Positions 1-64,000 are shown, numbered from the stretch's first letter. The stretch: 64,000 nucleotides of DNA from Haliotis rubra (GCF_003918875.1 NW_025765825.1:124001-188000); one strand, 5' to 3'. Numbers and translations: made by a program. The notes: generated from the letters alone by a model not told the origin.

Positions 1-486
1 CAATATTTGTAAGGCGTGGCATGAAAATTGTATATTTTTCATTAATTGTTAACGTGTGTTTTTTGTTTCGTTCAAATTCTACACTCATATGTTTTCCATA
101 TAATTAACTTGTCCAAGTGTGAAGTTTCCCTTTGTGTTCAGTATAACAACGGGTATTCATATATCAAGCAGAGACAGATTGTCATACGTCACGATTCAGT
201 GGGAGAGCACTAATAACCCTCAGAATAGGCAAAAGATATCCATTCTAGAAATACACCTTCTTGACAGAAAATGTTCTTACATTAGACGTATGTGTTATGA
301 TTGATTTTATAAATGAGAACTCATCCAGCCCTTCCCAGTAATCATCATCTCATCTATCACACGTCAGGTACAGACACAATACAATAACAATCCAGTTCAA
401 TGTTTACACCTCCAGGCATATTGCCTTGAAGAGTTACGTTTCTATTAAAATAGACGCTAGGATTGATTTCTGGAGGAAATAAAGAA

Positions 487-488
<2 letters not shown>

Positions 489-548
<60 letters not shown>
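489..548. repeat. (TC)30 microsatellite
   Basis: Seen directly; absent from the mirror position near 29730. Confidence 0.98.
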
Positions 549-552
<4 letters not shown>

Positions 553-770
553 GATCAGGAGGTTATGCTCATTCACTAAGTTAGACATCTGTTAACTTAG
601 CGTAGAATATTGCTCATACCATCCCGTTTTCTTGTTTTCAGAACAGATAGTTAACTAAAACCAAAGAAAATAATATCTTTTTTGATCAGAAATTAGCTGT
701 CTAAAATGACAGGTTAATGAAAGATCCGTGTGATAAAAAGACAAATTCACCTATTTATCGCATTGATGTA

Positions 771-776
771 TTTATT
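771..776 (-). terminator. Polyadenylation signal of A
   Basis: AATAAA about 45 nt after the stop; mirrored in B at 29509-29514. Confidence 0.7.
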
Positions 777-821
777 AGCTTGCTGACAATATGTAGGTAG
801 GACAAGTCTGTGTTCTGCTTG

Positions 822-1587
822 TTATTCTTGCCATTTCCTAAGCCTCACTTCCTTCAGGGTAGAGCAGCTCACTTCAGGGTTTCTGAAAATAAACCAAACC
901 AGAATTAGACAATTGCACATACAGTTTGCGTTTCTAATCTCTTCGTCTCTCCAGACAATATCACATCAACTTATAAAATAGAAACAGCCACAAGTTTATA
1001 AGAAACAGGGCATGAGGCCTGTTTGGATGTTCAAAATGTTAACTTCTGATTGCATGTGAGTACATCCCCAATGTACGTCTCTAGTTGACTTATAACTGGC
1101 ATGTTCGAAAGGATTCAAGACAAAATCTGAGACCTTGATGGTAAGCAGTATAAAGCAGTTTAGGTGGGCTTCTGCAGGCTACACCAGATACGGTGGAGCC
1201 ATGGTCGAGTTTAGAACATATAAGGGCTCTACATAAATGGAGAAGTGTATATTGGTCCCCTCCCGCTTAAGTTTAATAACTTTTAATATACACCGCGTAT
1301 TTAGGCATATATTTTTTAACTATTTATATGAGACTGAAAGGTCCAATATTGATCGACGAAAGAACATAATCAATTCTAAACGAGTGCACTTGTAGAACCA
1401 TGTTATAATTCAACATACGCTGTTTCAACGCCGCCAATGTTAACATTCAGGAAGGCCTGACGCTGGATGGTGCTGATGTTGTCCGCATTATCACAAATGA
1501 TACGAGACAATGATGCCTTTTCCAACTGAGTTATTTGATCTGAAATGAAATAAAGGCAGGTTGTGAAGGAACCTTTTAAACGAAACA

Positions 1588-1646
<59 letters not shown>

Positions 1647-4600
1647 CGTACAATTAATCAGCATATATAATACAAGAAGGGAGGTGCCATGTATTTACCG
1701 GACGTAAACCCAGTGACAGTGTCTGTAGATTCAAACCAGAACCTGTCCCCATCTCTCAGTTTCTTGAACTGTTCGCCGATCAGACAGATGTAAGTTTGTC
1801 CTACAGCTGCTCCAGCAACAGGAGCTTCAGCAATGCCTCCACTGTACAGGTCAATGTCATCGACGCTGTGGCTGGAAGAGTACAGACACATTCTTCATAT
1901 GTAATTTGGACCTTTGTAGCTCCAGTAGTGTGAACAGATTTTGATAAAAAAAATGAAAAAGATCTTTTAAATAATGAAAATAATTATATATCTGAAGGTT
2001 TTGTGTTAATCATAGCTAATGCTATAGATTGGAGTCAATCATTTGACAGTCATACAAGCAAAATAAACACTTACTACATTTCCTCAAGATCATTAGCTTG
2101 AAATAATCCGAAATCATTATCGGATGTGAAAGAGGTAATTTTGCCGAGACCACAGTAGTCTCTCCAGTCGTTGTATGAAGGTAAACCATGTTCCCTTCCA
2201 CGCTGAATGTTCAGAGTCACAATGTCAAATCCGTCCTTTGTGGCAGAATCTTCTTCAAACATTCTCTGCCTCATGCCATCGACATACCATGCATCAGCTC
2301 GTTCACCAGGAGCATCCAGAAAACTACTGATAACGTTATCCAGGCTGTTGATGACATATTTGGTCCTCTTGAACAGGTCACCAGTGTCCACGACTTCACC
2401 TCCTATCGTCAGGTTTTCTGGCACCATGGAATGACCAAATCGAAAAGCTGCCGTCGAGAAGACGTTACTTAGAGATGGGTCAAGGGTAGAATTGTAGTTG
2501 TAGTTGCCGAGTCCGAGGCTGTAGTTTGCAACCCCGTCGTCACTGAGAATTTGAGGCAGCCATTCGTTGTATGTGATAACCTGATGGTGGATATAAGATG
2601 TAAAATTAATTCTTTTTATTAATATATTAGCATATAACCTCAGTTTTGAAGTAGAGGTTGAAGGGTTAAACCTTCATTTTTTCTTCCAGTTATTCATTAT
2701 CATCATTTTATCAGTTACAATCACAGATTCAACAACATTCTATTCAACTCTCCATGTGAATGTACTTTTTACTACTTTGGATCAATTTGATTCATCTGTT
2801 TTTCTACAGAAGGAAATACTTACCTGTAGTTCAGCAATGACTATTCGTCGTGCTTCTTGGAAGAGCTTCTCGTCATCCCAGCCACTGTTGAATCCTTTGA
2901 GAGCTGTTGCAACACGGTTGTGTTCTCTCATGAACAGTGTGTGCAGAGCGCTAAGGCCAGGGAAGACATTGACTCTCGAGTCACCTGAAGGAAAGTGGAA
3001 ATTCAAGTATTACGTTTAGTAACATACGTGTTGGTGGTTGATTCCAATCGAGGATTCAATCCCACACTCTCAGTTGCTTAATGGTCAAAACAAAAAACAC
3101 CGTACTTGAATCTCTATTTTAGTGAGAAAGTGTAATCACAAATATAACGTGTTATATATGTCCACTTTACAAACAACGTCGTGTATGTATTATTTTTACT
3201 GTTGTATTTGAAACTAAGTACTCTGATTAGTATGCAATATCTTGTATTGTGTTTATAATTAGCATAGATATTATACAGCTGCAAGAGATGATCACACACA
3301 AACTCAAATTACACATTCTTCAGTTATACAAAATATATACAAGAATGTTTTTCAGGAAACAACCTGCTTTGAAACAGTAGTTGCTTGAATCAGAGGTATC
3401 GAGAAAGCAATCGTCAGAATCTCCTTCTGGCAGAAGGTTATTTGTTCCCACTTTCAGCAATCCAGCTGGAAAGGAAGAAGGTATATAACTCATGAATGGG
3501 CATGTTTACATATGGACACTTATAGTTATTTGGATAGACAGATGTGGCTTTTTAGTTATCATTCGCCAAAACGCAATGTAGCGCATGGTTTTAAATGAGG
3601 ATCTTGTCAGAAGAACTTCTAAAGTTTACATTTACAACATTATGCTTAATTCAGGAGACCTTTTAACTTACATCCAGAGTCAGTGTTCTTGAGCTCAGCC
3701 ATTTCTGGAGTCAGAAATGCCATAGATCTGGGGAACCGTCTATGAAAGCGGACAATTCGTTGTACTGCTGTCGAGGATCTGGATTTAAAAGAATAACAGG
3801 GTGAGTGAATGTTCCTTTAGGTGGTTATTTTCAAACTTTGTCACAACGGCCGTTTTAAACGGTGACAGAAAGTAAGCTAGACCACATGTAATTTATTTTC
3901 CGGGAAATCTATTGAAATATGTATGTGAGAAATCAATGATGTGTTCCCTTACTTGAGGAATCTGTGCCTGTTCCGGAAACAGCCTCCGATCTCACCAGAT
4001 TCATACATTTACCATCGCCAAAGTAGAAATCACCATCAGGAAGGTTGATCGGGAAACAGGGAGAATCAGGGCTGATGAAAAGAAGAAGATCCTTTCCTGT
4101 ATGTTACGCGTACATTAATTCAAGGTGTTTTATTTTTTAACGTAATAAGTTAAGAAAATGTTCTTAATGACCTGTGTATTTCTGTTTACTGCATAATAAA
4201 ACTTACTCGCTGGGAACAGAGTCAGTTCTGTCACAACAGTCAATGTCGCTTCCATCATCTGTAAAGGATAAATGATCATACAAATTGTTGTCAGTCAGAA
4301 AGTGAATACAAAAGCAAACAATTTTAGAATATGTGTGTGATTTCGTTTCATAAGAAATGCAAGACAAACAAAAATAAATCATGCTCTTCAAATTGTAACT
4401 GTGATTATTGACATGTGATGACATACTGTGTATCATTATTATCAATATCCATATATTTACCTGTCAGCACCGGAGTTCCGGTAATATCGTGGTCAAGAAA
4501 CTGCCCCCACTGCATCACCATGACGGAGTGTTTAACAGACAGGAAACTCAGCTCAAAGTGAACATGATTGCTGATACTTCTTGCGTTAGGCAGGTCTGAG

Positions 4601-6288
4601 TCATCAGATGCCAGAGCTCTGGGGTTTCCACCAGTTCCTGTAAATATACAGCAGAAGTAATATTCTGTTTTTTACTATCATAGCAATATCTGCAGTTTTG
4701 TTTTGTTTAACATTGTACACAATAGTATGATTGAAATTGCATCAACAACAACAGATCATTGTCTCTGATTTTAGATTGCTCGATATACTGAGAAACTGTA
4801 TCACTTCCTTTCATTTGTCGTTCTTATAACACCTGATATGAAGTCATAGTGCTATGTCATCTGTTTGGAATATTCCAAGAGCGATGTAAGCCCTTACTCA
4901 CTCATTTACAAAGGAACTTTTCAACACTTTCAATTTTGAAGGTTTTCATTGGCATTGGATATGAAGTTACCTTTGAGACATTACTGCAAATAGTCTTGTT
5001 TTCTTTTTCTTTTTAATAAGACAATATTTTCAGAAATAGTGATTATTAGGCATCAACTGACCGCTGGCGTACTCAGCTTCCAGCCACCTTGCAAGTTGAG
5101 CACCTGCAGCTCCCCAGCCCGAATTCTCCACGTTATTACACGTGCCATCAGCTGTCCTATAGGTGTCACTTGAATCGCAGGTTGTTCGTCTGGACAAAAC
5201 AGCATCAATTTGAGAGGGCATTTTATGACTGTTATTGTCCCTTATGACCTCTCAGACTGTCATTTATCAAACACGCATCGGGATAGTACTCATACACCTG
5301 CAAATTGTTGATAACTAACCGATGTTAGCCCTCCAATATTAATTAATGTCAACTAGAATAAAAACTGATTATAAGCATGATGATATTACTGTGTAAATAT
5401 TATATCTTAAGTTTTGTTTTTTCATTGGATTTTGTTCCCCGCCGTGATATTGCTGGAGTATTGCTAAAAGCGGCGTAAAACAAACTCACTCATATGATTT
5501 TAGGCCATTTTCTCACATACCTGCTTCTGTTTACAGGCACAGTGTTTCTTTTACTCTTGGATGATCGCGAAATAAACGCACATGGCGTCCTGCTTCCTCC
5601 GCTCTCTGCAAGGAAAATGAAATGTGCCATTTTGATAATCTTGAAACTGTTTGACATTTTCAGCATAAGATATAGGCGCATGTTCAGTTTACGCAAAATG
5701 TTTTATAACCATATCGTTTACTCCAAAAATAAAGTTTAATCCGAACATACATCATGTATGAAAACAGGTAAAAGTTTGGCTATTGAGTTGGACATTGTAT
5801 GTAACATTTAGGAGATAAACATCATGTGTTGAACGCATGATTTTTATCGACATTGTAAACACAAAAGTAAACCAAAAGGTCCACACACGGTTTTGTGTCT
5901 GCACTCATTGACATCGAGTAAGGGTACAGCAGTGAAATGTCATGAGCCGGCCGTTTCGGCTGTTACCATGGTAGCATCTGGAACTGTTCATTTGTGACGT
6001 CATTCGGACTTTACGTCACAATATGATTTGAATGACGTCATAACAGCTGACGACGTAACAATACAATGGTGTCAGCGATGTTTGTATGTATTAAAACGCA
6101 CCGAATTTCCGGGACTCGAATACCATGTTTTTCAACCAATCAGATTAAAGAACACAATGACGTTTGGTATACAATTGCGAATAACAAACTCTATAGCAAC
6201 TGTTCTGCAGAAATTGTCAGTTGTAAAACATACCTGTATTTACAAAGCAGAGCGCTATCAGTAGAGCTTGTACAAGGAGTGACTGCAT
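822..6288 (-). CDS. Secreted animal heme peroxidase, copy A (13 exons, about 614 aa if exon 7 is repaired; frameshifted as assembled)
   Basis: GT-AG exons with compatible phases: 6234-6288, 5521-5605, 5062-5189, 4461-4637, 4207-4258, 3953-4071, 3672-3778, 3364-3465, 2824-2984, 2075-2580, 1699-1871, 1419-1539, 822-882. Signal peptide [18 protein letters not shown]. Motifs [18 protein letters not shown] (distal His), GDSRVN (distal Arg), REHNR, AFRFGHS (proximal His), NIQRGREHG and GDRFWFE. Exon 7 is 107 nt versus 105 in B, C and E, giving a premature TGA. Confidence 0.85.
1592..1641. repeat. (TG)n microsatellite in intron 11 of A
   Basis: Seen directly; an interrupted (CA)n mirror lies at 28652-28694. 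Confidence 0.98.
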
Positions 6289-6342
6289 TTTGTCAGCTTC
6301 AGGATGGACAGAGCCAGTGTGATGGACTATTCAGACTGACGC

Positions 6343-6352
6343 TTTATATATA
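6343..6352 (-). promoter_or_regulatory. TATA box of copy A
   Basis: TATATATAAA about 55 nt upstream of the ATG; the same position is occupied by a TATA motif in B and C. Confidence 0.7.
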
Positions 6353-7191
6353 CACTAAATTCTAATAACACAGAGACAGGCTTGATAAAACATGATAAAT
6401 TCAATCAGATATGACAACATGTATTGCTAACAGCAAGCAACAAACACTGGTCACAGGAGAGGGCGAAGATTGTAAGTGTTGATGGTCATGATGACACAAT
6501 CAAAACAAGACCCCGTGTGATAAATGGCCATTTAGGACACCTGGCTCGACAAAGTTAGTGGGTAAATGTGTTCGATTGTCGTGACAATACCCTTGTCCTG
6601 CAGTGTGAAAAGATATGACCGACTGATAAGAGATTTAGCAATAGGTGAGGAGCCATTTCATGGCTTGTATTCATTTGGGGAGATCATAATCAGAAATATA
6701 TTGAGTTGTTAATTATGCCATGACAACATTTACTATTCTTATTTTCAGTAATTCACGAGTATATTATTAGTAGGCGATTTTTAATATCCTGACATACGTA
6801 TTATAACAAAAAACTGAATTTATCGAAATTCCTGGTTCACCTGGTTGTAATACTTTCTAATTTGTGCATGATTTTAATATGTCAGAACTATTAATGATGT
6901 TTGCCAGATATTAATGAAAGTAAAAACTGTTTCCTTGAAGCATTGTTGAATGCTGGTATGTTTATGGACAAACCTTTAGGAGGAGTTACTACAAATAAGA
7001 AATGGTTGTTGCGTGAAATTTACCCCAAAAACATATGTAGATGTTCTAATGAATTTAGTTTAACCGGGAAATAATGCTTATAACAGTGCGTGTTGAAGTA
7101 TAAAACAGAGAATAGAGGGGGCGACAACCAGAAAGGTTATAGAGATTGTTACATGAAAGTGATCCAAAAAGCATTTTGGACAGGAGACATG

Positions 7192-7415
7192 GGTGAGTGA
7201 GTTACGTTTTACGCCGCACTCAGCAATATTCCAGTTATATGGTCTGCAAATAATCGAGTCTGGACCAGGCAATCAAGTGATCAACAGCATGAGCATCGAT
7301 TTACGCAACTGGGATACGATGACATGTGTCAGCCAAGTCAGCGAGCCTGACCACCCGATTCCGTTGGTCTCTTCTTAAGATAAGCATAGGTTGCTGAAGA
7401 TCAATTCTAACCCCG
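7192..7415 (-). mobile_element. SINE-like family 2 (about 230 bp, (ACTC)n tail)
   Basis: Core GCTTGTCGTAAGAGGCGACTAACGGGATCGGGTGGTCAGGCTCGCTGAC recurs at about 11531-11737+, 13188-13431+, 22768-22994+, 42380-42626+, 48900-49060-, 51035-51230- and 54840-55020-. Confidence 0.85.
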
Positions 7416-9493
7416 TATGAGGAGAAAGGATAGCATTAGTAGGTGAAAACATAAACAAAAATAGAACGTTGCAATGTATTGACAAAATACGTTTTAATCT
7501 GATACAAATGTTCCACGTGCAGAAGATTTTTTTAATGTTTTGGTCAGTGTTTATTCGACAAGATAATGTTAACAATACTTATACCTACATACAAATCGAT
7601 TTGTCAAGTATGGAAGTATTTTAAAGAGTTCCATTCGATGAGACAGTAGAGGAACAAGCTTTTTAGGAAGAGGGGTACCATACTGAAGAATATATATTTT
7701 GTGTCACATTCTCTATTCTTCCCTGTCACGAAGTGGGGTAGGGAATATATAAAGTTAGTTCGTCCGTCCTTCCGCCTATCCGTCCGCTTCTTCATGTAGA
7801 CATTTGTTGAAAACTTCATTTAGTTGGGGAATTGAAATACACACTGATGTTACCTGTCACACTCTAAAGAAAATTCGAATTGTAAACAGAGTTATGGCCC
7901 ATGCTTCATTAGTCTTTCTTAGTGCAAACTGCATGAAATGGGGAAAACGTTCTATAGAGTTATGTTCTTCTTCCATGCTTTTCAACTTAGTTAAACTGCA
8001 CTAAATGGGAACTAGTTTTCTCAGAAACTGCCCAAGTTACCGGAATAAACGGTTGTATACATATCTCAGAGATGCTAACCAAGGCAGTGTTTGTAAAAAG
8101 GCGCCATCAATTATTTTCGCTTCCTTATATGTGTTTTTCGTATCATAAACGGTTATTTATACCCCTTGGTAGATGTCATTCTACTCAATGCACACAACAG
8201 GGTTTCTAAAACAACTACTGAATTTACCAACGACTGAGGTCGAAAATGAAAAGGGGCCTTTTGTGTGTGTATATTTCACATTAAATCAGTTTTCTTTGAG
8301 TACATCAGCGATTCTAAAAATTACAAATTAATTATGTCATGTTACAATTAAGGCTTTATCTGTGTCTTTTTATTGTTTGATTTACCAATAGCTACTATAA
8401 GCCCCGTGGCATTGAAGAGTGATAACGCTGTTTTCCTGTTTATCTTGAAAAGGTTACTAGAATTGTGTACATTGTTCTATTTAATATTTTGAGCTGTTGA
8501 ATAGATCTGGATAAGTGTGTCCTTAATAGCTAATTGTCTAAGTTAGCAACTGAGATTGTTAGTGGCAGTATCCTCACAGGGGGTTGAAGTAGTGTAAAAT
8601 TATTGTCCTCCTGAGTGAAGTCCCAAAATATTCACAGTAAATTTAAGCTTGCCGATTTTTTACAACGTAGTATATTTGTGATTTTATATGATGGCTGAAA
8701 TTGACTACAATGACCAGCGGCTGAAGGGATGATATAAATCCAAGTCACCTTGGTCCCTAGTATGGTGTTGCTGGCAATGTACAGTCCGTTTTTATATTGT
8801 ATTACTCTGTTTAGCAAACCGGTTTTAGAAATAGATGCTAGTTTTAGTTTTGTTGGTGGTGATATTCTAGTTGGTATTACTGTCCTTTGTCGACAGTGCT
8901 ATTATTGGATATGTATGGACCAAAGTGCAAGTGTTAGGCAAGGATGTACAATAAGGGTGTAAATCCTTTCTTATTTCATTTCTTATTGAACAAAGAGGAC
9001 TACCAGTGGCAAGTTACAATTACACCTACATGTTATGGCTATTATTCGCTGATTGCTTTGTTTTGTATTCGAGTACTTTATTTGGATTATAAGTCATAAA
9101 TGAGTGAAACCATTTTGTGCGCAACTGGGCTGAAATGTTAACCCTACAATGATTAAAGTAGTTGTGAGAAAAATGAGAGAGTTTGTGTTATCAAATCAGG
9201 GCCATGGATGAATTTACAAGTTGTTAGGGAATGAAAATGTACTCCTGTCATCTCTTTATGTCACCTTTATATTTTCTTGTAAAACAAGCCGAAACACAAG
9301 ATCATATCTACGTTTTGGGATACTAAAGAACCTCAGGTTAACTGAAAGTGTAAATTTTAAATTGTTCTTACAAACACTTTGACAAGAACTGAGGAATGTG
9401 GTTTATACCAGTTAGGCATTTACCATAGAGTATATTTATGTACATGTGGAAGAGCACTTGCTGACAAATACGTCAAGTGCAGATGTAAGTTTT

Positions 9494-9657
9494 GGACAAC
9501 TGGTAATTTAGACCACGGACTTTGTGTACCAACATGTGGTACACTCGGTCACTTCCTAAATGGTATTGTGTATTCATAGCTTTTGCATGTGGGCGCCATG
9601 CCAATTTACACTTACATCACAGGGCGTACAGTCCGTGGTCTAGACTACCAGTTGTCC
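9494..9657. mobile_element. Small MITE-like hairpin
   Basis: About 28-bp TIR GGACAACTGGTA.T.TAGACCACGGACT; mirror at about 20212-20375. Confidence 0.7.
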
Positions 9658-9672
9658 GGCTTCCATTTTGTG

Positions 9673-9860
9673 GAAACCACGGTGGCTGAGTGGGTTAGAC
9701 GGCTGACTTTGTGTGCTGGCGAATAGCCGCCTGACTCTCACAGTGTGGGTTCGAATCCCGAATGGGACTCAACCCAACATAATTACTAGAATCTGTACTT
9801 TACTGAGAAAGTGTAAGCCCACATATAGCATGTGTTACATCTGACCACATTCTAAATGGT
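9673..9860 (+). mobile_element. tRNA-derived SINE family 4
   Basis: GGTGGCTGAGTGG...GGTTCGAATCC head followed by a shared AATCTGTACTTTACTGAGAAAGTGTAA body; copies at about 12230-12400-, 20030-20197- and 50373-50545+. Confidence 0.75.
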
Positions 9861-10562
9861 TTGTGTATTCTTAAAACATGGTGTGTGTAAAATAAAGTGA
9901 GAGTCATCTCATGTGCACGTCTTAACCCATTCGCAGGCACATTTTGCAACTAATACAGGTTCCTTAATGAAAGTTAGTCATGATTTGTAATTTGATATTA
10001 TTACATAAAGTTTGGTTATGGGAAACACACCTACTTTTGCTAAATTTACCATGTCCATATTAAGCATAAACACAGTATCGGGCATTGACTGGATATCTCC
10101 ATTAACTCGCCTTTAGCCCCATACCTTTATCGCAATGTCCTTGCAGCTGTACGTCGTATCTTATTCAAGTCGCAGTCGCCCTGTTTGGATGTCTGTAGTT
10201 AACACCCTTACCAGAATAGTTCTATTGCTCACCACTTTTGCAGTGCACCTATGCCATTCAGACAGTTGGCAAAGAATTAAGGAATTCAACTAACACAGTT
10301 TATTGTTTTAGATTCCAGCAACTGACCTTACTGGAACAGAGAAATGTTGAAATAGAAACGAAACGGAAAAATAGCATAAGCCTTGTTACCCTTATCATTG
10401 ATATGTTTCCAAGTGATCTGGATATATGGTTACAGAATGAGATATTTAATCAAATGATCCAGTTATTAGCCACTTGGAGCATCTATACACGCAACAGCGA
10501 TACGTGGACCTCAGTGTTCTAATCTGTGTTAGGACAACCAATCCTTTGTTTGTGCGGTGACC

Positions 10563-10922
10563 CCCGCCTCCGTGGTGTAGTGGTTAGAGCGTCGGCCCGG
10601 AGAGTGGAAGGTCGGGGGTTCGATCCCCGACCGCGTCATACCAAAAGAGGTTAAAATATGGTACTTGTTGGTCCCTGCCTAGCGCTCGGCATTAATGGGT
10701 ACAAAGACTAGTCGGCTCGGAGTCAGTATAATGTGTCTGAGTGGGGTATTCATGCTTCACTGCGGCATGGTATATCAGTGGGCTAGCACTATAAAACCAG
10801 CTTAAGTCTGGGCTAGTACAAGCAGCCGCACATACACATACACACGCATGCACGTCGTCATATGAGCGAAATATTCTCAAGTACAACGGTAAACCCAATT
10901 TCACCTCACCTCTCACCTCACC
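10563..10922 (+). mobile_element. tRNA-derived SINE family 1 (about 350 bp, (CACCT)n tail)
   Basis: tRNA-like head with A box (GTGGTGTAGTGG) and B box (GGTTCGATCC); 13-bp TSD TTGTGCGGTGACC at 10550-10562 and 10923-10935. The central TCATACCAAA..AAAATATGGTAC..CCTGCC segment recalls the Meta/MESC SINE core (from memory, unverified). Confidence 0.88.
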
Positions 10923-11522
10923 TTGTGCGGTGACCAGTTTGTTCTACAATAATCACTCAGTGTAATACTGTAGTCTACCAATTGATATACACGTATGGAG
11001 GATCATATTTCTTAATTTAACCAAAGATTCAATGCACTTTTATGTTTCGATGTTCTTGAAAACACACCTAACAATACAATAAGGATTGGCAGAAGCCTAA
11101 AATGAATTTAAGGTTAAGATGGGTACCATTTTGACACTGAGTGGTTCTTCACGACAAAACATGGCCATGGCACTTTCTCGTGTGACACAGGCAAACGCCA
11201 AATTGAGGACACGCCCAACACTAGGGTTATAAGAGCACATTGTCAGCTCTACCCGGAGTAGTTATGCTGTACCAGAAACGTTATATGTACGTGAACATAC
11301 CCCGACAGATGAGTCCAACTTTTTAGCCCGAAATGACGATGGTCGGGTAAATGTCTAGATACATCTAAAAGAACAATATGCCACTAATTGGGTGCGATGG
11401 GCGAGCTGGATAAGGGGCCAGGCTAGTGATCCAGCGAGGTTGAGGTGTCGGGATCGAGAGCACCTGTGACCGGGTGTAAACACCTTGGAGTCAACTTTGT
11501 GTGCAGACTCTTTCAGTGTTGT

Positions 11523-14500
11523 CACAAAAGACCCGTGAACATCCGAGTCAGAATTGTAACCCATTGTAGAATTCAGTAACCCATGCTTGTCGAAAGAATC
11601 GACTAACGCGATCGGGTGGTCAGGCTTGCTGACTTGGTTGACACGTGTCATCGTATCCCAATTGTGTAGACTCAAATATTTGCAGACCGTCGCCATATAG
11701 CTAGAATATTGCTTAATGCGGCGTAAAACTAAATTGTGAATTGACAAAACGTGAACCGCTCTAATAATGTTTTATTTACCCTATCACAGAACTCAGCTAG
11801 AAAGTTTTTTACTGGTAAAAACAGATGTCTCCCCCTTCCCCTAATTCAACGCTGAGACCTCAACAGAACAAAATAATTGAAACAGAAAAAAATAAAATTG
11901 TAAGAAAGGTCAAACCCCCAAAAGGCACATCTACATAATATGGAGAGGCAGTATAGCAAATGTGGTGAAGATGAGTCAAATAGTTTTAGAGTTATGTTAC
12001 GGAAACTATAGGAATGGCGACGCCGACGGAAACTCAACCAAAAACGATATGTCTCCCGAACCTTTGAGGGGAGACATAATTTACATCAATGAGAGATTTT
12101 ACGCACAAAACCTTATACTCGTCCAACTAATCCATGAAAGGATTTTGAGATGATTTGATTTCATACCAATACGTTGTAATCATACCAATACGTTGTAAAA
12201 ATAGTAATCATTACTGACCAAAACAGAATACAACATGTTATGTTTGGGATTACACTTTATTAGTAAAGTACAGATTCTAGTACTTTTGTTGCGTTGAGTC
12301 CCAACCGGGATTCGAACCCACTCCCTCAGAGTACTAGTCAGGCACCTAATCGCCAGAACACAAAGTCAGACTCCTAACCCACTCAACCACCGCGGCTTCA
12401 TTAATCCAAAATATAACATATGTTGCATTTGACCACATCTAAATTGCATTGTGTATTCACAAAACAGAATAGGTAAGTAAAATTATGTATAATGAGATTG
12501 CATTGGGAGCTTTCTGGTGTCCCCCGCCGTGGTATTGCTGGAATATTGCTAAAAGCGGCGTAAAACTAAACTCAGTAAGTCATGCATTGGGAGCAACTCA
12601 TGTGCCCGAATTGGTGCATTAACACCATCAAGAGTGCGTTCTATAAAAAAGCGTAGAAAGAACAAAATGTTTAGTTAGCATAGACTTATTTAAAACTTGA
12701 TATCCCGAATCTGAGCCCTATCTTGCCTAAATCAGCAAAGTGATAATTATGCTTTATCATTCTGGTATATGGACAGGCTATAAAATTGATAATAAGATTA
12801 ACAATATTGATAAGGGTGAAATCCGTATCTCTAACTGCAAGCGATGGCATTATTGTGTGGACCGTATCACATACATCATTGCAAAATGTGACGATGCGAG
12901 ATCTAAATGTTCAATTTACCATTCAGGGTTTTATCGTCAACGCGCTTAACTGTCACCCCCCTGTTGGGATCTGCTTCAAGTTCCAGGTGTCAGCAATACA
13001 ATTAATAATGTTCAATAAATGGAAACAGATTGTATGAGATTCATACCCATTGTGAAGCCTTGAGTATTCCATCACACTGGCTCTAGCCATCCTGAAGGTA
13101 GCATCATGCAGTCACTCCTTGTCCAAGCTCTACTGATCGTTCTCTGCATTGTCCATGCAGGTATGTATTATGATTCACACTGTTTCATACCCTTGAAGGT
13201 CCGGGTTAGAATGAGCCTTCATGCTTGTCGTAAGAGGCGACTAACGGGATCGGGTGGTCAGGCTCGCTGGCTTGGTTGACACAGTCATGTCATCGAATCC
13301 CAGTTGCGCAGATCGCTGCTCATGTTGTTGATCACTGGATTGTCTGGTCCAGACTCGACTATTTACAGGCCGCCCCCATATGGCTGAAATATTGCTTAGT
13401 GCGGCATGAAACTAAACTCACTCACTCACTCATACTGTTTCAGGAAGTGAGTATTGCTAAACGAACAAACATTTATGCTGTATATTTACAGGAACTGGTG
13501 GAAACCCCAGAGCTCTGGGCTCTGATGGCTCAGTCCTGCCTAACCCAAGAAATATCAGCAACCATGTTCAGTTTGAGCTGAGTTTCCTCTCCATCAAACA
13601 CTCCGTCATGTTGATGCAATGGGGTCAGTTTATTGACCATGATATTACAGGAACTCCGGTGTTGACAGGTATGTATTCTCTTCAAAGATGTTGTGGATGC
13701 TTAGAACAAACTTAAAATTGTTTGAGAACAAACATTAGAGTCAATTTTTATGACGATAATTAATAAAGTTGGAACATAATGCAACCAGCAGTGACATACT
13801 ACAACTGAAGTTATGACCGCCAACAGTCTTGAAGAACGTTTAGGATAAGATGACAATATTTTTAATCAGCAGTGCGTATTACCGCCACATTTTGTGAAAG
13901 GGTAGATATGAGCTATTGCGCTTGATAGTCTACTAATGGCGATTTGAAGGAGTCTGTCCCACTACTTTTCCATTGCCTGGCTTCGGTAAACCAACTAAAC
14001 CGTGGCCAGTGATTGTGAATTAGGCTAACACACGGTCCATTCCTTGCTAATATGACGAGAAAACCTTTCCGAATGTTGTCCCGATAGTCCCTCTAATGGC
14101 CCTTCCTTGCACATTACGTAATGGGGTTGTCTCTGTCATGGTGAGGCCACCCTCGATCATAACTGCCCATCGCCAAATTGGTGTTGCGGTCTCAAGTTGA
14201 CAGTTACCCCAGTTTCTATAATGCTTACTCACTAACGTTCCCTGATATTTCAGCTTTGAAAGTATTGGCAAATAGCCCGTAGATGTGTTGTAGCTGACAC
14301 ATGACTTGTTCCGAACAAGTGGAACCAAGAAAGGAAGTAAATCACAATTCGTTGAATGTAGTATCAATAGGATTGACAGAAATAATGATCCACAGAGGTT
14401 AATCGACCAACGTGTCGAAATAGGAAATTACACCCTAGGAACATGGTATCGACAAACGATGTGCGACCCCTGCAAACTATTCAAGTTTTAATATTCTTGC

Positions 14501-17500
14501 ATATCATGTTTTTTAACCTTTGTTCTTTTTCGTAGTACTGACATTTGTCTTTTTATTTCCCAACATTTCGTATATGTGAAATTGTTTCCTTAGTTCGATC
14601 CTCTTGACTGAAGTCTACTTTAAATGTTTCCGCCATATCTTGACGAGAACCAATTTGACATTGATAAGGAATTAATGCATACTATAAAACCTGCCGTCAA
14701 AGGACAGCAAAACTTAAGTATCACAGTTGGATTTATAACTAGCATTCAATAATAGCACAGATAATAGCACAACTCGGACAATACACAATACAGGAACAGG
14801 CTATAGATCGCCAGAAACTAGGGGATTTACAGTACTTTTGCTACCTGGATGGAATCTATAATTATAACTTGATTTACACCGTTCCTTCAGATGTTGGCGA
14901 TTGTGATTAAACTTAGCCATCACTTAACACACAAATATCCTACGATTAAAAACCTGGTATATCTTAATTTACTTAGAACGTTCTTGGATTTACGTACCCC
15001 CTCGGGAGAACAAAATTCAGAAAGGGACTTTGAATTAATGTACTTGTAACGTTCCTTTCATCAGCCCTGATTCTCCCTGTTTCCCAATCAACCTTCCTGA
15101 TGGTGATTTCTACTTTGGCGATGGTAAATGTATGAATCTGGTGAGATCGGAGGCTGTTTCCGGAACAGGCACAGATTCCTCAAGTAAGGACATTTTAAGC
15201 TCTTTCTTTTGCAATATCTGACGAAGCTTCAAACTCAATACGTACATGATATTTGATCAAAGACAACCTTTCTCTGAACTGAATTGATTAAAAGTGGTTT
15301 TGGATACATTCAAACTGAAGAAAATGGGTTAAGCCTCATACAAATAATCTTACACAGTAAACAAAACAGTAAACGCCGAAATGAACGAGCTCAGAGACAC
15401 TTATTCTAGAGGTGTGTTGCAAGTTCTGATTTCATCATAACATTGTATATATATCCTTATATTGTATGTAAATACTTGAACATGATATGGCACATGCATA
15501 AAATTTTATTTCCCTTTTAATTATCAAGTCATCATATCGTTTATATTGGTAATGCATAACCTAACCATAATTAAGTATGATAGTCGTAATTCGTCATTCA
15601 ATCGTTTTCCAGCTGGGATGCTGAAAGTGGGAACAAACAATCTCCTGCCACAAGGAGATTCCGATGATTGCTTTCTTGATGCGTCAGATTCAAGCAACTG
15701 CTGTTTCAAAGCAGGTCGTTACCAGAAAACAATATTCTCTTCTTTTGCAACTGAAGAATGTGTAATTTGAGCAAGTTTTGTACAGTGATGATGGTACACA
15801 ATGTGCTTTTCGATTTGGTCATTCCAGGTTGCCAGAAAACCTAACGAAAGGAGGTGATGTCGTGGACACTGGTGACCTGTTCAAGAGGACTAAATATGTC
15901 ATCAATAGCCTGGATAACGTTATCAGTAGTTTACTGGACGCTCCTGGTGAACGAGCTGATGCGTGGTATGTCGATGGCATGAGGCAGAGGATGTTTGAGG
16001 AAGATTAAGCCACAAAGGGCGGGTTTGACATCGTGGCTCTGAACATTCAGCGTGGAAGGGAAAATGGTCTTCCTCCCTACAACTACTGGAGAGACTACTG
16101 AGGTCTCGGCAGAATCACCTCCTTCGTGACTGGTACTGAGTTCGGGCGTATTCAAGCTCGCGATCTTCGAGACATGTAGTAAGTGTTTTTGTCTTCACAG
16201 ACGTTACTTTGCAAATTTGATCAGTCTAATTTCGTTTGGAAATACACTATGTTATCAATGTTCATTCAATGTTGTTTGATGGGTCGGTCAGTGGTGAACA
16301 TGTTCTCACCATATTAGTTCCAAAAGCATTTTGTGAAGGACCTCTTCTTTAGAGCTTACGACCCACGTAATGAGACGATTCTTTTTCAGCGCTAGCGTCG
16401 ATGACATTGACCTGTACAGTGGAGGTATTGCTGAAGCTCCTTTTTCGGGAGCAGCAGTAGGAATTACTTACATCTGTCTGACCGGAGAACAATTCAAGAA
16501 ACTGAGGGATGGGGACAGGTTCTGGTTTGAATCTACAGACTCCGACACTGGCTTCACGTCCGGTATATAATTGTACCTCCTTCGTGGTAGTTACCAAATC
16601 ACTTCAACTAACACAGCTAAGAAAGCAGTCATTTGCTTAGAGATGTGTCTTTTTGTATTGAATAACAATGTTGATATGCCTTTGCAACATTTTTTGTTTG
16701 AGTGTAGATCAAATAACTCAGCTGATACTCTCAGGTTGTGCTTCCCTCGTTGACTATCTGTTAGCGATGCTACTTGCTACATGAATATTTAAAGTTTACA
16801 TCAATTTTCATTACATTTTTTTGTTTAAATATAGATCAAATAACGCAGTTAAAAAGGGCGTCTTTAGCTCGCATCATCTGTAACAATGCCGACAATATCA
16901 GCACTATCCAGCGTCAGGCCTTCATCAACGCTAACGTGGGAACTAAGTATGCTAAATTAATATATACTTGTCACATGATATTAGGTAGAGATGTACAGAA
17001 ATGAATTCAATTAACAGTTGTATATTTCAACTACACTATCGCTTTTTATCTACGTTACTGGCCTAATAGTAAGATTATTTTTCACACTTAGAATACATAA
17101 TTTTGTTGAACATATTTCTCGTTTTTTGTTGAAAAATGAACATTAAATAAAAAAAAAAGAAACGAATGTGATTGTATGGAATTTGTATATAGCAAGAAAT
17201 GTGATTCCATTTTAAAACTTGTCTAATAATGATTGGTTTTATTATCAGTAACTAGGTGGACAACTGCTCTGAGCTGAATGAAGTGCGACTTCGGAGATGG
17301 AGAGAATATTGAACTGAGGATTCCTATGACCTTACAACACTGTGTCAGCTCTGTCAATAAAATATCAACTTGAAATAGGTGACTTTGTCATACTTGTGTT
17401 CAATCAGTTATAGCTGACTTTGAACATAGATATACATCACAAACACCGTTTCGATTAGTCTTTCAAAAGAGATTCCACACCCCGTTACCTTGAAGCGGAA

Positions 17501-17659
17501 ATGTAAAAGTAAAAACGTATATAAATGGATCATTTGAAATCAGTGATGACACCAGGTTATAAGTGTGAATAAAATGACCTTACCTTTCCTTGCCATAGTT
17601 GAAATTAAGAGCTGAAGTATAGCTATTGACGAAGTATAGCGGTTGAAGTGTTGTGGTAT
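11523..17659. repeat. Arm of inverted duplication 2 (partner 39914-51238), shortened by deletions
   Basis: Reverse-complement match to the C locus from its upstream region to its 3' flank. Mirrored ORFs 14047..14367-/45287..45607+ and 14306..14491+/45169..45369-. Confidence 0.93.
13106..17311 (+). pseudogene. Heme peroxidase pseudogene D (inverted duplicate of C)
   Basis: Exon 1 (13106-13160), exon 4 (13492-13668), exon 6 (15065-15183), exon 8, the 3' part of exon 10 and exons 11-13 are present and match C, introns included. Exons 2, 3, 5 and 9, most of exon 7 and the 5' part of exon 10 are missing. Stops at TAA 16006-16008, TGA 16099-16101 and TAG 17253-17255. Confidence 0.92.
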
Positions 17660-18052
17660 TCTCCAAGTAAATGTCTTCTGTGGAGATCCAATATCTTACT
17701 ATTTATTGCTTAGCAACAAATATAATGATTTCCTTATGGCGGCGTCCCACTGACACAAAAGAAACCGCACTGAGAAAAAACAGCACCTTGAGGATTGTTT
17801 TGTTACTCTTTCTGAAGAGCTAGCAATCGGAGCCATTCACGTGAGCGAGTAGACCTTGCTGATACCATGACGGTGTTTCATGTAGAATGGCCCGGCAGAC
17901 ATGTGTAATAAGAGGCCCACCTTGAGCGTTAATGAATGGGACGATGTGACTGTCATGGTCATCCACAACCAAATACATCAATCAGTTGCACACAATTATA
18001 TTATTATTATACTATATTTATATAATGCACATATCCAGACAACTTGTGCTTG

Positions 18053-18512
18053 CTCATGGCCCTGGTATTTTTTCCCTCGACCATTGGATATCAATCTCAA
18101 CGGCACATCGTGTTATCAATCTCAACTCCCTGGGGAGTATGCAACTCTTAAAGCCATTAGGCGCACCGCGTTATTGTGGCTTTTTCATCCTAACGAGGTA
18201 CCCATTCACGGCTGGGTGGACTGGGACACATAGTTACAGTACTTTGTCCAAGTTCACTGCACGTTGCTGTACCAGCAACTAAGTGTTTGCACGTATTCGT
18301 GGGGCCACCATCTTGTCAAATACCAACGGATTCGTTGGTTCTTTTCAGTGCACAGGGTTGTGTACTGTACACTCGGGGTTGTGACAACATTGAAAGAGTC
18401 TGCACACAAAGTTGACTCCAAGGTGTTTTCACCCGGTCACAGGTGAGCTCGAGCCCGACACCTCAACCTCGCTGGATCACTAACCTGGCCCCTTAGCCAG
18501 CTCGCCCACCGC
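18053..18512 (-). mobile_element. SINE family 5 (about 460 bp, CORE-like motif)
   Basis: Degenerate tRNA head plus CCACCCAGCCGTGAATGGGTACC, which resembles the CORE-SINE motif (from memory). A second copy lies at about 32160-32600 (-) and a truncated mirror at 11393-11527. Confidence 0.7.
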
Positions 18513-18952
18513 ACCTAATTAGTAGCATATTGTTCTTTTAGATGTATCTAGACATTTACCCGACCATCGTCATTTCGGGCTAAAAAGTTGGACTCATCTG
18601 TCGGGGTATGTTCACGTACATATAACGTTTCTGGTACAGCATAACTACTCCGGGTACAGCTAACCATGTGCTCTTATAACCCTGTGTCACACGAGAAAGT
18701 GCCATGGCCATGTTTTGTCGTGAAGAACCACTCAGTGTCAAAATGGTACTCATCTTAACCTTAAATTCCTTTTAGGTTTCTGCAAATCCTTATTGTATTG
18801 CTAGGTGTGTTTTCAAGAACATAGAAACATAAAAACGCATTGAATCTTTGGTTAAATTAAGAAATATGATCCTCCATACGTGTATATCAATTGGTAGACT
18901 ACAGTATTACATTTAAGGGTGATTATTGTAGAACAAACTGGTCACCGCACAA

Positions 18953-19303
18953 GGTGAGGTGAAGTGAAATTGGGTTTAACGTCGTGCTTGAGAATATTGC
19001 GCTCATGTGACGACGTGCATGCGTGTATGTGTATGTGCGGCTGCTTGTACTAGCCCAGACTTAAGCTGGTTTTATAGTGCTAGCCCACTGAGATACCATG
19101 CCGCAGTGAAGCATGAATACCCCACTCAGACACATTATACTGACTCCGAGCCGACTAGTCTTTGTAACCATTAATGCCGAGCGCCAGGCAGGGACCAACA
19201 AGTACCATATTTTAACCTCTTTTGGTATGACGCGGTCGGGGATTGAACCCCCGACCTTCCGCTCTCCGGGCGGACGCTCTAACCACTACACCACGGAGGC
19301 GAG
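18953..19303 (-). mobile_element. SINE family 1 (mirror of the 10563 copy)
   Basis: Same sequence reversed, with the same TSD. Confidence 0.88.
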
Positions 19304-22300
19304 GGTCACCGCACAAACAAAGGATTGGTTGTCCTAACACAGATTAGAACACTAATGTCCACGCATCGCTGTTGCGTGAATAGATGCTCCAAGTGGCTAA
19401 TAACTGGATCATTTGATTAAATATCACATTCTGTAACCATATATCCAGATTACTTGGAAACATATCAATGATAAGGGTAACAAGGCTAATGCTATTTTTC
19501 CGTTTCGTTTCTATTTCAACATTTCTCTGTTCCAGTAAGGTCAGTTGCTGGAATCTAAAACAATAAACTGTGTTAGTTGAATTCCTTAATTCTTTGCCAA
19601 CTGTCTGAATGGCATAGGTGCACTGCAAAAGTGGTGAGCAATAGAACTATTCTGGTAAGGGTGTTAACTACAGACATCCAAACAGGGTGACTGCGACTTG
19701 AATAAGATACGACGTACAGTTGCAAGGACATTGCGATAAAGGTATGGGGTTTAAGGCGAGTTAATGGAGATATCCAGTCAAAGCCTGATACTGTGTTTAT
19801 GCTTAATATGGACATGGTAAATTTAGCAAAAGTAGGTGTGTTTCCCCAAACCATTTGAATTTTATGTAATAATATCAAATTACAAATCATGAATAACTTT
19901 CATTAAAGAAACTGTATTAATTGCAAAATGTGCCTGAGAAGGGGTAAGACGTGCACAGGAGATGACTCTTACTTTATTTTACACACACCATGTTTTAAGA
20001 ATACACAAACCATTTTAAATGTGGTCAGATGTAACACATGCTATATGTGGGCTTACACTTTCTCAGTAAAGTACAGATTCTAGTAATTTCGTTGGGTTGA
20101 GTCCTATTCGGGATTCGAACTCACACTGTGAGAGTCAGGTGGCTAATCGCCAGCACGCAAAGTCAGCCGTCTAACCCACTCAGCCACCGTGGTTTCCACA
20201 AAATGGAAATCGGACAACTGGTAGTCTAGACCACGGACTGTACGCCCTCTGATGTAAGTGTAAATTGGCATGGCGCCCACATGCAAAAGCTATGAGTACA
20301 CAATACCATTTAGAAAGTGACCGAATGTACCACATGTTGGTACACAAAGTCCGTGGTCTAGATTACCAGTTGTCCAAAACTTACATCTGCACTTGACGTA
20401 TTTGTCAGCAAGTGCTCTTCCACATGTACATAAATATACTCTACGGTAAATGCCTAACTAGTATAAACCACATTCCTCAGTTCTTGTCAAAGTGTTTGTA
20501 AGAACAATTTAAAATTTACACTTTCAGTTAACCTGAGGTTCTTTAGTATCCCAAAACGTAGATATGATCTTGTGTTTCGGCGTGTTTTACAAGAAAATAT
20601 AAAGGTGACATAAAGAGATGACAGGAGTACATTTTCATTTCTTAACAACTTGTAAATTCATCCATGGCCCTGATTTGACAACACAAACTCTCATTTTTCT
20701 CACAACTACTTTAATCATTGTAGGGTTAACATTTCAGCCCAATTTCGCACAAAATGGTTTCACTCATTTATGTCTTATAATCTAAATAAAGTACTTGAAT
20801 ACAAAACAAAGCCATCAGCAAATAATAGCCATAACATGTAGGTGTAATTGTAACTTGCCACTGGTTGTCCTCTTTGTTCAATAAGAAATGAAATAAGAAA
20901 GGATTTACACCCTTATTGTACATCCTTGCCTAGCACTTGCACTTTGGTCCATACATATCCAATAATAGCACTGTCGACAAAGGACAGTAAAACCAACTAG
21001 AATATCACCACCAACAAAACTAAAACTAGCATCTATTTCTAAAACCGGTTTGCTCAACAGAGTTATACAATATAAAAACGGGCTGTACATTGCCAGCAAA
21101 TGATGGTAAATCACCATACTAGGGACCAAGGTGACTTAGATCTATATGATCCCTTCAGTCGCTGGATAATTGTAGTCAATTTCAGCCATCATATAAAAAC
21201 ACAAATATACTACGTTGTACAAAATCGGCAAGCTTAAATTTACTGTGAATGTTTGGGACTTCACTCAGGAGGACAATAAGTTTACACTACTTCAACCCTG
21301 TGAGGATACTGCCACTAACAATCTCAGTTGCTAACTTAAACAATTAGCTATTTAGAACACTCTTATCCAGATCTATTCAACAACTCAAAATATTAAATAG
21401 AACAATGTACCCAATTCTAGTAACCTTTTCAAGTTAAACAGGAAAACAGCGTTATCACTCTTCAATGCCACGGGGCTTATAGTAGCTATTGGTAAATCAA
21501 ACAATAAATAGACACAGATAAAGCCTTAATTTTAAGATGACATAATTAATTTTATTTTTTAGAATCGCTGATGTACTCAAAGAAAAATGATTTAATGTGA
21601 AATATACACACACAAAAGGCCCCTTTTCATTTTCGACCTCAGTCGTTGGTAAATTCAGTAGTTGTTTTAGAAACCCTGTTGTGTGCATTGAGAAGAATGA
21701 CATCTACCAAGGGGTATAAATAACTGTTTATGATACGAAAAACAGATCAAAGGAAGCGAAAATAATTGATGGCGCCGGTAACTTGGACAGTTTCTGAGAA
21801 AACTAGTTCCCATTTAGCGCAGTTTTAACTAAGTTGAAAAGCATGGAAGAAGAACATAACTCTATAAAAATATTAAGTTAAGACACACAAACCGATTATG
21901 ACCAATTTGCTTAATTTCAGATGTTCAACCTAACGTGTCTCATTGCAAACATGGAGCAAAGTTATCATAACGAAAACAACAGTTGACGACAACAATTAAC
22001 GAACCTATTTCATTTTGTGACCAGTAACATCAGTCAGTGAATCTGAGTTCTCAAATGTATGTAGCTTTTGGAAAGCTTGTTCCCCGTATGCAATCGCTTA
22101 CACATATTGGAGCAAGGACCATTACTCTGGAATAAAATATAATATAAGACATCAAATTTAGATTATGACCAGAAGCAACAAGCGTGTTAAATCTATCAGC
22201 TTCAATAATGTGAGATAACGTTTACCCCGTTTCATGCAGTTTGCACTAAGAAAGACTAATGAAGCATGGGCCATAACTCTGTTTACAAGTCGAATTTTCA

Positions 22301-23822
22301 TTAGATTGTGACAGGTATCATCAGTGTGTATTTCAATTCCCCAACTAAATGAAGTTTTCAACAAATGTCCACATGAAGAAGCAGACGGATAGGCGGAAGG
22401 ACGGACGAACTAACTGTATATATTCCCTACCCCACTTCGTGACTGGGAATAATGGAGAATGTGACACAAAATATGTATTCTTCAGTATGGTACCCCTCTT
22501 CCTAAAAAGTTTGTTCCTCATCTGTCTCATTGAATGAAACACTTTAAAATACTTCCTATTGACACTAAAAAGCATATTTGACAAATCAATTCGTATGTAG
22601 GTGTAAGTATTGTTAACATTATCTTGTCGAATAAACACTGACCAAAACATTTAAGAAAACTTCTGCACGTGGAACATTTGTATCAGATTAAAACTTATTT
22701 TGTCAATATATTGCAACGTTCTATTTTCGTTTATGTTTTCACCTACTAATGCTATCCTTTCTCCTCATACGGGGTTAGAATTGATCTTCAGTAACATATG
22801 CTTATCGTAAGAAGCGACCAACGGGATCGGGTGGTCAGGCTCGCTGACTTGGCTGACACATGTAATCGTATCCCAGTTGCGTAAATCGATGCTCATGCTG
22901 CTGATCACTGGATTGCCTGGTCCAGACTCGATTATTTGCAGACCATATAACTGGAATATTGCTGAGTGCGGCGTAAAACGTAACTCACTCACCCATGTCT
23001 CCTGTCCAAAATGTTTTTGGGATCACTTACATGTAACAATCTCTATAACCTTTCTGGTTGTCGCCCCCTCTATTCTCCGTTGTATACTTCAACACGCACT
23101 TATATAAGCCTTATTTCCCGGTTAAACTTAATTCATTTGAACATCTACATATGTTTTTAGGGTAAATTTCACACAACAACCATTTCTTATTTGTAGCAAC
23201 TCCTCCTAAAGGTTTGTCCATAAACATACCAGCATTCAACAATGCTTCAAAGAAACAGTTTTTACTTTCATTAATATCTGGCAAACATCATTAATAGTTC
23301 TGACATATTAAAATCATGCACAAATTAGAAAGTATTAGAACTAGGTGTACCAGGAATTTCGAGAAATTGATTTTTTGTTATAATACGTATGTCAGGATAT
23401 CAAAAGTCGCCTACTAATATACTCGTGAATTACCGAAAATAAAAATAGTTGTCATGGCATAATTAACAACTCAATATATTTCTGATTATGATCTCCCCAA
23501 ATGATTATAAGCCATGAAATGGCTCCTCACCTATTGCTAAATCTCTTATCAGTCAGTCATATCTTTTCATACTGCAGGACAAGGGTATTGTCACGACAAT
23601 CGAACACTTTTACCCACTAACGTAGTCGAGCCAGGAGTCTTAAATGGCAATTTATCACACGGTGTCTTGTTTTGATTGTGTCATCATGACCATCAACACG
23701 TACAATCTTCGCCCTGTCCTGTGACCAGTTTTAGTTGCTTGCTGTTAGCAATACATGTTGTCATATCTGATTGAATTTATCATGTTCCATCAAGTCTGTC
23801 TCCGTGTAATTAGAATTTAGTG

Positions 23823-23832
23823 TATATATAAA
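23823..23832 (+). promoter_or_regulatory. TATA box of copy B
   Basis: TATATATAAA upstream of ATG 23887. Confidence 0.7.
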
Positions 23833-23886
23833 GCGTCAGTCTGAATATTCCATTACACTGGCTCTGTGCATCCTGAAGCTGACAGA

Positions 23887-26800
23887 ATGCAGTCACTCCT
23901 CGTACAAGCTCTACTGATAGCGCTCTGCTTTGTAAATGCAGGTATGTTTTACAACTGACAATTTCTGCAGAATAGTTGCTATAGAGTTCGCAATTGTAAA
24001 CCAAACGTCACTGTGTTCTTTAATCTGATTGGTTGAAAAACATGATCAAATGGTATTCGATTCCCGGAAATTCGGTGCGTATTAATACATACAAACATCG
24101 CTGACACCATTGTATTGTTACGTCGTCAGTTGTTATGACGTCATTCAAATCATATTGTGACGTAAAGTCCGAATGACGTCACAAATGAACAGTTCCAGAT
24201 GCTACCATGGCAACAGCCGAAACGGCCGGCTGATGACATTTCACTGCTGTACCCTTACTCGATGTCAATGAGTGCAGACACAAAACCGTGTGTGGACGTT
24301 TTGGTTTACTTTTGTGTTTACAATATCGATAAAAATCATGTGTTGGCCAATTTCCGGGTGTTATTGAGTATTTGAAATACGGGAATATTTCATTTGAAAC
24401 CTCCGGTTGACGCACGGGAATATTTCATTTGAAACCTCCGGCAGACGCCGTCGGTTCCGAATGAATTCCCGTGTTTCAAATACTCAATAACACCCGGAAA
24501 TTGGCCAACACATGGTGTTTATCTCCTAAATGTTACATACAATGCCCAACTCAATAAGCCAAACCTTTACCTGTTTTCATAAATGATGTATGTTCGGATT
24601 AAACTTTATTTTAGGAATAAACGACGGAATATTTTGCGTAAACTGAACATGCGCCTATATCTTATACTGAAAATGTCAAACAGTTTCAAGATTATCAAAA
24701 TGGCACGTTTCATTTTCCTTGCAGAGTGCGGAGGAAGCAGGACGCCATGTGCGTTTATTTCGCGATCATCCAAGAGTAAAAGAAACACTGTGCCTGTAAA
24801 CAGAAGCAGGTATGTGACAAAATGGCCTAAAATCAAATGAGTGAGTTTGTTTTACGCCGCTTTTAGCAATACTCCAGCAATATCACGGCGGGGAACAAAA
24901 TCCAATGAAAAAACAAAACCTAAGATATAATATTTACACAGTAAAATCATTATGCTTATAATCAGTTTTTATCCTAGTTGACATTAATACTGAGTACTAT
25001 CCCGATGCGTGTTTGATAAATGACAGTCTGAGAGTTCATAAGGGACAATAACAGTCATAAAATGCCCTCTCAAATTGATGCTGTTTTGTCCAGACGAACA
25101 ACCTGCGATTCAAGTGACACCTATAGGACAGCTGATGGCACGTGTAATAACGTGGAGAATTCGGGCTGGGGAGCTGCAGGTGCTCAACTTGCAAGATGGC
25201 TGGAACCTGCGTACGCCAGCGGTCAGTTGATGTCTAATAATCACTATTTCTGAAACTATCATCTGATTAAAAAGAATAAGAAAAAAAGATTTTTTGCAGT
25301 AATGTCTCAAAGGTAACTTCATATCCAATGCCAATGAAAACCTTCAAAATTGAAAGTGTTGAAAAGTTCCTTTGTAACTGATTAGTGAATAAGGGCTTAC
25401 ATCGCTCTTGGAATATTTCAACCAGATGACAGAGCACTATGACTTTATATCAGGTGTTATAAGAACGACAAATGAAAGGAAGTGATACAGTTTCTCAGTA
25501 TATCGAGCAATCTAAAATCAGAGACAATGATCTGTTGTTGTTGACGCAATTTCAATCATACTACTGTGTACAATGTTAAACAAAACAAAACTGCAAATAT
25601 TGCTATGATAGTAAAAAAACAGAATATTACTTCTGCTGTATATTTACAGGAACTGGTGGAAACCCCAGAGCTCTGGCATCTGATGACTCAGACCTGCCTA
25701 ACGCAAGAAGTATCAGCAATCATGTTCACTTGAGCTGAGTTTCCTGTCTGTTAAACACTCCGTCATGGTGATGCAGTGGGGGCAGTTTCTTGACCACGAT
25801 ATTACCGGAACTCCGGTGTTGACAGGTATATATATATATATATATATGTCATCACGTGTCAATAATCACAGTTACATTTTGAAGAGTATGATTTATTTTT
25901 GTTTGTCTTGCATTTCTTATGAAATGAAATCACACACATATTCTAAAATTGTTTGCTTTGTATTCACCTTCTGACTGACAACAATTTGTATGATCATATA
26001 TCCTTTACAGATGATGGAATCGACATTGACTGTTGTGACAGAACTGACTCTGTTCCCAGCGAGTAAGTTTCATTATGCAGTAAACAGAAATACACAGGTC
26101 ATTTAGCACATTTTCTTAACTCATTACGTTATTTGTCATATCATATACAAAAATAAAACACCTTGAATTAATGTACACGTAACATACAAGAAACGATCTT
26201 CTTCTTTTCATCAGCCCTGATTCTCCATGTTTCCCAATCAACCTTCCTGATGGTGATTTCTACTTTGGCGATGGTAAATGTATGAATATGGTGAGATCGG
26301 AGGCTGTTTCCGGAACAGGCACAGATTCCTCAAGTAAGGGAACACATCATTGATTTCTCACATACATATTTCAATAGATTTCCCGGAAAATATATTACAT
26401 GTGGTCTAGCTGATTTTCTGTCACCGTTTAAAACGGCCGTTGTGACAAAGTTTGAAAATAACCACCTAAAGTCACATTCACTCACTCTGTTATTCTCTTA
26501 AATCCAGATCCTCGACAGCAGTACAACGAATTGTCCGCTTTCATAGACGGTTCCCAGATCTATGGCATTTCTGACTCCGAAATGGCTGAGCTCAGAGACA
26601 CTGACTCTGGATGTAAGTTAAAAAGCTCTCCTGAATTAAACATAATGTTGTAAATGTAAACTTTAGAAGTTCTTCTGACAAGATCCTCATTTAAAACCAT
26701 GCACTACATTGCTTTTTGGAGAATGATAACTTAAAAGCCACATCTGTCTATCCAAATAACTATAAGTGTCTGTATGTAAACATGCCCATTCAAGAGTTAC

Positions 26801-28651
26801 CTTCTTCCTTTCCAGCTGGATTGCTGAAAGTGGGAACAAATAACCTTCTGCCAGAAGGAGATTCTGACGATTGCTTTCTCGATACCTCTGATTCAAGCAA
26901 CTACTGTTTCAAAGCAGGTTGTTTCCTGAAAAACATTCTTGTATATATTTTGTATAACTGAAGAATGTGTAATTTGAGTTTGTGTGTGATCATCGCTTGC
27001 AACTATGTGAGTTAACTGTTTAATATCTATGCTAGTTATAAACACAATACATGATATTGCATACTAATCAGAGTACTTAGTTTCGAATACAACAGTAAAA
27101 ATAATACATACACGACGCTGTAAGGTGGACATATATAACACGTAATATTTGTGATTACACTTTCGCACTAAAATAGAAATTCAAGTACGGTGCTTTTTGT
27201 TTTGACCATTAAGCAACTGAGAGTGTGGGATTGAATCCTCGATTGGAATCAACAACCAAAACGTATGTTACTAAACGTAATGCTTGAATGTCCACTTTCC
27301 TGCAGGTGACTCGAGAGTCAATGTCTTCCCTGGCCTTAGCGCTCTGCACACACTGTTCATGAGAGAACACAACTGTGTTGCAACAGCTCTCAAAGGATTC
27401 AACAGTGGCTGGGATGACGAGAAGCTCTTCCAAGAAGCACGACGAATAGTCATTGCTGAGCTACAGGTAAGTATTTCTTTCTGTAGAAAAACAGATGAAT
27501 CAAATTGATCAAAAGTAGTAAAATGTACATTCACATGGAGAGTTGAATAGAATGTTGTTGAATCTGTGATTGTAACTGATAAAATGATGATAATGAATAA
27601 CTTGAGGAAAAAATGTAGGTTTAACCCTTCAACCTCTACTTCAAAACTGAGGTTATATGCTAATATATTAATAAAAAGAATTAAGTTTACATCTTATATC
27701 CACCATCAGGTCATCACATACAACGAATGGCTGCCTCAAATTCTCAGTGACGACGGGGTTGCAAACTACAGCCTCGGACTCGGCAACTACAACTACAATT
27801 CTACCCTTGACCCATCTCTAAGTAAAGTCTTCTCGACGGCAGCTTTTCGATTTGGTCATTCCATGGTGCCAGAAAACCTGACGATAGGAGGTGAAGTCGT
27901 GGACACTGGTGACCTGTTCAAGAGGACTAAATATGTCATCAACAGCCTGGATAACGTTATCAGTAGTTTTCTGGACGCTCCTGGTGAACGAGCTGATGCA
28001 TGGTATGTCGATGGCATGAGGCAGAGAATGTTTGAAGAAGATTCTGCCACAAAGGACGGATTTGACATTGTGACTCTGAACATTCAGCGTGGAAGGGAAC
28101 ATGGTTTACCTTCCTACAACGACTGGAGAGACTACTGCGGTCTCGGCAAAATTACCTCTTTCACATCCGAAAATGATTTCGGATTATTTCAAGCTAATGA
28201 TCTTGAGGAAATGTAGTAAGTGTTTATTTTGCTTGTATTACTGTCAAAATGATTGACTCCAATCTATAGCATTAGCTATGATTAACACAAAACCTTCAGA
28301 TATATAATTAGTTTCATTATTTAAAAGATCTCTTTCATTTTTTTTCTCAAAATATGTTCACACTACTGGAGCTACAAAGGTCCAAATTACATATGAAGAA
28401 TGTGTCTCTACTCTTTCAGCAACAGCGTCGATGATATTTACCTGTACAGTGGAGGCATTGCTGAAGCTCCTGTTGCTGGAGCAGCTGTAGGACGAACTTA
28501 CATCTGTCTGATCGGCGAACAGTTCAAGAAACTGAGAGATGGGGACAGGTTCTGGTTTGAATCTACAGACGCTGTCACTGGGTTTACGTCCGGTAAATAC
28601 ATGGCACCTTCCTTCTTGTATTATATATGCTGATTAATTGTAGGAGGAGGG

Positions 28652-28688
<37 letters not shown>

Positions 28689-29463
28689 CACACATGTATG
28701 TTTTGTTTAAAAGGTTCCTTCACAACCTGCCTTTGTTTCATTTCAGATCAAATATCTCAATTGGAAAAGGCATCATTGTCTCGTATCATTTGTGATAATG
28801 CGGACAACATCAGCACCATCCAGCGTCAGGCCTTCCTGAATGTTAACATTGGCGGCGATGAAACAGCGTATGTTGAATTATAACATGGTTCTACAAGTGC
28901 ACTCGTTTATACTTGATTATGTTCTTGGGTCGATCAATATTGGACCTTTCAGTCTCATATAAATAGTTAAAAATATATGCTTAAATATGCGGGGTATATT
29001 AAAAGTTATTAAACTTAAGCGGGAGGGGACCAATATACACTTCTCCCTTTATGTAGAGCCCTTATCCGTTATAAACTCGACCATGGCTCCATCGTATATG
29101 GTGTAGCCTGCAGAAGCCCACCTAAACTGCTTTATACTGCTTACCATCAAGGTCTCAGACTTTGTCTTGAATCCTTTCGAACATGCCAGTTTTAAGTCAA
29201 CTAGAGACGTACATTAGGGATGTACTCACATGCAATCAGACGTTAACACTTTGAACATCCAAACAGGCCTCATGCCCTGTTTCTTATAAACTTGTGGCTG
29301 TTTCTATTTTATAAGTTGATGTGATATTGTCTGGAGAGACGAAGAGATTAAAAACGCAAACTGTATGTGCAATTGTCTAATTCTTGTTTGGTATATTTTC
29401 AGAAACCCTGAAGTGAGCTGCTCTACCCTGAAGGAAATGAGGCTTAGGAAATGGCAAGAATAA
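23887..29463 (+). pseudogene. Heme peroxidase copy B (13 exons; 1-bp deletion in exon 4; probable young pseudogene)
   Basis: Exons 23887-23941, 24725-24809, 25094-25221, 25650-25825 (176 nt vs 177), 26011-26062, 26215-26333, 26508-26612, 26816-26917, 27306-27466, 27710-28215, 28420-28592, 28747-28867, 29403-29463. CAC TTT GAG has become CAC TTG AGC TGA (stop 25736-25738). Also REHNR>REHNC, SNVF>SKVF and DIDL>DIYL. Confidence 0.8.
24337..24514. mobile_element. Palindromic MITE-like element in intron 1 of B
   Basis: About 50-bp near-perfect inverted repeat CATGTGTTGGCCAATTTCCGGGTGTTATTGAGTATTTGAAA, with an internal direct duplication of about 28 bp. Confidence 0.8.
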
Positions 29464-30309
29464 TAAGCAGAACACAGACTTGTCCTACCTACGTCTTGTC
29501 AGCAAGCTAATAAATACATCAATGCGATAAATAGGTGAATTTGTCTTTTTATGACACGGATCTGTCATTAACCTGTCATTTTAGACAGCTAATTTCTGAT
29601 CAAGGAAGATATTATTTTCTTCGGTTGTATCTATTCTGAAAAATAGAAAACAGGGGATGATATGAGTAATATTCTACGCTAAGTTAACATATGTCTAACT
29701 TAGTGAATGAGCATAACCTCCTGATCATATGTGGTTTCCTCCTAGCGTCTATTTTAATAGAAACGTAACTCTTCAAGGCAATATGCCTGGACGTGTAAGC
29801 ATTGAACTGGATTGTTATTGTATTGTGTCTGTACCTGACGTGTGATAGATTAGATGATGATTACTGGGAATGGCTGGATGAGTTCTCATTAATATAATCA
29901 AACATAACACATACGTCTAATGTACGAACATTTTCTGTCAAGAAGGTGTATTTCTAGAATGGATATCTTTTGCCTATTCTGAGGGTTATTAGTGCTCTCC
30001 CACTGAATCGTGACGTATGACAATCTGTCTCTGCTTGATATATGAATACCCGTTGTTATACTGAATACAAAGGGAAACTTCACACTTGGACAAGTTAATT
30101 ATATTGAAAATGGGTACTACAAGGTATTTGAAATGGGCGAATGCCATAATGGCAAGGTGGAACATGACGCCATTTACCCATTTACATGTCGGTGAACCAG
30201 GCAGGGTTTCACAGGGTTCTGTGAAAACGCGACCCTAACCACCAACATGAGTGTAGAGTTTGAAAGAAACAAAAACACACAGTAACTATCAATGAGAAAT
30301 ATACAATTC

Positions 30310-30842
30310 TCATGCCACGCCTTACTCCAGACTGGCCAGTCTAATGTGGTTGTTGTACGTGCCATGAGATGCAATAGACGGACAATTCACAAGCTGAGGA
30401 CACGTATGCATCAAACGGATATCATCTGATAGCCCCAGGGCAGGACGTCACACGCCGAGAAGAATCAAATTGGGTAAGGTCATTTGCGTAATCGTTCTAC
30501 GACCGCAATATCAACCAGTTATCCACAGTTTGGGGGTCTCATAACCGCGAATTTTTGCCCGAGGCCTTTATGTGGGGCCGACACAGGTGAACCGTCATGA
30601 ACGTTTACGCCGTGCACAATTGCAACTGCAGAGGGTTGAATTTCCTGTGGTGCCATTGTGATCACCTGACCTCAATCCCATCGAACATGTATGGGATGTT
30701 CTTGGAAGTTGACGAGCTGGGCGTCGTGTTGGTACAGCAATGGCGCAGGTTGCCTCATGCTGTGTTCACGGGTGTTAGGCAGTCAACAAGACAACGTTAC
30801 CCTGCTGTTGTGAACGCGAGAGGGGAGCATACGCGGAACTGA
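30310..30842 (+). mobile_element. Degraded Tc1/mariner transposase relic
   Basis: SPDLNPIEHVWD at 30662-30697; C-terminal VNARGEHTRN*; N-terminal HTH-like CNRRTIHKLR; frameshifts and deletions throughout. Confidence 0.8.
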
Positions 30843-33800
30843 ACAATACTGATGGCGTGCATCTGTTGACTGTGGAGGATGCACGAAGCGCTCTTTAATG
30901 CCTATTCCTGTTTTACTGTACTCTCAGTAGTCTATAAACCAGATTTATCCAGTAGCAACACATTTCGTTCCATATGTTTATGTTTGGGACATAAAGTAAC
31001 ACATGGGAATTTCTTTCAAAGCTTTTTAAGTATATAAACAATAGTAGCCACACATACGTACATCACCCACACTATTTAAGTCACGAACCATCACAGGAAC
31101 GTTTAAGCATTCTGTCGATCAGAATGGGTTTGTGGGTACAAGGATGTGTCATTGATGACTCTACATTGTATTTATGACTCTCGCTGAATTGCTGGAGGTC
31201 CTTAACCTATTTATGTCGACTTGAAGAATGTTGTGGCACAAAAACAGTGCAAATGTTTCATTGGAATCGCCCTCGTGTTTGTCTACCTCACCATGAAGTT
31301 AACCATCACAGAATTGGAGGAATTAAAACTACTATCATAATGAATTTCTGTCAGTAAGAGAGCAACCAGGCAGCATGCTTGTCACTGAAACTCAACTTCG
31401 CAGGAAATATGGAGGAGAACATTTCGCTACCTACATATGCGTGTTAAAAGCAATGTGCTGGATACTTCCGAGATGAAAGGTTCTATGTAAATTTGTTGGC
31501 AATAAAGGAAGTACAAGGGTGAGTGAGAATGATTTTACGCCGCGTTCAGCAATATTCAGCAATATCACAGTGGGGAACATCAAACGTGAGCTTCGCACAT
31601 TGTACCCATGTGGAGAATTGAACCCGGGTCTTCAGCATGACGAGAGTACGCTTTAACCACTAGGCTACCCCACCACCCTGGAAGTACAAGAAGTTTGTAG
31701 CTCATAATCGTGGTGTTCATAAATGGGATAACACAAAGACAGCTATTATCAAAAGTCAGTCTGAAAACTAGTCTGGCATTCATCCTCGTGGAACTTTCAC
31801 ATCAAAACAGTGAATCCTGTCAATCAGGAACATACGAATTGGTTGGTTGGCTATAATTGGTAAATCTGGGTTTTTTTAGTATCCCCAAACATAGTTATGA
31901 ACTTTTGTTCAAGGGCGTTGTTCCTCAAGCGATCGTAGTGCAGTCGGGAGTCTATGTTAAATTGTGGGAAAAACGATCATCTTAGCTTTTCGATCGTTTT
32001 GTGTAACGAAACACAACTTGTTTTGAAAGAAAATGCCAGAATGATACAAATTGTATGGGTATTTATATAGAGCTATAAGTCCATTCCATCTACATGCATG
32101 CTTAAAGCACATTGTGTTCCCTCGATTATCTCAAACGGCACATCGTCATATGAGCGAAATATTCTCAAGCACGACGTTAAACCCAATTTCACCTCACCTC
32201 ACCTCAAACGGCAGATCGTATTTTCAATCTCAACTCCCTGGGGATCAGACAACTCGCAAGGCTACTAGGCGCACCATCTTAATTTGGCTTTCCCATCCTT
32301 TCGAGGTACCCATTCACAACTGGTTGGACAGGAACACATAGTCACAATATTTTGTCCAAATATTACTGCACATTGCTGTACCCGCAACTATGTGTTTGTA
32401 CGTATTCATGTGGCCACCATCTGGTCATTTATAAACGGATTCGTGGGTTTTCCTATGTACACGGGGTTATGTACTGTATACTTGGCTTGTGACAACACTG
32501 AGTTTACTCCAAGGTTTTTACACCCGGTCACAGGTGGGCTCGATCCCGGCACCTTAAACTCGCTGGATCACTAGCCTCGCACCTTAGACAGCTCGCCCAC
32601 CACGAACGACTCCAACCTTTTAACAACTTGACAATTCACCCATTGCCCTGTCTTTATATAACATATATTCTCTCATTTTCCTTATAACAGCAAGACTAAG
32701 TACTCGAACACAAAACGAAGCCATCCTCAAATAAAAGCCAACAAATATGGAAGTTACTGTACCTTACCACTTGAATTTCCCTTTGTTTCAATAAGAATTT
32801 AAATAAAAAATTCCTTACACCCCCAATGTATACCCTTGCCAAACACTTACATTGCCTTTGTTGGTCCATACACACTCAATAATAGTTTCTTTCATTCATA
32901 CATACCTGGGACGTTACGGTTTACAGAGTTGAATGATTTAACAGAACAATGTACTTAAACATCAACAATAATTTAGAATAATTTACGACACCAATTAATC
33001 AACAATTAATCATGATCAGTAACATTAATCAGTAAATCTGAGTTCTCAAACTTAAATAGAAATGTTAAAGCTTGTCCTCAAAACTTAACAAATATTCCTC
33101 CACAATAAATCTGCCGGTAATTTGAATAATTTGACAAAATCCCCTATTTCATGCAGTTTTCACAAATGGAAGGCGGATGAAGCATGGGCCATAACTCAAA
33201 TTCGAATTCTCATTAGACTGTGACAGGTAACATCGGATTTCACTTCCCCAAATAAAATATGTTTTGAAAAAATGTCCACTTGGAGTATTAGTCGCTCAGA
33301 CGGAAAGACGGACGGACGCCTTTCCTAGATCCCCAACCCAGCTTCGCTAGCTTAGAGAATAGAAAACAAAACAATGTCGTCTTTGGTAGTGTACTTCACA
33401 TTATTACAAGCTTGTTCCTCATCTGTTTTCTTAAATGATAGACTCCAAAATACGAACGTCCTATTAATACCAAGCATATTTTAATGCATGTATATTTATA
33501 TAAACTCTCTAATCTTTTTGTAGTCGCCCCCTGAATTCTCAAGCCATTTAGTACTAGTAACTACTCATACATTTATCTTCCTATACAGGCACGTATTTGA
33601 ACAGTGCTTCAAGGAAACAGATCATAAATTCAATAATAATATCTGTTATTGCCGTTTTAAACAATATCCTCTAACACTATCGGAGTACAATACATTATTA
33701 AGTGTTCCGACTTTGTAAAATTATACACACACTGGACAGAATAACAATCGTCTACTAAATATATGCTCGTGTATTGCGGAACATAAGGGTCGTTATATGC

Positions 33801-34206
33801 TGACATGGCATAATCAATAAATCGATGTATGTCTATTTACCATCTCTCCAATAATACAAGCCATGATACCGCCAGTTAGGTTACTCATCTATTGCTATGT
33901 CTCTGTCACCATTTTAAATGGGCGTTGCGACAAAGTTTGAAAATAACTACCTAAAGGAGCATTCACTCACCCTGTTTTCTTTTAGATAAGTTAGCATTCA
34001 GGAAATTTGAGTCTTTTTTATGCTCATTCTACAGACGCTTATGATTAAGAAGTACAATAAAATACACATATCTTGTTATCTAAGCCGTCCTTGACTTAAA
34101 AGTGCACGTAAAAACATCGGTTTTAGATCAGTTTTATCTCAAGTAATTGCTTCTGGTGGAAATAATTTTACATGGTACACTTACCTCACATTTCCCTGAT
34201 TTCCAG

Positions 34207-34837
34207 ACCCTCGACAGCAGTACAACGAACTATCCGCTTCCATAGACGGTTCCCAGATCTATGGCATTTCTGACTCCGAAATGGCTGAGCTCAGAGACAC
34301 TGACTCCGGATGTAAGATATACACATAATGTTGTAAATGTAAACTTTAGAACTGCTTCTGGCAAGATTGTCATTTAAAACCATGCGCTACATTGCTTTTC
34401 CGCGAATGATAACTGCAAAGCCACATCTCTCTCTCCATCTAACTGTAATCGTCTATATGTAAACATGTCCATTCATGAGTTACCTTGATTCTTTCCAGCT
34501 GGATTGCTCAAAGGGGGAATAAATAACCTTCTGCCAGAAGGAGATTCTGACGATTGCTTTCTCGATACCTCCGATTCAAGCAACTACTGTTTCAAAGCAG
34601 GTTGTTTCCTGAAAAAACCTTCTTGTATATATTTTGTTTAACTGAAGAATGTGTAATTTGAGTTAGTTGTCAGTGATGATGGCACACGATGTGCTAATCA
34701 GAGTAAACAGTGCTCTTCACACATTGTTCATGAGATACCACAACAGTGTTGCAACAGCTCTTCAAGGATTCAACAGTGACTGGGATGACGAAAACCTCTT
34801 TCAAGAAGCTCGATGAAAAGTCATTGCTGAACTACAG
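34207..34837 (+). pseudogene. Heme peroxidase relic E (exons 7, 8 and a broken exon 9; A/B type)
   Basis: Exon 7 at 34207-34311 ([19 protein letters not shown]), exon 8 at 34499-34600, and a truncated exon 9 with an in-frame TGA. It is preceded (about 31.9-33.9 kb) by a diverged copy of the B upstream region joined directly to intron 6 sequence. Confidence 0.88.
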
Positions 34838-35001
34838 GTACGAAGTCCCTTCTGTAGAAAACAAACGAATCAAAATGATGAACGTGGTGTAAGGTATACA
34901 TTCCCATGGAGAGGTGAACAGAATGTTGATGAATCTGTTATTGTAAACCAATAGTGAGTGTTTTCCGCAATCTGATTGGTTAATTACCCTTTTCGAATAG
35001 T

Positions 35002-35176
35002 CTGACTGACTGACTGACTGAGTTTGGTTTTACGCCGCTTTTAGCAATATTCCAGCAATATCACGGCGGGGGACACCAGAAAAGGGCTTCACACATTGTG
35101 CCCATGTGGGGATTCGAACCCCGGGTCTTCAGCGTGACGAGCCAACGCTTTAACCACTAGACTACCCCACCGCCCC
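35002..35176 (-). mobile_element. tRNA-derived SINE family 3 (about 170 bp)
   Basis: tRNA head with A and B boxes; tail GGAATATTGCTAAAAGCGGCGTAAAAC; 15-bp TSD CCCTTTTCGAATAGT at 34987-35001 and 35174-35188. Other full or partial copies at about 31518-31678, 5436-5492, 12512-12575, 24838-24897, 50190-50260, 52560-52654 and 58120-58200. Confidence 0.88.
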
Positions 35177-35679
35177 TTTTCGAATAGTGTTCGACATACC
35201 TGAAAATGAAGGCCTAATAACCGCACATTAATACGTTCGCTGCATGAATTTACCACCTCAATTTCTTTCTGGGGGATTTTGATAAAATCTTCGAAGACGA
35301 CAAATTCGCCGAAGAATTATTCAAAGATGATGGGGAGTACAATCCCATGACACATAATCAATATGTGATCAGAAAATAGTAAAGTGAAAGAAGAGCCATA
35401 AAATAATATCCTTCAATGATGTTTATTCACAAATGAACTGCTCTGCAAATCTCAAGAATTCGTGTATTTAATTTGGTACAATATTCGAAGGTTAAAGATT
35501 ATTATTCAGCAAAAAGAATACGTTAATGCTACTTGTTTCTGGATATTGATCTTCCAAAAGACACCAATCCCAGCAGTCCGGACGTTTCCACTTCCATTGG
35601 AAATTCCAGCGCTTTACGCCTCCATCTTGTCCACCGAGCGTCCCTCCACAGTCCCGCTTTGGGACAGAGAATGGCCTGA

Positions 35680-36330
35680 GGGAAATAATTGATGGGCCAT
35701 TACCGAAAACAACCGAGAGAAATACAATTTGGGGCGTAAAATTCTTCAGAGGTGTGCAACGTTTAACATTTTGTAAACAAACCAAAAGGAAGTTACATGT
35801 TAGTTACCTCCCTTTCGTTAGACTGTCGCACGGCTTCTAAACACAATTATATCAAAGGAATGAAAGCAAATATAGCTATTATTTCTAAAAAAGCCAGCTT
35901 TCAATATGAGTTACATCTGATCTAACACAGAATGATAATATGATGAAATACTAAAATAGCAAAAAATAAATACTTTTCGGTAATCATGAAAAGTTACTAA
36001 TGCAGTCTAGGAAATCCCACTGCCACAAGCCCAAGCATATCAAAACAATTTCAAATGTTGAAATCTTACCTTTTTGTGTCTGGTTTCATGCTTCATATCG
36101 TACAAATCCCACTTGAATCCCAATAATGAATCGTTCTTTAATTTTCAACATCCGAAATCTGTCGACGATATCCGCGATTCTGTTTGGTAGAACACCTAAC
36201 GGTGCGTTGGCAAAAAATCACTGTCACAAATGAGGAAAAACATCTCCAAGAATGCCAAGTTGCCACACACGTACACAAATCACTGCCTTCAGGCAACAGC
36301 CGTTACTCTGCTATCCCATGCCGGAATTAA
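35680..36330 (+). mobile_element. Crypton-like tyrosine-recombinase relic
   Basis: YTNHCLQATAVTLLSHAG resembles the TNHSLRAT catalytic box of Crypton/DUF3504 recombinases; an upstream PKTTERNTIWGVKFF segment resembles their N-terminus. Confidence 0.6.
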
Positions 36331-36911
36331 GTTTAAAGTTGAAAAATCACATACTGCACCGAATCCAGCAGTGTACAGAAGGGGTCATAAAACTACAACG
36401 GGAAGGAAGAGAAATCCATATTTCATTGGACAGGATCGTAAAAATGAGAAAATGGCTGAAGGATCATGCTTCATCGCATATGTGTGCACTCAAGTGCATT
36501 AAAGTCAACACTAGTCTGGTTGTGATATGCAAAATGTATCACAGATATAGTGGGGGTACACGGCGAACACGCATCAAGGGCACTGTTCCATCAACTGAAG
36601 GAGGAGACTGGACTCGACGAAAGGATCCTGTGGTAACATCGTGGTAACTTCTTGCATAAAGAATAATACACAAAGCAATTTAAAAGAGCAACAATATCTT
36701 TTTATGTGGCAATTATTACCGTGCAGGTTTCACTGTATGTCTATAGATCACCGCATTTAGGTAACATTTTTACGATATAATTTCAAACCTAGATAAAACA
36801 TCTTTAATCTGTACTATCTGCACCCTTCGTCATCTTATAGTTCAGGCAATGTTTGTAACAATAGCCTATGTTTCTATAGTTTTCTATATTCTATATACAA
36901 GTCTCCGAATG

Positions 36912-37254
36912 GGCCTCCTCCGTGGTTAGAGCGTCCGACCGGAGGGCAGAAGGTCGCGGGTTCGATCCCCGGCTGCGTCATACCAAAAGACGTTAAAATA
37001 TGGTACTTGTTGATCCCTGCCTGGCGCTCGGCATTAATGGGTACAACAAGGACTGGTCAGCTCGGAGTCAGTATAATGTGTCTGAGTGGGGTATTTATGC
37101 TTAACTGCGGCATGGTATCTCATTGAGCTAGAACTATAAAGCCAGCTAAGTCGGAACTAGTACAAGCAGCCACACAAACACACACATGCACGTCGTCATA
37201 TTAGCGAAATGTTTCTTAAGTACGACGTTAAACCTCATTTCACATCACCTCACC
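36912..37254 (+). mobile_element. SINE family 1
   Basis: Head, core and CACCT tail match the 10563 copy. Confidence 0.85.
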
Positions 37255-37297
37255 CGAATTGCATTTCATAAGGTGTCACAGGGATGAGTGATATATA

Positions 37298-37809
37298 CTG
37301 TGAATAAAAAGTTAAGCGCCACCCAGTATATTTTGCCAATATAGGTTGTCTCATTGGAAATCTTTCAGAAAAAAACAACTATCATAATTTGGTTTAGTAC
37401 TTTTAGTTTAAAAACAAAACCATCATCTTTTACTTGAAATAGGATGTATGCGCTTTTGGAAAAAATGCATTTTGTTTTCCTCAAAAACGTTACTTTCTTT
37501 TGAAAAGTGAAAATCAGAAATGGCTGTTATTTGGTCACATGAATGTCATTTTTGACAAGTGAAACCTACGTTTAATAGTGCTGTATAAGCAGAATAGGAA
37601 TAGTAATTTTGCTTTAAAAAGCAGTGCTATCATATCTTTAACAATATTCCCTTTAATGTTAAATACAAATGATTATGATATCCCTATATCAGTAACCAGA
37701 TGGACCTTTTGTAACTATGGGTTGGTCTTCCCAATTATTTTAGCCTAACATTTCCACAGCTTCACATCTTAGATTTGAAATAAGCTGGCGCTTAACTTTA
37801 TATTCTCGG
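37298..37809. mobile_element. Tc1/mariner-type MITE (TA TSD)
   Basis: TIRs CTGTGAATAAAAAGTTAAGCGCCA / TGGCGCTTAACTTTATATTCTCGG, TA flanks, and an empty site in the paralogous segment near 55410. Confidence 0.85.
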
Positions 37810-38490
37810 TATATTACATAATTAGGCAAGTATCTATCCGAGGTATAATGCCATGTCATACAAATACGATGCACACTTTATTGTATGGTAAGTCTGATAT
37901 TTATAAGGCAGCAGAAAAGTACTGTCAGTCTGTTCAGACTCCCAAACATTTCAAGCATGTGCGATGCTGTACGTATTGTCATGATTCTAATTAGATGTAA
38001 TGGTTCTAAAATGGATGCTTCATCACACCTTGTCTGTTATGTGTTGCAGGTAATATCTCTTGAAACTATGTACAGTTGATGGCTGTGGGTATTGTAACTC
38101 AGTACAAATGTCTCAACTTAATTGTACAGTTGATGACTACAAAACTTATTTCAAATATTTAAATATTCCGTGAAGGTATATACTCGTTTCTTGTCTGATC
38201 AGATTCCTTTAAACATGTTAAGATCACGTTAAAATATATGCGACTAGGAGAAGATACCCTAATAGATTTGCAAAAAAGCTACAAATATAATAAAAGACCC
38301 CAATAGACTCAGTATAATAGTTAAACTTACAAAAGGAAACGATTGTTAAAAAACAAATCTTAAGTTAATATCACAGAGTCCTCATTGGACATTTCAGCTG
38401 ATTTATCACTGTTTGGAGAGAATAGTGAAACTGACATTATATACACACTCATACATGTATGTGTTATTTATCTTTCTCTTAAACATTAGA

Positions 38491-39692
38491 ATATAAACAA
38501 TACAACATCATTTCCGATTCTCTTTCGTGTCTTCAGGCTATTAAAAATCTTTCTTGTAAACATCCACTTTTATTAGAAATTATTGAATTGTATAAAGAGC
38601 TTGCTACTGGCCAATGAGACATCGTCTTTTGTTGGCTACCCAGTCACGTTGGCATTTCTGGGAACACAATGGCCGATCTTGCTGCTAAGGCAGCACTCAA
38701 TAAATCTGTGACACCACTTCTTATTCCATATTCTGATTACAAAGCTAGCATTAGAACCTACATCCGTGATCTGATGCAAAAGAAGTGGGACACCCAAGTA
38801 GGTATTAACAAATTACATGAAATAAAACCCTATATTGGTTACATCTATTTGGGTTGTCAATCAAGATTTGAAGAGGTCATCCTGCGACGATGTCGCCTTG
38901 GCCACACCAGGTATACTCATGAATATTTGTTAAAAGGCGAAGATCCTCCGTTTTGCATCCCTTGGGATGAAAGAATCACGGTCAAGCATGTCGTGCTTGA
39001 CAGCATTGATTTTTCCATCACAAGGCATAAATATTTTAATGTCAAAACAATTAAGGATCTTTTTTTATAATGTTAATGATCATTTAATAATTGAATTTTT
39101 AAAGGAAATAGAATTATTGCATACATTTTGGAAAATATGTTTTGTAAATAGATAAATGATATTTTAAACATGGTAGTATGAATTAGCAACTGCGATTGTT
39201 AGTGGCTGTATCCTCAAAGGGGCTTAAAGTATCGTAAAATAATTGTCCTCCTGAGAGGGTACGTAAGTTCAAAACACTTGCAAAGTCAATTTCGTACAAC
39301 CATACTTTTTAATCGTAGTATTTCTGTTATTTTAACTTTCGGCTAAGTCTTCCTAAATCGCCAGTGGCCAAATGGATGGTGTAAATCCAGCTAGGGCCCA
39401 TGCAGGTAGCAAATGTAATGTAAGTCCTCATGGTTCCTAGTATGGTGATCTACCTTCAGTTGTCTGCGACCTATAACCTGTTTTTATATTGTACTGTCTT
39501 CTTTAATTAAAATCTTTTAGTTTGACATGCTAGTTTTATGTTCATATATGTGATGTTCTAGTATTTTTACTGTCCATCGTCGACAGGTTTTACTCTCCAA
39601 AATGTTTTCATTTTTAATTGTATAAATTGGTTTCGTCACGATATGGCTGAGATATTGCCGATGTGACGTTAAATATTAACTCACTCACTCAC
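38491..39692 (+). mobile_element. 5'-truncated RNase H-containing LINE (I/Nimb-like), with 3' UTR and (ACTC)n tail
   Basis: WLPSHVGISGNTMADLAAK RNase H motif and a C-terminal RCRLGHTRYTH...C..TVKH zinc-knuckle-like region. TSD TTA(A/C)ACATTAGA at 38479-38490 and 39693-39704. The paralogous segment near 56630 is an empty site. Confidence 0.9.
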
Positions 39693-40194
39693 TTACACAT
39701 TAGATGCTAAGGGGTTGTTCTGTTTCCAGTGGAGCATTGGAAGATCATTCCACAGAGGAAATGGTGCGTTTGAAGGTTCTTCTTTTCCATGCTGGATGTG
39801 TAGGTGATGCCTTTTTTCTTTGGTTCCGAATTTAGAATCAAACACATTTCATATACAAATATTTAGATTTACGTTCTTTAGATATGTCTTTCCATCGGAC
39901 TGTAGCGACTCACATACCACCACACGTCAACCGCTATACTTCGTCAATAGCTATACTTCAGCTCTTAATTTCAACTATGGTAAGGGAAGGTAAGGTCATT
40001 TCATTCACACTTATAACCTGGTGTCATCACTGATTTCCAATGATCCATTTCCATTTCCACTTCAAGGTAACGGGGAGTGGAATCTCTTTTGAAAGACTAA
40101 TCGAAACGGTGTTTATGGTGTATATTTATGTTCAACGTCAGCAATTAACTGATTGAACACAAGTATGACAAAGTCACATATATCAAGTTGATAT

Positions 40195-40200
40195 TTTATT
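40195..40200 (-). terminator. Polyadenylation signal of C
   Basis: AATAAA about 45 nt after the stop, at the same spacing as in A and B. Confidence 0.7.
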
Positions 40201-40246
40201 GACAGAGCTGACACAATGCGGTAAGGTCATAGGAATGCTCAGTTCA

Positions 40247-43200
40247 TTATTCTCTCCATCTCCGAAGTCGCACTTCATTCAGCTCAGAGCAGTTGCCCAC
40301 CTGGTTACTGATAATAAAACCAATCATCATTAGACGAGTTTTAAAATGGAATCACATTTCTTGCTATATACACATTCCATACAAATCACATTCGTTTCAG
40401 GTTCTTATTTCAACATAAAACGAGAAATATGTTAAACAAGATTATGTATTTTCAGTGTGAAAAATTATCTTACTATTAGGTCAGTCACGTAGATGAGAAG
40501 CGATAGTGTAGTTGGAAAATGCAACTGTTAATTGAATTCATTTCTGTACAGCTCTACTGTAATGTGACAGGTATATAGTAATTCAGCATACTTAGTTCCA
40601 TCGTTAGCGTTGATGAAGGCCTGGCGCTGGATAGTGCTGATATTGTCGGCATTGTCACAGATGATGCGAGCTAAAGACGCCTTTTTCAGCTGCGCTATTT
40701 GTTCTATATTTGAACAAAAAACAATGTGATGAAAATTGATGACAAGCAAAATTTAAATATTCATGTAGCAGGTCATATTCGGCAACAGATAGTCAACGAG
40801 GGAAAAACAACCCGAGAGTATCGGCTGAGTTATGTGATCTAAATTCAAACAAAGAAATGTTGCAAAGGGATACCAACATTGGTATTCAATACAAAAAGAC
40901 AGTATCTCTAAGCAAATGACTGCTTTCTTAGCTGTGTTAGTTGAAGTGATTTGGTAACTACCACGAAGGAGGTGTCAATTATTTACCGGATGTGAAGCCA
41001 GTGTCGGAGTCTGTAGATTCAAACCAGAACCTGTCCCCATCTCTCAGTTTCTTGAACTGTTCTCCGATCAGACAGATGTAAGTATTTCCTACTGCTGCTC
41101 CCGCAACAGGAGCTTCAGCAATACCTCCACTGTACAGGTCAATGTCATCGACGCTAGCGCTGAAAAAGTAACGTCCCATTACGTGGATCGTAGGCTCTAA
41201 AGAAGAGGTTCTTTACTCTTCATACAAAATGCTTTTGGAACTAATATGGTGAGAACATGTTCACCACAGACCGACCCATCAAACAACATTGTATGAACAT
41301 TGATAACATAGTGTATTACCAAACGAAATTGGACGGATCAAATTTGCAAAGGAACGTCTGTGAAGACAAAAACACTTACTACATGTCTCGAAGATCGCGA
41401 GCTTGAATACGCCCAAAGTCAGTACCAGTCACGAAGTCAGTGATTCTGCCGAGACCACAGTAGTCTCTCCAGTCGTTGTAGGGAGGAAGACCATGTTCCC
41501 TTCCACGCTGAATGTTCAGAGCCACGATGTCAAATCCGTCCTTTGTGGCTGAATCTTCCTCAAACATTCTCTGCCTCATGCCATCGACATACCACGCATC
41601 AGCTCGTTCACCAGGAGCGTCCAGTAAACTACTGATAACGTCATCCAGGCTGTTGATGACATATTTGGTCCTCTTGAACAGGTCACCAGTGTCCACGACA
41701 TCACCTCCTATCGTCAGGTTTTCTGGCACCATGGAATGACCAAATCGAAAAGCTGCCGTCGAGAAGACGTTACTTAGAGATGGGTCAAGGGTAGAATTGT
41801 AGTTGTAGTTGTCGAATCCCAGGTCGTATGCTGCGACCCCGTTGGTACCAAGAATTTCAGGCAGCCACTCTTTGTAAGTTATCACCTGAGGGTATATGGA
41901 ATGCACAGGTAACAGGAATTAATGTTTGCAGTTAATTTTTAATTGTAATAGACAGATTGGGCTTGGTAAAGGTCAGTTGCTGTTTTCAGCATGCCACCGA
42001 GTATTATCAGTAGATCAGTTGTCATGTTTATTCCATGTGCATGTACGTGTCACTATATTCATTATCTATTTATTTGCATTCTGCAAAATGAAAAATTAAC
42101 CTGTAGTTCAGCAATGACTATTCGTCGTGCTTCTTGGAAGAGCTTCTCGTCATCCCAGCCACTGTTGAATCCTTTGAGAGCTGTTGCAACACGGTTGTGT
42201 TCTCTCATGAACAGTGTGTGCAGAGCGCTAAGTCCAGGGAAGACATTCACTCTCGAGTCACCTACAGTAAAACGGGAACTATAACAATACCGGTAAAACC
42301 TTATTCCGCAGAAATTGTTATGATCAAATGCAAAAGCATAATTTGCACAATGTAGTTTGTGTCACATTCGTTATCATCGACCCGTTAAGGTCCGGGTTAG
42401 AATGTGCCTTCAGTAATCCATGCTTGTCGTAAGAGGCGACTAACGGGATCGGGTGGTCAGGCTCGCTGACTTGGTTGACACATGTCATCGGTTCCCAATT
42501 GCGCAGATCGATGCTCATGCTGTTGATCACTGGATTGTCTGGTCCAGACTCGATTATTTTGAGACCGCCGCCATTTAGCTGGAATATTGGCGAGTGTGGC
42601 GTAAAACTAAGCTCACTCACTCATTCGTTTTCATCATCAGCATCATCAAGGCTCACATTACACACCCTTTTTCAGAATCACGTATGTATTGCATTTATAA
42701 TATTAAAATGTTGATATATATTGAAATGTTAAATCACATTGTGTATCATCATCACTCTACAAAATTTGCTCAAGTTACACATTCTTCAGGTGCAAAAGAA
42801 GAGAATATTGTTTTCTGGTAACGACCTGCTTTGAAACAGTAGTTGCTTGAATCTGACGCATCAAGAAAGCAATCATCGGAATCTCCTTGTGGCAGGAGAT
42901 TGTTTGTTCCCACTTTCAGCAACCCAGCTGGAAAACGATGGAATGACGAATTACAACTAATTATCACACCTAATTGTGGTTAGGTTATTCATTAAAAATT
43001 ATAAGATATGATTACTTCATAATTTAAAGGAAAATAAAATTTGATGCATGTGCCATATATTGTTCAAGTATTTACATGTAATATAAGGATACATGTAAGA
43101 CTCGGATCCATGGCAGGCCTCAAATCCGCGGCGGATTTCCAAATCCATGGCTAGTTGACGTACCTACCCTAATCTGTGGAGGATTTCCTACACATCGTCA

Positions 43201-46200
43201 TTGGAACATTTCACCTAGGTACAATAGGGGTTTATGGCATTCATGTATGTGTTTCTAACTTACTGATAACCCTGGGATTAGATTTTCGAAGCTCTGTTAG
43301 CGCTAAGATGGTCTGTCGATATTGCTAATGTTTTTACGACTATCATAGAACTAAGAGAGCTTCGAAAATTTAGGCCATGCTAATCTTGCAAATCTTTACA
43401 CTTCCCCATTTCGGATTCAGCGTTTTCAGTTTTGTAATCTCACGTATTTTCTCCATGTCGTTCCAAAATGTTTCTGCATTGGGATCGTTTGATACGGGTT
43501 TCTTCTTCTTTGTAGGTGGCTCCGCAATTACAAAACCATCATTTTCTATGGTTTCCAGTTTCTTAGCTTTGAAGATTTTCCTGAGATTACTATCGCCACG
43601 AACGGCTAGTGTCGAATAACGTCGGGAACGGTTATCGATTATGACGTCATCACGTAATTACGCGATGACGTCATGTAACAATCGAACAATCAAACCTGCC
43701 ACGAATTAGGAAACCCGCCATAGATTAGAGACCCGCCACAGATCAGAGTCCTACATATGTATACAATGTTATGATGAAATCAGAACTTGCAACATACATC
43801 CAGAATCAATGTCTCTGAGCTCGTTCATTTCGGCGTCCGAAATGCCGTAGATGTGGGATCCATCAATGAAGGCTGATAATTCATTGTACTGTTGGCGAGC
43901 ATCTGCAATGAAATTTGTTTACTGTGTAAGATTACTTGTAATAAGGCTTAAACCGTTTTCTGCAGTTATAATGTATCCAAAAACAATTTTCTAATCAGTT
44001 CAGTTTCAGAGAAAGGTTATCTTTGATCAAATATCATATACGTATTGAGTTTGAAGCTTCGTTAGATATTGCCAAAGAAAGAGCATCAAATGTCCTTACT
44101 TGAGGAATCTGTGCCTGTTCCGGAAACAGCCTCCGATCTCACCAGATTCATACATTTACCATCGCCAAAGTAGAAATCACCATCAGGAAGGTTGATTGGG
44201 AAACAGGGAGAATCAGGGCTGATGAAAGGAACGTTACAAGTACATTAATTCAAAGTCCCTTTCTGAATTTTGTTCTCCCGAGAGGGTACGTAAATCCCAG
44301 AACGTTCTAAGTAAATTAAGATATACCAGGAGTTTAATCATAGGATATTTGTGTTTTAAGTGATGGCTAAATTTAAGCACAATCGCCAACATCTGAAGGA
44401 ACGATGTAAATCAAGCTAGAGCCCATGCAGGTAGCAAAAGTACTGTAAGTCCCCTAGTTTCTGGCGATCTATAGCCTGTTTCTGTATTGTGTATTGTCCG
44501 TGTTGTGCTATTATTTTAACATTAAATGCTAGTTATAAATCCAACTGTGATACTCTAGTTGTTTTGCTGTCCTTTGACGGCAGGTTTATAGTATGCATTA
44601 ATTCCTTATCAATGTCAAATTGGTTCTCGTCAAGATATGGCGGAAATATTGCCGATGCGACGATACAGATTAACTCAGTCACTCACTTAATTTTGGTACA
44701 TGATATAACTAGAAACGTTATTAGTATTGAAGCAAAACATTCTTAATGTTTATTGCTTTGTGCTGTTGATAGAAGGTCAACGTTTTATACTTCCGTCTAA
44801 CTTTGTCCTAATCTGAAGTTAGTAATTAATCAAATGTACTTGAACTACTTGTTGCCTTATGATATTCAGATGAATAATATGACATAGATATTTATAGTTC
44901 TAGTATGATGTTGTGTGTATTGGTATTTTCAGTGTTACATATATAATATGACTTACTCGGTGGGAACAGAGTCAGTTCTGTCACAACAGTCAATATCAGA
45001 TCCGTTATCTGTAAAGGATCAAAACGCTTTAAAGTTGACTTCAGTCAAGAGGATCGAACTAAGGAAACAATTTCACATATACAAAATGTTGGGAAATATA
45101 AAAGACAAATGTCAGTACTACGAAAAAGAACAAAGGTTAAAAAACATGATATGCAAGAATATTAAAACTTAAAATAGTTTGCAGGGGTCGCACATCGTTT
45201 GGCGATACCAAGTTCGTAGGGTGTAATTTCCTATTTCGACACGTTGGTCGATTAACCTCTGTGGATCATTATTTCTGTCAATCCTATTGATACTACATTC
45301 ACAGAATTGTGATTTACTTCCTTTCTTGGTTCCACTTGTTCGGAACAAGTCATGTGTCATCTTCAACACATCTACGGGCTATTTGCCAATACTTTCAAAG
45401 CTGAAATATCAGGGAACGTTAGTGAGTAAGCATTATAGAAACTGGGGTAACTGTCAACTTGAGACCGCAACACCAATTTGGCGATGGGCAGTTATGATCG
45501 AGGGTGGCCTCACCATGACAGAGACAACCCCATTACGTGCTGTGCAAGGAAGGGTCATTAGAGGGACTATCAGGACAACATTCGGAAAGTCTTTCTCGTC
45601 CTATTAGCAAGGAATGGACCGTGTGTTAGCCTAGCTCACAATCACTGGCCACGGTTTAGTTGGTTGACCGAAGCCAGGCAATGGAAAAGTAGTGGGACAG
45701 ACTCCTTCAAATCACCATTAGAAGACTATCAAGCGCAATAGGTCATATCTGCCCTTTCACAAAATGTGGCGGTAATACGCACTGCTGATTAAAAATATTG
45801 CCATCTTATCCTAAACGTTCTTCAAGACTGTTGGCGGTCATAACTTCAGTTGTAGTACGTCACTGCTGGTTGCAATATGTTCCAACTTTATTCATTATCG
45901 TCATAAAAATTGACTCTAATGTTTGTTCTCAAACAACTTTAAGTTTGTTCTAAGCATCCACAACATCTTTGAAAAGAATACATACCTGTCAACACCGGAG
46001 TTCCGGTAATATCATGGTCAATAAACTGACCCCATTGCATCAACATGACGGAGTGTTTGATGGAGAGGAAACTCAGCTCAAAGTGAACATGGTTGCTGAT
46101 ACTTCTTGGGTTAGGCAGGACTGAGCCATCAGAGCCCAGAGCTCTGGGGTTTCCACCAGTTCCTGTAAATATACAGCACAAATGTTTGTTCGTTGTTTCA

Positions 46201-49200
46201 TCATCGTGTTTAAATGTGCAGTAGAGTTTCTTTATATACCTTGAAAACGTGTATGTAAAAGAATGTATAATTGTCGCCAGGTTTCTCAGCACTTTATACA
46301 TTAGACAATAGCACCACTGGATATCACGAACATTGCTTTCACTTCCATTAAACTCAAACGTGATGAAATTGTTAAGATGACACTCAGTTACACTATAGTC
46401 CGTTTGATTTCATTTGAGACCGATGAATTGCTCACTAACACAAAATCTAATAATTACAACAAAACCAACTTTTGCACAGTCACATGAAATCGGCAGACCA
46501 ACTCTTATTGTCTCATAATTTTGGAAATCCGAATGAAAAAATTTGTTTATAAACGATCATTATTTTGTTGGTACTTGTCGCTATTTCTTTCGAGGGGAGG
46601 GGGTGGGGTGTGGTGCCTGGGTGTTGGGGGTTGTACGTGTGAAATTGAAATTTCTCTACACACGCTTGTTGATTACCTGGCTGTTCTACCAGCAAGTGTC
46701 CCAACTCGTAAGAAATAGAGTTAAGCCGCAACAAAATAATGATCGTTTGTTAAACAACTCATCAGAGTTGGTCTGTCGATTTCATGTGACTGTGCAAAAG
46801 TTGGTTTTGTTGTAATTATTAGATTTTGTGTAAGTGAGCAATTCATAGGTCTCAAATGAAATCAAACGGACTTTAACACTGGGCTTTGTTTGAAATGTTT
46901 TGAATATACAATGTCCAATTATCATTAGCAGTTTGTTACCATTGTGACAAGATATAAAGGAGCATCAAATTAAATTGAAAATGTATCAACTGACCGCTGG
47001 CGTACTCAGGTTCCAGCCACCTTGCAAATTGAGCACCTGCAGCTCCCCAGCCCGAATTCTCCACGTTATTACACGTGCCATCAGTTGTCCTATAGGTGTC
47101 ACTTGAACTGCAGGTCGCTTGCCTGGATCAAAAAGCATCAAGTAACAGGCAACTGTCTTTATACACTCAACACACCATCGTAAAGTTATCTGAAAGTCCA
47201 TGACTTGGAATAGCAGGTAGTTAATTCTCAAAGTGTTATATATTAACGATTTATTGAACACCTCCTCAACACCTTCTGAAATGTTAAAGTTTAAGTAAAC
47301 ACAACATAACTTGTTTACAAATACACCACTTGCTGAGTAAACCCTTAAGCGATTAAAACACTCTCTCGGTGTTTGAGGTGCTGAGCAATATCGGGACCCA
47401 GTCTGCTTTCCTCTGTATGCAACGAATGCTTTTTCAGTGATTCAGTTAGTGTTTTGGGGTTGTTGTTTGTTTTTGTTTTATGCTGTACAGTATTAAAGCT
47501 GAATGATCAACTCGGTGATCACCATCATGTGCATCGATCTACGCAATCAATCTACGATCTACGATGTCAAATTCAGCTTTAAAACCCGCTTTGAATAGTA
47601 TCCTAGTACTTTCACGGTGTGTGGTGACATTTCAAGTGTAGTCAGGTTCAGCATATTAATCCCTGAAAGGCAGTCATTGTATGGAACAGGGCGGTGCGCA
47701 GCAGACGGTATATTGCGCACAAACATTATGTCAGTCATGAAACGGTAACTACAGAATATTGACTGTTGTTTCAATTATTTGCAAGAATATTATGGAGTGT
47801 GTGGTTTCAACACTTTCACCTGCCTATGAATATTATTATTTCTCTCTCGGATAGACATGCCCACCTCTTCTATTAACAGAAAAAGCAAACAGATATTTAA
47901 TTGCGTCAAAAAAGCATGCAATAGATAAACCCGGCATTATCAGCCGATGAAAACCTTTGTCTAGTACCGCCGCATCGTTTGCCTGTAGGCCAAGCTACAA
48001 CGAATGTAGCCAGTCCAAGTTCACAAATAGGCTTGCTTTAGAACCCCGGGACATCATCACTGTCATTGGAAATTTTCTATCATTTCTACCAATACTACTT
48101 GTTTTCTCTCTTGCAACTTGACTGGGTGTATCCAAGAAACTTGACATTCGCAACAACATTCAAAATCCTTTACTTTCCCTTAAAGTTGGGAAATTGATGT
48201 AAGTAAACATAATAGCACAATTCATTTTCACTGGGACACACATATTCTTCTATATACCTTTTTCTGTTGACAGGCTCCGTGTGTCTCTTGCTCTTTGATG
48301 ACCGCGACATTAATGCACATGGGGTTCTGCTTCCTCCGCACTCTGTCACGAAAATAAGGACGATTAAAATGTTAACCAAACGGGTTATCTAATAAAGTTT
48401 AAAAAAATCATGAGTTTGTTATCATCATCATTATTATTATTGTCATTATTTCTATATACATGTTACTAATTTAAGGTGAGGTGAAACGGGGTTAACGCCG
48501 TGCTTACGAATATTTCGCTCATATGACGATGTGCATGCGTTTGTATTTGTGGCTGCTTGTACTAGCCAAGACTGAAACTGTTTTATAGTGCAAGCTCACT
48601 AAGCATGAATACTCCACCCAGAGACATTATACTGACTCCGAGCCGACCAGTCCTTGGTGTACCCATTAATGCCGAGCGCAAGGCAGGGACCAACAAGTAC
48701 CATATTTTAACGTTTTGAGGTACGATGCGGCCGGGGATCAAACCCGCGACCTTCCGTTCTCCGGGCGGACTCTCTAACCACTACACCACGGAGGCGGTTT
48801 ACTAACTTAAGAATAGGTGCACCCTTCATACAGATATGACTACATGTTAATTCTCCCAAAGTTTTATGTCTTTTCATCCAAAGTGTATTTTGCCCAAAAA
48901 TACAGCCATATGGCGGCGGCCTGTAAATAATCGAGTCTGGACCAGACAAGCCAGTGATCAACAGCATGAGCATCGATCTGCGCAATTGGGAACCGATGAC
49001 GTGACTGTGTCAACCAAGCCAGCGAGCCTGACCGCCCGATCCCGTTATTCGCCTCTTACGTCTGGGATGAGATAACGCTTAAATAGGTCGGTCATTCCTC
49101 AGTTGACGGATTGCCTGGCATAGCAAAATACCAAATGATGTGTAAACATTCTTGTAATTTCTTGTATAAAGAATCAAACAAGTACAAACAAAACAAGTAC

Positions 49201-49613
49201 AATGGCAACCATATCCTTTGTGTAGCAATAATTACCGTGTATGTTTTTACTGAAGGCTCATTCTAACCCGGTGAGTGAGTGAGTTAAGATTTTAAGACAC
49301 ATCGGCAATATCTCAGCCATATCGTGACTATAAACAAGTTATGAATTCACCATAAATACATATAAATTATAAAAACCTGCCGACGAAGGACAGTAAAATC
49401 AACTAGAATACCACAGTATCCAGGAATAAAACTAGCAACTCTCTCTCAAATTGGATTTTAAATTAGGACACTTCAGTATAAAAACGGGCTATAGATCGCC
49501 AACAACTGCATTCTAACCCGGACCACAGGTATGAAACAACGTGAATCAAAATACATACCTGCATGGATAACGCAGAGAACGATCAGTAGAGCTTGGACAA
49601 GGAGTGACTGCAT
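40247..49613 (-). CDS. Secreted animal heme peroxidase, copy C (13 exons, intact, 611 aa)
   Basis: Exons 49559-49613, 48258-48342, 46995-47122, 45986-46162, 44957-45008, 44100-44218, 43798-43902, 42826-42927, 42101-42261, 41380-41885, 40987-41159, 40592-40703, 40247-40307. Total 1836 nt, all GT-AG, phases consistent, no internal stop seen. Signal peptide [18 protein letters not shown]; motifs [21 protein letters not shown] and NIQRGREHG. No LRR, Ig or VWC exons seen, so not a full peroxidasin. Confidence 0.93.
42380..42626 (+). mobile_element. SINE-like family 2 in intron 8 of C
   Basis: Near full-length family match ending in (CTCA)n. Confidence 0.85.
43094..43755. mobile_element. Non-autonomous TIR element in intron 7 of C
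   Basis: About 50-bp imperfect TIRs (TGTA.GACTC.GATC..TGGC.GG.CTC.AATC). Absent from the D copy near 15448. Contains a nested hairpin of about 90 bp at 43283-43368. Confidence 0.8.
46396..46873. mobile_element. MITE with about 110-bp TIRs in intron 3 of C
   Basis: AGTCCGTTTGATTTCATTTGAGACC...CAGACCAACTCT and its reverse complement at about 46763-46872. Confidence 0.88.
48476..48798 (-). mobile_element. SINE family 1 in intron 1 of C
   Basis: Family match; TSD TTACTAA(T/C)TTAAG on both sides. Confidence 0.85.
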
Positions 49614-49667
49614 GATGCTACCTTCAGGATGGCTAGAGCCAGTGTGATGGAATACTCAAGGCTTGGC

Positions 49668-49675
49668 TATATATA
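49668..49675 (-). promoter_or_regulatory. TATA box of copy C
   Basis: TATATATA at the same spacing from the ATG as in A and B; deleted in D. Confidence 0.65.
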
Positions 49676-52499
49676 CATAATTTTCACAATGGGTATGAAT
49701 CTCATACAATCTGTTTCCATTTATTGACATTATTAATTGTATTGCTGACACCTGGAACTTGAAACAGATCCCAGCAGGGGGTGGAAGTTAAGCGCGTTGA
49801 TGATAAAACCCTGAATGGTAAATTGAACATTTAGATCTCGCATCGTCACATTTTGCAATGATGTATGTGATACGGTCCACACAATAATGCCCATCGCTTG
49901 CAGTTAGAGATACAGATTTCACCCTTATCAATATTGTTAATCTTATTATCAATTTTATAGCCTGTCCATATACCAGAATGTTAAAGCATAATTATCACTT
50001 TGCTGATTTAGGCAAGATAGGACTCAGATTCGGGATATCAAGTTTTTAAAAATCTAAGCTAACTAAGATGTTGTATTTACTACGTTTTATTATGGAACGC
50101 ACTTTTGATGGTGTCAATGCACCGATTCGGGTACATGAGTTACAATATCCAGGTAAGAGATCGCGCTAGTTTTCAACTTGCTCCATGCATGACTGACTGA
50201 GTTTAGTTTTACGCCGCTTTTAGCAATATTCCAGCAATACCACGGCGGGGGACACCAGAAAGCTCCCAATGCAATCTCATCATACTTGTTTTACTTACCT
50301 ATTTTGTTTTGTGAATACACAATGCAATTTAGATATGGTCAAATGCAACATATATTATATATTTTGGATTGATGAAGCCGCGGTGGTTGAGCGGGTTAGG
50401 AGTCTGTCTTTGTGTGCTGGCGATAAGGTGCCTGACTAGTACTCTGAGGGAGTGAGTTCGAATTCGGGTTGGGACTCAACCCAACAAAAGTACTATAATC
50501 TGTACTTTACTAAGAAAGTGTAATCCCAAATATAACATATGTTGTATTCTGTTTTGGTCAGTAATGATTACTATTTTTTTCAACGTGAGGTATTAGTATG
50601 AAATCAATTCATCTCAAAATCCTCTCATGGAATAGTTGGACGGGTATAAGGTCTTGTGCGTAAAATCTCTCATTGATGTAAATAATGCATCCCCCCGAAG
50701 GTTCGGGAGACATATTTCTGTTTTCATGGCAACAATTTGGACTAAGTCTTTTTGAAGTTTAAAGTTCGTTTCGGGAGCAAAATTCTGAAATTATCTGACC
50801 CACCTCTCCCAATTTGCCATACTGCCTCTCCATGACAAGCAGATGTGCCTCTTGGGGGTTTGAACTTTTCTTTCAATTTAATTTGTTCTGTTTCAATTAT
50901 TTTTTTCTGTTGAGGTCTCAACGTTGAATTGGGGGAAGGGGGAGACATCTGTTTTTACCAGTAAAAAGCTTTCTAGTCGAGTTCTGTGACAGTCTAAATA
51001 AAACGTTATAAGAGCGGTTCACGTTTTGTCGATTCACAATTTAGTTTTACGCCGCATTTAGCAATATTCCAGCTAAATGGTGACGGTCTGCAAATAATCG
51101 AGTCTACACAATTGGGATACGATGACACGTGTCAACCAAGTCAGCGAGCCTGACCACCCGATCGCGTTAGTTGCTTCTTTCGACAAACATGGGTTACTGA
51201 AGATCAATTCTAACTCGGATCTTCGCGGGTCTTTTGTGCTTGACTGGAATTGATATATTTATAGACAAGAAGTCGACCTTTTAAAATTTCTCTATGGACA
51301 CGAAGTCGACCAGCGGTAAACTTTGATGTTGAAGGTGTTGCTAGAGTCACACTAATCCGCTAGTAGGTGTTGTTTTAAGATTTTCGATAACGTCAGCATC
51401 GCGTAACGCGTGAACATAGTTCACTCACGTACTTCACTCAAAATGTCATTAATGTCATCACATGAGAGTGCATTTTACAATGATGAACATATCTCATTCA
51501 ATTTAGATATATGTAAGGAAAGAACTCGCGGTAGAATTAAGTTTCGAAATGGCAAATGCACAGTTAAATCGGTCATTTCTTCCTACATCTCGTGGTGGAA
51601 GATACCTGTGTTTTGTTGGATATATTTACCGAGTGAAATAAGAGGAAGCGAGATTCGAAGTGCACAGGAAAGAACTATAACTCCACTGCGTTAACTGTCC
51701 ATAGATCCAAGTGGAACCACCACGATTCCGACAGCCAAGCACCAACAACCGTCTGGAAGGGTGGCACTCTCGTCTGAAGAGATTGGTGGGAAAGGCCCAC
51801 CACAATATTTTTTAAGTAATCAAATTTCATGCTTAGGAGCACACTGAAGTCCGCCTGTTACAGTGGACAAAAACGTCCATTGAAGAACAAGAAATTCAGG
51901 GACTTGGAACGTCTTAGGAGTGGACAAGCCAGCACCAAACAGTTTGCAGATGCTGCATCTCACCTACTTTATGTTTGATGATTTTGTATACGAAATATAA
52001 TGGACGAAATATAGTACTATTCTCCTGTGCTCTCAACCGCATAATCCGGATTACCGCCTTGTGAAAACACTGGATTATCTCTTTGTCTTTTTAATCCCCT
52101 GTTAATTGGCATAAGGTCAAATGGACAGGACGTGGACCTTTCTTTCTTAACTGAACCGTGACATTTCACCCAAGGGTCGACGTCCTGGGCAGACACCAAC
52201 TGATACACACTCAATTTAGGAGAACAGCACTCGTATATCATTTGTGAAGTGTGATGCTGAGAATACATTGTAATTAATATATTTGTTATACTGAATTAAA
52301 GAAAAACACCGCTTGAAGTTTTGTTTGCTAAGATGCTGTAATATTTCCTCTTTCTCTGAGGCTGAATGTAACACGTGAGTGAGTGATCGTGAGTGAGTGA
52401 GTGAGAGAATTAACGCTTCCTTGAACAATACATGCATTTCTGTTCATGGCGTGCCATCTGCATTGTTTGAGAGGCATTTTAGAAGTTAAAGGAAACTAT

Positions 52500-53560
52500 G
52501 GATAGTCAACTTCTTTATTGCAATGACTGCGACATTTCGGCGTAGGTAATAACGCCGTTTGGGTACAGTGTGTGAAGCCCATTTCTGGTGTCCACCGCCG
52601 TGATATTGCTGGAATATTGCTAAACGTGGCGTAAAACCATCCTCACTCACTCACTAACACCGTTATCAAGCAAGTGGTACATTTTGAAACAAAGAGAATA
52701 TATACATTGCTGCATAGTGAGTATTTACAATTAACAGGTTGATTGACATTGGATATGTGATCAGTGTTTTTAGCAGAGTAGGTTGATGTACAGAGTGATT
52801 GGTTGTGATTAGAGTTGAGTTTATACAATTGATCAGTTTGACGTACATTGAGATGATAATAAGTAGGTTGAAGTACACTAGTTGTGATTACAATACACAA
52901 AGGTGAGCGTGGAAGCCAGATGGACAAGGGAGGTATGGAAGGATTACTGGCGGTCGTCTTTGATTAGGTGGTGATAGGACGAGGAGATGAAACAGCCTTG
53001 ATCTCGATTCATGGTGGAGCTGTAGCGTTGGATATTTATGGCTTCAAGGAGTTTCCTAATCTTGTAGTCTACTCGGTTAATTCCCAGGATATCGATGTTG
53101 TTCCATAAGATGGCATGGTCAGGGTTGGCTTGGGGGTGGTCAGCTATGACGGATTTGGAGTCGTTTTTTTTTATTGAAGTTTTGTTTTCTTTAATTTGTT
53201 GGGGGCGGGCAGGGTGTATAGAAGTCTCCACATCCACAATGGGTCTGTTCTGAGGGTGGAAATGATGCCTTTCTTAAAATGTAGATGGTGGTTGGACGTA
53301 AAGTGAAGATATTGGTCGGTATGGATGGGTTTCCCTTTAGACAGTGGTGGAGAGCTTGTTTTCTTTCTTTCATAGGACGTCGAGGAAAGGGAACTTGTCA
53401 GATTCTTCTTCCCTTGTGAACTGCATACGGGGATGTTGGGAATTCAGGTGTTCGAGGATGTCTTCAGGGTTGTCGTTGGGGTTGGGGATATAAGCAGGGC
53501 CTTGTCTTCACGTTCCGTCATGAATATCTCAGTGATGATAGGGGAGATTAGTGTTTTCTC
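52500..53560 (-). mobile_element. Penelope-like element 3' part (GIY-YIG endonuclease C-terminus and 3' end)
   Basis: KSVIADH..HAILWNNIDIL..RKLLEAINI..MNRDQG is the typical PLE endonuclease C-terminal pattern; it is followed by a hammerhead-like motif and AATAAA. Confidence 0.78.
52528..52672 (-). ncRNA. Minimal hammerhead ribozyme-like motif (U3/A8 variant), interrupted by a SINE
   Basis: After removing the SINE and one TSD the minus strand reads TGC-TTGATAA-C-GGCGT-tattacct-ACGCC-GAAA-TGTC-GCA. Confidence 0.6.
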
Positions 53561-54150
53561 TGAAAGGTATTTACAGAAAATAATGCCTTATTGGCCTGAG
53601 AAAAAAAACATGTCTAGGCTTTACTCCATACAAGTCTTGGTGTAAATACAAGTCCTAAATATTTATAAAAAGATACAACTTCAATTTGTTTACCATCATA
53701 ATACCATTTTTCATAATCTCTTAGAGGCCCACCATTTCTAAAAACAAGAATCTTAGTCTTTTTAAGATTAACTGACATACCAGTAGATTTACAAAACTTC
53801 TCAAGAACACTTATCTTTTTCTGTAATTGGTTAAATGTATCAGACAAGGTTGAAACATCATCAGCAAACATAAGTGAACAGCCATTATCCAAATCTGATG
53901 AAACTGTTACACCTGAACCACCCCCCAGTTCCATTAAAGTACATAACCTGTTAATGAAGATAATAAATAATTGCGGGCTTAAAACACAACCCTGACGGGT
54001 ACCAATATTACAAGAAAAACATTTAGACAAACCATTTAAAGTTCTAACACAAGCTGATAAATTCTTATACATTGTTATTATAACATTAAAACATTTACCA
54101 CATATACTAACCGCAGAGAGAGATTGAAGTAAAACATCATGTTTAATAGT
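53561..54150 (-). mobile_element. Non-LTR reverse transcriptase fragment
   Basis: ORF 53614..54072 carries GTRQGCVLSP, LMFADD and YKYLG. Confidence 0.92.
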
Positions 54151-54519
54151 TTAATAGTATCTTACCTTCATGCAAAATACTTTAATTTCATTGGCCATTG
54201 ACGCATCTTCACGTTTCCGTGTCACGCCACCCAGGAGGGTGACAACTAGAAGAAATATTACCCGCTGCCACGGTAACCGCCAAACTCTTCGCCGAGAAGC
54301 TGTATCCCTAACAATCGTATGACATACGCAGTGTGCGGAGTTCGAGTTTTTTTTATTCGTACGCACTTACAGATATTAAAAGATTCACACCAAGGGACCA
54401 GTATTACGGGGGACACAAATACACCAACAATGAACGTCAGTGTGATGGATACAAGAGCACATTATTATGTTTTCAGTACCCCCACTCTTTTAAATATATA
54501 GTGTTTTTAAATGGTTATG

Positions 54520-56833
54520 GTTCATACTTCAGTATAGACAACACTAGTGTGGTGATGATATGCAAAATGTATCGAATGGAAAACCCCACATGGCACAACA
54601 ACGGGATTGCTAAAGAATCTGCAGAGGCGTTTGGGACATCAGGCATTTCTGAATTCGGCGTTACACAACAAACAAACAAACAAATCTTCAGAGGAAGCAT
54701 TTAAAACTACATGTCTGGGATGAAGTTGGTTTCGTTGATGTTTAACACCACACTCAGTAATATTGCAGTTATATGTCGGCGGTCTCAAATTAAAAAGATA
54801 ATTTACTTTTGTTTTCTTTTTGGGCAAAATACACGTTGGTTTTGTTTGTTTGTTGTTTATAGCCGCTCTCAGAAATATTCCGGTCTGTAAATAATCGAGT
54901 ATGGGCCAGACATTTCAGTGATCAACAGCATGCGCATCGGTCTAAACAACTGGAATTCGATGACACGTGTCAAACAAGTCAGCGAGCCTGACCACCCGAT
55001 CCCTTTAGTCGTCTCCTACGTCTTGGATGAGGTAACGCATGAATGGTTCGGTCATTCCCCAGTTAACGGATTGCCTGGTATACCAAAATACCAAATGATC
55101 TCTAAACATCGTTGTAACTTCTTGTGTAAAGGATCATTAACACAACAAGTTAAAGGGCAGCCGTGTCCTTTATGTAGCAATAATTCCCGGTGTATGATTT
55201 TACTGCATGGGTCATCACATTTAGACAATTAATTTACGAGGCGGTTTGAATCCAAGGTGAAACATATTTGAACATTCTGCATCCTTCGTCGTCTTATTGT
55301 TCAGACAATTTCTGCAACCATAGCTTACCTTTCTATAGTTTTCTAAATTCTATGTACAATTAATGACCATATTTATGACATTTCATAATGTATGACAGGG
55401 GTGAGTGATATATTACACAGTTAGGCAAATATTTATCCGAGGTATAATGACATGTCATACAAATACGATGTACAGTTTATTGTTTGAAATGTTTGATAAG
55501 GAAACAGAGCAGTACTGTCAGTCTATTCAGATTTCTTTTATAGCAAAACATTTCAAACATGTGCGATGCTGTCCAGTGTAAACTATCATGATTCTAATTA
55601 GATGTAAGGGATCTATAATGGAAGCTTCGTCTCACCTTGTCTGTTTTGTATTGCAGGTGATGTCTCTGGAAGCTATAAACAGTTGAAGGCCGTTAGTATT
55701 CAGTGCAAAGGCCTCAATTTGTGTTGACTGTACCCACCCAGTTGACAGTATGGTAGCGATGTGAAATCGAAAAACTCAACAGCAATATAAATACAGTCGA
55801 GCACCGTTGTCTCGATATTCATGGGACCAAGAAAAAATACGAGTTATCCGAACTTCGAGACATCCGACCAGGGCATATCATTATATATCACTATAAAAGA
55901 AAACAAAACGCTTCTCAGTGTGTATTGATTCGAAACTATAATCCGTTATCAGTAGTGTTAGTCGTAAGAGTGAGTACTTCCTAATTATCTCCTTCTTAAT
56001 TAATCCTAATTAAATAACAAACAAGTGACACTTTCAACTCAATTAACCCTAATTAGTTTGTAAACGTGTGGAAACAACCTCGGTTCAGAAGGATACTTGC
56101 CCATGAAAGGTAGGTGAATATCGAGTTTTTTGCAAATATCGAGTTAAAAGCGTATTTTTTCTTGTAGGGACCATGGAATTATATCGAGATATCCGAAATA
56201 TCGAGACATTTGTATCGAGTTAAAAGAGCTTGAATAATGACACATTATGAATGAATTTGCCGGGACCGAGATGTAATATCGAGACAACCGAGATATCGAG
56301 CTATCAGTGTCCGACACAACGGTGCTGGACTGTATTATTTTGCAAACGTGAAGGTATACCGAGCGGATCTCTTTTAATATTTTAAGATCAGGTTAAAATA
56401 TATACGAATAGGAGAAGATGCCATAGTAGATTTACAAAAAAGCTACAACTAGTATGAAAGACTTAAATAGGGATAAACTTGCAAAAAGGAAAGATTCTTA
56501 CAAAACTAAAACGCTAATATCACAGAGATCTTATTGGAGATTTCAACTGATTTATCGCTGTTTGGAGAGGATAATTTGACAACTGACAACTGTTTGAAGC
56601 TGACATTATATATGTTATTTATCTGTCTCTTGAGATGATTAGGGATTGTTCTGTTTCCAGTGGAACACACAGTGGAATTGCCGTGTTTGAATGTTCTCCC
56701 TCTCCATTCTGGATGTGTAGGTGGTGATTTTCTCTTTGGTTCCAAATTTAGAATAAAATACATCTCATATACAAATGTTTAGATTTATACTCTTTCAGGT
56801 TTGTCTTACCACCGGAATGGAACGATTCACATA
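54520..56833 (+). repeat. Direct paralog of the 36.5-39.9 kb non-coding segment (third, more diverged copy at about 57450-58810)
   Basis: Colinear blocks such as CAACACTAGT.TGGT..TGATATGCAAAATGTATC, CATGTCATACAAATACGATG, TTAGATGTAA..GTCTGTT.TGT.TTGCAGGT and TTGTTCTGTTTCCAGTGGA. Confidence 0.8.
55794..56332. mobile_element. pogo/Tigger-like MITE (TA TSD)
   Basis: TA-CAGTCGAGCACCGTTGT ... ACAACGGTGCTGGACTG-TA with internal ATCGAG repeats; absent from the paralogous segment near 38150. Confidence 0.85.
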
Positions 56834-57026
56834 NNNNNNNNNNNNNNNNNNNNNNNNNNNNNNNNNNNNNNNNNNNNNNNNNNNNNNNNNNNNNNNNNNN
56901 NNNNNNNNNNNNNNNNNNNNNNNNNNNNNNNNNNNNNNNNNNNNNNNNNNNNNNNNNNNNNNNNNNNNNNNNNNNNNNNNNNNNNNNNNNNNNNNNNNNN
57001 NNNNNNNNNNNNNNNNNNNNNNNNNN
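56834..57026. other. Assembly gap (193 N)
   Basis: Run of N. Confidence 1.
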
Positions 57027-59149
57027 GCGTCGTTAAACCCTTACCTTATGTAATCTTTCTTTATACAAATTCATCTTAATAGGTATTAGTTTTTCCAACT
57101 GGATTAAATCTGAACATATTGTATGCGTTCTACTCGTTGAAATAGTCTTGAAAATTATTCTTTTCAGTACAATGGAAAAAACATATGCTAATAGCCATTG
57201 TCTTAAATGTCAGGGTGCCTTTAAGAACATCACTTTTCTAAGCGTATACACGAAATCTACTTGCAAATATTGATTTTTCGAGAATATATTGCATCTGATA
57301 TTTCGTATTCTTAGACATTTTTAACGTCTTGAAACCCGCCAGGATTGCAAATACAGAAATGGATGTCCGGATGATGGTTAAACTATGTTTCCATTACCAC
57401 CGCTCAATAAAAGTACAGGTTTTAAATTGTTAAAGGTTCGTGCTTTATTGCAAGTGCTCAAGTGCATTAAAAACAGCACTTCTGTGTGGTTGTAATATGC
57501 AACCTGTATGGATTTGTAAGCCTCATATGACATAGATGAAGAATCATCAGAGGCCTTCGGGACATTGGGCGTTCAGCATGCAATAGATCGATCCGTTCCC
57601 ATTGAACGTTGAACTGTTGCACGACACGGGGCATGTGTGTGCTGTTCATGCTTTATTGGAATATGGCACTGAAATATTATTAGAAACATATACAAACGAA
57701 ACAACGTAACTGTGCGACGTAGAAAGTTAAAATGAAACGGTAGTTTGAAATCAAATAATGAATCTTTCAATACAGATTTGTATGACCATCGCCATGATTT
57801 TAAGGTCGTTATTTTGCACTTACATGTTAAGATAGAGCTTAACTTTATTTGAGAACGTGCTTTCCATTTTAATCTCAACAGTACACAACGAGTTTAGGTG
57901 TCAGGTGTTCATAAAATACATATATTTAACCTTAAATATCGATCACACAATTCCACTGGATATTGAAAATCTACGTCTTGCGTCGTGTGTATGGACAAAC
58001 GAAGTTGCCAGGCATTGTAATGTTTATCCAAACACAGCATTATCTCTTGTATCTACAGCATGATCATGTGAGTGAGTGAGTGGGTGGGTGGGTGTGTGTG
58101 TGAGTGAGGGAGTGAGGCCAATTTCTGGTGTCCCCCCGCCGTGATAGTGCTGGAATACTGCTAAAAGCGGCGTAAAACTTCACTTACTCACTCACTCACT
58201 CCTGTATAAAGAATCATTAACTAAACAACTTAAAAGGCCAACTGGATCTTTTTTTGTGCGACAATAATTAGCTATTAAGGGTGTTTCACTATTTTTTTTC
58301 TAATCATGTACACGTGGTCCCCATTGTGCTTCGGTACACCCCATTTAAGTAATTACGTACTAAATAATTTACGACACAATTTCAATTCAAGATTAAGAAT
58401 CTTTTGTACAAGCATCCTTCCTCGTCATTTATTTCCGGACGTTTCTGCAACAGTAGCAAACTGTCCAATCGTTTACAACTGTCCTCCATACACAGGCTTC
58501 AAAAGCGCATTTCTCATGCATGAAAGAGATATTTAATACGTAAATAGACAAATACTTCTATAGAACCTTCCAACGTATAATGAAAGGTCATGTTGATACG
58601 ATGTACAGTTTATTGTTACGAGTGTTAGTCATGGGGCAACAGATCAGTAAGTTTAGCCTCCATGGATTTCTTTCATCACAAACTTCTGAAATGTTTGCGA
58701 CGATTAAAGCATTCTCCAGGGTAAACACTAATCATTGTAATTAGATGTAATGGATCGTTAATGGGTGCTTCGTCTCGCCAGTGTCTGTTTTGTGTTGCAG
58801 GTGATGTCGGTTGAAAATAAGTAACTTAATAAACAAATCTACAATATACTCTGGGGAAAAAGAAACGCAATATGGACAAATTGGAAATGTCTGTGTTTTG
58901 CTGATGTGTCTACGTGAATAGGGAGTGAATCATACATAACGGGTAAAATAAAGTACTAGCAGAAATTTGCCGAAAAAGTGTGGGAAACGTGGCAAAACAC
59001 ATAACATGTAATGAAAGTGCACAAAGAATTGTTGGGCTATGAAAACGACGGGGTTTCATTTGTCTGCCATCACAGATGTACAGCAAGTGAAAGTTAAAAC
59101 ATGCCACTACTGACATTAGCGTAGCGCAATAACGCTATCGGCCGACTGC

Positions 59150-59450
59150 AGACAGGCGTCTCGTTTTTCTTCACTTATTGCCAAGGACCGGTATAAGACT
59201 ATGGAACAGTTATCAGACGCAGGGGTCCTCACGTGACTTATCCAGATCCAGTCGACGTGCCACAACTGCAGCACAAGACATGTACATACGGATTCGTCAT
59301 TTAGTGATAGATTCACCAGGGATATCTCAACAGCTTCAACAATACCCGGAGTGCGAAGTGAGGCACTGCCTATGCAAGGGAAGGGATTCGCTGAAGACGG
59401 ACAGTTCGGGGAGTCATTCTGATCATCATCGTCGGCTGCGAAGTCAATGA
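59150..59450 (+). mobile_element. Tc1-like transposase N-terminal relic
   Basis: RLWNSYQTQGSSRDLSRSSRRATTAAQDMYIRIRHL resembles the Tc1 HTH/GRPR-linker region. Confidence 0.6.
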
Positions 59451-60332
59451 TGTCAAGGACACGGGGTATGACCACAACGTCGATGGAGGCATGTTTGCTT
59501 TAGTGACAAGTTATGTTTTTTTGCCTGTCCGTACCGACGGAAGAAGTCATGCTTGCCGTCGTCGTGCTGAACGCTATGCTCGAAACTGAATACAGGAAAT
59601 GGACACGCTTGGAAGGCGAAACCCCGGCGTACCTTGCCTTAGAGAATTCACAACTTGATAAACTAATATTAATGAACACTCTTTGGCAAGGGTTTGAACA
59701 TGACTGAATGCATCTACTGATTTGCCAACATTACCACATTGCTGAAACGTATGCAATGCCCTTATGAACTTCCTTCTCAACATCCGTTGCAATATCACAA
59801 AATCAATCACTAAGAAGATTGTTTGTATATCGTGCATTCTTCCATGTCCGTTGACACCGTTACACACATATGCACGCCATATATCAGTATCCAAATGCAC
59901 CAGTGTAGTCCAATGAGTTTTCTCTCCTTGTGGAAGTTCATTTTTTCATTTTTAAATTCACTCCAACAGATGTGAAATGTATGCACGGCCTGTTTAGGGT
60001 AACAAACATCGTAATGCCGTTGCGTGGAGTTTTACCACGGGGCGAATTTCTTTCAATCTTTTCAAAGTTGTCATTTACAGGAGTGGGTAATTCACTCACC
60101 GATTCCTGTATTCACCTTCTCGGCATACCCGTCCTTGGTTTCAAACTGTGGTGTTTCGGATGAAGTGGTCCTCGAGTTGAGAGGCCTGGCCCCGATTTCT
60201 CGAAACAAACTTAAGTCTGTTGTCAGACTTAAAAACCCGTAAAAAAACAAAGTGTGAAATCAATACACAACACAGAAGTGTGATGTGATTAACAATTGTA
60301 TTCTCACATATATTAAATTAATTCAAATCTGT

Positions 60333-60727
60333 GAGATGAAGTGAAATTGGGTTTTACGTCGTGCTTGAGAATATTTCGCTCATATGACGACGTGCATGCG
60401 TGTGTATGTGTATGTGCGGCTGCTGGTTTTATAGTGCTAGCCCACTCAGATACTATGCCGCAGTGAAGCATGGATACCCCACTCAGACACATTAAACTGA
60501 CTCCGAGCCGACCAGTCCTTGTTGTACCTATTAATGCCGAGCGCCAGGTAGAGACCAACAAGTACCATATTTTAACGTCTTTTGGTATGACGCGGTCGGG
60601 GATCGAACCCGCGACCTTCCGCTCTCCGGGTGGACGCTCTAACCACTACACCACGGAGGCGGTTTTCGAACCCGCGACCTTCCGCTCTCCGGGTGGACGC
60701 TCTAACCACTACACCACGGAGGCGGTC
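60333..60727 (-). mobile_element. SINE family 1 with duplicated tRNA head
   Basis: Family match; TSD AATTCAAATCTGT at 60320-60332 and 60728-60740; 61-bp head repeated. Confidence 0.9.
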
Positions 60728-60766
60728 AATTCAAATCTGTACCAAGGCATTGCACGGTCATTAGTT

Positions 60767-61520
60767 GACAGGTTTATATAATTTACCTTTAATTATTATG
60801 AATCTATATCTTGATATAGTCGCGATATGGCTGAAATACTGCCGAAGTGACTTCAAATCTACACTCACTCACTTAGAAGGGTATTACAAAATAGAGCGGC
60901 GGTAAAATTTCAAAGGTAATACAAATTATTGTCCTGAGAGGGTTCGTAAGTCCCACAACATTCAAAGTAAATTAGAACTTTCCACTTTTGAATCGTAGAA
61001 TACCTGTCTTTTTAATGTATGGCTAGATTTGCTAAATTGCTAACGGCTGAAGGGATGGTGTAAATCCAGCTATGGTCACTGTGTGGAAGCCCATGTACTG
61101 TAAGTCCCCATGGTCCCTAGTATGGTGATCTACCTTTAGTTGTTGTCAATCTATAGCCTGTTTATATATTGTATTGTCATATATAGTTAAAATATTTTAG
61201 ATTTAATTACTAGTTTTCAAATTTATATCTGTGATATTCTAGTTGTTTTACTGTCCTTCGTTGACAGGATTTTATACTCTATCTTTAATTATTGTTAATA
61301 TATATGTTGTTTTAGTCACGATGTGACTGAAATATTGCCAAAGTGACTTTAAATTTGAACTCACTCACTCACTCGCTGTGATAATCTAGTTGTTTTATTG
61401 TCCTTCGTTGACAGAAATTTATAATTTACCTTTAATTATTAATATATTTATAACTTGATTTGGTTACGATATAGCTGAAATACTGCCGATGTGACTTAAA
61501 ATCTTAACTCACTCACTCCC
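60767..61520 (+). mobile_element. Tandem 3'-UTR fragments of the same LINE
   Basis: Three consecutive tails of the form CGATATGGCTGAAATAYTGCCGA.GTGAC.TAAA...(ACTC)n. Other 3'-UTR pieces at about 8400-8900, 14630-15000, 21000-21470, 44270-44690, 49272-49508 and 62706-62957. Confidence 0.8.
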
Positions 61521-62599
61521 TCAAAGGTAATATAATACAAGAGCAATAGCAATAAAGACAGTAATGTCATATTCACCTCACTACAGTCAATCAATCAATC
61601 TTTACTTCCTACTGAAGAGGCCACAGGCCTATAGTACATATACATATATAATTGGGAATTACATAAATAAATATATTTTCATTACAGTGATAAAACTTTT
61701 GTTCTATACAACATTGCAATGTGGATGGAAGTGGCAAGATTTTGTAATATATATTGATTTTTACTGCTTAAAAGAGCAGAGATTTTTATGATGTTTGGAT
61801 GGATATAGTATAGTAATGTCACATTCACCTCACCAACAGTATTCCTAATGCAGCTTTTGGCCAATGCAGGGTATAATGATCATCACACACAATGCTGATC
61901 TTCTTGTTACTTGAGATGTGAGATGAGAGGCAAGAGTCAACTCCTGTTATCCATACATACAATGCATTACACAAGGAATATAACTGCCACATAACAATAT
62001 GGTGTTGATCTTATATTTCCCCACTCCACTTTTTGAGAATCGACACGTCTGAGTATTGGAAAATCTTAATAATGGAAGCAAACACACACAGAACTGGACT
62101 TTAATGTTGTATCCTTCTCCCCTGTTCAAGAACAAAAATATGTAGATTATCAATACTACGTCTAACACACAACATCAACAATTGTTAGTATTTAGCTATG
62201 AATTAATGTCCAAGTGCCCAAGAGGATATTTCAAGAGATTAGTGAATATATACACAGCTTATCACAAGTGTAGATACGCACTTTAATGTAATCAAGCACG
62301 TAACATTACTTTTAAGTAATTACTATGCTTCACCTCTTGAGGAGACTGCATATATCTCAAGTAACGGATAAAAGTATACACATCTTACCATCCCTAGTTA
62401 GGTGATAATATAAACTATCATGCAGAAAAGGTTACCACCGACTTCACTTGACCAAAAAAATGGAAACAATGTGATAAGTATTTTCCAAACAGGAATCGTT
62501 TCCCAATAATGTGTCTGAAAATTCATTGTAATGCTGGTCTTGCATTTGTCGCATTTCATTAAGAAAGAGTCAAAATTTTAAAAATACACAAGTCCGAGT

Positions 62600-63700
62600 T
62601 CATTCAAAAAGTGCATAAAGAATCATATACTGAGACAGGAGTCAGGGGACACGTCGTCAGTTGCGAGTGTGACCACCCAGGCCAACACAGTCTCTTCATT
62701 GACGTGTCCCTAGTATGGTGATCTACCTTCAGTTGTTGGCAATCTATAGTCGGTTTTTATATTGTATTGTCATTTAAAAGTAACATATTTTAGATTTAAT
62801 TACTAGTTTTACATACATATCTGTGATATTCTAGTTGTTTTACTGTCCTTCGTCGGCAGGTTTTTTATAACATACATATTTCATTTCAATATCGAATGTT
62901 CTCGTCACGATATGGCTGAAACATTGCCAATGTGACGTTAAATATTAACTCACTCACTCTTCATTGACGTCGTCAGTCGGCGGGTGACATCAACAGTAAT
63001 CCTGTTCCATAAGTCCAAGAGAGTCTGTTCAAGTTCCTGGTATACGCTGTATAAGCTGACGATCAAGATGATCCCAGAGATGTTCAATGAGGTTCATGTC
63101 TGGAGAACGCTCTGGCCAAGGCAATACGTTGATGTTAACATTGTGCAGGTAATCTCGAACAATTCTGGCTGTGTGAAGCCATGCGTTGTCCTGCTGAAAA
63201 AAATTCCTCTTGGCTGTTGTCGAATAAAGGACACCACAAAAGGTCTCAACACGTCATACACGTATCACTAGGCGTTCAGATTTCCTAGGATGATAACCAG
63301 TCTTGTTGTTCTCTGACCGTAAATAACGCCCCATAACATGACGCCTTTCCCATCGAACGGATGAAATTCTTTGGCGCCAGTCGGTTTTCTTTATGTCGAA
63401 AATCTCGAACTTTGCAATCGTTTCTGAACAGACTGTTCTGTATAGAGCACTCTCTCCCGTGTTCGTGCTCATTACAGTCTGCGTTGACGGTGTAGAGGGT
63501 TCAAGGCCATTCCTCGGAAGGGGTGGTAGGCTCGTATACCAGTCATACCTAGTCGAAGCACTGTTCATCTGCTGATGGTGTGTCTTAGTGCTGTCGCCGC
63601 GTTGACGTCGAATCTGTTCCGGAGGTGGATCTGCAGGATGTAGCTTGCTCTGTCCAACACTGGTATTTATGCCACAATCATGCATTTAGACCAATGTCCC
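62600..63700 (-). mobile_element. Degraded Tc1/mariner transposase relic with nested LINE tail
   Basis: FQQDNAWLHTAR and WPERSPDMNLIEHLWD on the minus strand (about 63070-63200). LINE tail at 62706-62957 is flanked by TSD CTCTTCATTGACGT. Outer ends approximate. Confidence 0.82.
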
Positions 63701-64000
63701 ACCATTACGTTTTTCACGTTTTGAAAAATGCACGATTCGTGAGAAGTTTTGGACAGATGCGTTGTTATAGGGACCATGTTGCATTTTGGCGATTTTTTGT
63801 GCATGGATTCAAACCCGTACCAACATTTTTGTTTTTTATACACCTACTTTAAAAGTCATCGGTAGTTTATATAACCTTACAAAATACAATGTAATATCTT
63901 GAAGACTTAATTGGTGTTACGGTGGGATAGCCTAGGTGCGAGCACCCTTTACCATTACACTTTCATCCCATGGGGCGTTGGGTAGCGTAATGGTTAAAGC

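What the first reader, a model, noticed from the sequence alone, without database searches (positions are those of the whole stretch)
42101..44218. Exon-restricted homogenisation between old peroxidase paralogs A and C
Seen: A and C have largely unalignable introns, and some exons are clearly diverged. Exon 7 differs at 19/105 sites between B and C, mostly synonymous; exons 12-13 and both ends of exon 10 also differ. Yet exon 6 differs at only 1/119 and exon 9 at 2/161 between A and C, synonymous sites included, and the centre of exon 10 around AFRFGHS is almost identical. In exon 6, A is closer to C than to its own recent inverted duplicate B (3 differences). Purifying selection alone would not freeze synonymous sites in some exons and not others. 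Inference: recurrent short-tract gene conversion, either DNA-DNA within the interlocked repeats or cDNA-templated, keeps heme-pocket exons uniform while other exons diversify.
Basis: partly seen in the sequence, partly recalled or inferred. Interest (0 to 1): 0.75.

Follow-up and report, generated by a model that had tools for sequence, protein, structure and literature searches.

The report
Gene conversion between abalone peroxidase paralogs
In a cluster of duplicated haem-peroxidase genes of the blacklip abalone, a few short coding stretches were copied from one old gene copy to another long after they separated; this is a clear, well-dated but ordinary case of gene conversion.

Summary
The window is Haliotis rubra C935:124001-188000 and holds animal haem-peroxidase (PF03098) copies A, D, B, E and C. 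Two more A-type copies (F, G) lie just upstream, and an outgroup paralog (O) lies on another contig.

A differs from C at 1/119 sites in exon 6 and 2/161 in exon 9. Exon 10 columns 75-260 hold no site where all A-type copies differ from both C and its H. asinina ortholog S1. Exons 7, 8 and 12 differ by 11-25%, and the A and C introns do not align.

Constraint does not explain this. The same exons differ by 9-13% from S1, mostly at synonymous sites, and by 29-32% from the outgroup paralog. All 11 introns of C align with S1's introns.

Site patterns flip between exon groups:
- Exons 6+9: S1-odd 27, A-odd 1.
- Exons 7+8+12: S1-odd 12, A-odd 45.

Heterogeneity across exons gives p=4e-11. A run test gives P=5e-5 for exon 9.

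Best reading: several short (about 120-190 nt) non-allelic gene-conversion tracts bounded by where homology ends, probably A-type into C. A cDNA template is not needed, and the "haem-pocket" framing does not hold. Raw reads could not be checked.

The parts
40247..49613 (-). Gene C: apparently intact 13-exon animal haem peroxidase with a signal peptide. It is the ortholog of H. asinina S1 (L009:10001-20117).
   Evidence: Exons 1-12 translate without a stop. Exon 13 with its stop codon was found. PF03098 E=4e-41 for exon 10. All 11 introns align with S1 introns.
44100..44218 (-). C exon 6: converted tract (whole exon). The 5' limit lies between -13 and +1 and the 3' limit between column 115 and +7.
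   Evidence: A-C 1/119 and D-C 0/119, against C-S1 15/119 (11 of about 28 synonymous sites) and C-O 36/113. Site patterns with the A-type consensus: S1-odd 13, A-type-odd 0. Flanks.
43798..43902 (-). C exon 7: not converted; groups with the ortholog S1.
   Evidence: A-C 22/105 and C-S1 9/105. Site patterns: S1-odd 3, A-type-odd 13.
42826..42927 (-). C exon 8: not converted in columns 1-74. The last 28 nt have no A-type-specific site.
   Evidence: A-C 11/102 and C-S1 4/102. A-type-odd sites at columns 5-74 only.
42350..42626 (.). Dispersed repeat (SINE-like) inside C intron 8. It is not part of the gene homology.
   Evidence: Copies of 80-92% identity at 7189-7413, 13163-13431, 22772-22996, 48894-49060, 51097-51231 and 54862-55020.
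42101..42261 (-). C exon 9: converted tract. It encodes the distal-Arg region (DSRVN...[11 protein letters not shown]).
   Evidence: A-C 2/161, against C-S1 14/161 and C-O 46/161. A run of 27 concordant variable sites, columns 34-158, P=5e-5. The flanking introns match S1, not A. Aligns with MPO heavy chain 125-175.
41626..41811 (-). Centre of C exon 10 (columns 75-260): converted tract with both ends inside the exon. It holds AFRFGHS (proximal His).
   Evidence: No A-type-odd site against 16 S1-odd sites in 186 nt. The exon's ends are dominated by A-type-odd sites (12 in columns 1-74, 23 in columns 397-506). Run test P=0.001.
46995..47115 (-). C exon 3 columns 8-128: probable further converted tract.
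   Evidence: Synonymous A-C differences 1/28. S1-odd sites 9, A-type-odd sites 0 after column 7.
1..11527 (-). Copy A (A-type). Exon 6 = 4071-3953, exon 9 = 2984-2824, exon 10 = 2580-2075. Apparent +2 frameshift in exon 7.
18379..30325 (+). Copy B, an inverted duplicate of A (introns 4% diverged). Exon 6 = 26215-26333, exon 9 = 27306-27466. Apparent -1 frameshift in exon 4.
11523..17659 (+). Copy D, a truncated inverted duplicate of C. It lacks exons 2, 3, 5 and 9, the first 132 nt of exon 10 and most of exon 7. Exon 6 = 15065-15183.
   Evidence: A C-D difference-free run of 195 nt (window 44088-44282) covers exon 6, 64 nt of intron 5 and 12 nt of intron 6.
34202..34946 (+). Fragment E (exons 7-9). 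Exons 7-8 and intron 9 are A-type. Exon 9 shares three derived states with S1.

Best explanation
This is non-allelic (interlocus) gene conversion between genomic DNA copies in a tandem and inverted array of peroxidase genes.

The A-type lineage (F, G, A, B, E) and the C-type lineage (C, D) separated before H. rubra and H. asinina split. Their introns have since diverged beyond alignment. Later, in the H. rubra lineage, short stretches of about 120-190 nt were copied between the two types: exon 6, exon 9, the centre of exon 10, and probably exon 3. The copying happened after copy F had branched off and at about the time A, G and B arose. The most parsimonious direction is from the A/G/B lineage into C.

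The tracts are confined to coding sequence because only there is enough homology left for strand invasion and annealing. They therefore end at exon edges or inside exons. Exons that had diverged further (7, 8, 12, 13, and the ends of exon 10) escaped.

Shown: the mosaic, its significance, the orthology of C and S1, and the lack of synonymous constraint. Inferred: the DNA template, the direction, and the number and timing of events.
For: 1. Pattern. A-C synonymous differences per synonymous site are 1/28 (exon 6), 2/38 (exon 9) and 1/28 (exon 3), against 14/22 (exon 7), 9/23 (exon 8) and 15.5/24 (exon 12). Heterogeneity across exons: p=4e-11.

2. No constraint. In the same exons, C-S1 synonymous differences are 11/28 and 8.5/37, and C-O 25/26 and 21.8/38. 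HKA-like tables of A-C against C-S1, A-R2, A-K2 and A-O give p from 1e-15 to 2e-3.

3. Orthology of C and S1.
- All 11 C introns align with S1 introns (about 20% diverged). None of A's aligns with C or S1.
- In exons 7+8+12 an H. rubra-only clade is rejected (AU p=9e-5), and (S1,(C,D)) has support 93/100.

4. Flip of site patterns.
- Exons 6+9: S1-odd 27, A-odd 1, C-odd 2.
- Exons 7+8+12: 12, 45, 13.
- Tajima relative-rate test, C against S1: p=3e-6 for exons 6+9 and p=0.84 for exons 7+8+12.

5. Sawyer-type run test on sites variable across eight sequences: exon 9 P=5e-5, exon 10 centre P=1e-3, exon 6 P=0.018.

6. Timing and direction.
- C shares derived states with A/G/B but not with F at ex3:121, ex5:38 and ex9:119.
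- F is closer to C than S1 is: exon 6, 2 against 15; exon 9, 7 against 14.
- E and S1 share derived states at ex9:41, 86 and 116 that C lacks.

7. DNA-level exchange that includes introns occurs in this array. A-F introns 10+11 are 3.0% diverged against 14.9% for introns 1-7 (p=9e-12).

8. The genome holds no processed copy. Exons 6, 7, 9 and 10 hit only C935 and the outgroup on C2088.

9. Tract sizes fit known non-allelic conversion: mean 250 bp, CI 63-1000, slowing as copies diverge (10.1101/135152). Conversion is usually reported in exons because diverged introns impede it (PMC3966223).
Against: - Raw reads were not examined, so assembly or polishing effects on the last one to three differences cannot be excluded.
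- Topology alone does not reject (C,S1) in exons 6+9 (AU p=0.09). For those exons the case rests on branch lengths and site patterns.
- Exons 6 and 9 were picked because their A-C divergence is lowest, so the contingency p-values are somewhat optimistic. They survive a correction factor of 66.
- Direction is not proven. C-S1 distance in the tracts (29/280) is only mildly above the orthologous expectation of about 22 sites, which I extrapolated from the counts.
- There is no GC-biased signature: 6 weak-to-strong against 7 strong-to-weak changes.
- Homology blocks of 119-190 nt flanked by unalignable sequence are short substrates for recombination.
- Three exon ends next to converted exons in mRNA order are also free of A-type-specific sites: exon 4 first 28 nt, exon 5 last 38 nt, exon 8 last 28 nt. 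A purely DNA model must treat these as separate events or as local constraint.
Confidence: 0.8

Rival explanations
1. The template was cDNA or mRNA, not genomic DNA. A spliced A-type transcript or its reverse transcript paired with gene C exon by exon, so only exonic bases were converted and the introns stayed.
For: - All four limits of the exon 6 and exon 9 tracts fall within about 13 nt of splice junctions.
- Exon ends that adjoin converted exons in mRNA order also lack A-type-specific sites: exon 4 first 28 nt after exon 3, exon 5 last 38 nt before exon 6, exon 8 last 28 nt before exon 9. That is 3 of 5 such ends, against 1 of 10 other exon ends (Fisher p about 0.08, my count).
Against: - Homology ends at the splice sites anyway, so the limits do not discriminate between templates.
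- The exon-10 tract begins and ends inside the exon, and the exon-9 tract does not continue into exon 10 (A-type-odd sites at columns 3 and 6).
- No intron was lost, and the genome holds no processed copy.
- Intron-inclusive DNA exchange is seen elsewhere in the array (A-F introns 10-11).
- The junction-crossing hint is not significant.
Confidence: 0.1
2. There was no transfer. Exons 6, 9 and the centre of exon 10 are held identical by very strong purifying selection that also acts on synonymous sites (splicing enhancers, codon use, RNA structure).
For: - Exon 9 and the exon-10 centre encode the distal-Arg and proximal-His regions.
- These exons show little non-synonymous change between A and C.
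Against: - Synonymous sites of the same exons differ freely between species and from the outgroup paralog: C-S1 11/28 and 8.5/37, A-R2 8/28 and 12.5/37, C-O 25/26 and 21.8/38.
- The relative-rate test would need S1 alone to speed up about 13-fold in exactly these exons.
Confidence: 0.03
3. It is an assembly artefact. Cross-mapped short reads or hybrid correction homogenised the paralogous exons in a nanopore-based assembly.
For: - Each apparent frameshift in A, B and G sits in or next to a homopolymer run, so the consensus is not flawless.
- Reads could not be inspected.
Against: - If C's exons were S1-like (9-13% from A-type), its own reads would map better than paralogous ones, so polishing could not create the pattern (inference).
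- The same near-identity holds in six copies, each joined to its own unique intron flanks.
- The mosaic agrees with independent phylogenetic detail: states shared with A/G/B but not with F.
Confidence: 0.05

Closest known systems
Non-allelic (interlocus) gene conversion between tandem duplicates, as surveyed in human duplicate families (10.1101/135152) and Caenorhabditis paralogs (PMC3966223)
   Same: - Paralogs are more alike within the species than either is to its ortholog, in discrete tracts.
- Tracts are 120-190 nt, inside the reported range (mean 250 bp, CI 63-1000).
- Conversion persists where identity is high and stops where copies have 'escaped'.
- Conversion is usually seen in exons because diverged introns impede it.
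   Different: - The introns here are already unalignable, so each tract is an island of one exon or less.
- No GC bias was detected, although the counts are small.
- The organism is a mollusc, and I found no such report for these genes in two literature searches.
Conversion between an intact gene and neighbouring defective copies (for example CYP21A2/CYP21A1P microconversions; my own knowledge, not checked here)
   Same: Short patches move between an intact gene (C, and perhaps F) and neighbours that look defective (A, B and G with frameshifts; D and E truncated).
   Different: - The frameshifts may be assembly errors.
- No damaging change was transferred into C: its exons 1-13 read open.
Arm-to-arm conversion in inverted repeats or palindromes (my own knowledge)
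   Same: A/B and C/D are inverted pairs within about 50 kb, and inverted orientation does not prevent exchange.
   Different: The exchange studied here is between the old A and C types, not between the arms of one palindrome, and it covers only short coding patches.

Membership tests
Interlocus gene conversion / concerted evolution | In a given segment, paralogs within a genome are closer to each other than one of them is to its ortholog | tested here: met
   Exons 6+9: A-C 3/280 against C-S1 29/280. Site patterns: S1-odd 27, A-odd 1. Orthology of C and S1 is shown by intron alignment and by the tree of exons 7+8+12.
Interlocus gene conversion / concerted evolution | Mosaic structure: discrete tracts whose history conflicts with that of the flanking sequence, beyond chance | tested here: met
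   Run test P=5e-5, 1e-3 and 0.018. Chi2 across exons p=4e-11. The introns next to the tracts are C-type.
Interlocus gene conversion / concerted evolution | Homogenisation includes synonymous sites that are otherwise free to vary | tested here: met
   A-C synonymous differences per site are 0.04-0.05 in the tracts. The same sites give 0.23-0.39 against S1 and 0.57-0.96 against O.
Interlocus gene conversion / concerted evolution | Phylogenetic rejection of the orthologous topology inside the tract | tested here: inconclusive
   AU test of (C,S1) in exons 6+9: lnL difference 4.2, p=0.09.
Interlocus gene conversion / concerted evolution | Non-reciprocal transfer with an identifiable donor and acceptor | tested here: inconclusive
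   Parsimony favours A/G/B into C. Distances alone do not decide. Polymorphism data or closer species would be needed.
Interlocus gene conversion / concerted evolution | The sequence is real in single molecules (not an assembly product) | not tested
cDNA/RNA-templated conversion | Tracts respect mRNA contiguity (cross exon junctions) and never carry donor intron bases; often intron loss or a retrocopy donor | tested here: inconclusive
   Junction-adjacent exon ends free of A-type-specific sites: 3 of 5 against 1 of 10 (p about 0.08). However, the exon-10 tract ends inside the exon, the exon 9/10 junction is not crossed, no intron was lost, and there is no retrocopy.
Animal haem peroxidase (PF03098) | Profile match together with the distal Arg region and the proximal His motif | tested here: met
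   Exon 10 E=4e-41 and exon 9 E=8e-23. They align with MPO/EPO heavy chain 125-175 and 178-332, including AFRFGH. Enzyme activity was not tested.

The most novel reading that the evidence does not exclude
The exon-limited patches were templated by spliced RNA or cDNA of an A-type copy pairing with gene C across retained introns. That would explain why near-identity seems to run from exon 3 into exon 4, from the end of exon 5 into exon 6, and from the end of exon 8 into exon 9, although the introns between them are unrelated. Another first-reader note in this same genome (s1-328009, not checked) reports exon-restricted homogenisation elsewhere, so this could be a general mode in abalone.
Probability: 0.1. 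Interest if true: 0.75.

Novelty: new member of a known kind. Interest (0 to 1): 0.35.

Why it matters
The locus is a clean teaching case. The orthologous introns prove which genes are orthologs, while single exons inside them tell a different history.

In practice, trees or dS values built from these peroxidase genes will mislead unless the converted tracts are masked. The affected tracts are exons 3, 6 and 9 and the centre of exon 10.

The locus also shows that conversion can persist in homology islands of only 120-190 nt after the introns have diverged beyond alignment. That bears on models of how duplicates escape concerted evolution.

It does not reveal a new mechanism.

Tried and rejected
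- **Synonymous constraint.** Rejected using sister species and the outgroup paralog.
- **GC-biased conversion.** No signal: 6 against 7 changes.
- **Intron flanks as a DNA-versus-cDNA test.**
  - The last 13 nt of intron 5 and the first 6 nt of intron 6 are shared by A-type and C. They are splice signals that are also similar in other species.
  - C's closer match to A than to S1 about 30-60 nt upstream of exon 6 is explained by S1-specific changes, because K2 shares the A/C state.
  - This test is therefore uninformative.
- **C-D identity at exon 6 as a separate event.** The count is 0/119 against 39/936 in other exons (P=0.006). The 195-nt difference-free run is only about p=0.03 once large indels are discounted (my estimate). 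I treat it as suggestive only.
- **Polarising with the second H. asinina gene (S2).** Only exons 1-5 lie in the fetched locus, and they carry no diagnostic states.
- **Earlier notes at this place.** None.
- **Literature.** No paper on conversion in abalone peroxidases was found.
- **Joined model.** The spliced coding sequence was not sent to any search tool; exons were searched one by one by reference. Exon alignments were strung together only inside scripts, for statistics.
- **N run.** The N run at 56834-57026 was left untouched.
Full report
**What is there**

The window is Haliotis rubra contig C935:124001-188000.

The window holds an array of animal haem-peroxidase genes. Exon 10 matches PF03098 at E=4e-41. 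Self-comparison, exon searches and 40 kb fetched upstream give this order:

F(-) G(-) | A(-) D(+) B(+) E(+) C(-)

F and G lie outside the window.

- F, G, A and B are the 'A-type'. Intron substitution divergence from A is 3.6% for G, 4.3% for B and about 13% for F.
- C and D are the 'C-type'.
- D is a truncated inverted copy of C.
- E is a fragment holding exons 7-9.
- An outgroup paralog, O, lies on contig C2088.

C reads open through 13 exons. F is the copy that NCBI annotates as a protein, P0156. A, B and G each carry an apparent frameshift in or next to a homopolymer run. These could be real or could be consensus errors.

| Exon | A-C differences |
|---|---|
| 6 | 1/119 |
| 9 | 2/161 |
| 7 | 22/105 |
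| 8 | 11/102 |
| 12 | 28/112 |

Other counts:
- Exon 6: B-C 2/119, A-B 3/119, D-C 0/119.
- Exon 7: B-C 19/105.
- Exon 13: about 71% identity between F and C.

In exon 10 the first 74 and last 110 columns are diverged. Columns 75-260, which hold AFRFGHS, contain no site at which the A-type consensus differs from both C and its ortholog.

No A intron aligns with any C intron. Identity ends within about 13 nt of the edges of exons 6 and 9.

Divergence is heterogeneous across exons: p=4e-11 for all sites and p=1e-10 for synonymous sites.

**Why it is conversion and not constraint**

I fetched related loci from three other abalones:
- H. asinina: S1 and S2.
- H. rufescens: R1, R2 and R3.
- H. cracherodii: K1 and K2.

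All 11 introns of C align with the introns of S1 at about 20% divergence. None of A's introns aligns with C or S1. C and S1 are therefore orthologs, and the A/C split is older than the split between the two species.

In exons 7+8+12 the tree gives (S1,(C,D)) with support 93/100. A clade of H. rubra copies alone is rejected (AU p=9e-5).

In exons 6 and 9, however, C differs from S1 at 15/119 and 14/161 sites, mostly synonymous (11/28 and 8.5/37). It differs from O at 36/113 and 46/161. So these exons are free to change. Only the A-C comparison within H. rubra is frozen.

Site patterns for A, C and S1:

| Exons | S1-odd | A-odd | C-odd |
|---|---|---|---|
| 6+9 | 27 | 1 | 2 |
| 7+8+12 | 12 | 45 | 13 |

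Further tests:
- Relative-rate test of C against S1: p=3e-6 for exons 6+9, p=0.84 for exons 7+8+12.
- Sawyer-type run test restricted to sites variable among eight sequences: P=5e-5 (exon 9), 1e-3 (exon 10 centre), 0.018 (exon 6).
- AU test of (C,S1) on exons 6+9 alone: p=0.09.

The topology test is therefore weak. For those exons the argument rests on branch lengths and site patterns. Exon 3 (columns 8-128) shows the same pattern.

**Timing, direction and recurrence**

C shares derived states with A, G and B, but not with F, at ex3:121, ex5:38 and ex9:119. So the exchange came after F branched off.

A-C differences inside the tracts are about 1%. That is like A-G and A-B exon divergence (1.1-1.7%), so the events date to roughly when A, G and B arose.

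Two lines of evidence favour the direction A-type into C:
- F is closer to C than S1 is: 2 against 15 in exon 6, and 7 against 14 in exon 9.
- E and S1 share derived states at ex9:41, 86 and 116 that C lacks.

Distances alone do not prove the direction.

Recurrence is suggested by three things:
- There are at least four separate tracts.
- Two exon-6 sites conflict. Column 13 is shared by C/D with A/G. Column 22 is shared by C/D with B and is a CpG transition.
- D is identical to C in exon 6 (0/119, against 39/936 in other exons).

**DNA or cDNA template**

Exon edges are where A/C homology ends.

Points against a cDNA template:
- The exon-10 tract has both ends inside the exon.
- The exon-9 tract does not run on into exon 10.
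- No intron was lost.
- There is no processed copy in the genome.
- DNA-level exchange that includes introns occurs in the same array. A-F introns 10+11 are 3.0% diverged against 14.9% for introns 1-7 (p=9e-12).

One weak hint points the other way. Three exon ends that adjoin converted exons in mRNA order also lack A-type-specific sites. That is 3 of 5 such ends against 1 of 10 others (p about 0.08). I keep the cDNA reading as a 10% rival.

**Function framing**

Exon 9 aligns with the distal-Arg region of myeloperoxidase. The exon-10 centre aligns with the proximal-His motif.

But exon 4, with the QWGQFIDHD motif, is not homogenised (16/177). Calling that motif the distal-haem site is my own knowledge of the family, not a test run here. 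Exon 3 is homogenised. Exon 6 on its own matches no solved peroxidase.

The simpler rule is that conversion persisted where identity stayed high. This matches what is known of the process. Conversion is usually seen in exons because diverged introns impede it (PMC3966223). Tracts average about 250 bp, and conversion slows as copies diverge (10.1101/135152).

**Limits**

- Raw reads could not be examined.
- Exons 6 and 9 were chosen post hoc, so their p-values are somewhat optimistic.
- The joined coding sequence was not sent to any search tool.
- Two earlier notes from this scan report similar conversion elsewhere in this genome. I did not check them.

**Verdict**

This is a real and well-supported case of short-tract interlocus gene conversion. 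It is a known kind of event, so the interest is moderate to low.

Noticed in passing
L002-L004 (C935:95300-116700), upstream of the window: Two more A-type peroxidase copies lie upstream. F is annotated by NCBI as the protein P0156. G is 96% identical to A. Both carry the same near-identical exons 6 and 9, so the array has at least seven members.
   Followed up: yes
window 3672-3778 (A exon 7), 25650-25825 (B exon 4); G exon 10 at L003:8306-8810: Each of A, B and G has one apparent frameshift in or next to a homopolymer run (CCC>CCCC, TTT>TT, AAAA>AAA). They are either young pseudogenes or consensus errors in a nanopore-based assembly.
   Followed up: partly
A versus F, introns 8-11 (window about 1550-2820 against L002:7900-9310): Introns 10 and 11 are only 2-4% diverged between A and F, against 12-18% for introns 1-7. 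This is a long DNA-level exchange, or a younger duplication boundary, in the 3' part of the genes.
   Followed up: partly
window 15714-15805 (copy D): D has a deletion of about 977 nt relative to C (C 42730-41754). It removes most of intron 8, exon 9, intron 9 and the first 132 nt of exon 10.
   Followed up: partly
window 34709-34837 (fragment E, exon 9): E is A-type in exons 7-8 and in intron 9. Its exon 9 shares three derived states with the H. asinina C-type ortholog, as if it kept an older C-type version of that exon.
   Followed up: partly
window 10564-10915, 18953-19301, 36922-37253, 48474-48806, 60330-60671: A dispersed repeat of about 330 bp is present in five copies (80-87% identity), in both orientations. 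It is probably a short non-autonomous transposable element.
   Followed up: no
L005:4377-5702 (outgroup paralog O, intron 4): A minisatellite of 22 units of 59 bp. Its unit repeats the last about 29 nt of exon 4 together with the donor splice site. The H. rubra protein model for this gene is 771 aa, against 614 aa in H. asinina.
   Followed up: no
L007 (H. rufescens R1/R2) and L008 (H. cracherodii K1/K2): Tandem copies in the other abalones also have exons far more alike than their introns (R1-R2 1.4% against 8.2%; K1-K2 0.8% against 2.6%). Exon-biased homogenisation may be general for this cluster.
   Followed up: partly
window 56834-57026: A run of 193 N (assembly gap or masked stretch). It was left untouched.
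   Followed up: no
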